A DNA stretch of 64,000 nucleotides from Octopus sinensis (taxonomy: Eukaryota): the NCBI RefSeq assembly GCF_006345805.1, contig NC_043010.1, forward strand, positions 25,916,001 to 25,980,000, read 5' to 3'. Position 1 is the stretch's first letter, and each line of letters opens with the position of its first letter. The position numbers were made by a program, and so were the translations under genes. Below are positions 1-64,000 of this stretch, piece by piece. The notes below the pieces were generated by a model that was not told where the DNA came from, did no database searches, and was given only the letters and a program-made list of their open reading frames with translations.

Positions 1-1166
1 TCTAATCTGTGCTGCCCAAGAGCAAGCACTAAGAACAAACTATATAAAATACAGAATAGACAACACATCAGAAAGTGATAAGTGCAGAATCTGTGGACAA
101 AATGGTGAAACCGTATGGCATATTACTAACCAATGTACACCACTAGTCAAGAAGGAATATAAGAGATGCCATGAGAATATAGCCAGGCTTGTCCATTGGA
201 CACTTTGCAACAAATATGGACTTGACAGAGCAAAAAATTGGTACGACCACACACTCAAAGGCATCACCGAAAATAAAAATGCAAAGATCCTATGGGATTT
301 TATGATTCAGTGTGACCATGAGATAGAGGATAGGAAACCAGTGAGTAAAAATCTTGAGAAGTACGTGGAACAAATAAGGGCTGCAATAAGGGTGGAGCAC
401 ATGCAGAAAACAGCACTGCTTGGAACTGCTTGAATACTCCAGAAGGTCCTTGAAAAATAAGAGGTGTTACCTTAGTTCACTGGTAGTGAACAACTGACAC
501 CGTAGTACATCTCCAACAAATATGGACTTGACAGAGCAAAAAATTGGTACGACCACACACTCAAAGGCATCACGAAAATAAAAATGCAAAGATCCTATGG
601 GATTTTATGATTCAGTGTGACCATGAGATAGAGGATAGGAAACCAGTGAGTAAAAATCTTGAGAAGTACGTGGAACAAATAAGGGCTGCAATAAGGGTGG
701 AGCACATGCAGAAAACAGCACTGCTTGGAACTGCTTGAATACTCCAGAAGGTCCTTGAAAAATAAGAGGTGTTACCTTAGTTCACTGGTAGTGAACAACT
801 GACACCGTAGTACATCTCCAACAAATATGGACTTGACAGAGCAAAAAATTGGTACGACCACACACTCAAAGGCATCAACGAAAATAAAAATGCAAAGATC
901 CTATGGGATTTTATGATTCAGTGTGACCATGAGATAGAGGATAGGAAACCAGTGAGTAAAAATCTTGAGAAGTACGTGGAACAAATAAGGGCTGCAATAA
1001 GGGTGGAGCACATGCAGAAAACAGCACTGCTTGGAACTGCTTGAATACTCCAGAAGGTCCTTGAAAAATAAGAGGTGTTACCTTAGTTCACTGGTAGTGA
1101 ACAACTGACACCGTAGTACATCTCCAGCGTTAGAAGCTGTGCAAAGGCAATAATAATAATAATAAT
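1..1166 (+). mobile_element. R4/Dong-type (RLE) non-LTR retrotransposon 3' end with ~306-bp tandem triplication
   Basis: Frame +2 from base 2: LICAAQEQALRTNYI...CRICGQNGETVWHITNQC (CCHC knuckle)...KILWDFMIQCDH. Repeat units start at 208, 514 and 819; ends in (AAT)n at ~1148-1166. Confidence 0.85.
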
Positions 1167-1590
1167 TCAGTGCAACCATGAGACAGAGAATAGGAAACCA
1201 GACATAGTCTTAATTGAGAAAGAAAACAAACTATGCTGGATCATAGTTATAGCAGACCCAGCTGACAACAAGGTAGATAAGGAAGAAAGAAAAGTCAAGA
1301 GATGTGACAGGTTAGCTTGGGAAGTTAAGCAGTTGTGGTTGATGAAAAAGGCAGCAGTAGTACCAATAATTGTCAGAGCCTTGGGAACAGTGAGCAAAAA
1401 TCTTGTAAATGGAACAATTAGGGGCTCCAATAAGGGTGCAGCACTTGCAGAAAACAACACTGCTTGGAACCGCTTGAATATTCCGGAAAGTGCTTGAAAA
1501 ATAAAGGGTGTTACCTTAGTTCACTGGTAGTGAACAGCTGATACCGTAGTACATCTCCAGCATTAGAAGCTGTGCAAAGGCAATAAGATA
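1167..1590 (+). mobile_element. Second R4/Dong-type 3' fragment retaining the RLE catalytic segment
   Basis: QCNHETENRKPDIVLIEKENKLCWII...VPIIVRALGTVSKNL; same 3' UTR (cttagttcactggtagtgaac...gctgtgcaaaggcaat) as the first copy. Confidence 0.8.
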
Positions 1591-1605
1591 TCATTATATT
1601 ATTCA

Positions 1606-1760
1606 ACAGAGATGAACTGGCAGAACTTTACAGCATCAGAAGTAATGCCTTTTGGAATTTATTCCAGCTGTTAACATTGAGTTCAAATCCCACAAAGGTC
1701 AGCTTTGCTCTTCATCTTTTTAGGGTCAAACAGCCATAAAATGCCAGTAGTTTACCCCTA
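1606..1760 (+). mobile_element. Decayed tRNA-derived SINE
   Basis: tggcagaac A-box-like and gagttcaaatccc B-box-like motifs, then ggtcagctttgctcttcatc; same family as 41148-41650 and the split SINE. Confidence 0.55.
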
Positions 1761-1979
1761 GTAACAGTATACTGTTGAGAGTTAAGTATTTTGGCTATAT
1801 GCACAGTGCAGGGGCCAAGCAATGCCAGGATATGAAAACTTGAGTCTTAAGCAAGTAAATCTACTCTCACTGCTTACCTATTTGGCGAGCAGCAACTCCC
1901 AACAAAACCACATAAAGTACCAAAAAAAAAAGGTAAATAAATGACTAAACAACAGCAATAAATAACTTTAAAGGATTAC

Positions 1980-2098
1980 CTTTTTCTTCTTTTTTTTTAC
2001 AACATCTAAACTTCCACTACCAGCATCATCATCATCATCATCATCATCATCACCATTGTTATCATCACTTTCACCATTCTCATCTCCATCACCTTTTT
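1980..2098 (-). CDS. NCAPH: NCAPH coding exon 5 (acidic/basic linker)
   Basis: 119 nt, phase 1/0, in frame with exon 4; KGDGDENGESDDNNG-D9-AGSGSLDVVKKKKKK; donor AAG|GTAATC. The acceptor (ttctctttctgcaaacaataaAG) is weak. Confidence 0.75.
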
Positions 2099-2327
2099 CT
2101 TTATTGTTTGCAGAAAGAGAAATATAAATAATATAAATAAATAAATCAGTTTTGGTGGTACTACCATCACTGCCACCAACAGCACCAACAACATATGTAA
2201 TTACTGACACACTGACAGACAGATTGACAGGGAATTAGATTGAAGATTGATTACTAGAAAGACAGACAGAAAGATAATGAAAGTTGGACATTAGAATGAC
2301 GATGATGATGATGCAAACTGCTCTTAC

Positions 2328-2442
2328 TTTTCTTCTTATTGCCACAACTTAAAGTACTGAGGACTTTGTATGTCTCAGAGTGTATAGCATCAACCCGACT
2401 AGCATAGATTTTGGCACTGGCATCTAGTGTGGTACCGGCAAC
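2328..2442 (-). CDS. NCAPH: NCAPH coding exon 4
   Basis: tttattccAG| acceptor and A|GTAAGA donor; 115 nt, phase 0/1; VAGTTLDASAKIYASRVDAIHSETYKVLSTLSCGNKKK (kleisin motif, cf. [21 protein letters not shown]). Confidence 0.95.
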
Positions 2443-2554
2443 CTGGAATAAACAAAAACAAAATATTCCAACATCAGATTAAAAGAGAGGACACATATAC
2501 ACACTTGCTCCGTGTAATGGTGCAATGAAATTAGTTGATTGACTTTCGGTAAAT

Positions 2555-3466
2555 AGATATGTCTATATATATATGTATATATACATGTAGAGGTAGGTAC
2601 GTACATATATGTATGTATATATGCATGTTTTATTTATTTATTTAATTATATATTTATATATGACGGAACGCACGCATCCATTTCGAAGTAAGATTGTTCT
2701 TAATATTAATAATGATGCACACTCTTAACCTTTCTCTCCCCAACCCTTTCTCAGCCTTCATTCTTTTGGCTTTCCTTTTCTTCTACCTTACTGTCTCTCC
2801 CTCTCTCTCTCATTCTTCATTCTTTTCTCTACAACCATCCCTTTTCTCTCCCTTTCTCTTACTCCTACTCCCCCGTCCCGTTGCGGTCACGTGATGAGGT
2901 GCCTATTTCTGTCTTTCTTCTCCGGCTTCCTCCAAGTAGAGACGGTAAATCTGTTGCTCTGCCGTTCTCAAAGAATAGCGTTCGTAAAAAATTTTTATCT
3001 TGTTTGGCTTAACAGCCCTTCTTGTTTGTGTTACTGTTATTCTCTGTGTCCTGTCTTTTATTGTTTATATTTTGTACTGTCGTTACTGTCCTGTTTTTGT
3101 TACCATTTTTACCCCTCCGCAAAAAAATCTCAAATTTTATTTAATTTGATTTTCGCGGGAAGGAAAATTTCATTGAAGTCATGTATCGCCTTGACCTTCG
3201 AAACATAGAGTAGATGAAATTAAGGCAACTGAAGACGGGGAATTTTCCTTGTTTTGTATGTCCTGTACTCTATTTTTTCGTTGTTTAAAAAAAATATCCA
3301 TTTCCTTGGTTTTGTGTTTATGTTTTCGTTTCTCATTGTGTTCAACATTTTTTGGGTGTCCTGTACCCATATATGCATGTAGAGGTAGGTACGTACATAT
3401 ATGTATGTATATATGCATATGTTTTATTTATTTATTTAATTATATATTTATATATATATATATATA
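2555..3466 (+). mobile_element. Non-coding 792-bp tandem unit (1.1 copies), putative non-autonomous Penelope derivative
   Basis: catgtagaggtaggtacg recurs at 2584 and 3376 (period 792); reverse-complement copy at 52741-53883; eroded hammerhead motif at 3166-3221. Confidence 0.6.
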
Positions 3467-3645
3467 CTAGCAGTATCGCCCGGCGTTGCTCGGGTTGTAA
3501 GGGAAATAAATATATAAGCATTTTTAGAGAGTTATAGCCAAAAAATAGCAAAAAAATGCATTAAAAATTGAAAAAAAATTAAGGTAAATTTTTTTTAAAT
3601 CGTTGACACATCGTAGATATTTTTAGAGAGTTACTTCCCTTATAT

Positions 3646-6001
3646 CAGTGATTCCCAAGGTGGGGCCTGAGAAAATTCAGGTGGGGCGCGGGGCATAGAA
3701 GTGGGCTGTGAAAATATGTGTACATGACGAGCGGTCATCGCGGGCACAACCTTAGATTCCGTCTTTCCTTTGAAGCCTCCACATCGGAAACTCTCGCACC
3801 CCAGCGAGACAAAGAAGATCCCGCACTGAGCAATAAACTTACTATTCAGATAAGCCAATCAATTGCCTCAATTAGTTTGCCTCAATTAGTCTTTTGTTAG
3901 CCCTATTGAAAATGAGCAAACCAAACAAGAAGAAGACTCGTCAATACGCGGTGGAGTTTTTGAAGTTTGGATTCATTCCTGATGAGCATGATGAGCGTAA
4001 ACCGTTTTGCTTATTATGTAATCAGACGATGAGCAATGAGTCAATGAAGGCAGGTAGGCTGGAAGCGCACTTAAAGGTAAGACATCCTAATAATTCTAAT
4101 TTAGATTTGGAATACTTCAAATCATTGAAAGAAAAATTTAAAAACCGAACAAAACTCACTTCACTATTTCATGCAAAACAAGCGCCTCATACTCGTGCCC
4201 TTGAAGCCAGCTACGAAATCTCCTTGCTTATAGCAAAACATGGAAAGAATCACACTATTGGAGAGCAACTGATTAAACCTGCTATCTCAATATTCTTAAA
4301 AACTGTATTACAAAAAGATGATTGAGATATCAGGACTATGCCACTCAGTAATAACACTGTCTCGAACAGAATAGATGAAATGGGGCAAGATGTTGAAAGC
4401 CAGCTCATTGAGAAATTAAAATTGCGTAAGTTTTCATTACAAATGGACGAATCCACAATCCGGGACAGTGAGGCTCTGTTATTGACTTATGTGAGGTATA
4501 TTGACCACGAGGAGTTTCAGGAAGAGATGCTGTTCTGCGAATCGTTTGAAACCACCACAACTGCAAATGATATTTACATCAAAATCAAACATTATTTGGA
4601 TGCAAACAAAATACCAAAGGAAAACTTACTGGCATGTGCGGCAGACGGTGCACCTGCCATGATGGGCAAGAATACGGGATGCTTAAAAATGATGAAGGAT
4701 GAAAATCCAAACATGTTGACTGTCCATTGTGTAATACACCGAGAAAACTTGGTTGCCAAGAAATTGTCCCCTGTTCTTAACAAGATTCTTCAAAGTGTGA
4801 TCAAGTGTGTCAACAGCATTAAAAGAAATTCTAAATCTGAACGTCTTTTTAAGCAGTTTTGTATAAATCAAAGTGCCGAACATGTTCGATTATTGCTTCA
4901 TACAGAAGTAAGATGGCTATCAAGTGGAAACTGCTTAAAGAGGTTCATGGAATTATTTGATCAGATTAACGACTTTCTTAGTGATAAATGTGAAATGAAA
5001 TTGCTGTCAACAACGGATGGAAAAGCATTTGTCAGTTATTTGACAGACATATTTGAGAAACTTGGAAACTTGAATAAACAACTTCAAGGTGCAAACATGA
5101 CACTTATTGATGCAAAAGCAAAGATTTTTGGATTTATTACAGCTCTCGAATTATGGAAAAAGAAATTTTCCAAAAGAAATTTCAGTGAACTTTACTGGTT
5201 GAGTAAATGTGAAATAACGAATGATGCTGGCATTGTAATTATTGATCATTTAAATATCTTGATAAAGGATTTCAATGACAGATTTTGCGATTTAAAGGCA
5301 ATGAATTTTCCTTCTTGGTTAACTCAACCGCTTCTGATTAACGTTTCTGATGCTACAATCCAATACCAAGAAGAGTTATCAGAATTACAACATGATGAAT
5401 CAGTGAAGACTTTGTTTAAATTGAAAGGTACAAAGATGTGGCTATATGACGAGGTTGAAAGAAAATATCCTAAAATTTCTACATCAGCGAGAGAGCTACT
5501 GATTCCTTTCCCTTTGTCTTATTTGGTCGAATGTGGTTTTAGTGCAGTTGATAATTTGCTCGAAGCCAAGAGAAACCAGCTTGAGATTACAAAATGTGGC
5601 GATTTACGACTGAAATTAACAAAGTTGTCTCCTCAAATTAAAAACTTGTGCTGTATGCATCAGGCACAGGGTTCTCACTAAATTAGTCGAGCTGACCGTC
5701 AAATAATTGAACTGAAAAAACGTGTTTCTTTATTCTTTATAAATTGACATTTTTTAAAAACATGAGAAATCGTAATAATTTTATCGATTTATTGGGTGTT
5801 ATGCACTTTCAGTGCCTGTTGTTTCAATTCTCAAACTATTTTTTTGTATTTTGAATACAATTTTTTAATTTTTGATTTTTTTTTCAATTGTAAGTAGGCC
5901 CACATGTACTTGTAAATGTGAGTGGACATGGGAAAAGGTGGGGCGTAAAAACTTTTGCTATGAAAAAGTGGGGCGCCGGGAAAAAAGGTTGGGAAACACT
6001 G
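3646..6001 (+). mobile_element. hAT DNA transposon, Buster/Charlie group, full length (2356 bp)
   Basis: TIRs cagtgattcccaa / (rc) cagtgtttcccaa (12/13); perfect 8-bp TSD CCTTATAT (3638-3645, 6002-6009) with central TA. Confidence 0.97.
3912..5681 (+). pseudogene. hAT transposase with one in-frame TGA (4323-4325)
   Basis: BED finger CLLC...HLKVRH; catalytic QMDEST, AADGAPAM, YLVECGFS; HCVIH (CxxH); VRW. The two track ORFs are in the same frame, 12 nt apart. Confidence 0.93.
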
Positions 6002-6229
6002 CCTTATATAAAAGCGAAAAAAATGCATTAAAATGGAAAAATATGATGGTAAATTTTTTTAAAATCGTAGACTCATCGTAGACGCACGCTAATACCCAGA
6101 AGGGCTCGATATGAATCACGACTATAAGATACCCGCTTTTGGTTAAACTGCACCGCAAAATGTGGGAGTAGTTAGGAATCTAAATCGTAGGAGACAGACA
6201 CACAACTTCACTCTTATATAAAGATGCTT

Positions 6230-7345
6230 TTTTTTTTTTCAGTCATAGAGTTAGATTTATGAAGGTCTTCAGTAGAAAATCCTCGAATTCTGACATTTTT
6301 TGTCAGAATTACAAATTTTGAAAACACAATAGGAACAAATTTCGGAAAAAATCTCCCATAATTCACGGAATTAAAATTACACTTCGATTTTTGTACAAAA
6401 CTGTAGTTGAAGTGTTTACGAAGTATAATACGTGTTTCACGAATGTACTAAAGAGATTTGCTCTGATATTCTCATTTAAATATGAATAGGTAAATTCGGG
6501 CGGCTTGGTAACTATATATAAGTGTCGTCTGTTTATACATAAACACTGTTTCATACTGCAATTATATATACATATATCTATATATAATATTATATAATAA
6601 AATATATACAGAGTAAAATAAAAACCAATTTACCTTTTCTGTCCGTCCGTGTGTCTTTGCAAATGTGTTGGAATGATAAGTGAGTTGAGTTTTGGCGCCT
6701 TTTTTACTAATAACAAACACACACGTGTGTATGTAGTGTATTGTATGTAGTTGTATGTAGTTGTATGTGTATGCGTGTGTGTGAGGAATGCACACACACA
6801 CCACGCACGCACACATGTACATCAATGCTTTCGGAGTGTATGTAAAATATTGAGTTTTCTCGAATTTTGTCTTAATTGGTGTAATTGAAAAATTTTTTAT
6901 GGCATCACCCACTGAAGTACTCTGAAAAATCTTAGGTAAATTCTAATTGAAGAAATTGTGTGAGGATTAAATGGTTATGTATTTATTTGTTTTTGTTTGC
7001 TGTGTTTTTTTATTTTTTGAGTAGTGGTTTAAATACTTTCAGTTTAGTCTTCCTCAAATCACTCTGTCGCTATTTACTTTCATTTTATTCGTTGCCCACT
7101 GTGTGTGTGCGTTTGCGTGTGGTGTAAACCAGACTAAGAAAAGCATTTGACACACACACCAGAATGTGAGTTTTCTGTAAATTTTGCTTAATTGGAGTTT
7201 AAATTTTAAAAACTGGACCTGGCATGACGCGATGCATTGTACTCTTAAAAATGCTAGGTAAATTGTAATTGAAGAAATCCTATATTGTAGATTTCTATAA
7301 CTCCCAAAGGGAGGCAGATAAAATCTGCCTTTTATAATAAGAGAT
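6230..7345 (-). mobile_element. Possible decayed Helitron-like repeat
   Basis: Minus-strand start a|tctcttattataaaaggcag with hairpin aggcagataaatctgcct at ~7312-7330 resembles Helitron-like 5' ends; 3' end not found. Confidence 0.3.
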
Positions 7346-7387
7346 ATATATATATATACCTGATTTTGTAGAAGAAGAAAAAGAAGA

Positions 7388-7785
7388 AGGCGCAGGAGTG
7401 GCTGTGTGGTAAGTAGCTTGCTTACCAACTACATGGTTCCAGGTTCAGTCCCACAGCGTGGCACCTTGGGCATGTGTCTTCTACTATAGCCTCGGGCCAA
7501 CCAAAGCCTTGGTAGATGGAAACTGAAAGAGGCCTGTCGTATATATATATATAAATATATTTATGAGTGTTTGTGTGTCTGTGTTTGTCCCCACCCAACA
7601 TCACTTGACAACAAATGCTGGTGTGTTTACGTCCCCGTAACTTAGCAGTTCGGCAAAAGAGACCAATAGAATAAGCACTAGGCTTACATAGAATAAGTCC
7701 TGGGATCGATTTGTTCGACTAAAAGCAGTGCTCCAGCCTGGCTGCAGTCAAAATGACAGAAACAAGTAAAAGAATAAAAGAATAT
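7388..7785 (+). mobile_element. Octopus-type tRNA-derived SINE, full length
   Basis: Head gtggctgtgtggtaag...ggttcagtccc, internal (TA)/(GT) tract, tail gcagtgctccagcctggc...gaaacaagtaaaagaataaaaga. Confidence 0.85.
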
Positions 7786-7858
7786 ACATATATATATATA
7801 TACATACACACACAGTTAGATGTGTTAGCATTTACTTACAGGGAGAGCAATTACATAT

Positions 7859-7960
7859 CACCTGAGGAGATACTACTGGATCCCATTATACAGGTAAGCT
7901 GTAGCTTAATTTAAATCCTGTGTATATATGTATTTATGTTGTATTGAAACAGGTGTAGTG
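7859..7960 (+). ncRNA. Type I hammerhead ribozyme motif (pLTR-type)
   Basis: cac-CTGAGGA-gatac...(long loop II)...gtatt-GAAAC-aggt-GT-A-gtg: stem I 3 bp, stem II 5 bp, GUA cleavage triplet. Confidence 0.65.
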
Positions 7961-8059
7961 TTTATTAAATAGTTGTCTAAATGTACTCCTTCCTGTTGAC
8001 TCTACTTATTCCATTTTTATTTTTCACACACAAATATATATTATATATATATATATATA

Positions 8060-9497
8060 TATTGATAAAACGGTAAGATAACAAAAAAAAGAAAGAGACC
8101 TCAATATTATGTAAATAGAGGAAATTTATCTATACAATATGTTACATTACTCAGTAGTCAAGATAAAACTCTGAGTTTCAGATGCCGAAGTGGAAATCCA
8201 CAACACCATCTCTTCGGTTATCTGGCTATTTGAAAACGTTATGAAAAAATACCGTTAAAAATGAAGGGAAATTGCTCTGTTATAACTCTGCTTTGCCTGT
8301 GTACTTATACATCGCTCGCATTTTTCGTCATAAAAATTATATAAAAATACATAAAAATATATAAAAATATATAAAAATATATAAAATCTTCTTGGGACAT
8401 TACACAGAAAGCATGTTCTATCCGTTTTCTTTAGGGGACCAAAAACGTAACAGAAATTTAGTCACATGTGGGCATGATCCGAAAAGCTCTGTCCTTGTAT
8501 TTAGACATGTGGTAGGGTCTAAGCTGCTTTTCCAGATAAGCCATCTCTCCATGTCGCATAAACCGCACCTTCCGCTGCCGTTGGTATAGGGCTTACATCT
8601 GGCCAAAATCTTCCATTGTATGTTATAATCGACACCTTTATCTCTTAAAGACCAAATATGATTGGATAATTGTGTCGCTTTTCTTTTGTTCCAGTGCCTA
8701 AAGCTCAAAGTGTGGTTATTGAACCTGGCCTTGAAATTACCCTCTGTCAGGCCCACGTATTTCTTCGTCGAAACGGTGTCTTTAGTGGTTATAGAGTTTA
8801 CGGTAGCTTCATATATGATGGTCTTGGACATGCAAGCTCCATTTAGCGGGCACAATTCTTTATTCCTGCATGAACAGCTGTTTTCTTCTTGTGTTTTTTG
8901 TATGTTATGATTGATTATGTTTTTAAATTTGGTAGTTGAACTAAAACTAATTTTTAAATTGTGTCTATTGAAGAGTTTCCTATAAGCATGGTTAACTGGA
9001 AAATGTCTATCTATCAGTGCTAGGAAATATTTACCTATATTGAAGGCCACCTCGGGTGAGTAAGGGGGCGTAAACCAGATGACCTTCCTATTTCTATTAT
9101 TCCTTTTCCTTATTGTTGGGCTGGTGATAGGTGTATATTTTATTTTTTCGCTAAAACCACTATCTTTTAAAGCTTTATTATAAACTGGGGCAACGCTATT
9201 GAAGATGTCCTCATTAGATGAGAGGCTAGAAATCCTCTTACTAATATTTTTAACTAAATTTTTGAATACTATAGGGGGATGGCATGAACCTACATTAATA
9301 TAACTTAGTCTATCATTGGGCTTCCTATAAGGCTTATAAATATTATTATTAAGATCTAAGGAAACGTCTAAGAAGTTGACAACCGTCAGGTTAGTGTCTA
9401 TAGTTATACTAAGTCCGAAGTGTTTCATTAACTGGATAATATCCTTCCTGAAACTCAGAGTTTTATCTTGACTACTGAGTAATGTAACATATTGTAT

Positions 9498-9501
<4 letters not shown>
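8060..9501 (-). mobile_element. 5'-truncated Penelope-like element (RT thumb + GIY-YIG), ORF 9428-8418
   Basis: NFLDVSLDL, YRKPND..YINVGSCHPP, IIYEATV...KKYVGLTEGNFKARF, CGLC; 54-bp perfect inverted copy of the 3' pLTR (8128-8181 vs 9448-9501). Confidence 0.92.
8161..8223 (-). ncRNA. Hammerhead-like motif in Penelope pLTR (U4C core variant)
   Basis: agataa-CCGAAGA-gatg...catc(t)-GAAAC-tcaga-GT-T-ttatct: stem I 6 bp perfect, stem II has an extra U, GUU triplet. Confidence 0.55.
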
Positions 9502-9536
<35 letters not shown>

Positions 9537-10245
9537 GCGGACTGAGCCATCAGTTGATCAGGCACTGCCCGAGGAACCCGCACTCCACATTAACTCTACT
9601 GATATCAATGCTAAGGGGCCTGGTAAACAGTTATGCCCGAGGGCCCTTAATACTCTCAGTCTATCCCTGATTATATATATATTTATACACACACACATTT
9701 GCACATGTGCACACACACACATGCATGTGTGCACACACACACACATGTATGCATATGCACATACACATACACACACACACACACAGAATAATCCGTCGCT
9801 GTATCGTAGTTTATTATTTAAACTTACGTTGATTCTTCCGTGGTGTTGTTTTGCATTTATAATACAATAAATATATACAAATTATAAAAATAATAATAAA
9901 AATATACAGTACGGTGCTGTTTCTACTCCGTGGATTTTCACCTATTGCAGAGGATTTTGGAACATAACCCCTGTGATAGTCAAGAGATTACTATATATAC
10001 CTGTATGCCCACCCCAAATAAGAAACTTGTAAAAACAAAAATATTTGCTGATCTTACAGACACACACAAATAGACAAACCAGAAGCTTCAAAATCAAAGC
10101 TATTAATTAGTCTCGTAACTACTTCCAATAATGATGTGTTAGAGAGGCTGGTCAAGTCCCACATCACATTGGTCAAGCCCCAAGTGAGATGTGGGATTTG
10201 ACCAGCCTCTTGCTTAAAGAAAAAGGAAAAACTTGTATGCCTCAC

Positions 10246-10332
10246 CTGAAAATCTCCCAGTTTTTTTCCTTTGAGAAGATCAGTCATATAGTCAATGAGA
10301 TGAAGACCAAATGCATTCTTTGTGGTGATTTT
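10246..10332 (-). CDS. NCAPH: NCAPH coding exon 3
   Basis: ttctAG| acceptor and CAG|GTGAGG donor; 87 nt, phase 0/0; KITTKNAFGLHLIDYMTDLLKGKKLGDFQ, the CAP-H signature motif. Confidence 0.95.
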
Positions 10333-10520
10333 CTAGAATTAGAAAATAAAGTAATAATTAACACATTGTGTTTATTATATTATAAAAACTCCAGAAGTAT
10401 GATTTATAAGTCAGTTCTGACAGGATTTGAAGCAAAAGTGGAGAGAGAAAGAAAGAGGAGGGAAGAGTAAGAGAGAGAGAGAGAGAGTATGTGTGTTAAA
10501 TGACTTATGCAACTACTCAA

Positions 10521-11751
10521 CAGGGTCTTGCAGATAAACCGAGACCAATTTTAAGCAGTTGACTATTTCATTTTTTGACAGAACTTTGCTTGCTTGAAAA
10601 TTTAATCCTCTTCTTTATTTGTCAGGTAAATAGCGAAACTGATTTGGCAACAGGAAGTCATGGAACAACAGGATCATCATTGTTGTTTTGGCACGTGCTG
10701 AGCATACTGCCAATAAAATTGTTAAGTTGACAAAACTTCCAAAAGCAACAGTTTATCGTGTGTATAAACAGTTTAAAGAAGAGGGGAAGATTGATAGAAA
10801 AGAACACAAGACTTGAAATGACTCCAAGCACAATCCAAAGTTTCTTGTTGGCCTCAAACACTCAGTTGAAGCCAACCCATCCATGACAGCTCTTGCAAAA
10901 AATGCAATGTGTCAAATTCCACAGTGTCCAGAGCAGTGGACAGGAACTTTGGCATGACCAGCTATCACCTCCTAACAGCCAAAGCCAAAGCAATCAGAGC
11001 CGAGAGATACCCAAAGCTTCTGTCGTTCATCAAGCATCAAGATGCAGGAAAAACTTGTGTTTGTAGACAAGAAGTTCACTGAGGTGAATCACAGGAATTC
11101 TCAAGTGATTGCATACGACCCTTCTGACGACCCATCTGTGTTTGAGACTAAGAATCCTGCTTCTGTGATGGTATATGGAGCTGTGGCCAGTGATGGAAGT
11201 ATCAGGGATTCACACTTCATTGAGTCTGGTTTGAAGATCGGCACAAAGGAGCATCTGGACATCCTGAAGAACTCTCTGTTACGTTGGATGGAGCAGAAGT
11301 TTGGGCTTGACAATGTGGTGTTTATCTAGGATCCTGCACCATGCCATGGATCAAAAGCAACACAGGCCTTCTTTGGTAAGAAGGTGCTATTTTTTGTAAG
11401 GGCCAACATCTGGCCTAGTAATAGCCCAGATCTCATCCTTCTCAATTACTTTTTATGGGGCATACTTCAAGCAAAGACCAATACTTCACCACACTTGAGT
11501 ATCAACATTTTGAAGACGGCATCGTGTGTGCAACATGCAAAATCAAAAATGTGGAGGTCATGGCAGCTGCAAAAAAATTTCTGTCTTGTGTGGAGGCAGT
11601 AATTGTCCAAAACGGCAGCCATACTGAGTGATAAATGTTTTATTATAATAAATGTCACATTAAAATTATATCTGTCTAGTTCCATTATTTTAGTATTTAT
11701 AACCAGTTTTATGCATTGTAAAAATTGTCTCAATTTATCTGCAAGACCCTG
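10521..11751 (+). mobile_element. Decayed Tc1/mariner transposon, maT (DD37D) type
   Basis: ~30-bp TIRs cagggtcttgcagataaa; right-hand TA; HTH remnant ATVYRVYKQF; I*DPAPCH...WPSNSPDLILLNYFLWG with 37 residues between D2 and the mutated D3 (N). Many stops. Confidence 0.85.
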
Positions 11752-12050
11752 TATTGCAAGCATTCTAGTTACAACCTATAATCTCAGAACAAGTTGCTCT
11801 CCAAAGAGACTAAAAAGATTTGATTATGAATAAGAAATTAGAAGTACTGGAAAAGAGAGTTGAGATAAATGTTTGACCCTTTTGTTACGATATTTCTGTT
11901 GAAATATACTGGCTTTGTTTCAGTTAGTTTTAAAAATAACAAAGAATTTAATAAAATAACTTTGTCATTATTAAACTGTTGTTTCGAGCATAAATTAACA
12001 ATGGAACATAGATTAACATGAAAGACTTGATGGAAGATATTGATTTAGAC

Positions 12051-12382
12051 CAGCGGTTCTATGAACCCCTTTGATTACTATTATCCTCTGGTGGAACCCT
12101 ATAGTCAATCAGAACCTATTTTCATAGATACTCCTTTCAGAATTCCTGTTTTGGTTTTCACACATTCACTTACGTAAATTTGCAGCAACACTCACTAAGA
12201 GAACATGTTTCAGTCACCCGGAACATATTAAACTTAGCTGTTTCTCGCAATAAACACATCTGAAGGAAAATTTTTTCATAAACACTTGAAAAACTATTTT
12301 GCTCGTGTAGACACCCGCAAATCTTATATAGAGCCCCCACCCCCACCCCCCGGGTCACATGGACCCTGGTTGAGAATCACTG
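12051..12382. mobile_element. hAT (Charlie-like) MITE
   Basis: Ends cagcggttct / (rc) cagtgattct; 8-bp TSD atttagac / atttagat (7/8). Confidence 0.75.
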
Positions 12383-12465
12383 ATTTAGATCGTTTTAAAG
12401 CAAGAAGCTTTTATCATAGAATCAGGCAGGTTGGTATGAAAATGGTTAATGTAGTTAATACTCAC

Positions 12466-12556
12466 ATTTTCAGCATTCAGCTTCACACAATTAGTATAAT
12501 GTTCAGTTAGCTGAGACACACTGAGACCTTTCAAGGGATTGCTGCTGCTGGTATTT
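12466..12556 (-). CDS. NCAPH: NCAPH coding exon 2
   Basis: ttttttcaAG| acceptor and |GTGAGT donor; 91 nt. Its first base completes the phase-2 codon, then NTSSSNPLKGLSVSQLTEHYTNCVKLNAEN (kleisin N-terminal helix, cf. TQITEHYSTCIKLSTEN). Confidence 0.92.
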
Positions 12557-12762
12557 CTTGAAAAAATTTTTAAAAATGGAAATTACAACAAAATTATACA
12601 ATGACAGGAGTGAATTTGGCAGAGAACATCAAATTTAATAGAAATAAAATAAAATTTTGTCATGTCTGAAACAACACAAGGCCAACAATGAATGAGTACT
12701 TTATTATATATATATATATATATATACACACAAACACACACACATACATATATATACATATA

Positions 12763-12800
12763 CTAGCAGAGATACCCGGTGTTGCCTGTGTTACATGCAA
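12763..12800 (-). mobile_element. Helitron-like 3' terminus of a second family
   Basis: a-ctagcagagatacccggtgttgcc, like the 3467 and 22099 ends; extent of the element not resolved. Confidence 0.4.
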
Positions 12801-14029
12801 TTGAAGAATTAGACTTTTCTGTTATATTTTCTGTAATGAACTGGAATATCTATGTTTTGAATTTCATGCAAAAATTTTAATCATGCCACATGTATCCCAT
12901 ACTACTGATTTTTATGAGCATATTCCAAAATTCCAGTCTTATTGAACCTGTGAAAAGGATTTTGCTCCTGAAAAATGGAGGTCATGGAGCTCTAAAATGT
13001 GAGAGTTAAGGCCTCTGTTGGTGGTGGGTGTCTTAATGTCAAGCAGAGAAGTTGAATTGTTGAGAATCTTTTTACCTTAGGTCTTATATCTATTGTTTGA
13101 ATTTCTTTGAAATAGGAAATATATGTTCACTGGGTTTGTAAAAGAGAGCAAAGCTACAGGAAACCAAAAGACGAATGATCACAATAAGCAGTCAGCTACA
13201 GTACCCTAGTCGTTACCACTCCCAATGTAGTATTCCTCACCATGCAGGTGACAGGCACAGCTGTAAGATGCATTACAAATCTATAGCAATTGGAAGGGCA
13301 TGACCCAACTGAAATAAACATTAACAACTGTGTGACATGAGGGCTAAGGAGAAATGAAAGTTGGAGTTTGCAAATGACCACTATACTGATACATAACTGG
13401 ACAGAATAAATTTACAATCTATAAATGTCTTTGAATAACCAGTCACTCATCTGGGAAGGCCTTGAAATCAATGTTACCATCTGGGGACTATGTGTGACCC
13501 AGTGATAATAAAAAAACTTAAAGGAGGTTTGCAATCAAATAACTTTACTCAACACTTTGCAACTAAATCAGTGGAAGCAAAGATGCTTCTCATTTACTTG
13601 GCAATTTATGCACCACATTGCAGAAATCACAATGTAAGTGCATGTCAAAGCAAACTGTTACACTGTTGTACCATTGAATTACAAATAATGCTCATCTTTT
13701 ATGCTCGGGTAACCCTACAGCTTCCAAGAGCACAACTGTATTCGTTTTTGCTTAGATAAAATGACAAAATTGTGGGTGTTAAGTCCTCATGGAGAGGTCT
13801 TTCTAACTTGTAAGAAGATGAAATTTTATAAATATTACTTCATTTGTGTTTAATATCTATGGTTAAAATTTCATCAACAGCAAAAATATATGAATTGTCA
13901 TGGGGGTTATGGCCCTTATGCATAGAATATAATTTCCAAATTTCATAAAGATCCATTCAGTACTTTTGACCTAGTTTTGGATCATTAAAAAATGACTAAA
14001 ATTTGGGAGTTAAGGCCCCCATTAGGGTG

Positions 14030-14262
<233 letters not shown>

Positions 14263-14339
14263 ACATAGAAAGATAAATTGATAGATACAACTGAGTGGGC
14301 AAACGAAAAAATTTGAGACACTGCCTAGTGGGTTTTTTT

Positions 14340-14650
14340 TTAATTTTGATAAGCCTGGTACTTATTCTATCAGTTTCTTCTAGTGAAACCAGTAAGTTAT
14401 GAAGATGTAAATAAATGAACATCAGTTGTGAGGCAGTGATGAGGGAGAAACAGAAAGACACACACATAGACTTACATATATGTATATACAATTGATTTCT
14501 TTCAGTTTCTGTCTACAAAATCCACTGACAAGGCTTTGGTTGGTCTGAGGCTATAGCAGAAGATACATGCCAAGTTACCACATAGTGGGACTGAACTGAG
14601 GACCATGTGTTTTGGAACCAAGTTTGTTACCACACAGCCACACCTGCACC
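14340..14650 (-). mobile_element. Octopus-type SINE, diverged
   Basis: Reverse complement of the 7388 family (gggactgaac...accacacagccac). Confidence 0.75.
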
Positions 14651-14767
14651 TATGTATGTGTGTGGGTGGGTGGGTGTGTGGATGTGTGTGTATGGGTGTA
14701 TATATGTTTGCATGTATATATGTGTATTATATGCGTACATATTACATGCACATCTATATATATATAT

Positions 14768-17068
14768 ACAGCAGGGAATTGTATCAGACTGCCAAAAGAG
14801 AAGCTAAGAGACAGGTTTATTTAGCCAGAGGGGAAGCAGATAAGAAAAAATTTGCCAATGTTCTGCGCCGTGAGGACCAAAGACTGGAGGTGTTTCGCGT
14901 TGCAAGACAGTGTGTGAGAGAGAATCGTGATGTGGTAGGAGTGAAGTGTGTTCGCATGGATGATGGTTCACTTGCGCTAAATGAGGATGCAAAGAGAGAG
15001 GTTTGGAGACGCCACTATGAAAGGTTGCTGAATAAAGAAAATGAATGGGATAAAGAGAGTCTGCCGAATGTTGACCCAACAGAGGGACCAGCTATCAAAG
15101 TTGATAGTTCCTTGGTAGTTAAGGCAATTAGAAGCATGAAGACAGGGAAAGCCCCGGGCCCATCAGGTATCACTGCAGAGATGCTCAAAATATCTGGTAC
15201 TGTCGGCTATAGCCTAGTCACCCGTATAGTTAATCAGGTGATACACGAAGGAGTCATACCCAATGACTGGTGTAGCAACATAATAGTCAACTGCTACAAA
15301 GGTAAAGGTGACGCCCTAGATACAAATAATTACAGAGGTATCAAGCTGTTGGATCAAGTGATGAAGGTTACGGAGAGGGTCATAGCCCAACTAATTAGAG
15401 AGAGAGCTAGTTTAGATGAGATGCAGTTTGGGTTTGTGCCAGAGAAAAGTACCACTGATGCTATATTCTTGGTAAGGCAGCTGCAGGAGAAATACCTAGC
15501 CAAAGATAAGCCCCTGTACCTGGCTTTTGTTGACATGGAGAAAGCCTTCGACAGGGTCCACCGATCCCTTATCTGGTGGTCAATGAGGAAACTAGGGATA
15601 GATGAATGGTTAGTGAGAGCTGTGCGAGCCATGTACAGGGACGCTGCTAGTAAGGTGAGGGTTGACAACGAGTACAGTGAAGAATTCCGGGTAGAGGTAG
15701 GGGTCCACCAAGGCTCAGTCCTCAGCCCCCTCCTATTTATCATAGTCCTCCAGACAATAACAGAGGAATTCAAGACAGGATGCCCTTGGGAGCTCCTCTA
15801 TGCTGATGACCTTGCTCTAATTGCTGAGTCACTATCAGAACTGGAGAAGTTTCAGGTGTGGAAATAAGGATTAGAATCGAAGGGCCTTAGAGTCAATCTG
15901 GCTAAAGTCGTAATCAGTAGGAAGGTAGACAAATCACAAACGCCTTCAGGTAGATGGCCCTGCTCAATCTGTAGAAAAGGTGTAGGTAGAAACTCTATAA
16001 GATGCACCAAGTGTAAGCTATGGACACATAAGAGGTGCAGCAATGTCAAAGGAAGGCTAACTAGGAAGATGGTTTTTGTATGTGGCAGATGCTCAGGAAC
16101 AATAAACACTGAAAATGCTCTGAGACCAACTTCCGTCACTTTCCAGGGAGAAAAACTAGAAATAGTTGATAGTTTCGTTACCTAGGTGACCAAGTCAGCA
16201 GCGGGGGCTGGTGTGCTGAAAGTGTAACTGCTAGAGTAAGAATAGCTTGGGCAAAGTTCAGAGAGCTCTTACCCCTGCTGGTGACAAAAGGCCTCTCGCT
16301 CAGAGTAAAAGACAGACTGTATGATGCATGTGTACGAACAGCCATGCTACATGGTAGTGAAACATGGGCTGTGACTGCTGAAGATATGCGTAAGCTCACA
16401 AGAAATGAAGCCATGATGCTCCGATGGATGTGTAATGTCAGTGTTCATACTCGACAGTGTGTAAGTACCTTGAGAGAAAAGTTGGACCTAAGAAGCATCA
16501 GTTGTGGTGTGCAAGAGAGACGTTTGCGCTGGTATGGTCATGTGACGAGAATGGCTGAAAATAGTTGTGTGAAAAAGTGCCACACCCTAGCGGTTGAGGG
16601 AACCTGTGGAAGAGGTAGACCCAGGAAAACCTGGCACGAGGTGGTGAAGCACGACTTCCGAACTTTAGGTCTCTCCGAGGAAATGACTAGAGACTGAGAC
16701 CTATGGAAGTATGCTGTGCGTGAGAAGACCCGGCAGGACAAGTGAGACCATAACCCATGGCCTTCTACCTGGGATGTAGCCAGTCCACTTATGCATACCT
16801 TTCCTTCTTGGGACACAAAACTCTACTTGTGAAAACCTGTTGAGGCAAGTGGAAATCGAAATCGAAATCATTCAACATCAATGGGAATTGTAGCTGTGAT
16901 ACCAGTGCCGGTGGCATGTAAGAGAACCATCCGAACGTGGATGTTGCCAGCGCTGCCCCGACTGGCCTCCGTGCCGGTGGCACGTAAAAGGCACCATCCG
17001 ATCGTGGCCGTTTGCCAGCCTCATCTGGCACCTGTGCAGGTGGCACGTAAGAAGCACCCACTACACTC
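14768..17068 (+). mobile_element. RTE-clade LINE, 5'-truncated, disabled
   Basis: RT motifs KAPGPSG, YRGIKLL, QFGF, FVDMEKAFD, GVHQGSVLSP, YADD; stop at 15865; C4HC3 finger ~15958-16092; frameshift ~16175; 3' hairpin repeats 16900-17060. Confidence 0.93.
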
Positions 17069-19817
17069 CAGCAGTAAAGGACTCGGAAATCCACCTACAG
17101 GGCTACGCCCTCTTCAGATGTGACAGAGAAAAAAGGCGAGGTGGAGGTGTTGCTGTGTATGTTAAATCTGATCTCAAACTGTCCAGCGGTATTCTACCCA
17201 CTAATGCACAACCTACAACAAAATTCGATGCCGTCTACTGCAGGCTGAGCCTATCCGGGTTTTGCCTGCCCGTGTTAGCTGTCTACAGGCCGCCTCTTGC
17301 CGACCCCCAGGATGATGCTCATTTACTCGAAGCGATAAGACTCGTTTCAGTTTCTCATGACTGTTTGATATTAGGAGACTTCAACGCTCCCACGATCGAC
17401 TGGCCCACATCAATTTGTACATCATCTTCCCAGTTCGGCCAGACCCTTCTTGACATGGCTGAAGATTGTTTTCTATCGCAACATGTCGAATATCCGACAA
17501 GGCATCGGTCTGGGCAGCAGCCATCTATGCTGGATCTGGTATTCTCCCGCTATCCAAGATCAGTGTCAGGCTTATCTGTGTGCGCCCCTCTTGCCAAGAG
17601 TGATCATGTGGTCCTGAAGTTCGTCATGTACACAACAATTTCTACGCCCACGACTACTTCGCTGCCACGTAGAGTCTTCTCTGCAATTAATCTTGAAATT
17701 CTAACCGAGGCTTCTGCACTTCTGGACTGGCAATCCCTGATGATGATGTCGTCAGTTGGCAAACTATAGTCGTCCCTCAAAGCATATGTAATCTGGTTGA
17801 CTGACCAAGTAGTTCCCATTGGGTTCCCAAGAAGAAGAAACACAAGCCCTGGGTGACGAAGAAGGTTAAACGAGAACTTCGACTAAAAGATATTGCTTGG
17901 GCTGAATTCAAAAATCTAGATTCGACTGCAGCTTTTGAGGTGTACAAAACTCAACGAGACCGAACCGTGAAAGTTGAAAAAGAAGAACACCTCAGATATG
18001 AATACAGAATCGCAGCAAATGCCAGTCGCAATCCAAAAACCTTCTTTGCCCATGTCCAACGGAATTCCCGCTTGAACAACCAAATTGCAACGTTGGTAGA
18101 CTCAACAGGTGTATCGATTGAGGACCCTTATCAACAGAGTCATTTATTTGCCGAGGCTTTTTCAACTATTTTCAAACAAGATGATGGTTGTGAACCTCCT
18201 CCATTTGATAGATCGGTACCTCCAATACTTAGATTGGTCATCACGTGGGACGAAGTCGAAGGCGTTATTCAAGGCCTCGATGTCAACAAGGGTCACGGCC
18301 CTGATGGCATACACCCATGGGTTATCAAAGCGTTGGCTCCGGTCATCTGCGAGCCTTTAACACGTCTATTCAATATGTTATTGGCGACGGGTGTTATACC
18401 TGCGGACTAGAGAACAGCGATAATCTGCCCAATTTTCAAGAAAGGGAGCCGCGAAGACCCGCTTAACTACCGACCGGTTTCACTTACTTCGATAATCAGC
18501 AAGATGTTCAAAACCATCCTTAAGAAAAGTATGATGCTCCACCTCCAAAACACAGCCTCTATCTCCGATTCCCAACACAGCTTCGTGCCGAAGAGATTAT
18601 GCTTGACCAACTTACTGGTAATGGAAGAATCGGTGATGCGCATCCTCGATGATGGTGATGCTGTTGACATCATTTTATTGGACTTTGCTAAAGCTTTTGA
18701 CTCGGTAAACCAACGCCTATTACTTGTCAAGCTTCAAGCATATAGTTTCCATCCGGATATTGTACGATGGGTTGGTGCCTTCCTCTCAGATCGCTCCTTC
18801 CAAGTCCAAGTTAATGGTTCGCTGTCCGACGTCTCCAGTGCGAGCAGTGGCGTTCCTCAAGGTTCAGTGCTTGGGCCCTTATTGTTCTTAGTCTTCATAA
18901 ATGACTTGCCCAACAACCTCACGCAACACACTCTTCTATTTGCCGATGATGTCAAACTGGTTGCTCCTCGCAGTGATATAGAGGATCTCCGTCGATGCCT
19001 CCACCGAATTTGGAGATGGTCTAACGAATGGGACCTGTGTCTGAACGTGTCAAAGTGCTGTCATCTGCCTGTTGGCTATCCTCCTGCAACTCAACTTGAT
19101 TTCAAGCCGGGTCGTCTACAGCTGGAGAGGACTAACTAGGTAAAGGACCTTGGTATCTTGGTGGATTCTTCCTTTTCGCCTTCGGCCCAGTGCGTCCATG
19201 CTGCCAACAAAGCACGCGGAGTTCTGTTCTTGATTCGACAGTCATTCAGAATGCTCACAGCAGCTATATTCCTACCACTCTATGTCATGCTGGTGAGACC
19301 CATATTGGAGCACGGGATTCAAGCCTCTTCTCCTTATCTCCTCAAAGACATACAGCACCTCGAAAGAGTCCAGAGATTGGCTACCTGCATGGTTCTTGGT
19401 CTCAAGCATTTGTCATATGAAGAAAGGCTGAAGACGCTCGACCTTTATTCTCTAGAAAAACAACGACGCCGTGGTGATCTCATTCTTGCTCACAACATCA
19501 TAAGCAGAGTTTAACCTCTCGAAAGAGCTGTTCTTCACTCCTGCCCCAGAGCATCGGCTGCGGGGTCACTCCGAAAAGCTCTATCTGCGACGATTTCATC
19601 TCAATCGAAGGAGAGGTGCTTTCTCCGTCTGGGTTGCGGATCCGTGGAATAGGCTGCCAGACGAGATAGTGAAGATGCCGATGACCGCTCGGTTCAAAGT
19701 CACCCTTGACCACAAGTGGCCTGAACTCTATACATGAACACCACCCTGTACATAACTCCATGTCCCCCTACATGGCCTTGCTTTTTGCTTTTTGAGCCAA
19801 AAAATTAACTAACTAAC
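17069..19817 (+). mobile_element. CR1-clade LINE ORF2 (APE + RT), 5'-truncated, disabled
   Basis: DR..RGGGVAVYV, LGDFNAP, LDLVF, SDH; NYRPVSLTS, DFAKAFDSV, GVPQGSVLGPLLF, FADD; TAG at 17767, 18408 and 19137; (TAAC)n tail. Confidence 0.93.
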
Positions 19818-20690
19818 AAACATCTCTCTTGCACACCACAACTGATGCTTCTTAGGTCCAACTTTTCTCTGAAAGTACTTACACACTGTCAAGTATGAAC
19901 ACTGACATTACACATCTATCGGAGCATACTGGGTGTGGCACTTTTTCACACAACTATTTTCAGCCATTCTCGTCACATGACCATACCAGCGCAAACGTCT
20001 CTCTTGCACACCACAACTGATGCTTCTTAGGTCCAACTTTTCTCTCAAGGTACTTACACACTGTCGAGTATGAACACTGACATTACACATCCATCGGAGC
20101 ATCATGGCTTCATTTCTTGTGAGCTTACGCATATCTTCAGCAGTCACAGCCCATGTTTCACTACCATGTAGCATGGCTGTTCGTACACATGCATCATACA
20201 GTCTGTCTTTTACTCTGAGCGAGAGGCCTTTTGTCACCAGCAGGGGTAAGAGCTCTCTGAACTTTGCCCAAGCTATTCTTACTCTAGCAGTTACACTTTC
20301 AGCACACCAGCCCCCGCTGCTGACTTGGTCACCTAGGTAACGAAACTATCAACTATTTCTAGTTTTTCTCCCTGGAAAGTGACGGAAGTTGGTTTCTGAG
20401 CATTTTCAGTGTTTATTGCTCCTGAGCATCTGCCACATACAAAAACCATCTTCCTAGTTAGCCTTCCTTTGACATTGCTGCACCTCTTATGTGTCCATAG
20501 CTTACACTTGGTGCATCTTATAGAGTTTCTACCTACACCTTTTCTACAGATCGAGCAGGGCCATCTACCTGAAGGCGTTTGTGATTTGTCTACCTTCCTA
20601 CTGATTACGACTTTGGTTTTAGCCAGATTGACTCTAAGGCCCTTCGATTCTAATCCTTATTTCCACACCTGAAACTTCTCCTCCAGTTCT
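19818..20690 (-). repeat. Inverted near-identical duplicate of RTE segment 15838-16587, plus a ~110-bp extra copy
   Basis: The minus ORF 20237 matches plus ORF 16281 residue for residue up to CHT; it shares the same stop and frameshift. Confidence 0.92.
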
Positions 20691-21910
20691 ATATATTTAC
20701 TATATTAGGTTTATCTTTGTGCTCTTCTTAATTTGTATTCCATTTTATTTATCTATTACATGGATATATATATATTTATATTTATTTATTTAATTATTTA
20801 TTTTTGTTTATTTGGTGCTTATCAACTTATAATTTAATTTATAATTAATGAACTTATATCTAAATTAATAGTAACTTCTGTTTACTTTATGTGTATGTAT
20901 ATATACGTCTTTGGATGGGCAGACATATATTTAATTTATGATTTAGTGGATGTGGGTTGAGGTGTCGAGGTGTGTGAAAATGTGTATGTGTATGTATGTA
21001 TGTTTTTGTAAGTATAGGTATGTTCGTGGGTGGATGTACGGATGTATGTTTTTCCTTATACATATGAGTACGCAGGTGCGTATTTGGATATGTATATATG
21101 TATATGCGAATATTTATTCATGGGTGAATATAAGTATAGGTTTTATTTGTGCGTATGTGTGCGCAGATATATATTTAAATATGTATATATGTGTGTGCGA
21201 ATGTTCCCTGACACAGTATATGAGAGTGTATTAATATTTATGGGTATATGCGGATGTGCGTGTGAGTGTGTGTGTTAGTGTATAGACACTGCTGCCTGTA
21301 CTGATTTGTTTATAAGCCATGCAATGACAGACATGCACTCTGCAATTTAGTGAATGTGTAGGGATGTGTCGGGGTGTATTCATGTGTGTGTGCATGTGTG
21401 TGTGAGTTTTTGTGTGGACATGTGGGTTTAGGGTTGGATGTGGATGTTTTTCTTGTGCGGTGTGGTGGAGGTCGGGCAGCTCTCAGCGGACCAACCGTGA
21501 AGAAGACAATGATAATTTAAATTCAAACCCAATAGTGTATTTATGTCATAAGGAAAATTACTAACTGGAACCCGGACATACATATGTGCCATTTTGGATC
21601 CTAATGTAAGCGTTATTAATAATATTATGAATGATAATAATGGTAGCACTAATGGTATTGACAACGATAATGATGCTAACTTCAATGACACTTTGGAAAT
21701 TAGTAGAAAGTAATATAATGTACTATTGACTATGTATATTTGCATCTAGATACTAATATGTGTATGTTTATTAACACAATATTAAGTTGAAAACTGAAAC
21801 ATTGAATGTGGAACGTATATATGTTTACTAATTTATATTATTTATTTACATCATTATGTATATTTTTATATGTATAGGAGTGTGAGTATATGCACTCATA
21901 TGTATATGTA

Positions 21911-22024
21911 TATCTCCGAAGAGGGCTTATGATATCTTTGTAAATGTCTCATTTATATCTATATAAGGCTAATATTGGTAAAATGAGACATACTTATCTA
22001 CATGGCCGAAACAGCTGTAAGATG
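21911..22024 (+). ncRNA. Hammerhead motif in upstream pLTR (U4C variant, expanded loop II)
   Basis: tatct-CCGAAGA-gggc...ggcc-GAAAC-agct-GT-A-agatg; palindromic ACAGCTGT stem III; internal hairpin atgtctcattt/aaatgagacat. Confidence 0.65.
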
Positions 22025-22098
22025 TAATCTATACTTATATTTATATTTACTTATATTTATATTCTCTTTTTTATATACATTCTACTAATTATACAACA

Positions 22099-22610
22099 CT
22101 AGCAGTATCGCCCGGCGTTGCTCGGGTTTGTAAGGGAAATAACTATATAAGCATTTTTAGAGAGTTATTTCCCTTATAGATGCCAATTCGGGCTTTCTTA
22201 GCCATTTCTGTTTTGGTGTCTTCAAGTCATGAAGTTGTTGTTCTAAAAGAACGCTGGTCTCCTTGACAACGCTTTACGACGTTGATTTCCTTACACTCCC
22301 TTCCCCACAACTTCACGAGGGAGGGAAGAAGGGGAGAAGCAAACAGGTGCAGGTGTGACCATGGACGCCAACTCCGCCGCCATCGACACACGAAAAATTA
22401 TGCATTAAAATGGAATAAAAAATGATGTTAAATTATTTTTAAAATCGTAGACTCATCGTAGACGCGCGCTAATACTCAGACGGGCTCAATACGAATCATG
22501 ACTATAAGATACCCGAATTTGGTTAAACTGCACCGCAAAATGTGGGAGTAGTTAGGAATCTAAATCGAAGGGGACAGACACTCACACAACTACAGTTTTA
22601 TATATATAGA
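22099..22610 (-). mobile_element. Non-autonomous Helitron-like element (512 bp)
   Basis: 5' TC at 22610, 3' hairpin plus CTAG at 22099, A|T target; homologous to 3467-6224. Confidence 0.85.
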
Positions 22611-25600
22611 TTACTCTTTTATAACACCTTTTATGTACACTGATTTGTTCTGTTTTTTTATGTTTAACCCTACAGTCTCTTATGTGGTGGTTTAATAAAG
22701 TATGTGATTGAGTATTATCTGGTAATTGATATTTGATTTAGATGTATTTCTCCATTTTCTTATCTTGTATTAGGAATTTGTGGTAAATCATTTTACCTTT
22801 GCCCATATAATACAGTAAATGAATTGATTGCATCTTTGTTGGGTACTTCACTAGCAGTATATTGGATATATGTTATCCCATGCAGTGTTGCATTTACAAC
22901 CCCTATCTCAATTTGTAACTAAAGTTAACTTTCTGAGGAATATGAATTGCTAATGCTTGTATACTTGAAGCATCCACTCATTACTCTAAGTACTGACATG
23001 TATGTGAATACACCCAAGTATAGTACATTTATTCCTGAAAGATCATTACTGCTGGTAATATAGAGAAGATACTAATCAATTCATCAATGAAGGATGTACC
23101 CATCCCTACTAAGGACCACTACACCAAAGAGCTAATTTATAGAATTAATGAGTTCATTCACAGGATAAGATGGAAGATTTTCCACCACGAAAACAGTGAT
23201 AGCAAAATAAACCAAGAATGTAGGAACGAGGCCACCCGCAATGGTACAGGAAATACCTATGAGGAAATAATCAAACTAACTGGCAACACATTAAAATCTA
23301 GGAAATCTCCACCACCAAATAAACACCTGAAAAACTTTGAACAGGAATTATGGGACACCATCAAGAATATAAAATTTAAAAACCACCCATTGAGGTATAA
23401 CCCGCACCAAAGGAGGTTAAAGGAACTAATAAGAACTCTTAAGGGTAAGGATGGTATTTTAACCCATTCTGATAAAACCAGTAACATTTATAATATTGAC
23501 ATCCTCACATACCATGAACTATTGCATAAAAAAATTACAAAGAAGTATAAAACTGTACCTTTCAATACACTTAGGGAACTAAACTTAGAGGTAAGAGATA
23601 TAATGTTTGATTATTATCTGGAAGATAAAACCGAACCTTATACCCCCATGAGACCGAGAATTACACTTAAGGACCATAAGGAAAACTTCCTTGGTAACAC
23701 TCAGGTCAGACTGATTTGCCCTACTAAGTCAGACTTAGGTAAATTGAGTAAACTTATTCTAGACAAATACTTACCAACTATACGTAACAAGATTAAACTC
23801 AGCCTATGGAAAAACACCCAGGGTGCATTAGATTGGTTCTCTACCATTCAGATTAGTGATAATAGTAGCAATAAATTTATCCAATTTGATATACAAAATT
23901 ACTACTCCTTCATTAACACTATTATACTAAATAAGGCTTTAATTTTTGCTAGAAAACATACCAACATAAGTAATGGGGGAGATAAAGGTTATCTTAACAG
24001 CTAGAAAAACATTAATAGAGTTTGATAACAAACTATGGGCTAGAAAAGACACACCCAATTTATTTGACATCACCATGGGCTCGCCGGATTCAGCGGAAGT
24101 GACGGATCTAGTGAGGATGTATCTACTCGATAACCTTAATAGAGAATTACCTGAATTAAAAGGCGGACTATATAGGGACGACGCTTTATTTCTAGTCAGA
24201 AACACATCTAATAGGAGGCTAGAATTACTGAAAAAACGACTACATAAATTTTTAAAAAGTTTTGGCTTATCCATAGTTATTGAAAATGAAAATTACTCAG
24301 CCAATTATTTAGATGTCAATTGCAACCTTACTAATGGAATGCATGAGCCGTATATTAAACCTAATTCTAACTTAGTATATATAAACCACTCTAGCAATCA
24401 CCCCCCTCAAATTAAAAAGTCACTGGTAGGAAGCATTAGTCAGAGAATCTCTTATCTATCCTCAAACGAGGACGTATTCAATAGGCATTGTGAAAAATAC
24501 AACACGGCATTGCTGAAGGCAGGCTACAAAAATAAAATTTGGTATATACCCAATAATAATCCTTCGAACACAGGTGGAACTGTTACGAATAACACGAATA
24601 AATTCCGAAGGGACAATAATAATTGTAGGACAAAGAAAAATATACTATATAAAAAAACATGATAATAATACTAGTTTTAATAATCTTAGACTTGTCAACT
24701 TTGGTCTAAATAACTTAGTGCACAATAATGATAATAGGGATATCAACAATAGGCATAGTAACATTGATAATATATATGGCAATAGTGGAGTTCATCTAAA
24801 CAATAATAATAGGAAGAATAAGAATAACAATAAAGTCACTAGTAAAACTAATCTAAAGGGGAATTCTAGGCAATATATTGACAATACTAAGGGTAGTAAA
24901 CATATGGGTTGGAAGAATAATAGGGTTTTTCCCAAAAATAACAATTTGAGGAGTAATCCACATAGTGATGACGATACACTATGGCTAATAATACCATATG
25001 CAATGCAGATTAAAACGGATATAGTCAGAACAATACATAAAGTAATATATAGACTATTTACTAAGGGTAAGACTAAATTTAGCCAAATAATTAACAATAG
25101 AACTATTAGAATAGGATATAGTATCACGAATAATCTAGCCACCATCATCTCCTCCTTCAACAACAAGAAATAGGATTGCTTCTATAATGATAGAAAGATA
25201 AACATGGGTAGTAATGAAAATAAGTGCAATAATATCAACAGGAATAGGGCTACGGGGATTTCTGCCAGGGTTAAATCTCCTCAATCTGTTAATAGCTGCA
25301 ATTGCAGAAGCAAGAATCAATGTGTGTTTGGTAATAAATGCCTGAGGAGAGAGGTGGTCTACCAATGCACTGTAAATACACAATACAATAGCAGGGTGTA
25401 CATTGGTGCGACTAAAAATAGTATAGAACAACGGCTAAACTATCATAGATATACTTTTAAAAATAAAAATAGGATGAACTCTACGGGGTTAAGTACGTAT
25501 ATCTGGGAACTCAAGAGTAAAAACATAGATTAGATTGGGAAATACTAACATCTGCACCTGTATACAATAGTAGAAATAAAAAATGCTCTTTATGTATCAA

Positions 25601-26363
25601 TGAAATTTTCTTCATCATCAAAGCCAGCCAACCCATTATTATCAGCATTAATGAACGAAATTTATTTGCCTTCACAAATTGGCGTACACTTTCTCTAGAT
25701 TTAAATAACATCTAATTCTTTTACCAGTAATCCTTTAGCATTCCTCTATATAGGACTGTACTATTGGTCCTTACAATTTATAATTTATAACTTTGTGTCT
25801 CCATGTATGTGTTCTATATTGATTATTTCTGTCCCGACTGAAAAATATACAAAAATATATAGTCATTCTGATATATGCATGATATTCGGAACCCCACAGA
25901 GTCTTTTATCGGTGTAGGGTGTATAAGTGCATCATATCTTAGGGTACTAGTGTGAGAGTCTATAATTAGTATAAGTTGTTTATCTTGATGAGCATATGAG
26001 GTTTTTTTTGCGGTTGGTTTGTTGGGAGTTGTTGGATTTCTACTGCACAGGCGTGGGCTCGGCTGGCGCTGAACCGGAGTTTGTGCGTCCACACATGTGC
26101 ATCAACGTGTGCACTCCCGTGCGCTGTGCTTGCGGACATTCGCGTGTACTTGTACGCGTGTTCTGGTGTGCATCTCTGTGATCATGTGTGCGGGAGGGAC
26201 GTGTGCGTGTCTGCCCGGCCATGAATTCGCGTGTCCATGCGGGGGCATGCATGCACATGTATGTGCATTTCGGCATATATTTACTATATTAGGTTTATCT
26301 TTGTGCTCTTCTTAATTTGTATTCCATTTTATTTATCTATTTATCTATACATGGATATATATA

Positions 26364-26399
<36 letters not shown>

Positions 26400-26402
<3 letters not shown>

Positions 26403-28010
26403 GTGTATGAAGAAATGGAGCTGAACGAAGATTTAACAAAATTCCTTTTTATTATTTTCTACATATGTTTCAAAGGCTGCAAAGTCCCTAATTCAGATTG
26501 AATAAGGAGACCATTTTGCAGCCTTCTCTTCAGGAAAATCCAGGAACTTAATTCTCCAAACAAAATGCACATCAAGCTTTTCGACACACGCTCGCGAGGA
26601 GCCCATGGGATAAATGGCACAAAACTGTCTCTCAATATGGGTGAAAGCCGACGAAAAAATCCGTTGAGATAAGTCAGGTCAAAATCCGGCCAATAGGGGG
26701 GAGGGTTATAGGAGAATCAAAGAGTGAGAATGCATTCTGTATGACTGGTGTTAATATTCGAATTGCTTTAAGAATGACTGCTATGGTGTTTGGGTGTGAG
26801 AAATTGCCTACATGTATGTGTGTGTGTGCCTATGTATGTGTGGCAGTGTGTTTAGAAGGCTGCGAGGGAGAGAGAAATATATAGCAGCTATTAATGGTCA
26901 AGCAGCTGAAAAAAAAAACTGTGTCTGTGTGTTCGTCTGTAGCCAGTTGGTAGAGGGATGGAATGTCAACAAAGGGAAGATACAGTAACATCCCTGAAAG
27001 CGGTTCTAGATAAGTAGCAGTTCTTACGCTAATGGGGGAGTGATTTCTCCTTACAAATTTAATTCAAAATTATTTTCTTTTCTTAGGAAATCAATGGGTT
27101 AACTATCTTAGACCTCATTGGAATGCAAGAAATGTGTGCCGCCTCCAGTGCGGGCATCTAAAAGTATTTTGCACAATCAAGTTAATAAGTTGCCCTCGGG
27201 CGAACAGAATATGAAATAGTTCTGAGTTGCAAAGATTACAGATTATTTTGCCTCTATCAAACGGTGAGGACACCGATAAAATCGACCATTCCAGTCTAAA
27301 GGTTGAATTCGCGTTCTTCAAACGCCAGACTAATTTACTTAGTCCAGTAGCGTGTTGCTTTCCAAAATCGCTAAACATTGAGAAATGGTTCGATATTCTA
27401 ACTGCCAATTTCGATGATGAAGCTCCGATATACATGTAGACATCTGAATCAGTATAAACTGTGCACTGGTAAATGGCGTTTCTAATCTTGGAATTACTAG
27501 ATAAGAACCTTATTCTATTGGGGTTGGCTTCCGATATTAATACGGCGTTCTTATTACTATGATGATTGTAAAAACTACGGCTGTCTTCGACATTATTAAC
27601 CCCATTATCATTACTATTTAATGCAATATCGCCTGTATCCTCCCTGCCACTGAGAACGCTGTGATTGCTAATGTCCGTGATACTACTGTTGTTAAAACTG
27701 CTGCTAACATTGTTGTTGGGACTCCCTACATTAATGACTCGATCAGTGCTCTTATCCCTATTACCATTACTTACGTTAAAAACGCTACCATTGCTCTTAT
27801 CCTTATTACTATTACTAACTCCAAGGCTGGCATGGAGGTTGCTAATATCTGTGCCAGTTCTATTATTATTATTATTATTATTAATACTGCGTGTTATGCT
27901 GGCATTAGACGGAGCTGAGTCTCCGTTCGTAGGTGAGAGGGTCTTATTTAGCATCTTATTGTTATGGGAGGAAATTATGTGAAAGATTTTTAGTATTGGA
28001 GAAGGCATTT
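26400..28010 (-). mobile_element. 5'-truncated Penelope-like element (Asn-rich linker + GIY-YIG, ends 27115) with pLTR
   Basis: IISSHNNKML, N-rich linker, AIYQCTV...YMYIGASS...RISNH, CNLC; hammerhead in the 3' pLTR. The first residues of the track ORF are microsatellite. Confidence 0.88.
26454..26539 (-). ncRNA. Canonical type I hammerhead ribozyme
   Basis: attttc-CTGAAGA-gaaggctgcaaa...tttgcagccttt-GAAAC-atat-GT-A-gaaaat: stem I 6 bp, stem II 12 bp, all core nucleotides present, GUA triplet (cleavage 3' of the A at 26460). Confidence 0.88.
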
Positions 28011-28099
28011 TGCCGTTTATATATATATATATATGTATACATATAGATGTATATATATATAGATGTATATATATATATATGTATATATATTCAATTGAA

Positions 28100-28131
<32 letters not shown>

Positions 28132-28240
28132 CATATATATATATATACATATATATATATACATCATCATCGTTTAGCGTCCGTTTTCCATGCTAGCATG
28201 GGTTGGACGGAGCATGGGTTGGACATATATATATATATAT

Positions 28241-28278
<38 letters not shown>

Positions 28279-28346
28279 ATATATACATATATATATATAC
28301 ACATATATATATATACACATATATATATACATATATATATATACAC

Positions 28347-28384
<38 letters not shown>

Positions 28385-28436
28385 ATATATATACATATAT
28401 ATATATATTATACATATATATACATATATATAATAC

Positions 28437-28471
<35 letters not shown>

Positions 28472-28727
28472 CATATATATACATATATATATACATATAT
28501 ATACATATACATATATATATATACATATATATATACATATATATATATACATATATATATATACATATATATATACATATATATATACATAATATATTAT
28601 ACATATATATATATACACATATATATATACATATATATACATATATATATATAATACACATATATATATACATATATATACATATATATATATATACATA
28701 TATATATATACATATATATATATATAC

Positions 28728-28778
<51 letters not shown>

Positions 28779-28791
28779 CATATATATATAC

Positions 28792-28822
<31 letters not shown>

Positions 28823-28869
28823 CATATATATATACATATATATATACATATACATATATATATACATAT
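28011..28869. repeat. (TA)/(TACA)-type microsatellite expanse with an RTE-type tail fragment at ~28165-28225
   Basis: Direct inspection; catcatcatcgtttagcgtccgttttccatgctagcatgggttggacgg. Confidence 0.95.
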
Positions 28870-29855
28870 ACTCTTTTACTCTTTTACTTGTTTCAGCCAT
28901 CCGGCTGAGGCCATGCTGGGGCACCGCCCTTGTTGCTACCCTCTCTAAGTCCAGTTTGCCGTGGCTGGCCACTGATCTAAGAGAGAGTTTGTAGCTGCTG
29001 CCCTTAGGTTACCTTCGTACCTTGCAGTGGGTTCATCTGGGATCCCGGAAAGCAGCTTGTCTAGATGTTTTTTGAAAATGTCCACATCCGCATCATGTAG
29101 ATCTCTTAGTTTTCTTGGCAGTTTGTTGAACAGCTGAGGGCCCCTGAACCCCAGGCTATTACAGTATCTGCTCCTTACCCTGGATGTGGAAGACGGGACC
29201 TTTGGCACCACACAGTGACGTCCTGTACGGGGATTGGAACAGCTCTCAATTCAAAATTTGGTGCTAGTCCCTCCAGGATTTTCCATATGTATATCACTGC
29301 ATATCTCTCTCGTCTTCGTTCCAAGGAGTACAAATTGAGTTCCCTAAGCCTCTCCCAATAGTTCTTTTCTTTCATGGTGGAAATCCTCTTGGTGAAATGT
29401 CTTTGGATTGTCTCAAGCTCTGTGGTTAGTTTGACACTATGCGGTGACCACAGTTGGGAGCAGTAGTCCAGGCGGCTTAGGACAAATGTCCTCCATAGTG
29501 TCAACATGGTCTCGCAGTCTCTTGTCCGGAATGTCCTCAGGATCCAGCCAGTGAGTCGTCTGCACATTGTCGCCACCTTCGCGATGTGTGAAGAAAAAGA
29601 TGCATCGTCACTCATGTCTATCCCCAGGTCCCGTATTGATTTCGATACTGGGATTTCGATCCCTCCTGGACCAGTATAGTTGTGTTGTAATGTATATGTG
29701 TTTACAGCTTGATATTGTAAGGCTTGAAATTTACCAGCATTAAATTGCATGTTGTTGTCTTCAGCCCATTTGTATATGGCATCCAGATCTTGTTGTAAAA
29801 GGTCAGCATCAGCTGGGTTTTTGATTGCCTGTGCTACCTTTGTGTCATCAGCATA
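28870..29855 (-). mobile_element. CR1-type LINE 3' fragment (RT C-terminus and 3' end)
   Basis: YADDTKV...[14 protein letters not shown]...[11 protein letters not shown]...[10 protein letters not shown]...GPQLFNKLP; 3' end gcggtgccccagcatggcc...gaaacaagtaaaagagtaaaagag. Confidence 0.9.
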
Positions 29856-30014
29856 TATACATATATATATATACATATATATATATACATATATATATAC
29901 ATATATATATATACATACATATATATATATACATACATATATATATATACATATATATATACATACATATATATATATACATACATATATATATATACAT
30001 ACATATACATATAC

Positions 30015-30045
<31 letters not shown>

Positions 30046-30115
30046 CATATACATACATATATATATATACATATATATATATACATACATACATATATAT
30101 ACATACATATAATAC

Positions 30116-30483
<368 letters not shown>

Positions 30484-30612
30484 CATATATATATATAATA
30501 TATATATATTACATATATATACATATATATACATATATATATATATACATAATATATATTATATACATATATATATATATATACATATATTATATACATA
30601 TATATATATACA

Positions 30613-31474
30613 TATCATCATCATCATCATCATCATCATCGTTTAACGTCCGCTTTCCATGCTAGCATGGGTTGGACGGTTCAACTGGGGTCTGGCAAGC
30701 CCGAAGGCTGCACCAGGCCAGTCAGATCTGGCAGTGTTTCTACAGCTGGATGCCCTTCCTAACGCCAACCACTCCGAGAGTGTAGTGGGTGATTTTATGT
30801 GCCACCGACACAGGTGCCAGACGAGGCTGGCAGACGGCCACGCTCGGATGGTGTTTTTTTTTTTATGTGCCACCGACACAGGTGCCAGACGAGGCTGGCT
30901 GACGGCCACGCTCGGATGGTGTTTTCTTATGTGTCACCGACACAGGTGCCAGACAAGGCTGGCGGACGGCCACGCTCGGATGGTGTTTGTTATGTGCCCT
31001 CAGCACGGAGGCCAGTCGTTGCGGTACTGGCTACGATCACGTTCGGATGGTTTTCTTATGTGCCACCGGCACTGGTACCACAAGGATACAAATTCCATTG
31101 ATGTTCATCTATTTTGATTTGGTTCGATTTGATTTGATTTGATTCGATTCGATTCTCACTTGCCTCAACAGGTCTTCACAAGTGTCACAAGAAGGAAGGT
31201 ATGCACAGGTGGACTGACTACGTCCCAGGTAGGGGCCACGGATTATGGCTTCACTAGTCTTGCCGGGTCTCTCACGCACAGCATACTTCCATAGGTCTCG
31301 GTCTCTAGTCATTTCCATGGTGAGACCTAACGTCCGAAGGTCGTGCTTCACCACTTCGTCCCAGGTTTTCCTGGGTCTACCTCTTCCACGGGTTCCCTCA
31401 ACTGCTAGGGATTGGCACTTTCTCACACCCTATCTTCATCCATTCTCGCCACATGACCATATACATATATATAT

Positions 31475-31510
<36 letters not shown>

Positions 31511-31529
31511 CATATATTATATATATATA

Positions 31530-31560
<31 letters not shown>

Positions 31561-31752
31561 CATACATATATTATATATAATATATATACCACATATATTA
31601 TATATACATACATATATATATATATATATATACATACATATATATTATATATATATATATACATACATATATACATACATATATAATATATATTATATAC
31701 ATACATATATATATATATATATACATACATATATATATACATACATATATAT

Positions 31753-31822
<70 letters not shown>

Positions 31823-33760
31823 CGTAAAAGCACCATCCGTTCGCTATAACCCTCTCCGTAACCTTCATTACCTGATCCAGCAGCTTGATGCCCCTGTAGT
31901 TATTTGTATCTAGGGCGTCGCCTTTACCTTTGTAGCAGTTGACTATTATGCTGCTACACCAGTCATTGGGTATGACTCCTTCGTGTATCACCTGGTTAAC
32001 TATACAGGTGACTAAGCTATAGCCGACACTACCAGATATTTTGAGCATCTCTGCAGTAATTCCTGATGGGCCTGGGGCTTTCCCTGTTTTCATGCTTCTA
32101 ATTGCCTTATCTACTAAGGAACTGTTAACTCTCGGATTGCTGGTCCCTCTGTTGGGTCGACATTCGGGAGACTCTCTTTATCCCATTCATTTTCCTCATT
32201 CAGCAACCTTTCATAGTGGCGTCTCCAAGCCTCTCTCTTTGCATCCTCATTTAGCGCAAGTGAACCGTCATCCTTGCGAACACTTTTCTCTCCTACCACG
32301 TCACGATTCTCTCTCACACACTGTCTTGCAACACGAAATACCTCAAGTCTTTCATCCTCACGGCGCAGGACATTGGCAAATTTTTCTTTATCTGCCTCCC
32401 CTCTGGCTAGATAGACCTGTCTCCTAGCTTCCCTTCTGGCAGTCTGATACACTTCCCTGCTACCACCGTTCTTCCAGGCCTTCCAAGCCTGTTTCTATTG
32501 TCTAATAGCCCTGTCGACAATATTGTTCCACCACCACGTTATTTTGGGTCTTAAGGGGACTTTGCACCAGCCACAGATCTGGTCAGCGGCTTTCAGCAGG
32601 TTGTCCCTCAGAAGCGTCCAGTTGTCTTCTACCCCATGCGTAGCTATACCCCCTTCCATTTCGTCAAAGGCTTCAAGTAACATATCTCTAAATCTCTGTC
32701 CATTCGCAGGGTCTTTAAGCTTCCAGACCCTTCTTCTCCATGTTGGTTGTCTTCTAGTCGCCCTCTTAGTCCTGATCCTAAAGTCACTAACTACCAGTCT
32801 ATGTTGTGGGGTGCATTCTTCGCCTGGTAAGGTTTTGGCATTTATAAGCAGCCATCTTTCCCTTTTTCTGGCAAGGATGTAGTCGATTTGGCTAGTAAGC
32901 CGGCCCGATCGGTAGGTGACCAGGTGGCTTGTTGGTTTCCTGAAGTTAGTGTTGCAAACCATAAGACTATTCGCATCGCAGAACTCCAGCAGCCTGGTTC
33001 CCTCCTCGTTGCGGGAACCATAACCGTAGCCTCCATGTACGCCATGGAAGCCCCCAGCATGACGTCCAACATGCCCATTGAAATCACCAGCCACAAAGAG
33101 AAGGTCCCTGTCGTTCGTCAATGAGGTGGTCTGCAGTAGGGTGTCATAGAAACTGTCTTTCTGTCCATCGGGTAGCCCTGGCTGAGGGGCATAGGCCGAT
33201 ATAATGGTTGCTAATCTATTATGAAGCACTATTCTAATCTTAAGTATTCTGTCACTTACTCTGATTACCTCAATTACTCTATCTACCCATTTCTCAGCGA
33301 TAAGTATACCCACGCCACCGACCCCGTCAGTGTTCCCTGCCCAGAAAATCTTGTACCTGTGTTCCTTGCCTGTGAGGAACCTAGCAGATCCTCCTCTCCA
33401 CCATATTTCTTGCATGCAACATACATCAACCCATCTCCGTTCAAGCATCTCAACTATCTCACCAGATCTACCTTTCAGTGTGCCAACATTGAGGGTGCCC
33501 ACCCTGAGGGAGTGGAAGGTATGGGCCCGAGAGGCCCAGGGACGGGGAGCAGTGGCGTCATGTACCTGAAAAGAAGAAAGCTCGCATTTGGCAGAATTCA
33601 TAAGCAAAGCAATGATCTTAAGTTCAACCTGTTACACTACACTATCATGTTTTGCGCCGTATTTTCACCACCTTATATAGAAGGGGTGGTATTGGCTTAA
33701 GGCCTTTAGGTGTTCATGGAAGAAAAGCAAAGGAAGACAAGCTGAGATAAGGACTTCCGG
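30613..33760 (-). mobile_element. RTE-clade LINE (APE + N-terminal RT; RT core missing; 3' end with GAT tail)
   Basis: VGTLNVGTL, GGVGILI, AGDFNGHVG, SQIDYIL, QHRLVV; RT breaks at ~31845, (TA) block 31460-31822, RT C-terminus 31110-31460, 3' hairpin units 30797-31075. Confidence 0.92.
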
Positions 33761-33789
33761 TACAGGTGGAGGGGGCGGGAGGGCGGGCG

Positions 33790-35074
33790 CACTGCTCACT
33801 GGGAAGGATGAGATTTGGCGGCAGAAAGACAAGATTTGAGACGAAATGTTTTGCGGTCAAGCCTCGTGCATTGGGTTTTATAGGGGAGGGGGTGCGGAGG
33901 TATGAGTAGGAGGCAGAAGCCTATGGAACCAAGTGAAATATATACAGAGAGAGAGACATAGTGATAACAGAGGGAGACAACGACACCACAGAGAGAGAGA
34001 GATATACATAGTGATAACAGAGGGAGAAAACGCCACCGCTCACTGGAAAGGATGAGATTTGGCGGCAGAAAGACAAGATTTGAGACGAAATGTTTTGCGA
34101 TCGTGTGAATAAGTTTCTATGAGTGAAAGTTGGGAAGGATGGGGTAGAGATTAAGCGACAGAAAGACCAGATTTGAGACGAAGTGTTTTGCAGTCGTGTG
34201 AATAAGTTTCTGTAAGTGAAAGTTTATATGTTGTGGAGAAATGCTTCAGCTAGCATTTGAGACGAAAAACAACGATAAGGCTTGATGGTGATAATAATAC
34301 TTGCAAAAAACAATGAAAGGAGCAAACAGGTCGGAAACTTAAATATATATCTTAGCTGATATTTTTCATCCTGAGGTTCGTGTTTCGTGTGTTACAGCCA
34401 GGAGAAAAGGAATAGTAAGGGGCGGCCAAGCCTCGTGCATTTGGTTTTTATAGGGGAGGGGGTGTGGAGGTGTTAGTAGGAGGCAGAAGCCTATGGAACC
34501 AAGTGAAATATATACAGAGAGAGAGACATAGTGATAACAGAGGGAGACAACGACACCACAGAGAGAGAGAGATATACATAGTGATAACAGAGGGAGAAAA
34601 CGCCACCGCTCACTGGGAAGGATGAGATTTGGCGGCAGAAAGACAAGATTTGAGACGAAATGTTTTGCGATCGTGTGAATAAGTTTCTATGAGTGAAAGT
34701 TGGGAAGGATGGGGTAGAGATTAAGCGACAGAAAGACCAGATTTGAGACGAAGTGTTTTGCAGTCGTGTGAATAAGTTTCTGTAAGTGAAAGTTTATATG
34801 TTGTGGAGAAATGCTTCAGCTAGCATTTGAGACGAAAGACAACGATAAGGCTTGATGGTGATAATAATACTTGCAAAAAACAATGAAAGGAGCAAACAGG
34901 TCGGAAACTTAAATATATATCTTAGCTGATATTTTTCATCCTGAGGTTCGTGTTTCGTGTGTTACAGCCAGGAGAAAAGGAATAGTAAGGGGCGGTCAAG
35001 CCTCGTGCATTGGGTTTTATAGGGGAGGGGGTGCGGAGGTGTGAGTAGGAGGCAGAAGCCTATGGAACCAAGTG

Positions 35075-35080
<6 letters not shown>
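33790..35080. repeat. Tandem ~570-bp monomers (about 2.3 copies) adjoining the RTE 5' end
   Basis: caagcctcgtgcatt recurs at 33858, 34427 and 34997; near-identical copies. Confidence 0.95.
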
Positions 35081-35121
<41 letters not shown>

Positions 35122-35671
35122 CATGTACGTTTAAATTTAAAATAATAAAGGTGAAAAATTGAATATTAATTTGATTAATATGAATTGAAAACCAGTGGTG
35201 TAGCATATAAGACAATAGCAGATCTTCTAGCAAAATGGATGTCCACTCTTAATGGTTCATCCCTATTATATAATAGTTTGACTTTAATAGTTTCAGATTT
35301 AAAGTGAAAGCATATGACATTACAATAGAGAGATGTTTTTGTTTCACTATTAACACGTAATACTGAAATAGTGAAGATATGATATTGCTGTGGTCTCGCC
35401 CTAGGAAAGTTAAAAAATAGTGAAGATATGATATTGCTATGGGCTCGCTCTAGGCAAGAAGTTGAACATTTTTTTTGCCCATGACACTACATGGACCCTA
35501 AGTAAGGCATGTGTAAAATTTGAATGAAATTGGTTGTGTAGTTCTCAAGTTTTAGGGATTCACACACATTCTCAGTTTTATATATATAGATATACATATA
35601 TAAAAATTTTTTTCGTAATGAGAAAAAAAAACCAAGGCTGTGTAGATTTTAGAACATTTATAGATAGAAGG

Positions 35672-35718
35672 TCTTACAGCTGTTTCCAGCATATCTATTA
35701 TATCCCTTCATCAGATAA
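35672..35718 (-). ncRNA. Decayed hammerhead motif (isolated pLTR remnant)
   Basis: ttat-CTGATGA-aggg...gctg-GAAAC-agct-GT-A-agac; core intact, stems I and II mismatched. Confidence 0.45.
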
Positions 35719-35731
35719 TCTCATAACCTCC

Positions 35732-35778
<47 letters not shown>

Positions 35779-36210
35779 TACTTTAACACACATACACACA
35801 CACAGCCCAAAAATCAAATGAGTAAAAGCCAAATTTGAGGCAAAGAGTAAACAAACAAAAACAAAAAATACTCTGCAGGGTCAGACAAATGGATGCATGT
35901 GTTTGAAAAGTGTAGAAATATGAAGTAAAAAAAACTACAAAGAAGCTAAATATACCAAAGGAAGGAACAGAAGAGGAGCTGATGTTTTGAGTGATGCCCT
36001 TTTAAGAGAGAAACAGGAGAAAGAAAAACGCATGGATACAAAAGAAAAACCATCTGTTCACACAGACACACACAAATTAAACAAATACATAAATTATACA
36101 CAACTTAAATACTTACACACACATTCGAACAAATTAAACACATTCACAGCCATTAACAAAGCATAATGAGATGGAGACAACATCATAAGAAAGAAAAATG
36201 TCAGTCTTAC

Positions 36211-36418
36211 TTTGGACTTGATTTATTCGGTGTTAACGGGCTGGACAAGTGTTTGTTCTGTATCTCCATCAACTTTGACTTGCGCCGTTCTCGAAGCTCT
36301 TCTGCATCATCTTTGTTAGTCAGCAAGGCAGGAGTACCAAGACTGAGTCTTCTAGATGTAGTCCCCGGTGAGCCGACATGGGGGGTGGCAAATACGTTGG
36401 CCATGTTTTAAGCAGACA
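36211..36418 (-). CDS. NCAPH: Condensin complex subunit 2 (CAP-H/barren), first coding exon (ATG at 36404)
   Basis: Acceptor tttcattttttaaAG| at 36419, 14 nt UTR, then MANVFATPH...GTPALLTNKDDAEELRERRKSKLMEIQ...SPK. This resembles the vertebrate NCAPH N-terminus (GTPV...NDDEKERLQRRRS). Donor AA|GTAAGA at 36210, phase 2. Confidence 0.85.
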
Positions 36419-36694
36419 CTTTAAAAAATGAAAGAGAAAATAAAATCACTTAATGGTTACGTAACATCATCGTTAATCTATCTTTACCATGCAGGTATGG
36501 GTGGGAGAGGTTTTCTCTTATGACATGCAGGGACATAGTGCACCTATTCAACAAAAATATGAATCAATTTACTATGTGGCTTCATGTTCAATCCCACTGT
36601 ATGTCTTCTTGGGTGTCTTCTACAACAGCCATTGACTAACGAAAGCCTTGAGTGGATTAAAACAATGATAACGACCTGAACAATAAGACACCAA

Positions 36695-37160
36695 ATCATC
36701 ATCATTTAATGTCTGTTTTCCATGCTGACATGGGCTGGTAAGGCCAGGAGCCAAACCAGGCTCCTTTGTTTGTTCTGGTTTCTGCAACTGGATGCCCTTC
36801 CTGATGCCAACCACTAAATGTGAATAAATAAATAAATAAGCAAAACTGAATATATCTGCCACCTATGTTTGTAGTATTTGTTTATAGTAAGGTAGTACTA
36901 GGGTAGGTAGCCACCTACATCAAACTAGTGCCCAGAACTGAATTACTCTGGCCTGATACATATGTGTATCATCATTTAACATCCATCTTTTATGCTAGCA
37001 TGGGTTGGATGATTCAACTGGATCCAACAAGCCAGATGACTGCATCAAGCGCCATTCTCTATTTTGGCATGGTTTATATACAGCTAGGTGGACTTCCTAA
37101 TGCTAACCACTTTTCAAAGAGTATTGTTTTGTTTTTTTGTGGCACCAGCACTGGTGAGGT
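36695..37160 (-). mobile_element. Two decayed RTE-tail-type SINE/LINE 3' remnants
   Basis: catcatcatttaa...ccatgct..catggg and ggatgcccttcct..tgccaacc motifs shared with 30613-30790. Confidence 0.55.
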
Positions 37161-40100
37161 CACAAAATAACTCACAAGAGAAGACCCCCTGACAGAGTCA
37201 TGACACTGTCTTGAGGGAGGTGGGTGTGTGGCAGGTGTAGAGAGGCTAAAGTATGAAGTAACAGGGTAAACCTTTGAAGTGCAAAAAGGTGGATAGAAAG
37301 AGAATAGGGGCAGAGAATCGAGGATGGTTGGGTGGGAAGGTAGGTTTGTAAGAGTATGAAAGGAGTGAACAAACAACAGAGATAAGAACAAGTGAAAGTA
37401 ATTAATGGTAAACATTGATGGAGATGCAGGCAATGGTGAGTCCCAGTTTTGGGGAGTATAGTATGATGTAACCAGATAGATGAGAAATAGTGGGATGAAT
37501 CAATGTACAAGGGAGAGTGAAGATGTACAATGATGGAGACAGAAGTTAGAGGCACATAGGGATGGATATATGGAGTTACAAAAAGGAGGCATTGATGGCT
37601 GATATGAGAGAGGGTTCAAGGCAAAGATGCATTCAATGAACATGTAGTGGTAAAGGATGATGTTAAGAGTGCAGGATGGATAGCAAGGTAAGTGGTTCCA
37701 AGAAGAGGAATTACTAGTAGCACTGTAAGGAGAGAAGGAACATGTGTGGTTCTGTTTTCACATAATGAAAGTGGTTAAGAAACTGATGCAAGAGAGGAGT
37801 GGGTGTTACAGAGATGAGTTGCTGGGAAGGCTTGACAGGTACACATATATTGATAAGCTTACAAGACATAATTTTTGCTGAGATGGACGGTTCTTCTCAA
37901 GCACAGCGAATCACCATTCATCTTGGGATATTGAAAATAGGAAATGGCTGTTGAATCATGGTAAAAGGGCATTCAGAGAATGGTAGCAAAAGAAACAGGA
38001 CAGTTAAATATGTTTGACAAGTATTGCTTTATGTTGTTGCTTGATCTGCTACAAACAATAGCCAAATCACTGCCAACTTACACCCTATTATCTTCAAAGT
38101 AGGAGGGATATATATCAAATAAAGTTTTGCTAGATAATTATGCCTATTAAAAAAAAGAAAAAAAAAGGGAGTGGTCATGGCTAAAATGCCTTTTGATGAT
38201 AAGTCTCTTCAATTAGCATTTACCTGTGGCCATAAACAACCTTGTCCAGACTTGTACCTCGGAGGGTAAGTTTCTAGGTGCAATCCCATGGTCATTCATG
38301 ACTGAAGGAGGTCACAAATAACAACCAAGTCTGACTGCCATCGTACATCCTAAATAAACACTCCACAAAATATTTAAAACTCATCCCCCCACTCTAATTT
38401 ACAATTCTCACTCTTGTTCATCATTCACTATAATCATCCCCTACATAAACGTGGCCACCTTCGCCTCATGTTTATGTCCTTTTCTCACTGCCCCACCCAC
38501 TCTCTTACAGCCTTACCCACCACTCTCCCCAATGACTGAAACAAGTGGGAGAGAGTGGTGTACCAAAGATTATACCATTCAATATGTTCTAATGCTCCTC
38601 TTGAGTCATTGCAAGTGAACATTTGCTATAAAGACATGAGTAGAGAAGCTCCAGAGCGATACCATTCAGGGCTTCGGATAGAGCATAATTTTTAGAGAAA
38701 AAGAGAGACATGGGTAAGAAATGCCTGATTGAGATGGTGCCTGATTGAGATGTTGTATATACCATGGACTGCTTGTTTATACCCAAGAAATGGACTTGCT
38801 GTTTGTACTCAAGAAATGTGCAACGCACAGGTTATAATTATTTCTATAACATAATAATTTAAAAGTAAGTTAAAGAGAATTTAATAACACAAATTGTCTG
38901 CATAAAGAATTAAAATTTTTTTTTTGTTTTTGTGCCCGGATCAAACCCGGAACATTCACGATGTGAATGTTCCGAGTCCTCTGCCCCACACCCCTTTCGC
39001 GAGAACGCATTTTTTTGTCATATTCGTTTAGAGGAAATTGTTTTACACCTATTACACTATTTTTTTTTTTGTTTTTGTTTTTATGACCGGATCAAACGCT
39101 TTAGTTTGACCAACATGGCCTTCCGAACGGCATAGATTACGGTGATAAAGAAAACGGATCGTGTGGATTTTCCAACAGTCCTCTCCCTTCAGAAAACATT
39201 TTCCTCACAAATTTCTTTATAATCGTAATCTATGCCATTTGAACGAAATTTCATTAATATATATCCATTTTCCTGAAAGTTATGAGGAGAAAATCGGATC
39301 GACATTCTTTCTGCCATCGGATCTTGTGAATTTTCCGAAAGTTCTCTCATCACCCCACCCCGTTCGTTTGAGCAAATTTTTTGTTTTCATATTCGTCTTA
39401 TACACATTTTTTCACACCTATTAGACTGTTTTTTTTTTTGTGACCAGAAGGTAAGCTATTAACTCTTCGGCCACTTTCTTTCTTGGAATCAACATCTTCG
39501 CCCTCCAACATATGCATTATTCACTACATACATACGTACAAGATTGCAAAACGCAACGAAAATTTTAGGAAAATAAAAATAAGAAATAAGTGAAAATTTT
39601 ACCGGTGAGTGTGTTACATTATAAGGCATTAAAAGAAAATGACTCTCTCCAGACACAACAGAATATGCTTCAACACACGAACTTGCAAAGAATCTTGCAA
39701 ACCAAATCCAAAAACGAAATACGTATATGTATGTATGTCTATGAGATTCATTAAAATTGTTGGGAGTGGCATGAATCTCATTTCTTCGACATAAACAGAC
39801 CAGAATCAGATTAAGTGAATGAAGATAACAAACAGAACAATACAAGAGCTACAAGTCTCGGAAATACAAATCGTGATGGTTCGAATTCCTAGAAAGAACA
39901 GCCAAAACTCCGTTAGATCCCACCTCACAGATTTAAACAAGGAAGAACTCATTTGGTTAAAATAGTCTGAGATAAACTAGGCCTGAAAAAAAATATAGGA
40001 TGGACAAGACTGAACCACCTCTGGCTATAAGTCTGGTTGGTCAGTTAACTAAACTAATGTTTAGGACACACAAAACGAACCGATGGAGGAAATGCTGTTT

Positions 40101-40434
40101 TCTCCAACTGATAAAAATATTTTCCTTAAAGTACACAACTTACGGTCTGGATCAAGATAATGTATATTGAATAATGTATAGTCTTAGATACATTTAAAAA
40201 GACGGGATGGTCACGGGTGCAAAGCCTTTGATCATAGGCGTGTTCCATGAAGTTTGGCCTAGGGCTGAACAAATTTGAAAATTAAGCTAAAACTGACAGA
40301 GCACTTAATTAAATATTAATAAAAAGGGAATATCTTTCACTACATTCAGAAAGTTTATCAAATCTTAATATCTGAGTAGCTCTACGTCAAATGTGATATA
40401 AAGAAATTAAATAAACTAATTATTGTTTACTAAC

Positions 40435-40510
40435 CTTATTGATAAATTATTTCAAAAATATGTCAACAAGTAACGATCGAGAAGAAAGTTTGAAGTTTGC
40501 GCCAGGAGTG
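40435..40510 (-). promoter_or_regulatory. Candidate NCAPH promoter / non-coding first exon with CDE-CHR-like module
   Basis: Minus strand TGGCGC-AAAC-TTCAAA at 40504-40489 (GC box, 4-nt spacer, TTYRAA), followed by a donor AAG|GTTAGT at 40434. No transcript data. Confidence 0.45.
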
Positions 40511-40770
40511 AAGTCTCGCAACTTCTCGTTTCCAAATGCGAGAATTGAGCGAGATGTCATTCGGATTGTCACTGACCTTCCTTCCATTTTAATATTTTTT
40601 ATTAAATTAGTGGCGGTTTTTTAGTGCAGTTGAAGTCAACTACGGAATTTTCTCAAGAAAGCCAAGAGAAAAAGATGTTTTATGTAACACACTATCAGTA
40701 TACGAAGTTTAAAAGTGTTTAGTTACAAAGAAATGATTTTAAAAATCTGCCGATCAAAGTGTCAAGGGTA

Positions 40771-40988
40771 CTATTTAAGAAGAGTGGTCCCGGTGCGCGC
40801 ACTCGTATACTCGCGCATCCGCGCTAGCTAGTCGTGACTAGTCGATCCTTACTTTGTGTTTTTGTGTTTTATTTTGTTTAAAAAATTTATTTTGTGTTTT
40901 ATTTACTAGGTAGTCTTAGGTTCGACTAGTCACGACTAGCTAGCGCGGATACGCGAGTGCGCGCACCGGGACCACTCTTCTTAAATAG
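40771..40988. mobile_element. Palindromic MITE (Tc1/mariner-like, TA target)
   Basis: ~65-bp TIRs ctatttaagaagagtggtcccggtgcgcgcactc..., flanked by TA. Confidence 0.9.
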
Positions 40989-41147
40989 TACAGAAGTCAA
41001 CTTTGTTTTTCATTTCATCGGTGTCAGTTTTGTCTTTCATCCTTCCGATATCACCAAAATAAAGCACCAGCCACTGGAGAGAATAGAATTTACTAACTTC
41101 CTCACCCCAAGATTTTTGGCCGAGAGCTTACATTAGAATACATTAAC

Positions 41148-41650
41148 TAAGGCGGTATATTGGCAGAATCGGTAGAGTGTGGGACAAAATGCCTTGGGTT
41201 ATTTGTTCTGGCTCTTTATGTTCTGAGTTCAAATCCCGCCGTGGTGAACCTTCCTTTCTCTCCTACCAGAGTCAATAAACTGAAGTTCGGGATCGATTAA
41301 ACCCCTCCCTTCTATATTGCTTGCCTTGTGCCTAAATCAGAAACGAAATATTCTTATTAAGGCGGTGGAGTGTCAGAATCGTGAAAAAGCCGGACAAAAT
41401 GTTTTGTGATATTTGTTCCGGCTCTTTACGTTTTGAGTTAAAATGATGCTGAGGTCAACATTGCCTTTCATCCCTCCGGTATCAATACCATAAAGTACGG
41501 GAGGCAGACATTTTTAACACACTGCATAAAATGCTCAGTGACATTTCGTCTGTTTTTATTCCGTGTTCAAATTTCACCGGGTTCGACTTCGCTTTTTATC
41601 GTTTTAGAAATCATTGAAATAGGTACCAGTTGAGCAATGGAAACGATGTA
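41148..41650 (+). mobile_element. Three consecutive decayed tRNA-derived SINEs
   Basis: Repeated tggcagaatc / gagttcaaat / ggtcaac..tgcctttcatcc motifs at ~41150, ~41360 and ~41510. Confidence 0.7.
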
Positions 41651-41660
41651 ATCGATGGTA

Positions 41661-42323
41661 CTATTTAAAAAGAGTGGTCCCGGTGCGCGCACTCGCGCAT
41701 CTGCCCTAGCTAGTCATGAGTAGTCGATCCTACAACGACTACCTAGCAAAGTAAATAAAACATAAATAAATAATTTTTTTTATACAAAATAAATAATTGG
41801 ATCTTTTCGGTTTGACCGGCAGTTTTTTAAAAATAATTTCCACGTAACTAAACACTTAAACTTCGTATACTGGTAGAATGTGTTTATAAAACATCTTTTT
41901 CTCTTGGCTTTATTGAGAAAATTCTATAGTTTGTAACATATTTGTTGTTTTTTCTTCAATTTCTGCAATTTCAACCAATCATTGACGTCTATTGAGGTGA
42001 AAACATTCTGTGCCGTATGAATATGTCCCTCGTGTAAGAAACAGATTGGGTTTATTTACATTTGTGAAGAAAAAAAAATACCCTCCCCCGAACCCTAACC
42101 ATAACCCTAAAACAGATTGAAATGCAATAGATCGATACTAGGGTCATAATTACGGGTGACAATTTCATGACACCGCTAGAAAAACTGCCGTTCAAACCGA
42201 AAAGATCCTAATAATTTTTTAAACAAAGTAAATAGAACAAAAGCACAAAGTAAGGATCGACTACTCACGACTAGCCAGCGCGGATGCGCGAGTACGCGCA
42301 CCGGGACCACTCTTCTTAAATAG
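41661..42323. mobile_element. Second copy of the TA-flanked MITE, carrying a nested insertion
   Basis: Same TIRs as 40771-40988; TA on both sides. Confidence 0.88.
41799..42208. mobile_element. Non-autonomous element with GGATCTTTTCGGTTTGA TIRs (Mutator-like, inference)
   Basis: ~29-bp TIRs; imperfect AT-rich target duplication (aaataatt/taataatt); internal ccctaac repeats; related copies at ~40640-40760 and 60737-61402. Confidence 0.75.
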
Positions 42324-42444
42324 TAACATAATCGATTTGCCACTCAGCCTCCTCCAAAATTGCTGCCTAAAAATCGGAAAGAATTATTGTTTATTTGTTT
42401 TATTTTTATTTACAAAACTTAGAGTGAGACAGACGGGCAGTACT

Positions 42445-42830
42445 TTTTTACTCTTTTACTTGTTTCAGTCATGTGACTGTGGCCATGCTGGAGCACCGCC
42501 TTTTTAATTGAACAAATCGACCCCAGGACTTATTCTTTGTAAACCTAGTACTTATTCTATCGGTCTCTCTTTTGCCAAACTGCTAAGTTACGGGGACATA
42601 AACACACCAGCATCGGTTTCCAAGTGATGTTGGGGGGACAAACACAGATACACAAACATACACACACGCACATATAAATATATATACGACGGGCTTCTTT
42701 TCAGTTTCCGTCTACCAAATCCACTCACAAGGCTATAGTAGAAGACACTTGCCCAAGGTGCCACGCAGTGGGACTGAACCTGGAACCATGTGGTTGATAA
42801 GCAAGCTACTTACCACACAGCCACTCCTAC
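42445..42830 (-). mobile_element. Octopus-type SINE, full length
   Basis: Reverse complement of the 7388 family, with the cttttacttgtttcagtc tail. Confidence 0.88.
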
Positions 42831-43721
42831 ACTTAACCCTTGGGAATGTAAGGAGAAAATTGTCCTCAAACAGGAAACCTGATAAGAACGTCTGCAACAG
42901 AGTAGACCTCCGTTACGTTCATGTGTGGGGTTTATGATGGTGATTAAGACCCGAGGAGAAAATATATTATGAAGATTGTCAGTTGTGTTGTTCTCTTAAC
43001 TGTTGTTACTTATTGTTATTTAATCTCAGGATAACTCTCATCAAGCAGACCCATGACCAAAAGGTATTCCAGCTGTGACCAATTGATTTTTATTTACTTA
43101 TTCATTCAGCCATTCATTCCCGATACATTATCCAGAGTATTATGGCCCTGTACAAACTAAATTCTAATAACGGAATCGATAAAATAAGTATCAAGTGTCA
43201 ATCTCTAATCTGTTCTCCGGCTTCTCATAAAACGTGTTACTTTGTGCCTATGTAAAAGAAAAAAAGAAAGAAAACTGAATGCATGATCGAACCTCTACGC
43301 GGTCGCTCAGCTTTCTAGAAATAGCAAACAAATCATCCTGAAATCACATTACTGTTTTATACAAAGAAAAGATATTAGATAACATGGTTCCCACATAACC
43401 TTAGAAAGAAGAATGGTCGGTCAAACTAAAGGGTTTGACACGAGCAAAAAAAAAAAAGAAGAAAAAATATTCCGAGTCGTCCCACCACAGCCAAAAAAAA
43501 AAAAATTTTAATAGTGTAATAGGTGTACAACATGTGGTAATCGAATATGAAAAAGAAAAATGCGCGCCGGCGAACGTGGGGTGTATATGCATACTCACAC
43601 ATATGTCTGTGTGATTTGCATGCAATGTACATATATAGAAAGTGGGCTAGAAATAATTATACATAAATGAATATATATAGAGATATTTCTTTACTACCCA
43701 CAAGGAGCTAAACACAGAGGG

Positions 43722-46700
43722 TGTTGTTGTTATATATATATAATGTATTGAGTATTAAAGGAAGTAGTGAGTACTTAGTATGAAAGATTAAGAAAATGAG
43801 AGAGACTGAAACAAGGTGTTAACGATACAAGATACTTTATTCGACTGCCGTTGTTGTACAAGTTAATTGTTTTGGCGGGAAACAAAGTGAAAGTCCTTTT
43901 ATCAAGGGAGACAATGGGCGACGTTGATTGTTCATGTTTGTTGTGATGATTATATAACATCTTCCTTTTTTTTTATATCATCTGTATCTACAGGGAATAA
44001 TTATTCGTCGTCCACTTTTTGTGGTTTTATTATTTTGTAGTGTTGAATTCTGTAGTTGTGCTGTTTTTGTTTTTTCATGCGTGTTTGTTGACTTTGGAAA
44101 TATATTTTCATAATCTAATTCTTCTGTTATGCGAACGTGTTCGTTTGTTTTAAGAATATGTTGTCTATTTCGTTTGACTGTATTACCTTCCTCTGTTATT
44201 ACTAAGTATGAACGAGGTTGCTCTAGTTTTTTAATTATTTTGCCCCTTCTAAACCAATTGTTGTTAAACTTAATTCTAACCGTGTCGTGTGGTTTTAACT
44301 CTGGGAGTTCTGTTGTAATGTTTGATTTCTTCTTTTCGTGAGGCCTGATACCAATTTTGTCGTGTAGTATGTTTGGGAGATTTGTTCGCAATGTTCTATT
44401 CATTATTTGATTTGCAGGGGATGGTGCACCATTTTGTAATTTAGTCGTGCGTAATGCTAAGAGCGCTAACTGAGGTTCTTCGTCACTTTTGAATGCCTTT
44501 TTTAGCGTCTTTTTTATTGTCTGTATATTTCTCTCAACCATGCCATTCGCTTGATGATAATGCGGGCTTGTCTTCGTGTGATGAAAATGCCAATTTTTTG
44601 CAAATTTTTTGAATTCAGCCGAATTGAATTCTGGACCGTTGTCACTTACAACTGTTTGCGGAATTCCGAATTTAGCAAAAGTTTCTTTTAATTTTTTGAT
44701 TACGGTTTTTGACTGGCAATCATTTATTTCGTGTAGATCAAAAAATCTTGTTGTATAGTCAATAATTGTGACATACGAATTTCCAGACAGATGAAATACG
44801 TCTGTACCCACTTTGGTCCATGGTGTAGTAGGTATTTTATGATTTATTAGTGGTTCGGCTGCTTGTTGATTTTTGTAGTCAATGCAGTATGAGCATGTGT
44901 TAATCATGTCTTTGATTTGAGCGTTAATGCCGGGCCAGTATATACATTCCTTCGCTCTCTCTATGCATTTTTCGATACCCATGTGTCCGGTATGTATTTC
45001 CTGTAGAGCTTCTCTACGTAATGACTTAGGTACAATTATTCTTGAACCTTTTAGAACGAGACCATTGACGATTGATATTTCATCACGAACGGATACGAAT
45101 GGTTTGATGTTTATTGGTATTTTGTCTTTTGGGGGCCATTCTGTTCTTGTATATGTGACGAGTGTCTGTAGAGACGGGTCGTCTGCAGTGTATTCTTTAT
45201 ACTCTTTTAATTTAGTGTCGGTTATGGGGTAATTTTTTATTACTGCATGAATGTGCGATTTCATATCTTCGTCTGGTACTTCTGGAGTATTTTGCTCAAG
45301 GTATGCACGTGATAGGGTATCTGCAACAATTGATTCTTTACCAGGTATGTGGTTTAGGTCAAAATCATATCTTTGTAATGTTAGTAGAAATCTTTGGATT
45401 CTGGAGGGGCATTTAGTGATCGATTTTTTGAATATTTGCTTCAACGGTTTATGGTCATTTTCGATTCTGAAATGAGTTCCGTATATAACTGATGAAATTT
45501 CTTGCATGCGAAAACTATACTGAGAGCTTCGCTCTCTATCGGACAGTAGTTTTGTTCCGCTTGAGTTGTTGCACGAGATGCAAACGAAACAGGTAGCCAT
45601 CTTTCGTTGTGTTTCTGCTCAAGTATCGCTCCGAGCCCATGCTTACTAGCATCTGTAGTTATTTTTATTGGTAGATCTGGATCATAAAATTGTAGCACTG
45701 GTTTTCTGGTAATCATTTCTTTTAGCTTTTTTATTGCTTCGATTTGTGGTTTGTCGAATGACCATAACGTGTTACTCTGTAGAAGCTGGCGCAATGGTGC
45801 TGTGACTTCGGAGTAATTAGATAAAAATTTACATAGGTAATTTGTCATACCTAGGAATCTTTGTAATTCTTTTTTACTTGTTGGCAGTGGCATGTGAATG
45901 ATTGCTTGTACCTTGGTTGGATCTTGTGTTATCCCTTCGCTGGTTAATATATGCCCAAGGTACTTGATTTGTGATTCATAGAAGATACACTTTGATTTAT
46001 TTAACTTTAATCCGTGCTTTCGGATTCGATCGAAAACTTGTTGTAGTCTATTTGTGTGTTCTTCTAAAGTGTTGGACCAGATTATGATGTCATCCTGTGA
46101 ATTTCTTGCTCCTTCTATGCCCTCTATTATTTTTGAAATTTCTTTTTGGAAAACTTCACTGGCGCTGTGAATTCCAAAGGGTAGTCGTGTGAAGCGATAC
46201 CTTCCAAAAGGTGTGTTGAACGTTAAAAGATGGAGCTTTCTTCGTCAACTGGAATTTGCCAGTATCCATTAGATGCATCGAGTTTTGAAAAATATTTAGG
46301 GTTATGCATTTGTGCAAAAATGTCCTCCGCTGTAGGGAGTTTGAAATGTTGCCTTTTTATGGCTTTGTTTAGATTCTTGGGGTCTAAACAGAGTCGGAGT
46401 TTTCCGTTGGCTTTTTCAACGATGACTAGGGAATTTACCCAGTCTGTTGGTTCACTAACAGGTTTTATGATATCTAATTCTGTCATTCTTTTTAATTTTT
46501 TGTTGAGTTTTTCTTTTATAGAAAAAGGAACCGATCTTGGTGGATGAATTACATGAGTTATTTGTGGATCCACTGTGATATGATGTGTTATTGACAAAGT
46601 GCCGATTTCTCCGAAACAGTCTTCATATTTTTCTAATATGTCGTTTGTGTTCGACGAATTTATTTTTGAAATTCTCTGAATCAGGTTCAGATCTTTAGCT

Positions 46701-48235
46701 GTCTTTGCATCTATAACTGCGTGCGAGTTTGTTTTTGCAACAATGAATTTTATTTGCTTTGATAATTCTTTGTATTTAATGACTGCTGTGCATTTTCCTA
46801 ACACTTTTATAGCTGTGTTATTATAAGCTGATAATCGAGTTGAAGTTTTTTGCAGTTGTGGTTTTGGAATTATATTTCTATATTCTCTGAATGGCAGTAC
46901 GGTTACGTCTGCTCCTGTATCTATTTTGAATGTTACATTCGAGTTGTTCACTTTTAGTTCGACCGTCCAAATGTCTTTTGGAGTCTTGAACTTTTCGATT
47001 TTGTGCACGCGGGAATTATTTGCAGTGATCATTTCGAGTGCATGTGTATCGTCATCTGATTCATCGTCGGTATGTATCTGTACTTTATGTACAAATTTTC
47101 TTGATTTGCACATTTTCGCATAGTGTCCTTGTTTCTTGCATTTTTCACATGTCTTGTGAAATGCTGGGCATTTATTTCTTTTGTGATTATAACCACAATA
47201 GTGACAGTTAGTGACGTAGTGTTGACTTGGCGCTTGAAACTTCGCGGGCTTTCTGTCACTTCCGCCTTGTTCGTTTTGATGTCTGGATTGCATATGGCGG
47301 GTTATTTGGGTTTTGGCGCCTTTTCTGTCGTGTTGACTATATACCCTCGAGATTTCGTTATCTCTTGTTTCGGATGTGGCATTTAGCATCCTTGATTGGA
47401 GTCGTGTTTGCTCTGCACTCTGACCTGCTTGAATTGTTTTTTGTAGGTCTAAATTTGGTTCTCTCAATAATCTTTCTCTTAATCTCATGTCTCTGATTCC
47501 ACATATCAGAATATCTTTGGTGAGACTGTCTGTGAGGTTGCCGAATTCGCACTGTTGTGCCTTTTGGCGCAACTCTACTACGTACTCATCGAATTTTTGA
47601 TGTTCCGCTTGTCCACATGTGAAGAATTTGTGTCTTAGGAAAGTTATGTTTTTCCTGGGTTCACAATATGCATCGAATTTTTCGATTACTGTCTGAAGGT
47701 TCATTTCTTCGTCGGGTGAATCGAAATCCAGTGTGGAATGGATATCTCGGCCTTTAGAACCGATGCAAGTTAAAAACATTGAAGTTTTTACTTTGTCTGG
47801 CTTCATGTCACTTTCTGTTGCTATCAAAAAGAGATTGAATTCTTTTTTCCACTTTTTCCATGCTGCGGCTAGATTTTCCTGATTAAAGTCTAGGTCTTTT
47901 GGATGCGGTAAATTTTCCATTTCGTCTTTGAAGTATGATTTCAACTTCTTTTTTCCTTTGGTTTCTGTATTTTGTTTTTTTTAGTATTCTGACACCATGT
48001 TGTTGTTATATATATATAATGTATTGAGTATTAAAGGAAGTAGTGAGTACTTAGTATGAAAGATTAAGAAAATGAGAGAGACTGAAACAACGTGTTAACG
48101 ATACAAGATACTTTATTCGACTGCCGTTGTTGTACAAGTTAATTGTTTTGGCGGGAAACAAAGTGAAAGTCCTTTTATCAAGGGAGACAATGGGCGACGT
48201 TGATTGTTCATGTTTGTTGTGATGATTATATAACA
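43722..48235 (-). mobile_element. Full-length Ty3/Gypsy LTR retrotransposon (Mag-like)
   Basis: 238-bp LTRs (43722-43959, 47998-48235; 1 mismatch), TG...CA ends, 5-bp TSD GAGGG, PBS TGGTGTCAGAA (tRNA-Leu-like), PPT aaaaaaaaggaaga. Confidence 0.98.
43978..47944 (-). pseudogene. gag-pol polyprotein broken by two 1-bp frameshifts (~46232, ~45490)
   Basis: Two Cys/His knuckles, PR IDTGAD, RT LDASNGYWQ...LPFG...NSQDD, RNase H DASKHGLG, IN HTGH...C..C, VSDNGPEF, NGMVER; domain order PR-RT-RH-IN. Confidence 0.93.
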
Positions 48236-48332
48236 GAGGGGACAAACAAGGACAGACAAACGGATTAAGTCGATTACATCGACTCCAGTGCGTAACTAGT
48301 ACTTAATTTATCGACCCCGAAAGGATGAAAGG

Positions 48333-48757
48333 TGTAACGAAGGATCTGTTATCGATTCACTGAAGGGGTGTCGATACCCGATCTAGTTACATACAATTTT
48401 ATAAGACAATACAGACGAAGTCAGGTTATAGGTAAAAAGACAGCAGTTCGTTTATTTATTGCGATGTCGTACGTGTGTCTGATGGGAGAAAGACAGCCTC
48501 TAATATACAGCTTCTTGTTAGTTTGTTGGAGTTTGTCGGTGGTCGTTGGCGGCTATGTGGTAGCACGAGTGGTTGTCAGAGCCTGTTGAATGTACGTCCG
48601 ATCGCGATGAGCTGTGGAACCGGAGAGAAAGATTTGAGCTTGGCGGGCTTGAGGGAACGTTTCCCGCACATGCGCATGGGGAAGACTTCCGGTGGCCACC
48701 CGGAAGTAGTCCCATTCTGCGCATGCGCGCTGAAGCCTACACAGTAGCATCACTACA
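48333..48757. mobile_element. Solo LTR (425 bp)
   Basis: TG...CA ends, 4-bp TSD AAGG, minus-strand AATAAA at ~48452; no internal domains. Confidence 0.85.
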
Positions 48758-48850
48758 AAGGCAAAGTTGACCTCGGAGGAATTTGAACTCACAACGTAAC
48801 GGCAGCCGAAATACGGCTACGCATTTCGCCCGGCGTGCTAACGGTTCTGC

Positions 48851-51800
48851 GGCGATCTTTCGTCTCTAGTAGACCTTTCCGTCGATCTCCGTAAAAAACT
48901 TCTTTTTTTTTTACATATGGGCTTGCGGGAACTTTTGAAGTAATGAGAGCGAAAGAGACTAAGAGAAAGCGATTGTATGACGAGGGAAGTTCTTTTGAAG
49001 TTACCGTGCATGGGGAAGCATTGATGTACATATGTGTGTGTGTGTGTGTGTTTGATGGGGTGTGGGAGACAGACAGTATGTTGTGTAAGTGAAGTGCTTC
49101 TGTTAGTGTGTGTGAAGAGACAGAGTAATGTGTGAAAGAGAGAGATAACTGAAATTTTTTACTCGGTGTATGTGTATATGTATGTATGTGTGTGTGTGTA
49201 TGTATCTATGTATGTGTGTGTGTGCATGTATGTGTGTGTGTATGTATGTGTGTGTATGTATGTGTGTGTGTGTATGTATGGCCGATTCAGTGTTTACATT
49301 ATTTCGAGTTAAAACGAAAGATTACCTTTGCCTGTTTATGTAACGGTCTGCTATGTAGAAAATAATGAGGTGGACTCAATGGAATAATGACCGTGATCGA
49401 AGATATAGACAAATTTTTTTTTATTTAATCGTTATACATGCCTTGTCGACTGCTACTGTGCAGCCTTAATGTTTCTGTTGATGTGACGATGGTGAAATGG
49501 TAAGAAAAAGACGGGAGAGTTATAAAATGAGGAGGAGATATTCTTCTCATGAGAAAAGAGTTGCATGCAAAGGAAAAGGCTTTGAGGAAAAGGCTTCGTT
49601 TCACGTTACTATGATCGACACAGTTTTAAATGGGCAACCCTACCCGTCTAACCTCAGGGTGGCATCACTCAGAAGCTACAACAATGCGAGGAAGCGCATT
49701 GTGACCAGCGATATGTAGCAACATCCGACAGTCTAGTCGGCACAGTGATTTGTGTTGTTTTGAGACGAAGGGACAGTTCCGAAAGGCCAAATTCCTCTTC
49801 TCCCCACGGCACACGAACTCATCCAAACTTAAGAATCAACATGGCTTTGCTAAGTCAATTGATGTGTTTTCCGTTTGACTTAAAACTTTTCTGCGTCTAC
49901 ACAGACACCACACGAAAACAATAGGTGTCACAGTGATATACCTCTTTTTCTACAGTCGGGCGAAATGAAGAAGTGACAATGCCACCTTCACATTCTCTAT
50001 TGTCAGCATCGAGCATCGACAATTGGTGACAGACCGACGTTATTAGAATACATCAACCACAACGATACAACTGTTACCCACAACGTGATTCGAACACAAC
50101 AACCCTGCCACAATTGCTGACCCCCGAGCCACAGAACTGCAGTCTTCGTTACCTTATCCATTACATTTGGTGAGCTCGACTTCAAAGACTTACTACTTTA
50201 GCATCGCATGAACTCTTGAAAACAATTACAGTCCGTACCAGTCGCATCAACAAGAATTATAGGACACGAACTTTCACGACGCATAGTTTTCAGTTCCATC
50301 GTCACATGCCCAACACAACACGAAAGGAATGAAGTCACCGACTCAATGGACACACACTAATTACATTCCACATGTACTGCAACCCGATGCACAGATCCAC
50401 GAGGGAAACAGTTGCCATACATAAATGCAACACTTAGGACAGCTACCCAACCAAGAGAACTAACCTTTTCTCACTTTTCAGCATAGACTTCTCACACAGG
50501 ACATTACCAATAGGATTTTGTCACTTTTCGTTACACATTTTGTACTGTTCGTTCCTTTTGCTGCACAACACAATGTTTACACATGCATATATATGCATGC
50601 TTGCACCCAGTTTCTGTGCACATCTATAGACTATTAACTTTTTTTTTCCTTTGCATGTGTAGCAATATCGTTCCCTCATTGCTATCTTCACTGTTTGAGA
50701 AGAGTATTAAGAATAATCTCGTTCGAGATTACAAACATCTTCGGCTAGTTTAACATTGTTGTAAACACTAATCCGATTGGCTGACACGTGGTTTCTACTA
50801 CGTTCGCACCGCTGGTTGTCACGTGACGCGATTTGCCTCCGCTTATTTTCGCGCCATTGTTCCAAGCAGCCAATCACAGCTTTCCATTTCTGAAGTTAGT
50901 TTTGAGCCACATAAACCTTATAAAAGAAGTGTTCTCAGACAAATATCCGTCTTAGGTTTTTAGTTCTTTTCAGAACTAACCTCTGACCACAGAGTTCGTC
51001 TTTGGTTCTAGTCCTTCTCAGAGCTAACCTCTGACCACACAGAGCATACTCGACCATGTTCCAGTTCGAAAGGCAGGCGACCACCATTAATACAAGATGT
51101 TACAGATACCTCTCATACTGTTAGTGTGAAAATACCACCACGAAAAGAACGGTTACAGGATATCTATAACTAGAGAAAAATAACCAAGCAGAATATATAA
51201 TGAAGACGCAGCAAAAACCAAGCGACAGACACAACTCATCGCCAAACATCGTCTCTATCTACTAAGGTTTAATTTGTACACAAGACAACTACAGATTCAA
51301 CTATAGCGGTTAGGTGAAAATATCACCACGAGAAAAACGGCTACAGTTAACACATCTGGAAGTATATTCATATCAAGAGAAAGATAAACACAACAAGTGA
51401 TTCAATTAATCTCAACTACGAGACGCAACATCTTGATATGGAACTCTTACCCTCCGTGTACCTCATAAACGGTAAATCAATTATCTGTCTTGAGTTCTAG
51501 CTCTTCTAAGAACTACCTTAAGCCATCTGCTACTACCTGTTGCTAGGCTGATACCAACAACATGAACTGTGAACCAAATTCCATTGTTATTTCTCTGGTC
51601 AGTACCTTTTATGCCTCACGAACACACAGACACAAAAACATGCTAACACTTACAAACTTCCAACCAACATGATTGTAAAATATGTAAAATAAATAATGTA
51701 TATATCTCAAAAAGAAATCTTGTTGTCATTCTACTGGGGTTACGTTGCCGCTGTATGTATTATATGGTCAGTAAATACTCATTAAGAATGGGATCGCGTG

Positions 51801-52132
51801 CGATTGTATTCCCTATACGATACGACCGCATGTGATCCTATTTTTATACATGCAACTCTTTTCTCATGAGAAGAATATCTCCTCCTCATTTTATAACTCT
51901 CCCGTCTTTTTCTTACCATTTCACCATCGTCACATCAACAGAGACATTAAGGCTGCACAGTAGCAGTTGTCAAAGCATGTATAACGATTAAAAAAAAAAT
52001 TTGTCTATATATTCGATCACTGTCATTATACCATTGAGTCCACCTCATTATTTTCTACATAGCAGACCGTTACATAAACAAACAAAGGTAATCTTTCGTT
52101 TTAACTCGAAATAATGTAAACACTGAATCGGC

Positions 52133-52168
<36 letters not shown>

Positions 52169-52520
52169 TACATAGATACACACACACACACATACATACA
52201 TATACACATACACCGAGTAAAAAATTTCAGTTATCTCTCTCTTTCACACATTACTCTGTCTCTTCACACACACTAACAGAAGCACTTCACTTACACAACA
52301 TACTGTCTGTCTCCCACACCCCATCAAACACACACATACACACATGTACATCAATGCTTCCCATGCACGGTAACTTCAAAAGAACTTCCCTCGTCATACA
52401 ATCGCTTTCTCTTAGTCTCTTTCGCTCTCATTACTTCAAAAGTTCCCGCAAGCCCATATGTAAAAAAAAAAGTTTTTTACGGAAATCGACGGAAAGGTCT
52501 ACTAGAGACGAAAGATTGCC
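48851..52520. mobile_element. Foldback / Mutator-like element with ~0.7-kb TIRs and a 2.3-kb non-coding interior
   Basis: Arms 48851-49567 and 51849-52520 are inverted copies; perfect 9-bp TSD CGGTTCTGC; ends GGCGATCTTT / (rc) GGCAATCTTT. Confidence 0.93.
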
Positions 52521-52596
52521 CGGTTCTGCCAGCTCGCCACCTTAAATAAATATATATATACATACACACACACGCATACATACATACATACATACA

Positions 52597-53883
<1,287 letters not shown>

Positions 53884-53923
53884 TATATATATATATATAT
53901 ACACACACACGCACACACACACA

Positions 53924-54030
53924 TATATGCGAAGTTAGATCAGTAAGCCCTAAGAAAATTTATATAGGAAGTACTATTGTTTTTAAAAATAGATATAGGG
54001 GATGCAACAATTCATTTATTCACTCCAATA
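53924..54030 (+). pseudogene. GIY-YIG endonuclease remnant (Penelope-like)
   Basis: CEVRSVSPKKIYIGSTIVFKNRY resembles the YIG...R segment of the three Penelope ORFs in this window. Confidence 0.45.
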
Positions 54031-54959
54031 TAACAAAATTCCACGATATTAGCATCATACATTATTCACCTCAAAGAGTGTAACATTGAGTATAATTAAA
54101 GGTGGTCGATAATTACTGAATCAACACCATATAACACACATACTAAGTCTTGTAGGCTTCACATAAAGGAATCGAGTTACATCGACCCCCAAGTACTCAT
54201 TCTATCGGTCTCTTTTGTGAAGCTGTTAATTTATGGGGACGCAAACATACCAACATTAGTTGGCAAGCAATGTATATAATAATAATAATAATAACAACAA
54301 CATAAATAATATATATGTATATGCATATGTAGATGATGTGTGTGTGCGTAAATAAATACATAAACTGTTTCATGATTAAAAAGGGATTTATTTACATGGG
54401 TTATAAGTTCACTACATAAAAATGTAAGCAAATGCTACGCATTGCTTGTACAGAACACATATTAAAGATGAATATGTTTGTGTGTGTGTGTGTGGGTATG
54501 TGCGTGAATCATTCAGAACAGTAACCTGTAGGCATTTCTCTAGTCGTCTCCAAAACGAGGGTGTCTGCTGCTGTGTCAGCTCCGATTGTCTGTTGCTCTG
54601 TTTTTCCCCTTTGTATTTATAATATCTCAAACAGCTAGAAAGATAGCTATACTGCAACAGAGTTACTACTTAAGTAGGTCATCGTTTGTCCAGGCCGTAG
54701 GTCAAAGGGAGATGATCAATCACTTTTTGACAGAACAAAGGGATTCTTAAATTTCGCGCCTATACATGCATTGGTATTTGACGACCGATGATTCTTGGAT
54801 TCGATTTCGAATCCAAGCTTAGAGAAGGAAGTGCTAACTCTTACACATATATACATATATGTACATACCTACATATATATGTATATATACATGCATATAT
54901 GGGTAGAGGACGTAAAAAAAAACGTGACCAAAATGAAAAACGAGAACATAAAAAAACAA

Positions 54960-57900
54960 AAACATGGAAAACGAACTTTTCAGCTTCTATGCAGAATGAA
55001 GCAACTTCTTGGAGATGAGCGCCTTCCCTACAGAATTTTCAAGCAGCTTTTTCTCCAGTGTCTGTTCTCCAACACGCAGGTGGTCCTCGCTTCCACACGA
55101 GAATCTACATTGATTGAGGAACTGGCGGACCTAGCGGACAAAATAGCCGAGGTACCTGACGGTGACTCCAGCCGCTCCCTCTACCAATCCTTTCCTTTCG
55201 CCGACCAGTTCTTCCAAAATTTCGGAGTTGCGTTCATTAATGATGCAGCAAGCAGCTCAGATACAGAACCTCTCGACTCAAGTACAGGCCCTATCGCTTG
55301 GAACCCAAAGTCGAAGCAGTAGCCGATCGCGTCGAGATGGTAGACGGGCCCGAAGCCCCAGTGCTACCCGCAACTCCCATGACACGTGTTGGTAGCACCG
55401 AAAGTTTGGTACACGGTCGCAAAAATGTACGATCCCATACTCGTTTTCGTCATCCAGTTCGGGAAACGACACAGCCAGGAATTGAACGCGACGGAAGTTC
55501 CTGGCTCATCCACAAAGTCGCCTGTTTTTCGTTTGCGATTGGGTAACAGGCACGCGTTTCCTGGTTGACACCGGTGCGGAAGTCAGCATCATCCCTGTTT
55601 CCAACACTTCAGGGAAAAGAAAAGGGACACCAGTCTGTCTTCAGGCAGTTAACCACTCACCCATTCTAACGTACGGTGAACAGTCCCTAACACTGAACTT
55701 AGGACTACGCCGCACCTTTCAGTGGGTATTTGTCATCGCTAAACTGCCGACCCCTATCTTAGGAGCCGATTTCCTGCATCATTTCGGTCTCCTGGTAGAC
55801 ATCAAACACAGGAGACTTGTCGACAGCACCACACAGCTTACTGTGCGCGGTATAGCTGCTCGTATGGCCACAGTCAGCCCAACTATATTGCTCACAACAA
55901 CAACTCGTCACAGTTCTGCCCTGAAAGAATATCCGGACGTCGCTCGGCCAGTATTCCTCAACCAGCCGATCAAGCACGAAGTCACCCACCACATCAAAAC
56001 CAGCGGTCCACCTGTTGCTGCAAGGCCCAGAAGGTTACCACCTGATCGTCTCAAGGCCGTCAAGCGGGAATTCCAGCACATGCTCGACTCTGGAATCATC
56101 CGCCCGTCCAGTAGCAATTGATCCGTGCCGATCCACTGCGTTCCAAAACAATCATCGACCGATTGGCGGGTTTGCGGTGATTATCGATCACTGAATAAAA
56201 GTACTGTAAGTGATGCATACCGCTGCCCTATCTGCAGGATTTTTCTAGCTCGCTGCATGGAGCTCGCATCTTTTCCAAGATCGACCTTATGTGAGCATAC
56301 AACCAGATCCCAGTGGAACCTGCGGACATTCCGAAGACAGCAGTTACTGCATCTTTCGTAATGTTTGAATTCCTGCGTATGTCTTTCGGTTTACGCAACG
56401 CGGCACAAACATTCCAAAGGTTTATCGACATGGTTAATAGAGGTCTGCCTTTCATCTATGCTTACATAGACGACATACTCGTGGCCAGTAGCACGGACAA
56501 TGAACATCACCAACACCTGCACCTGCTATTTGAACGCCTCCGCAAATGCGGTGTGTAATCAACCCCAGCAAGTGATCGTTCAGAGTTGCTTCCCTTCATT
56601 TTTGGATTTTCCACCACCCACATCTCTCCAAAATTAAGGGAATATCTCGGCCTAGTGAATTTCTATCGAAGGTTCGTACCCCACCTCGCTGAGATAGCGC
56701 AACCGCTCACGGATTTGCTACGTCAGCGAACTTGCAAAAATACGAAAATTGCCCTGAACGAAGATCAACTCGCCTCTTTCGCAGCACTGAAAAAAGCATT
56801 ATCCGACGCTAACATGGTTTATCCAAAACCAGACGCCCCACGATGTTTACTCGTTGATGCATCCCATTCCGGAGTTGGAGGTGTACTACAGCAGCTTGTT
56901 GACGGCATATAGCAACAGTTGTCCTTCGTTTCTAAGCGGTTAAAACCCGCGGAAACGAAATACAGCACATTCAGTCGGGAATTATTAGTGGCATACCTGG
57001 CCGTTAAGCATTTCCGTCACATGCTAGAAGGTACCAATTTTGCCATATACACCAACCACAAGCCACTGGTTTATGCATTTAGCACCAAGCCGGATCGCCA
57101 CGCGCCGAGAGAAATTCGTCACCTCGACGGATATACGCCACATCAAAGAGACAACCAACTTAGCAGCCGATGCACTTTCACGCACGCAGATCAATGCTAT
57201 CCACACCACGTCTACAATTGATCTGGCACGTATAGCAGCTGACCAGGAGAATGACGAACTTCTAAAGCTCCGGAATTCGTCATCTCTGAAATTTCAGCAT
57301 GTTCCGCTACCATCGTCCACGGCCCATATTTGTTGTGATATCTCCTCCAACGGCCTTATATACCACAGAAACATCGTCGAGAAGTTTTCTCTGCTCTACA
57401 TTCTCTGTCACATCCTGGTATTCGCTCCACTCAAAAGTTGATATCGACCCGTTTTGTGTGGACCAGTATCAACAAGGATTTCAGAGAATGGACCAAGTGT
57501 TGTGTCACGCGCCAAAAAGCGAAAATCTACCGGCACATAAAATCACCAATCGGTTCCTTTTCGCAACCCGACGCACGATTCCAACACATTTACATCATAG
57601 GACCTCTGGCACCTTTGCAGAATTATACACATTTGCTTACCTGCGTAGATCGTTTATCGCGGTGGCCCGAAGCTTGGCCGTTATCTGATACATCGGCAGA
57701 AACGGTCACCAAAACGTTGATATCACAATGGGTTTCACGCTATGGCACACCCGCACCAATCACCACCGACAGAGGACGTCAGTTCGATTCTCACCTCTTC
57801 ACCGAGCTGACTCGTCTCCTCGGGTGTAAACACACCCGCACTACAGCTTACCACCCTGAAGCAAATAGCATGGTATAACGTTTTCACCGCCAACTCGAGG

Positions 57901-58260
57901 CATCTATAAAAGTATCTTCAGACGGTTCTCACTGGCTGGAACATCTCCCTCTCATCCTCCTTGGTATTCGATCCACGGTTAAGGAGGAAGTTGGATATAC
58001 TCCGGCTGAACTTGTCTATGGCACAGCACTCACCTTACCTGGAGAGATGATCGAACCTGTTTTATCAGAAGACTTTCCTGATCCAGCACAAAATATGCGC
58101 CGTTTACGGACATCCATGTAGCATGTATCACCTGCAGACCCCAGACAACGGAACGTCGTTTCACATGTCTCAAAAGACATCAACACTTGGACTCATGTTT
58201 TCGTGAGGAATGACGGGATACCATCTCAACTTCGGTCACCATATTCCGGGCCCTACATGG
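54960..58260 (+). mobile_element. Decayed Ty3/Gypsy of CsRn1/Kabuki type, LTRs not identified
   Basis: Degenerate CHCC gag motif CW*HRKFG...KC, GGGAAAC slippery site at 55461, FLVDTGAEVS, CGDYRSLN, YIDD (56463), [21 protein letters not shown]; many stops and frameshifts. Confidence 0.9.
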
Positions 58261-60735
58261 TATGTATGTATGTTGTGTTATGTAGGGTATGTTACGTTGT
58301 GTTTTGTATGGTATGTTGTGTTATGTACGGTATATTGTGTTATGTATGGTAGGTTGTGAATGTTATGTTGTGTATGTTATGTTGTGTTATGTATGGTATG
58401 TTGTGTTATGTATGGTATGTTGTGTTATGAACGGTATGTTGTGTTATGTATGGCATGTTGTGTATGGTATGTTGTGTTATGTTTGGTATGTTGTGTTATG
58501 TATTGTATGTTGTGTTATGTATGGTAGGTTGTGAATGTTATGTTGTGTATGTTATGTTGTGTTATGTATGGTATGTTGTGTTATGTATGGTATGTTGTGT
58601 TATGAACGGTATGTTGTGTTATGTATGGCATGTTGTGTATGGTATGTTGTGTTATGTTTGGTATGTTGTGTTATGTATGATATGTTGTGTTATGAACGGT
58701 ATGTTGTGTTATGTATGGTATGTTGTGTTATGTTTGGTATGTTGTGTTATGTATGGTATGTTGTGTTATGTATGATATGTTGTGTTATGAACGGTATGTT
58801 GTGTTATGTATGGTATGTTGTGTTATGTATTGTATGTTGTGTTATGTATGGTATGTTATGTTGTGTATGTTATGTTGTGTTATGTATGGTATGTTGTGTT
58901 ATGTATAGTATGTTGTGTTATGACTGTGGTATGTTCTGTTATGTATGTTATGTATGGCATGTTGTGTTATGTATGTTGTGTATGGTATGTTGTGTATGGT
59001 ATGTTGTGTTATGTATGGTATGTTGTGTATGTTATATTGTGTTATATATGTTATATTGTGTATGGTATGTTGAGTATGGTATGTTGTGTTTTGTATGGTA
59101 TGTTGTGTATTGTATGTTGTGTTATGGATGGTATGTTGTGTATGTATGGTATGTTGTGTTATGTATGGTATGTTGTGTTATGTATGATATGTTGTGTTAT
59201 GAACGGTATGTTGTGTTATGTATGGTATGTTGTGTTATGTATTGTATGTTGTGTTATGTATGGTATGTTATGTTGTGTATGTTATGTTGTGTTATGTATG
59301 GTATGTTGTGTTATGTATAGTATGTTGTGTTATGACTGTGGTATGTTCTGTTATGTATGTTATGTATGGCATGTTGTGTTATGTATGTTGTGTATGGTAT
59401 GTTGTGTATGGTATGTTGTGTTATGTATGGTATGTTGTGTATGTTATATTGTGTTATATATGTTATATTGTGTATGGTATGTTGAGTATGGTATGTTGTG
59501 TTTTGTATGGTATGTTGTGTATTGTATGTTGTGTTATGGATGGTATGTTGTGTATGTTCTGTTATGTATGGTATGTTGCGTATGTTATGTTGTGCTATGT
59601 ATTGTATGTTGTGTTATGTATGGTATGTTGTATTATGTTTGCTATGTTGTGTATGCTATGTTGTGTATGTTATGTTGTGTTATATATGGTTTGTTGTATT
59701 ATGTATGGTATGTTGTGTATGTTATGTTGTGTTATACATTGTATGTTGTGTTATGTATGGTATGTTGTATTATGTATGGTATGTTGTGTTATGTATGGCA
59801 TGTTGTGTATGGTATATTGTGTTATGTTTGGTATGTTGTGTTATGTATGTTATGTTGTGTTATGTATTGTATGTTGTGTTATGTATGGTATGTTGTGTAT
59901 GGTATGTTGTGTTATGTATGGTATGTTGTGTTATATATTGTATGTTGTGTTATGTATGGTCTGTTGTGTATGGTATGTTGTGTTATGTATGGTATGTTGT
60001 GTTATGCATGGTATGTTGTGTTATGTATGGCATGTTGTGTTATGTATGGTATGTTGCATTATGTATGGTATGTTGTGTATGGTATGTTGTGCTGTGTATG
60101 GTATGTTGTGTTATGTATGGTAGGTTGTGAATGCTATGTTGTGTTATGTATGGTATTTTGTGTTATGAACGGTATGTTGTGTTATGTATGGCATGTTGTG
60201 TATGGTATGTTGTGTATGGTATGTTGTGTATGGTATGTTGTGTATGGTATGTTGTGTTATGTATGGTATGTTGTGTTATGTATTGTATGTTATGTATGGC
60301 ATGTTGTGTTATGTATGTTGTGTATGGTATGTTGTGTATGTTATATTGTGTTATATATGTTATATTGTGTATGGTATGTTGAGTATGGTATGTTGTGTAT
60401 ATGTTATATTGTGTTATGTATGGTATGTTGTGTTATGTATGGTATGTTGTGTTATGTATGGTATGTTATATTATGTATGGTATGTTGTGTTATGTATGGT
60501 ATATTGTGTTATGTATGGTATATTGTGTATGGTATGTTGTGTTTTGTATGGTGTATTGTGTATGGTATGTTTTGTATGTTGTGTTATGTATGGTATGTTG
60601 TGTTATGTATGTTTTATTGTGTATGGTATGTTGTGTTTTGTATGGTGTATTGTGTATGGTATGTTGTGTTATGTATGGTATGTTGTCTTATGTGTGGTAT
60701 GTTGTGTATGTCATGTTGTGTTACGTATGGTGTGT
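58261..60735. repeat. GT-rich minisatellite (TATGTTGTGTTATGTATGG, 19/14-bp variants) with a ~412-bp higher-order duplication
   Basis: Direct inspection; track ORFs at 58806 and 59218 begin with the same long string, offset 412. Confidence 0.97.
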
Positions 60736-60736
60736 T

Positions 60737-61402
60737 TCAACCAATCGCTTAGGTCCATTTAGGTAAATAACATTGTATGCATAATGAATATGTCCCTCCT
60801 TTAAGAAACAGATTGGGTTTATTTACATTTGTGAAAAAAAAAGACACCCTAACCCACCCCTAACCCTAACTCTCACCCTAAATCTAAAATATATTGAAAT
60901 GCAATAGATCTATACTAGGGTTATAATTATGGGTGACAATTTCATACGACACCGCTACGGAAAATGGGATTTTTTTCTAGTGGTGTCAAATGAAAATGTT
61001 ACCCATAATTATGGCCCTAGTATCGATCTATTGCATTTCAATCTATTTTAGATTTAGGGTTAGAGTTAGGGTTAGTTAGGGTTAGGGTTTGGGTTAGGGT
61101 TAGGGGTTGCGGAAGGGTATCTTTTTTTCTTCACAAATGTAAATAAACCCAATCTGTTTCTTAAAGGAGGGACATATTCATTATGCACAGAATGTTATTT
61201 ACCTAAATGGACGTAAGCGATTGGTTAAAATTGCCAAAATGCTCGAAATTAAAGACGAAATATCTTACAACCTATAGAATTTTCTCAATAAAGCCAAGAG
61301 AAAATGATGTTTTATAAACACATTCTACCAGTATACGAAGTTTAAAACTTTTTAGTTACCTAGAAATTAAGTTACAAAGTGCCGTTCAAAAGGAAAAGAT
61401 CC
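60737..61402. repeat. Head-to-head pair of GGATC-TIR elements forming a ~490-bp palindrome with TTAGGG tracts
   Basis: 60739-60958 pairs with 60976-61226; TTAGGG variants at 61054-61106; terminal aaagatcc at 61402. Confidence 0.88.
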
Positions 61403-61953
61403 ACGTTTTACCACCATAATTCTAATCTATAACCTCGAAAATGTATCTCTGCAAAATTTCAGTAAAAGTCATGTACTTTCAGAAAATTACGAGGTAAATA
61501 ATGTTCTGTGTGATGCACCAATCTGTAGTTATGTCACAACATAGACTTAAACAGTAGTGCTGCCATGAAGAATGGCAAACAATAACAAGAATTCTTTCCA
61601 ACGAAAGAGCTTTTACGTAGTCGCACAACTTTCAGAATTATCAGCAAAATGTTCACAACGATTTCGCTGATTGGGAAAGAGGGTAGAGCATCAAGTGCAA
61701 ATGGCAGTAGCAACACCGAACCCCTGGTCGCTCGGTCTGTTTGTATAAGTGGACAAATCATGCCTTACTTTCTCTTATAAAAGGAAAGAGATGTGGATAT
61801 TTGTAGTCTTAGATACACTACGCTTGATAAATCGACGGGATGGTTACAGTTTGAATACTTTCGATAATAAGGATGATCTGGAGTTAAACGATAACTTTGG
61901 AACCACGCTACACCAAGTTGCTGAGAATTGGAGAAACAATCAGTTTGGAATAC

Positions 61954-64000
61954 TGTTGTGGGATGACGTCAGCAGCTGGACGTCAGCAGCGGGGTGCGTT
62001 GACCGGAAGCTGGGGCAACCGGAAGGGGTCAGCCGTCAGGCGTGCGCAGAGAGCGGGCAATTGCGCCTTTTCCAAAGTGGGCCGTGCAGGTGACAAGACG
62101 TGTGAGGACGTCGCTAAGGGTTTGGGCTAGCAGCTGCTATCGTTAGTGTTCGGGTCGGGGCTGTGTGGAAGGACTGGTCACCACTGGAGGGTCTCCGTCA
62201 CTAAGAAGAGAAGGTAGGTGCCTCTATATTCAAATCGCGCACACACTACAAGCTATTTCGGCCGTTCTTAAACATTTACATTTTTTTCAACACGATGTCT
62301 GCAAAAATTAGGATCGCCAGTGACGTCGTCAGACCTTTTAATGGCGAAGGCGATGTAGTGGCCTGGATTCGCAAAATCAGGCTGGTGGCAAGACTGCAGG
62401 GCATAAGTGACGTGGCGAGTCTTATGGCGCTGTACTTAGAAGGGAGCGCGTTAACGCTCTACCTAGAGATGGATGAAGAGGAACGGCTCAGCGAGGAGAA
62501 TATAGAGCGACGCTTGCGTGATGCCTACACGGAATGCGAGTACACAGCTTTTGCTAAGCTAGGTGCAATCAGGTGGACGGGAGGCCAAGTGGATGACTTT
62601 ACATCAGAAGTTAGAAGGCTAGCGACTCTGGCCGGGTTTGCGGGAGAAGGACTGGAGAGAGCAGCCCGACTGGCGTTCGTGAATGGGTTCCCCGACGATG
62701 TAGGGATTCACCTACAACGACTGCCCGGGGTTAAAAAGATGCCGTTGAGCGAACTTGTAACTCAGGTTCGCGTGTTGACGAGACACTCTGGGCGGAAGGC
62801 GATAGCGATGGCGGTGACGGAGGCGCGTAAAGACGTCCCGAGAAAGAGGTACAGAAGCTTACCGTGCAACGAGAGCGGCCGTTCTCAGGACGGTGTTTTA
62901 GATGCCAGGGACCGCACATGGCGCGGGACTGTACGCAGCCGGGGCCCGTTTACTATCGATGCAGGCACACAGGGCACATTACCCGTGATTGCGACCAAGG
63001 AAACGACCGCGGGGAAGTTGCTGCCTCTCGAACTTTCCCCTCAAACGAGTAGAGGCGCTATTGGAGACGCTGCCATTGATTGACGTGGAGGCCGAGGGGG
63101 AGACGTTCAAGGCCCTTGTGGATACGGGCTGTACGACCACCCTGGTGACTTCGAGGGTGACGAAGGAATGGAACGGGGTGAGTAGTGTCCGGGCGGTCGA
63201 CGGCAGCGAAATCCGTTGCAGAGGCAGCAGCAAGATAGAGATAGTGGTGCGCGGCGCGACGCTAAGGCTGCAGGCAATTGTGGCCGAACGCGTGATAGAT
63301 GGAGTTGATGTGGTGATGGGGATGGACGCCATCAACTGCCTCGGTGGCGTCAGTGTTGTGGGAAATGAGGTCACGTTCGGAAGCGTGGGGGCGTCGTGCA
63401 CTGCGAGTCAGGATCGCCAGAGAGAGCAGAGCCCCGCGAGGGACTGCGCCGCTTACACCATCGAGGACAAAGACTTTCAGGCGGCGTTCGATGGTCAGCG
63501 GTGGACGATAGAGTGGCGATGGAAGGACGAGCCCCCGACGCTGGAGAACAGGGTGAGCTGTTACCAGCATACCCTGAAAGGCCACGCCAGGGTCGAGTTT
63601 GAAGACGAGGTGGAAAGGTGGATCGAGGAAGGGGTCCTTGTCCCTTGGAAGGAGGAGGTAGCGGGCGGAGTGCTACCCCTGATGGCGGTGGTGCAGCCTA
63701 CGAAGGGAAAAGTCAGACCGGTACTGGACTTCAGGGAGCTAAACCAGCACATATCGTGTCACACGGGAAGTGAGGCGACAGACGTTTGTGGCGAGGCATT
63801 ACGTAAGTGGAGACAGTCGACTGAGGCAGCGACGATTGTCGACTTGAGATCGGCATACTTGCAGCTCCATGTGAGCGACAAACTGTGGCGATATCAGTTG
63901 GTGCGGTACAAGGGCCGGACGTACTGTCTAACCAGGCTGGGTTTCGGACTGAATTCCGCTCCGAAGATCATGGCGGCAGTGCTTAGGTCCGTCCTAGGGA
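61954..64000 (+). mobile_element. GC-rich Ty3/Gypsy-like retrotransposon, 5' part (gag, PR, RT; runs off the window)
   Basis: Candidate LTR 61954-62250 (TG...CA, unconfirmed); gag from 62295; knuckle CFRCQGPHMARDC in another frame; pol frame +1 open 62989-64000 with LVDTG, RPVLDFRELN, DLRSAYLQ, LGFGLNSAP. Confidence 0.9.

What the first reader, a model, noticed from the sequence alone, without database searches (positions are those of the whole stretch)
26454..26539. Textbook hammerhead ribozyme in the sense strand of the 23.7-kb NCAPH intron
All core nucleotides are present with a 6-bp stem I, a 12-bp stem II extended by a further hairpin, and GUA. NCAPH is transcribed on this strand, so each nascent transcript contains it and could be cut at 26460 before the long intron is spliced. 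Intronic hammerheads are known in amniote genes. Caveat: pLTR hammerheads with a short palindromic stem III (ACAUAUGU) usually cleave well only as dimers, so a lone copy may be slow. Two more motifs (8161, 35672) are also sense to NCAPH.
Basis: partly seen in the sequence, partly recalled or inferred. Interest (0 to 1): 0.78.

Follow-up and report, generated by a model that had tools for sequence, protein, structure and literature searches.

The report
Transposon-borne hammerhead ribozyme in octopus intron
The hammerhead ribozyme motif is real and lies sense to the condensin gene NCAPH, but it is the standard ribozyme carried at the 3' end of a broken Penelope-like retrotransposon that landed in the intron, so it is an ordinary transposon remnant rather than a host gene regulator.

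Summary
The motif exists exactly where stated, on the minus strand (26539->26454). It has a full hammerhead core, a 6-bp helix I, a 12-bp helix II with an extra hairpin, and a GUA site that cuts after 26460. Chance does not explain it: 0.03 relaxed matches are expected per shuffled window and 0 of 300 shuffles gave a strict match.

The motif is not a host element. It lies 575 nt downstream of a truncated ORF (linker plus GIY-YIG-like endonuclease) of a Penelope-like retrotransposon (PLE) that resembles the Hydra clade. The fragment spans 28006->26393, is 5'-truncated, and ends in (TA)n. Octopus sinensis paralogs carry the same ribozyme. A subfamily only ~71% identical keeps the core and shows three compensatory pair changes.

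Helix III is a 2-bp or palindromic stem with folding probability 0.04. There are no loop-loop contacts. Rfam scores it 20 bits against a threshold of 34. A lone copy is therefore probably almost inactive.

The 8161 motif belongs to a second PLE fragment and has a U4->C core. The 35672 motif is only a core match. Verdict: a new member of a known kind, of low interest.

The parts
26454..26539 (-). Type I hammerhead ribozyme motif of the PLE type. It has a long helix II and a short palindromic helix III.
   Evidence: Sequence read. Only descriptor hit in the window, against 0.033 expected. Full-length sub-threshold match to Rfam RF00163. Conserved in paralogs L001, L004 and L003.
26527..26533 (-). 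Catalytic core box C3-A9 (CUGAAGA).
   Evidence: Invariant in all four copies except N7 (A or U).
26472..26526 (-). Helix II. It is 12 bp starting with G10.1.U11.1, followed by two short helices and a 5-bp apical hairpin.
   Evidence: Fold. Pair counts: helix II cells 91.7% paired with one compensatory A-U>U-A, and one compensatory A-U>C-G in the apical hairpin.
26460..26471 (-). G12A13A14, the helix III palindrome ACAUAUGU, and the cleavage-site nucleotide A17 at 26460 (GUA^G).
   Evidence: Monomer helix III probability is 0.04. Cofolding two copies gives an 8-bp intermolecular helix III at -65.0 kcal/mol against -56.6 for two monomers.
26393..26453 (-). Conserved 3'-terminal block of the PLE downstream of the ribozyme. 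It ends in the element's own ...CACUAAAUAUAUA, which merges into (TA)n. It contains AAUAAA at 26453-26448.
   Evidence: Alignment with L001, L004 and L003. It is the only non-coding stretch alignable between the two subfamilies.
27115..28006 (-). [quoted passage not shown] The stop codon is at 27115-27117.
   Evidence: Homologs are Octopus sinensis proteins P0001-P0003 and the full-length 718-aa P0004. Pfam GIY-YIG is weak (E=0.0075 for the octopus EN and 2.2e-4 for P0004).
26393..28006 (-). The whole 5'-truncated Penelope-like element insertion (about 1.6 kb).
   Evidence: 87.8% identity over 1646 columns to L001:5923-7553 from Octopus sinensis. L001 and L004 extend further 5'.
26355..26400 (.). 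(TA)n microsatellite abutting the 3' end of the insertion.
28007..28170 (.). TA-rich microsatellite abutting the 5' truncation point.
12557..36210 (-). NCAPH intron 1 (23,654 nt) containing the insertion. GT is at 36210-36209 and AG at 12558-12557.
   Evidence: The reading frame joins across the splice (phase 2).
36211..36404 (-). NCAPH first coding exon (ATG at 36404-36402).
12466..12556 (-). NCAPH exon 2 (...LSVSQLTEHYTNCVKLNAEN).
10246..10332 (-). NCAPH exon 3 (KITTKNAFGLHLIDYM...).
8161..8223 (-). It has a 6-bp helix I, a CCGAAGA core (U4->C), an extra U before GAAA, and a GUU site.
   Evidence: No Rfam hit and no hit with the family model R1.
8418..9428 (-). ORF of a second, different 5'-truncated Hydra-clade-like PLE. 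It has FLDV..., IWFTPPYS, a CSCRNKELC linker, a GIY-YIG-like EN, CGLC and CPH.
9448..9500 (+). 53-nt inverted copy, 100% identical, of the 3' end of the second PLE (equal to minus strand 8181-8129), abutting (TA)n.
   Evidence: It matches the 'inverted 5'-truncated copy' arrangement described for PLEs (PMC8557442).
35652..35714 (-). It is a chance match or an unrecognisable wreck.

Best explanation
The motif is the hammerhead ribozyme that Penelope-like retrotransposons (PLEs) carry in their terminal repeat region.

Shown here:
- A roughly 1.6-kb, 5'-truncated copy of an octopus PLE family inserted, in sense orientation, into a (TA)n tract in the first intron of the condensin gene NCAPH. The family resembles the Hydra clade: a C-terminal GIY-YIG-like endonuclease, short elements, and (TA)n insertion.
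- The ribozyme lies 575 nt after the ORF stop and about 65 nt before the end of the copy.

Inferred from the literature on PLE hammerheads: in an intact, tandem or pLTR-flanked PLE, the ribozyme is thought to cut long or multimeric element transcripts at GUH. Two copies would pair through the palindromic helix III, possibly helped by the element's own protein, to give unit-length RNA with 5'-OH and 2',3'-cyclic phosphate ends.

Inferred for this locus: the motif is a single passenger copy. Its helix III is too short to fold alone, it lacks the loop-loop contacts that make natural hammerheads fast, and there is no partner copy in the intron. It is therefore expected to cleave the NCAPH pre-mRNA rarely if at all, and any slow cleavage inside an intron would probably not prevent splicing.
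For: Motif reality and chance:
- The motif is real and beyond chance.

Link to a PLE:
- The upstream ORF 27115-28006 (minus strand) has Octopus sinensis homologs (P0001 71% identity; P0003).
- It aligns with full-length proteins P0004 and P0005, which show RT-like motifs (FYPSI, YRDDG), FLDVTL...SNHPP (Pfam HTH_animal on record), IWFNPP, a CxCX5-7C linker and a GIY-YIG match at E=2.2e-4.
- The DNA of 28006->26393 is 87.8% identical to L001.

Conservation of the ribozyme:
- L001 and L004 carry the same ribozyme.
- L002/L003, only 70-73% identical, keep every core nucleotide and have a canonical GUC site and G10.1-C11.1.
- They show compensatory changes in helix I (U-A>C-G), helix II (A-U>U-A) and the apical hairpin (A-U>C-G). 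Cells are 92.7% paired against 33-48% when partners are slid, and 14 of 500 shuffles reach the observed value.
- Between the subfamilies, the ribozyme plus the 3' block is the only alignable non-coding DNA.

PLE-style architecture:
- Copies end in (TA)n, as described for almost all Hydra-clade families, in which canonical HHRs are universally present (PMC8557442).
- A second PLE fragment in the window has the typical inverted truncated partner.
- TARA scaffold L005 has the ORF flanked by direct repeats.

Expected activity:
- The monomer fold rarely forms helices I and III, whereas the dimer MFE is the double-hammerhead.
- Metazoan PLE hammerheads showed no cleavage as single motifs and low cleavage as dimers (PMC4209133).
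- The Anolis PLE ribozyme needed the element's protein, and no RNA-seq ends were seen at its site (PMC11167929).
Against: - No full-length copy of this octopus family with an RT was recovered, so PLE and Hydra-clade membership rests on the C-terminal half and on distant full-length relatives.
- Pfam GIY-YIG hits are below the curated cut-off, and a PDB profile search found nothing.
- This family has lost the cysteines of the CxCX5C linker that helps define the Hydra clade.
- Covariation rests on only four sequences from two lineages.
- No cleavage or expression data are available, so 'nearly inactive here' is a prediction.
- I could not obtain the orthologous NCAPH intron from another species, so conservation of the insertion is untested.
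Confidence: 0.88

Rival explanations
1. Host-exapted intronic ribozyme. The sense hammerhead cuts nascent NCAPH pre-mRNA in intron 1 and thereby tunes condensin expression or splicing.
For: The motif is intact in its core and sense to NCAPH inside a 23.7-kb intron. Trans-dimerisation with other PLE transcripts is thermodynamically possible. Conserved intronic hammerheads exist in amniotes (own knowledge; also mentioned in PMC4209133).
Against: - It is part of a truncated transposon whose paralogs carry the same motif elsewhere in the genome.
- The monomer rarely folds into the active shape.
- There are no tertiary-contact loops, and Rfam is sub-threshold.
- PLE hammerheads are weak in vitro.
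- A slow hammerhead in an intron did not impair splicing in published systems.
- There is no evidence of orthologous conservation.
Confidence: 0.04
2. Chance occurrence of hammerhead core strings next to a hairpin.
For: Core-only patterns are common: 35 matches of a loose pattern against 12 +/- 8 expected. Rfam gathering thresholds are not reached.
Against: The full descriptor is expected 0.033 times per window, and 0 of 300 shuffles matched at the observed helix lengths. The same architecture is kept in a 71%-identical subfamily with compensatory changes.
Confidence: 0.01
3. Non-LTR retrozyme: a non-autonomous tandem repeat that makes circular RNA by double hammerhead cleavage.
For: It is a type I hammerhead with a palindromic helix III, as in metazoan retrozymes. 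A 2026 preprint derives retrozymes from PLE pLTRs.
Against: There is a single copy and no tandem unit. The flank is unique in the window, and the family model finds no second copy. The motif is contiguous with a PLE ORF in four independent loci.
Confidence: 0.03
4. 3'-UTR element of the LINE-like retrotransposon whose APE and RT fragments lie upstream on the same strand (28.9-33.6 kb).
For: Exo_endo_phos and RVT_1 hits lie on the minus strand just upstream. The motif is followed by a microsatellite, as at many LINE 3' ends.
Against: Homology with the octopus paralogs starts at 28006 and does not include the LINE pieces. The ORF immediately upstream is GIY-YIG-like, not LINE. The LINE fragments are separated from it by microsatellite.
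Confidence: 0.01

Closest known systems
Hammerhead motifs in the pLTRs of Penelope-like elements (Cervera and de la Pena 2014, PMC4209133)
   Same: Type I topology. Helix II is larger than usual, helix I is about 6 bp with no defined loop 1, and helix III is a short palindrome that implies dimeric action. It sits in the terminal region of a PLE, and most genomic copies are single motifs in truncated elements.
   Different: Helix II is even longer (12 bp plus a 31-nt branched extension, against 6-8 bp). [quoted passage not shown] This subfamily has G10.1.U11.1 instead of G-C. It keeps a 2-bp helix III, like the Drosophila, rotifer and shrimp variants, rather than the strictly 'minimal' form.
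Hydra clade of C-terminal EN+ PLEs (Craig et al. 2021, PMC8557442)
   Same: A C-terminal GIY-YIG-like endonuclease with CxxC and CxH around the conserved E and N. Insertion into (TA)n. A hammerhead is present. Relatives are short elements under 3 kb (the full-length TARA scaffold L005 is 2.6 kb), and P0004 carries DKT and RWK motifs. Molluscs are listed among the hosts.
   Different: The octopus family at 26.5 kb has no cysteines in the CxCX5C linker and carries a ~150-aa N/S-rich insert. No RT-bearing copy of it was recovered. The second fragment at 8.4-9.4 kb does keep CxCX5C.
Poseidon PLE of Anolis carolinensis (PAc) hammerhead (PMC11167929)
   Same: A PLE-borne hammerhead whose cleavage is weak alone. 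The element shows a 'tail' signature, with extra 3' sequence in some copies only. Here L001 and L004 have 175 nt that the window copy and L003 lack.
   Different: In PAc the ribozyme overlaps the ORF start. Here it is seen 3' of the ORF, although in a tandem or pLTR arrangement the two positions are equivalent.
Dimeric type I hammerheads of newt satellite 2 and Schistosoma Sm-alpha (own knowledge; cited in PMC4209133)
   Same: An unstable helix III with a palindromic loop, giving activity as a double hammerhead between adjacent copies.
   Different: Those have a 4-bp helix II and loop 1-loop 2 contacts, and they occur in tandem arrays or SINE-like units. This one has neither contacts nor a neighbouring copy.
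Conserved intronic hammerheads of amniotes (HH9/HH10; own knowledge)
   Same: Sense orientation inside an intron of a protein-coding gene.
   Different: Those are canonical, fast ribozymes with tertiary contacts, conserved at orthologous sites. This is a transposon fragment in a mollusc with no evidence of orthologous conservation.

Membership tests
Hammerhead ribozyme, type I (Rfam RF00163) | Conserved core: C3 U4 G5 A6 N7 G8 A9, G12 A13 A14, A15.1-U16.1, H17. | tested here: met
   CUGAAGA ... GAAA ... U-A17 read directly. All are invariant in four copies except N7 and H17 (A or C).
Hammerhead ribozyme, type I (Rfam RF00163) | Three helices around the core, with helix I open (type I). | tested here: met
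   Helix I is 6 bp and helix II 12 bp. Helix III is 2 bp with a 4-nt loop as a monomer, or 8 bp as a dimer.
Hammerhead ribozyme, type I (Rfam RF00163) | Score at or above the curated gathering threshold of the family model. | tested here: not met
   20.2 bits against 34 (E=0.0065 in a 104-nt search), with the full model length aligned. No hit in larger searches.
Hammerhead ribozyme, type I (Rfam RF00163) | G10.1-C11.1 closing pair of helix II. | tested here: not met
   G.U in the window and L001, G.G in L004, and G-C in L003.
Hammerhead ribozyme, type I (Rfam RF00163) | Helices supported by covariation. | tested here: inconclusive
   Three pairs carry compensatory double changes, one in each of helices I, II and the apical hairpin. 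14 of 500 shuffles reach this value. Only four sequences from two lineages were available.
Hammerhead ribozyme, type I (Rfam RF00163) | Loop 1-loop 2 tertiary contacts that give fast cleavage at physiological Mg2+. | tested here: not met
   Helix I is not closed by a loop and stops at 6 bp. Helix II is 12 bp, so its loop cannot reach helix I (by inspection).
Hammerhead ribozyme, type I (Rfam RF00163) | Site-specific self-cleavage giving 2',3'-cyclic phosphate and 5'-OH ends. | not testable with these tools
   Needs an in vitro transcription and cleavage assay or end-specific RNA sequencing.
Penelope-like element (PLE) | Telomerase-like reverse transcriptase in the single ORF. | tested here: inconclusive
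   The RT is absent from the window copy because of the 5' truncation at 28006. L001 and L004 keep only the RT C-terminal region (FLDVTL...SNH). The full-length relatives P0004 and P0005 show FYPSI and YRDDG motifs by eye and HTH_animal on record. Pfam RVT_1 did not hit them.
Penelope-like element (PLE) | GIY-YIG endonuclease domain. | tested here: inconclusive
   Pfam PF01541 gives E=0.0075 (17 bits) for the octopus EN and E=2.2e-4 (21.9 bits, cut-off 22.6) for P0004. IY...YIG...R...H...E...N motifs align. A PDB profile search found nothing.
Penelope-like element (PLE) | Pseudo-LTRs from partial tandems, and/or an inverted 5'-truncated partner copy. | tested here: not met
   Not present at this insertion. 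It is present in relatives: direct repeats flank the ORF in L005, and there is a 53-nt inverted partner at the second window fragment.
Penelope-like element (PLE) | Hammerhead motif in the terminal repeat region. | tested here: met
   The motif lies at a fixed position between the ORF stop and the 3' end in the window, L001, L004 and L003.
Hydra clade of PLEs | Insertion into (TA)n. | tested here: met
   (TA)n lies at the 3' end of the window copy, L001, L003 and L004, with TA-rich sequence at the window 5' junction.
Hydra clade of PLEs | CxCX5C linker before the EN, and CxxC and CxH around the conserved E and N. | tested here: inconclusive
   CxxC (CNLC) and CxH (CPH) are present. The CxCX5C cysteines are absent from this octopus family but present in the second fragment (CSCRNKELC) and P0005 (CSCRNKNQC).
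Hydra clade of PLEs | DKT (instead of DKG) and RWK motifs in the N-terminal and RT region. | not testable with these tools
   That region is missing from every octopus copy recovered. P0004 has ADKTT and RVRWK.
Non-LTR retrozyme | Tandem array of short units, each with a hammerhead. | tested here: not met
   No second copy of the unit or its flank in the window.
Conserved host intronic hammerhead (HH9/HH10 type) | Orthologous conservation of the ribozyme in the same intron across species. | not testable with these tools
   No cephalopod NCAPH locus could be retrieved. The protein search returned no octopus ortholog, and exact look-ups failed.

The most novel reading that the evidence does not exclude
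The lone sense-strand hammerhead is not inert. It could be activated in trans, either by pairing its palindromic helix III with abundant transcripts of the same PLE family or by the PLE-encoded protein, as shown for the Anolis element. It would then cut NCAPH pre-mRNA in intron 1, coupling condensin expression to transposon activity.
Probability: 0.03. Interest if true: 0.7.

Novelty: new member of a known kind. Interest (0 to 1): 0.2.

Why it matters
As it stands, the finding mainly shows that hammerhead motifs seen in invertebrate introns should first be checked for a Penelope-like element next door.

It adds a cephalopod example to the known association between PLEs and hammerheads. This example has an unusually long branched helix II that the Rfam type I model misses at its threshold.

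It also raises a minor point for PLE biology. An octopus family resembling the Hydra clade has lost the zinc-finger-like CxCX5C linker, yet its copies still end in (TA)n. This bears on the proposal that the linker directs microsatellite targeting, unless the family is mobilised in trans.

If the ribozyme did cut NCAPH transcripts, it would be a transposon-derived regulator of a core chromosome-condensation gene. Nothing found here points that way.

Tried and rejected
- Rfam at gathering score on the whole window, and at E<=10 on 401 nt, gave no hammerhead. Only the 104-nt search showed the sub-threshold RF00163 match.
- I first suspected the motif was the 3' UTR of the LINE-like element upstream. 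I rejected this when the paralog alignment stopped at 28006 and the adjacent ORF proved GIY-YIG-like.
- Self-BLAST of the flank within the window found only microsatellite matches.
- The family covariance model R1 found no further copy in the window or loci, and it did not match 8161 or 35672.
- A metagenome pattern scan for relatives of the ribozyme returned 48 loci. All were chance matches in bacterial coding DNA without helices.
- An NCAPH N-terminal protein search, meant to fetch orthologous loci, returned no octopus ortholog. The best hit was 49% identical.
- Exact look-ups of two window ORFs found nothing, so presence or absence of the insertion in other species could not be tested.
- A PDB profile search with the endonuclease alignment gave no meaningful hit.
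- A PDB search with the NCAPH exons gave none.
- Rfam on the TARA scaffold L005 and on the 8161 motif gave no hammerhead.
- No full-length RT-bearing copy of the octopus family was found. L001 and L004 share the same 5' end inside the RT C-terminal region.
Full report
OBSERVATION. Read on the minus strand, window 26539->26454 is AUUUUC CUGAAGA GAAGGCUGCAAA...UUUGCAGCCUUU GAAA CAUAUG UA GAAAAU. This has the layout of a type I hammerhead:
- Helix I is 6 bp (26539-26534 with 26459-26454).
- The C3-A9 box is CUGAAGA.
- Helix II is 12 bp and continues into two short helices and a 5-bp apical hairpin (26526-26472).
- G12A13A14 follows, then A15.1 to U16.1 form the palindrome ACAUAUGU, and A17 is at 26460.

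Two details depart from the canonical ribozyme. Pair 10.1-11.1 is G.U, and helix III can form only two pairs around a 4-nt loop within one molecule.

CHANCE. A descriptor scan that I wrote found this site and nothing else on either strand of the window. It required the core, helix I of at least 4 bp, helix II of at least 3 bp and helix III of at least 2 bp. In 300 dinucleotide-preserving shuffles the relaxed descriptor matched 0.033 times per window, a (5,5,2) version 0.003 times, and a (6,8,2) version never.

Rfam gave no hit in the whole window at gathering thresholds and no hammerhead in a 401-nt search. In a 104-nt search, Hammerhead_1 (RF00163) aligned end to end with exactly these boundaries at 20.2 bits, E=0.0065, below the gathering score of 34. 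The model treats the 51-nt helix II as an insertion. The motif is therefore real but atypical for the curated family.

GENE CONTEXT. Three minus-strand exons encode the N-terminus of condensin subunit 2:
- 36404-36211, from the ATG to a GT donor at 36210.
- 12556-12466, after an AG ending at 12557.
- 10332-10246.

Joined, they hit Pfam Cnd2 (PF05786) at E=2.8e-14 over profile positions 14-121. All database relatives carry PF05786. The intron 36210-12557 is 23,654 nt, and the motif is sense to the gene.

WHAT THE MOTIF BELONGS TO. Immediately upstream on the same strand, ORF 27115-28170 ends in a domain with IY...YIG...R...H, CxxC and CxH motifs. Its relatives are Octopus sinensis proteins (P0001 at 71% identity, P0002, P0003). 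More distant relatives are two full-length metagenomic proteins, P0004 (718 aa) and P0005. These have RT-like motifs, the FLDVTL...SNHPP region (Pfam HTH_animal on record), an IWFNPP block, a CxCX5-7C linker and a weak GIY-YIG match at E=2.2e-4. This is the architecture of a Penelope-like element with a C-terminal endonuclease.

At the DNA level, window 28006->26393 is 87.8% identical over 1646 columns to O. sinensis locus L001. L001 and L004 extend further 5' into the RT C-terminal region, so the window copy is 5'-truncated. It is bounded by TA-rich microsatellite on both sides.

The description of the Hydra clade in Craig et al. 2021 fits these relatives (PMC8557442):
- Elements are short, under 3 kb.
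- They have a C-terminal GIY-YIG without CCHH.
- They have a CxCX5C linker, and CxxC and CxH around the conserved E and N.
- They carry DKT and RWK motifs.
- They insert into (TA)n.
- Canonical hammerheads are universally present.
- Molluscs are among the hosts.

One exception stands out. The octopus family at 26.5 kb has lost the linker cysteines and carries a ~150-aa N/S-rich insert.

CONSERVATION OF THE RIBOZYME. L001 and L004 carry the same 86-nt motif at the same place. L004 has two mismatches in helix II. L002/L003, a subfamily only 70-73% identical, keep every core nucleotide. They have CUGAUGA, a canonical GUC site, G10.1-C11.1 and the near-palindrome ACAUGUGU.

On the four-sequence alignment, 92.7% of cells pair, against 33-48% when partners are slid. 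Three pairs carry compensatory double changes: helix I U-A>C-G, helix II A-U>U-A, and apical hairpin A-U>C-G. Of 500 shuffles, 14 reach these values. Four sequences from two lineages is thin evidence, but the direction is clear. Between subfamilies, the ribozyme plus the ~65-nt 3' block is the only alignable non-coding DNA. This suggests selection at the level of the transposon.

L001 and L004 have 175 more nucleotides after the point where the window copy and L003 end. Whether this corresponds to the 'tail' present in only some copies of a PLE (PMC8557442, PMC11167929) or is unrelated sequence was not resolved.

HOW IT MOST LIKELY WORKS. In the element's own life cycle, the literature proposes that the ribozyme trims long or tandem PLE transcripts, acting as a dimer through the palindromic helix III (PMC4209133). 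The folding results here agree:
- The hammerhead-competent monomer structure is 2.4 kcal/mol above the MFE.
- Helix III has probability 0.04.
- Helix I has probability at most 0.05 once 30-100 nt of flank are included.
- The MFE of two copies is exactly the double hammerhead, with an 8-bp intermolecular helix III (-65.0 against 2 x -28.3 kcal/mol).

Published tests found no cleavage by single metazoan PLE motifs and weak cleavage by dimers. The Anolis Poseidon ribozyme cleaved only with the element's protein, and it left no RNA-seq ends at its site.

In this intron there is no partner. The family model finds no second copy, and the palindrome at 35672 (ACAGCUGU) would mispair in the middle. 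Published work also shows that an intron cut co-transcriptionally by a hammerhead is still spliced, whereas a faster HDV ribozyme blocks splicing (PMC2995048). I therefore infer that this copy is a nearly silent passenger.

THE OTHER TWO MOTIFS. The 8161 motif (8223->8161, minus strand) lies 195 nt downstream of ORF 8418-9428. That ORF is the C-terminal part of a different PLE resembling the Hydra clade, with an intact CSCRNKELC linker. Its 3' terminal 53 nt are repeated, inverted and 100% identical, at 9448-9500. Both ends abut (TA)n, which is the classic PLE inverted partner. The motif has a 6-bp helix I, but its core is CCGAAGA (U4->C) and there is an extra U before GAAA. Rfam does not see it.

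The 35672 motif has CUGAUGA, GAAAC and a palindrome but no helix I or II. Such core-only matches are frequent.

COMPARISON AND NOVELTY. The closest known thing is the PLE hammerhead class of Cervera and de la Pena 2014, in the Hydra clade of Craig et al. 2021. The differences are a longer branched helix II, G.U at 10.1-11.1 in this subfamily, and loss of the zinc-finger-like linker in the associated ORF. A full-text search found no paper describing hammerheads of octopus PLEs specifically. This is a new member of a known kind, not a new kind.

LIMITS. No RT-bearing copy of the octopus family was recovered. The GIY-YIG assignment rests on sub-threshold Pfam hits plus motifs. The orthologous intron in other cephalopods could not be fetched. 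No activity or expression data exist. The source species is inferred to be an octopus only from the nearest relatives of the transposon.

Noticed in passing
window 8065-9500: A second 5'-truncated PLE resembling the Hydra clade lies on the minus strand. Its ORF is 8418-9428, with an intact CxCX5C linker. A 100%-identical 53-nt inverted copy of its 3' end sits at 9448-9500. Both ends lie in (TA)n, in the NCAPH intron after exon 3. Its hammerhead-like motif (8223-8161) has CCGAAGA instead of CUGANGA.
   Followed up: partly
L005 1-255 and 2470-2643 (TARA scaffold encoding P0004): The full-length PLE ORF is flanked by direct repeats. Each holds GGGU|GUGA(U/C)CA|...|GAAAC(G/A)CAG(C/U)GUC|ACCC. By eye this is a hammerhead whose C3-G8 pair is swapped to G3-C8. 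N7 varies, and helix III shows a compensatory G-C>A-U change between the two repeats. Rfam did not detect it.
   Followed up: partly
window 27115-28006 (minus strand); L001 5680-6813; L003 5848-6789: This octopus PLE family has replaced the cysteine-containing CxCX5C linker with a ~150-aa asparagine/serine-rich stretch, yet all four copies seen still end in (TA)n. This bears on the idea that the linker directs microsatellite targeting. Mobilisation in trans is an alternative.
   Followed up: partly
window 26448-26453 (minus strand): A canonical AAUAAA hexamer lies directly 3' of the ribozyme cleavage site, sense to NCAPH. It is conserved in L001 and L004 but is AGUAAA in L003.
   Followed up: no
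L001 7554-7729 and L004 7318-7472: The paralogs carry about 175 nt beyond the point where the window copy and L003 end. In L004 part of it forms an inverted repeat around a (TA)n tract. It could be a PLE 'tail' or a separate small element.
   Followed up: partly
window 28000-31850: Several kilobases of TA/TACA-rich microsatellite expansion are interleaved with fragments of LINE-like elements on the minus strand (Exo_endo_phos at 32495-33607 and RVT_1 pieces at 29175-30155). It creates long spurious 'YIYIYI' ORFs.
   Followed up: no
window 58500-60800: A G/T-rich tandem array (GC skew 0.7) gives long Cys/Val/Tyr/Met pseudo-ORFs on the plus strand. It is satellite-like.
   Followed up: no
window 43978-47944 (minus strand) and 62295-63083 (plus strand): A Gypsy-type LTR retrotransposon pol (protease, RT, RNase H, integrase) and a gag-like ORF elsewhere. 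LINE-like RT and APE ORFs also lie at 14605-19139 on the plus strand. The window is mostly transposon-derived.
   Followed up: no
L003 3556-3984 (minus strand): Another PLE-type ORF fragment (VLWFN...FNRLTVKVSY) lies on the opposite strand of the same O. sinensis locus. This shows that several such families populate the genome.
   Followed up: no
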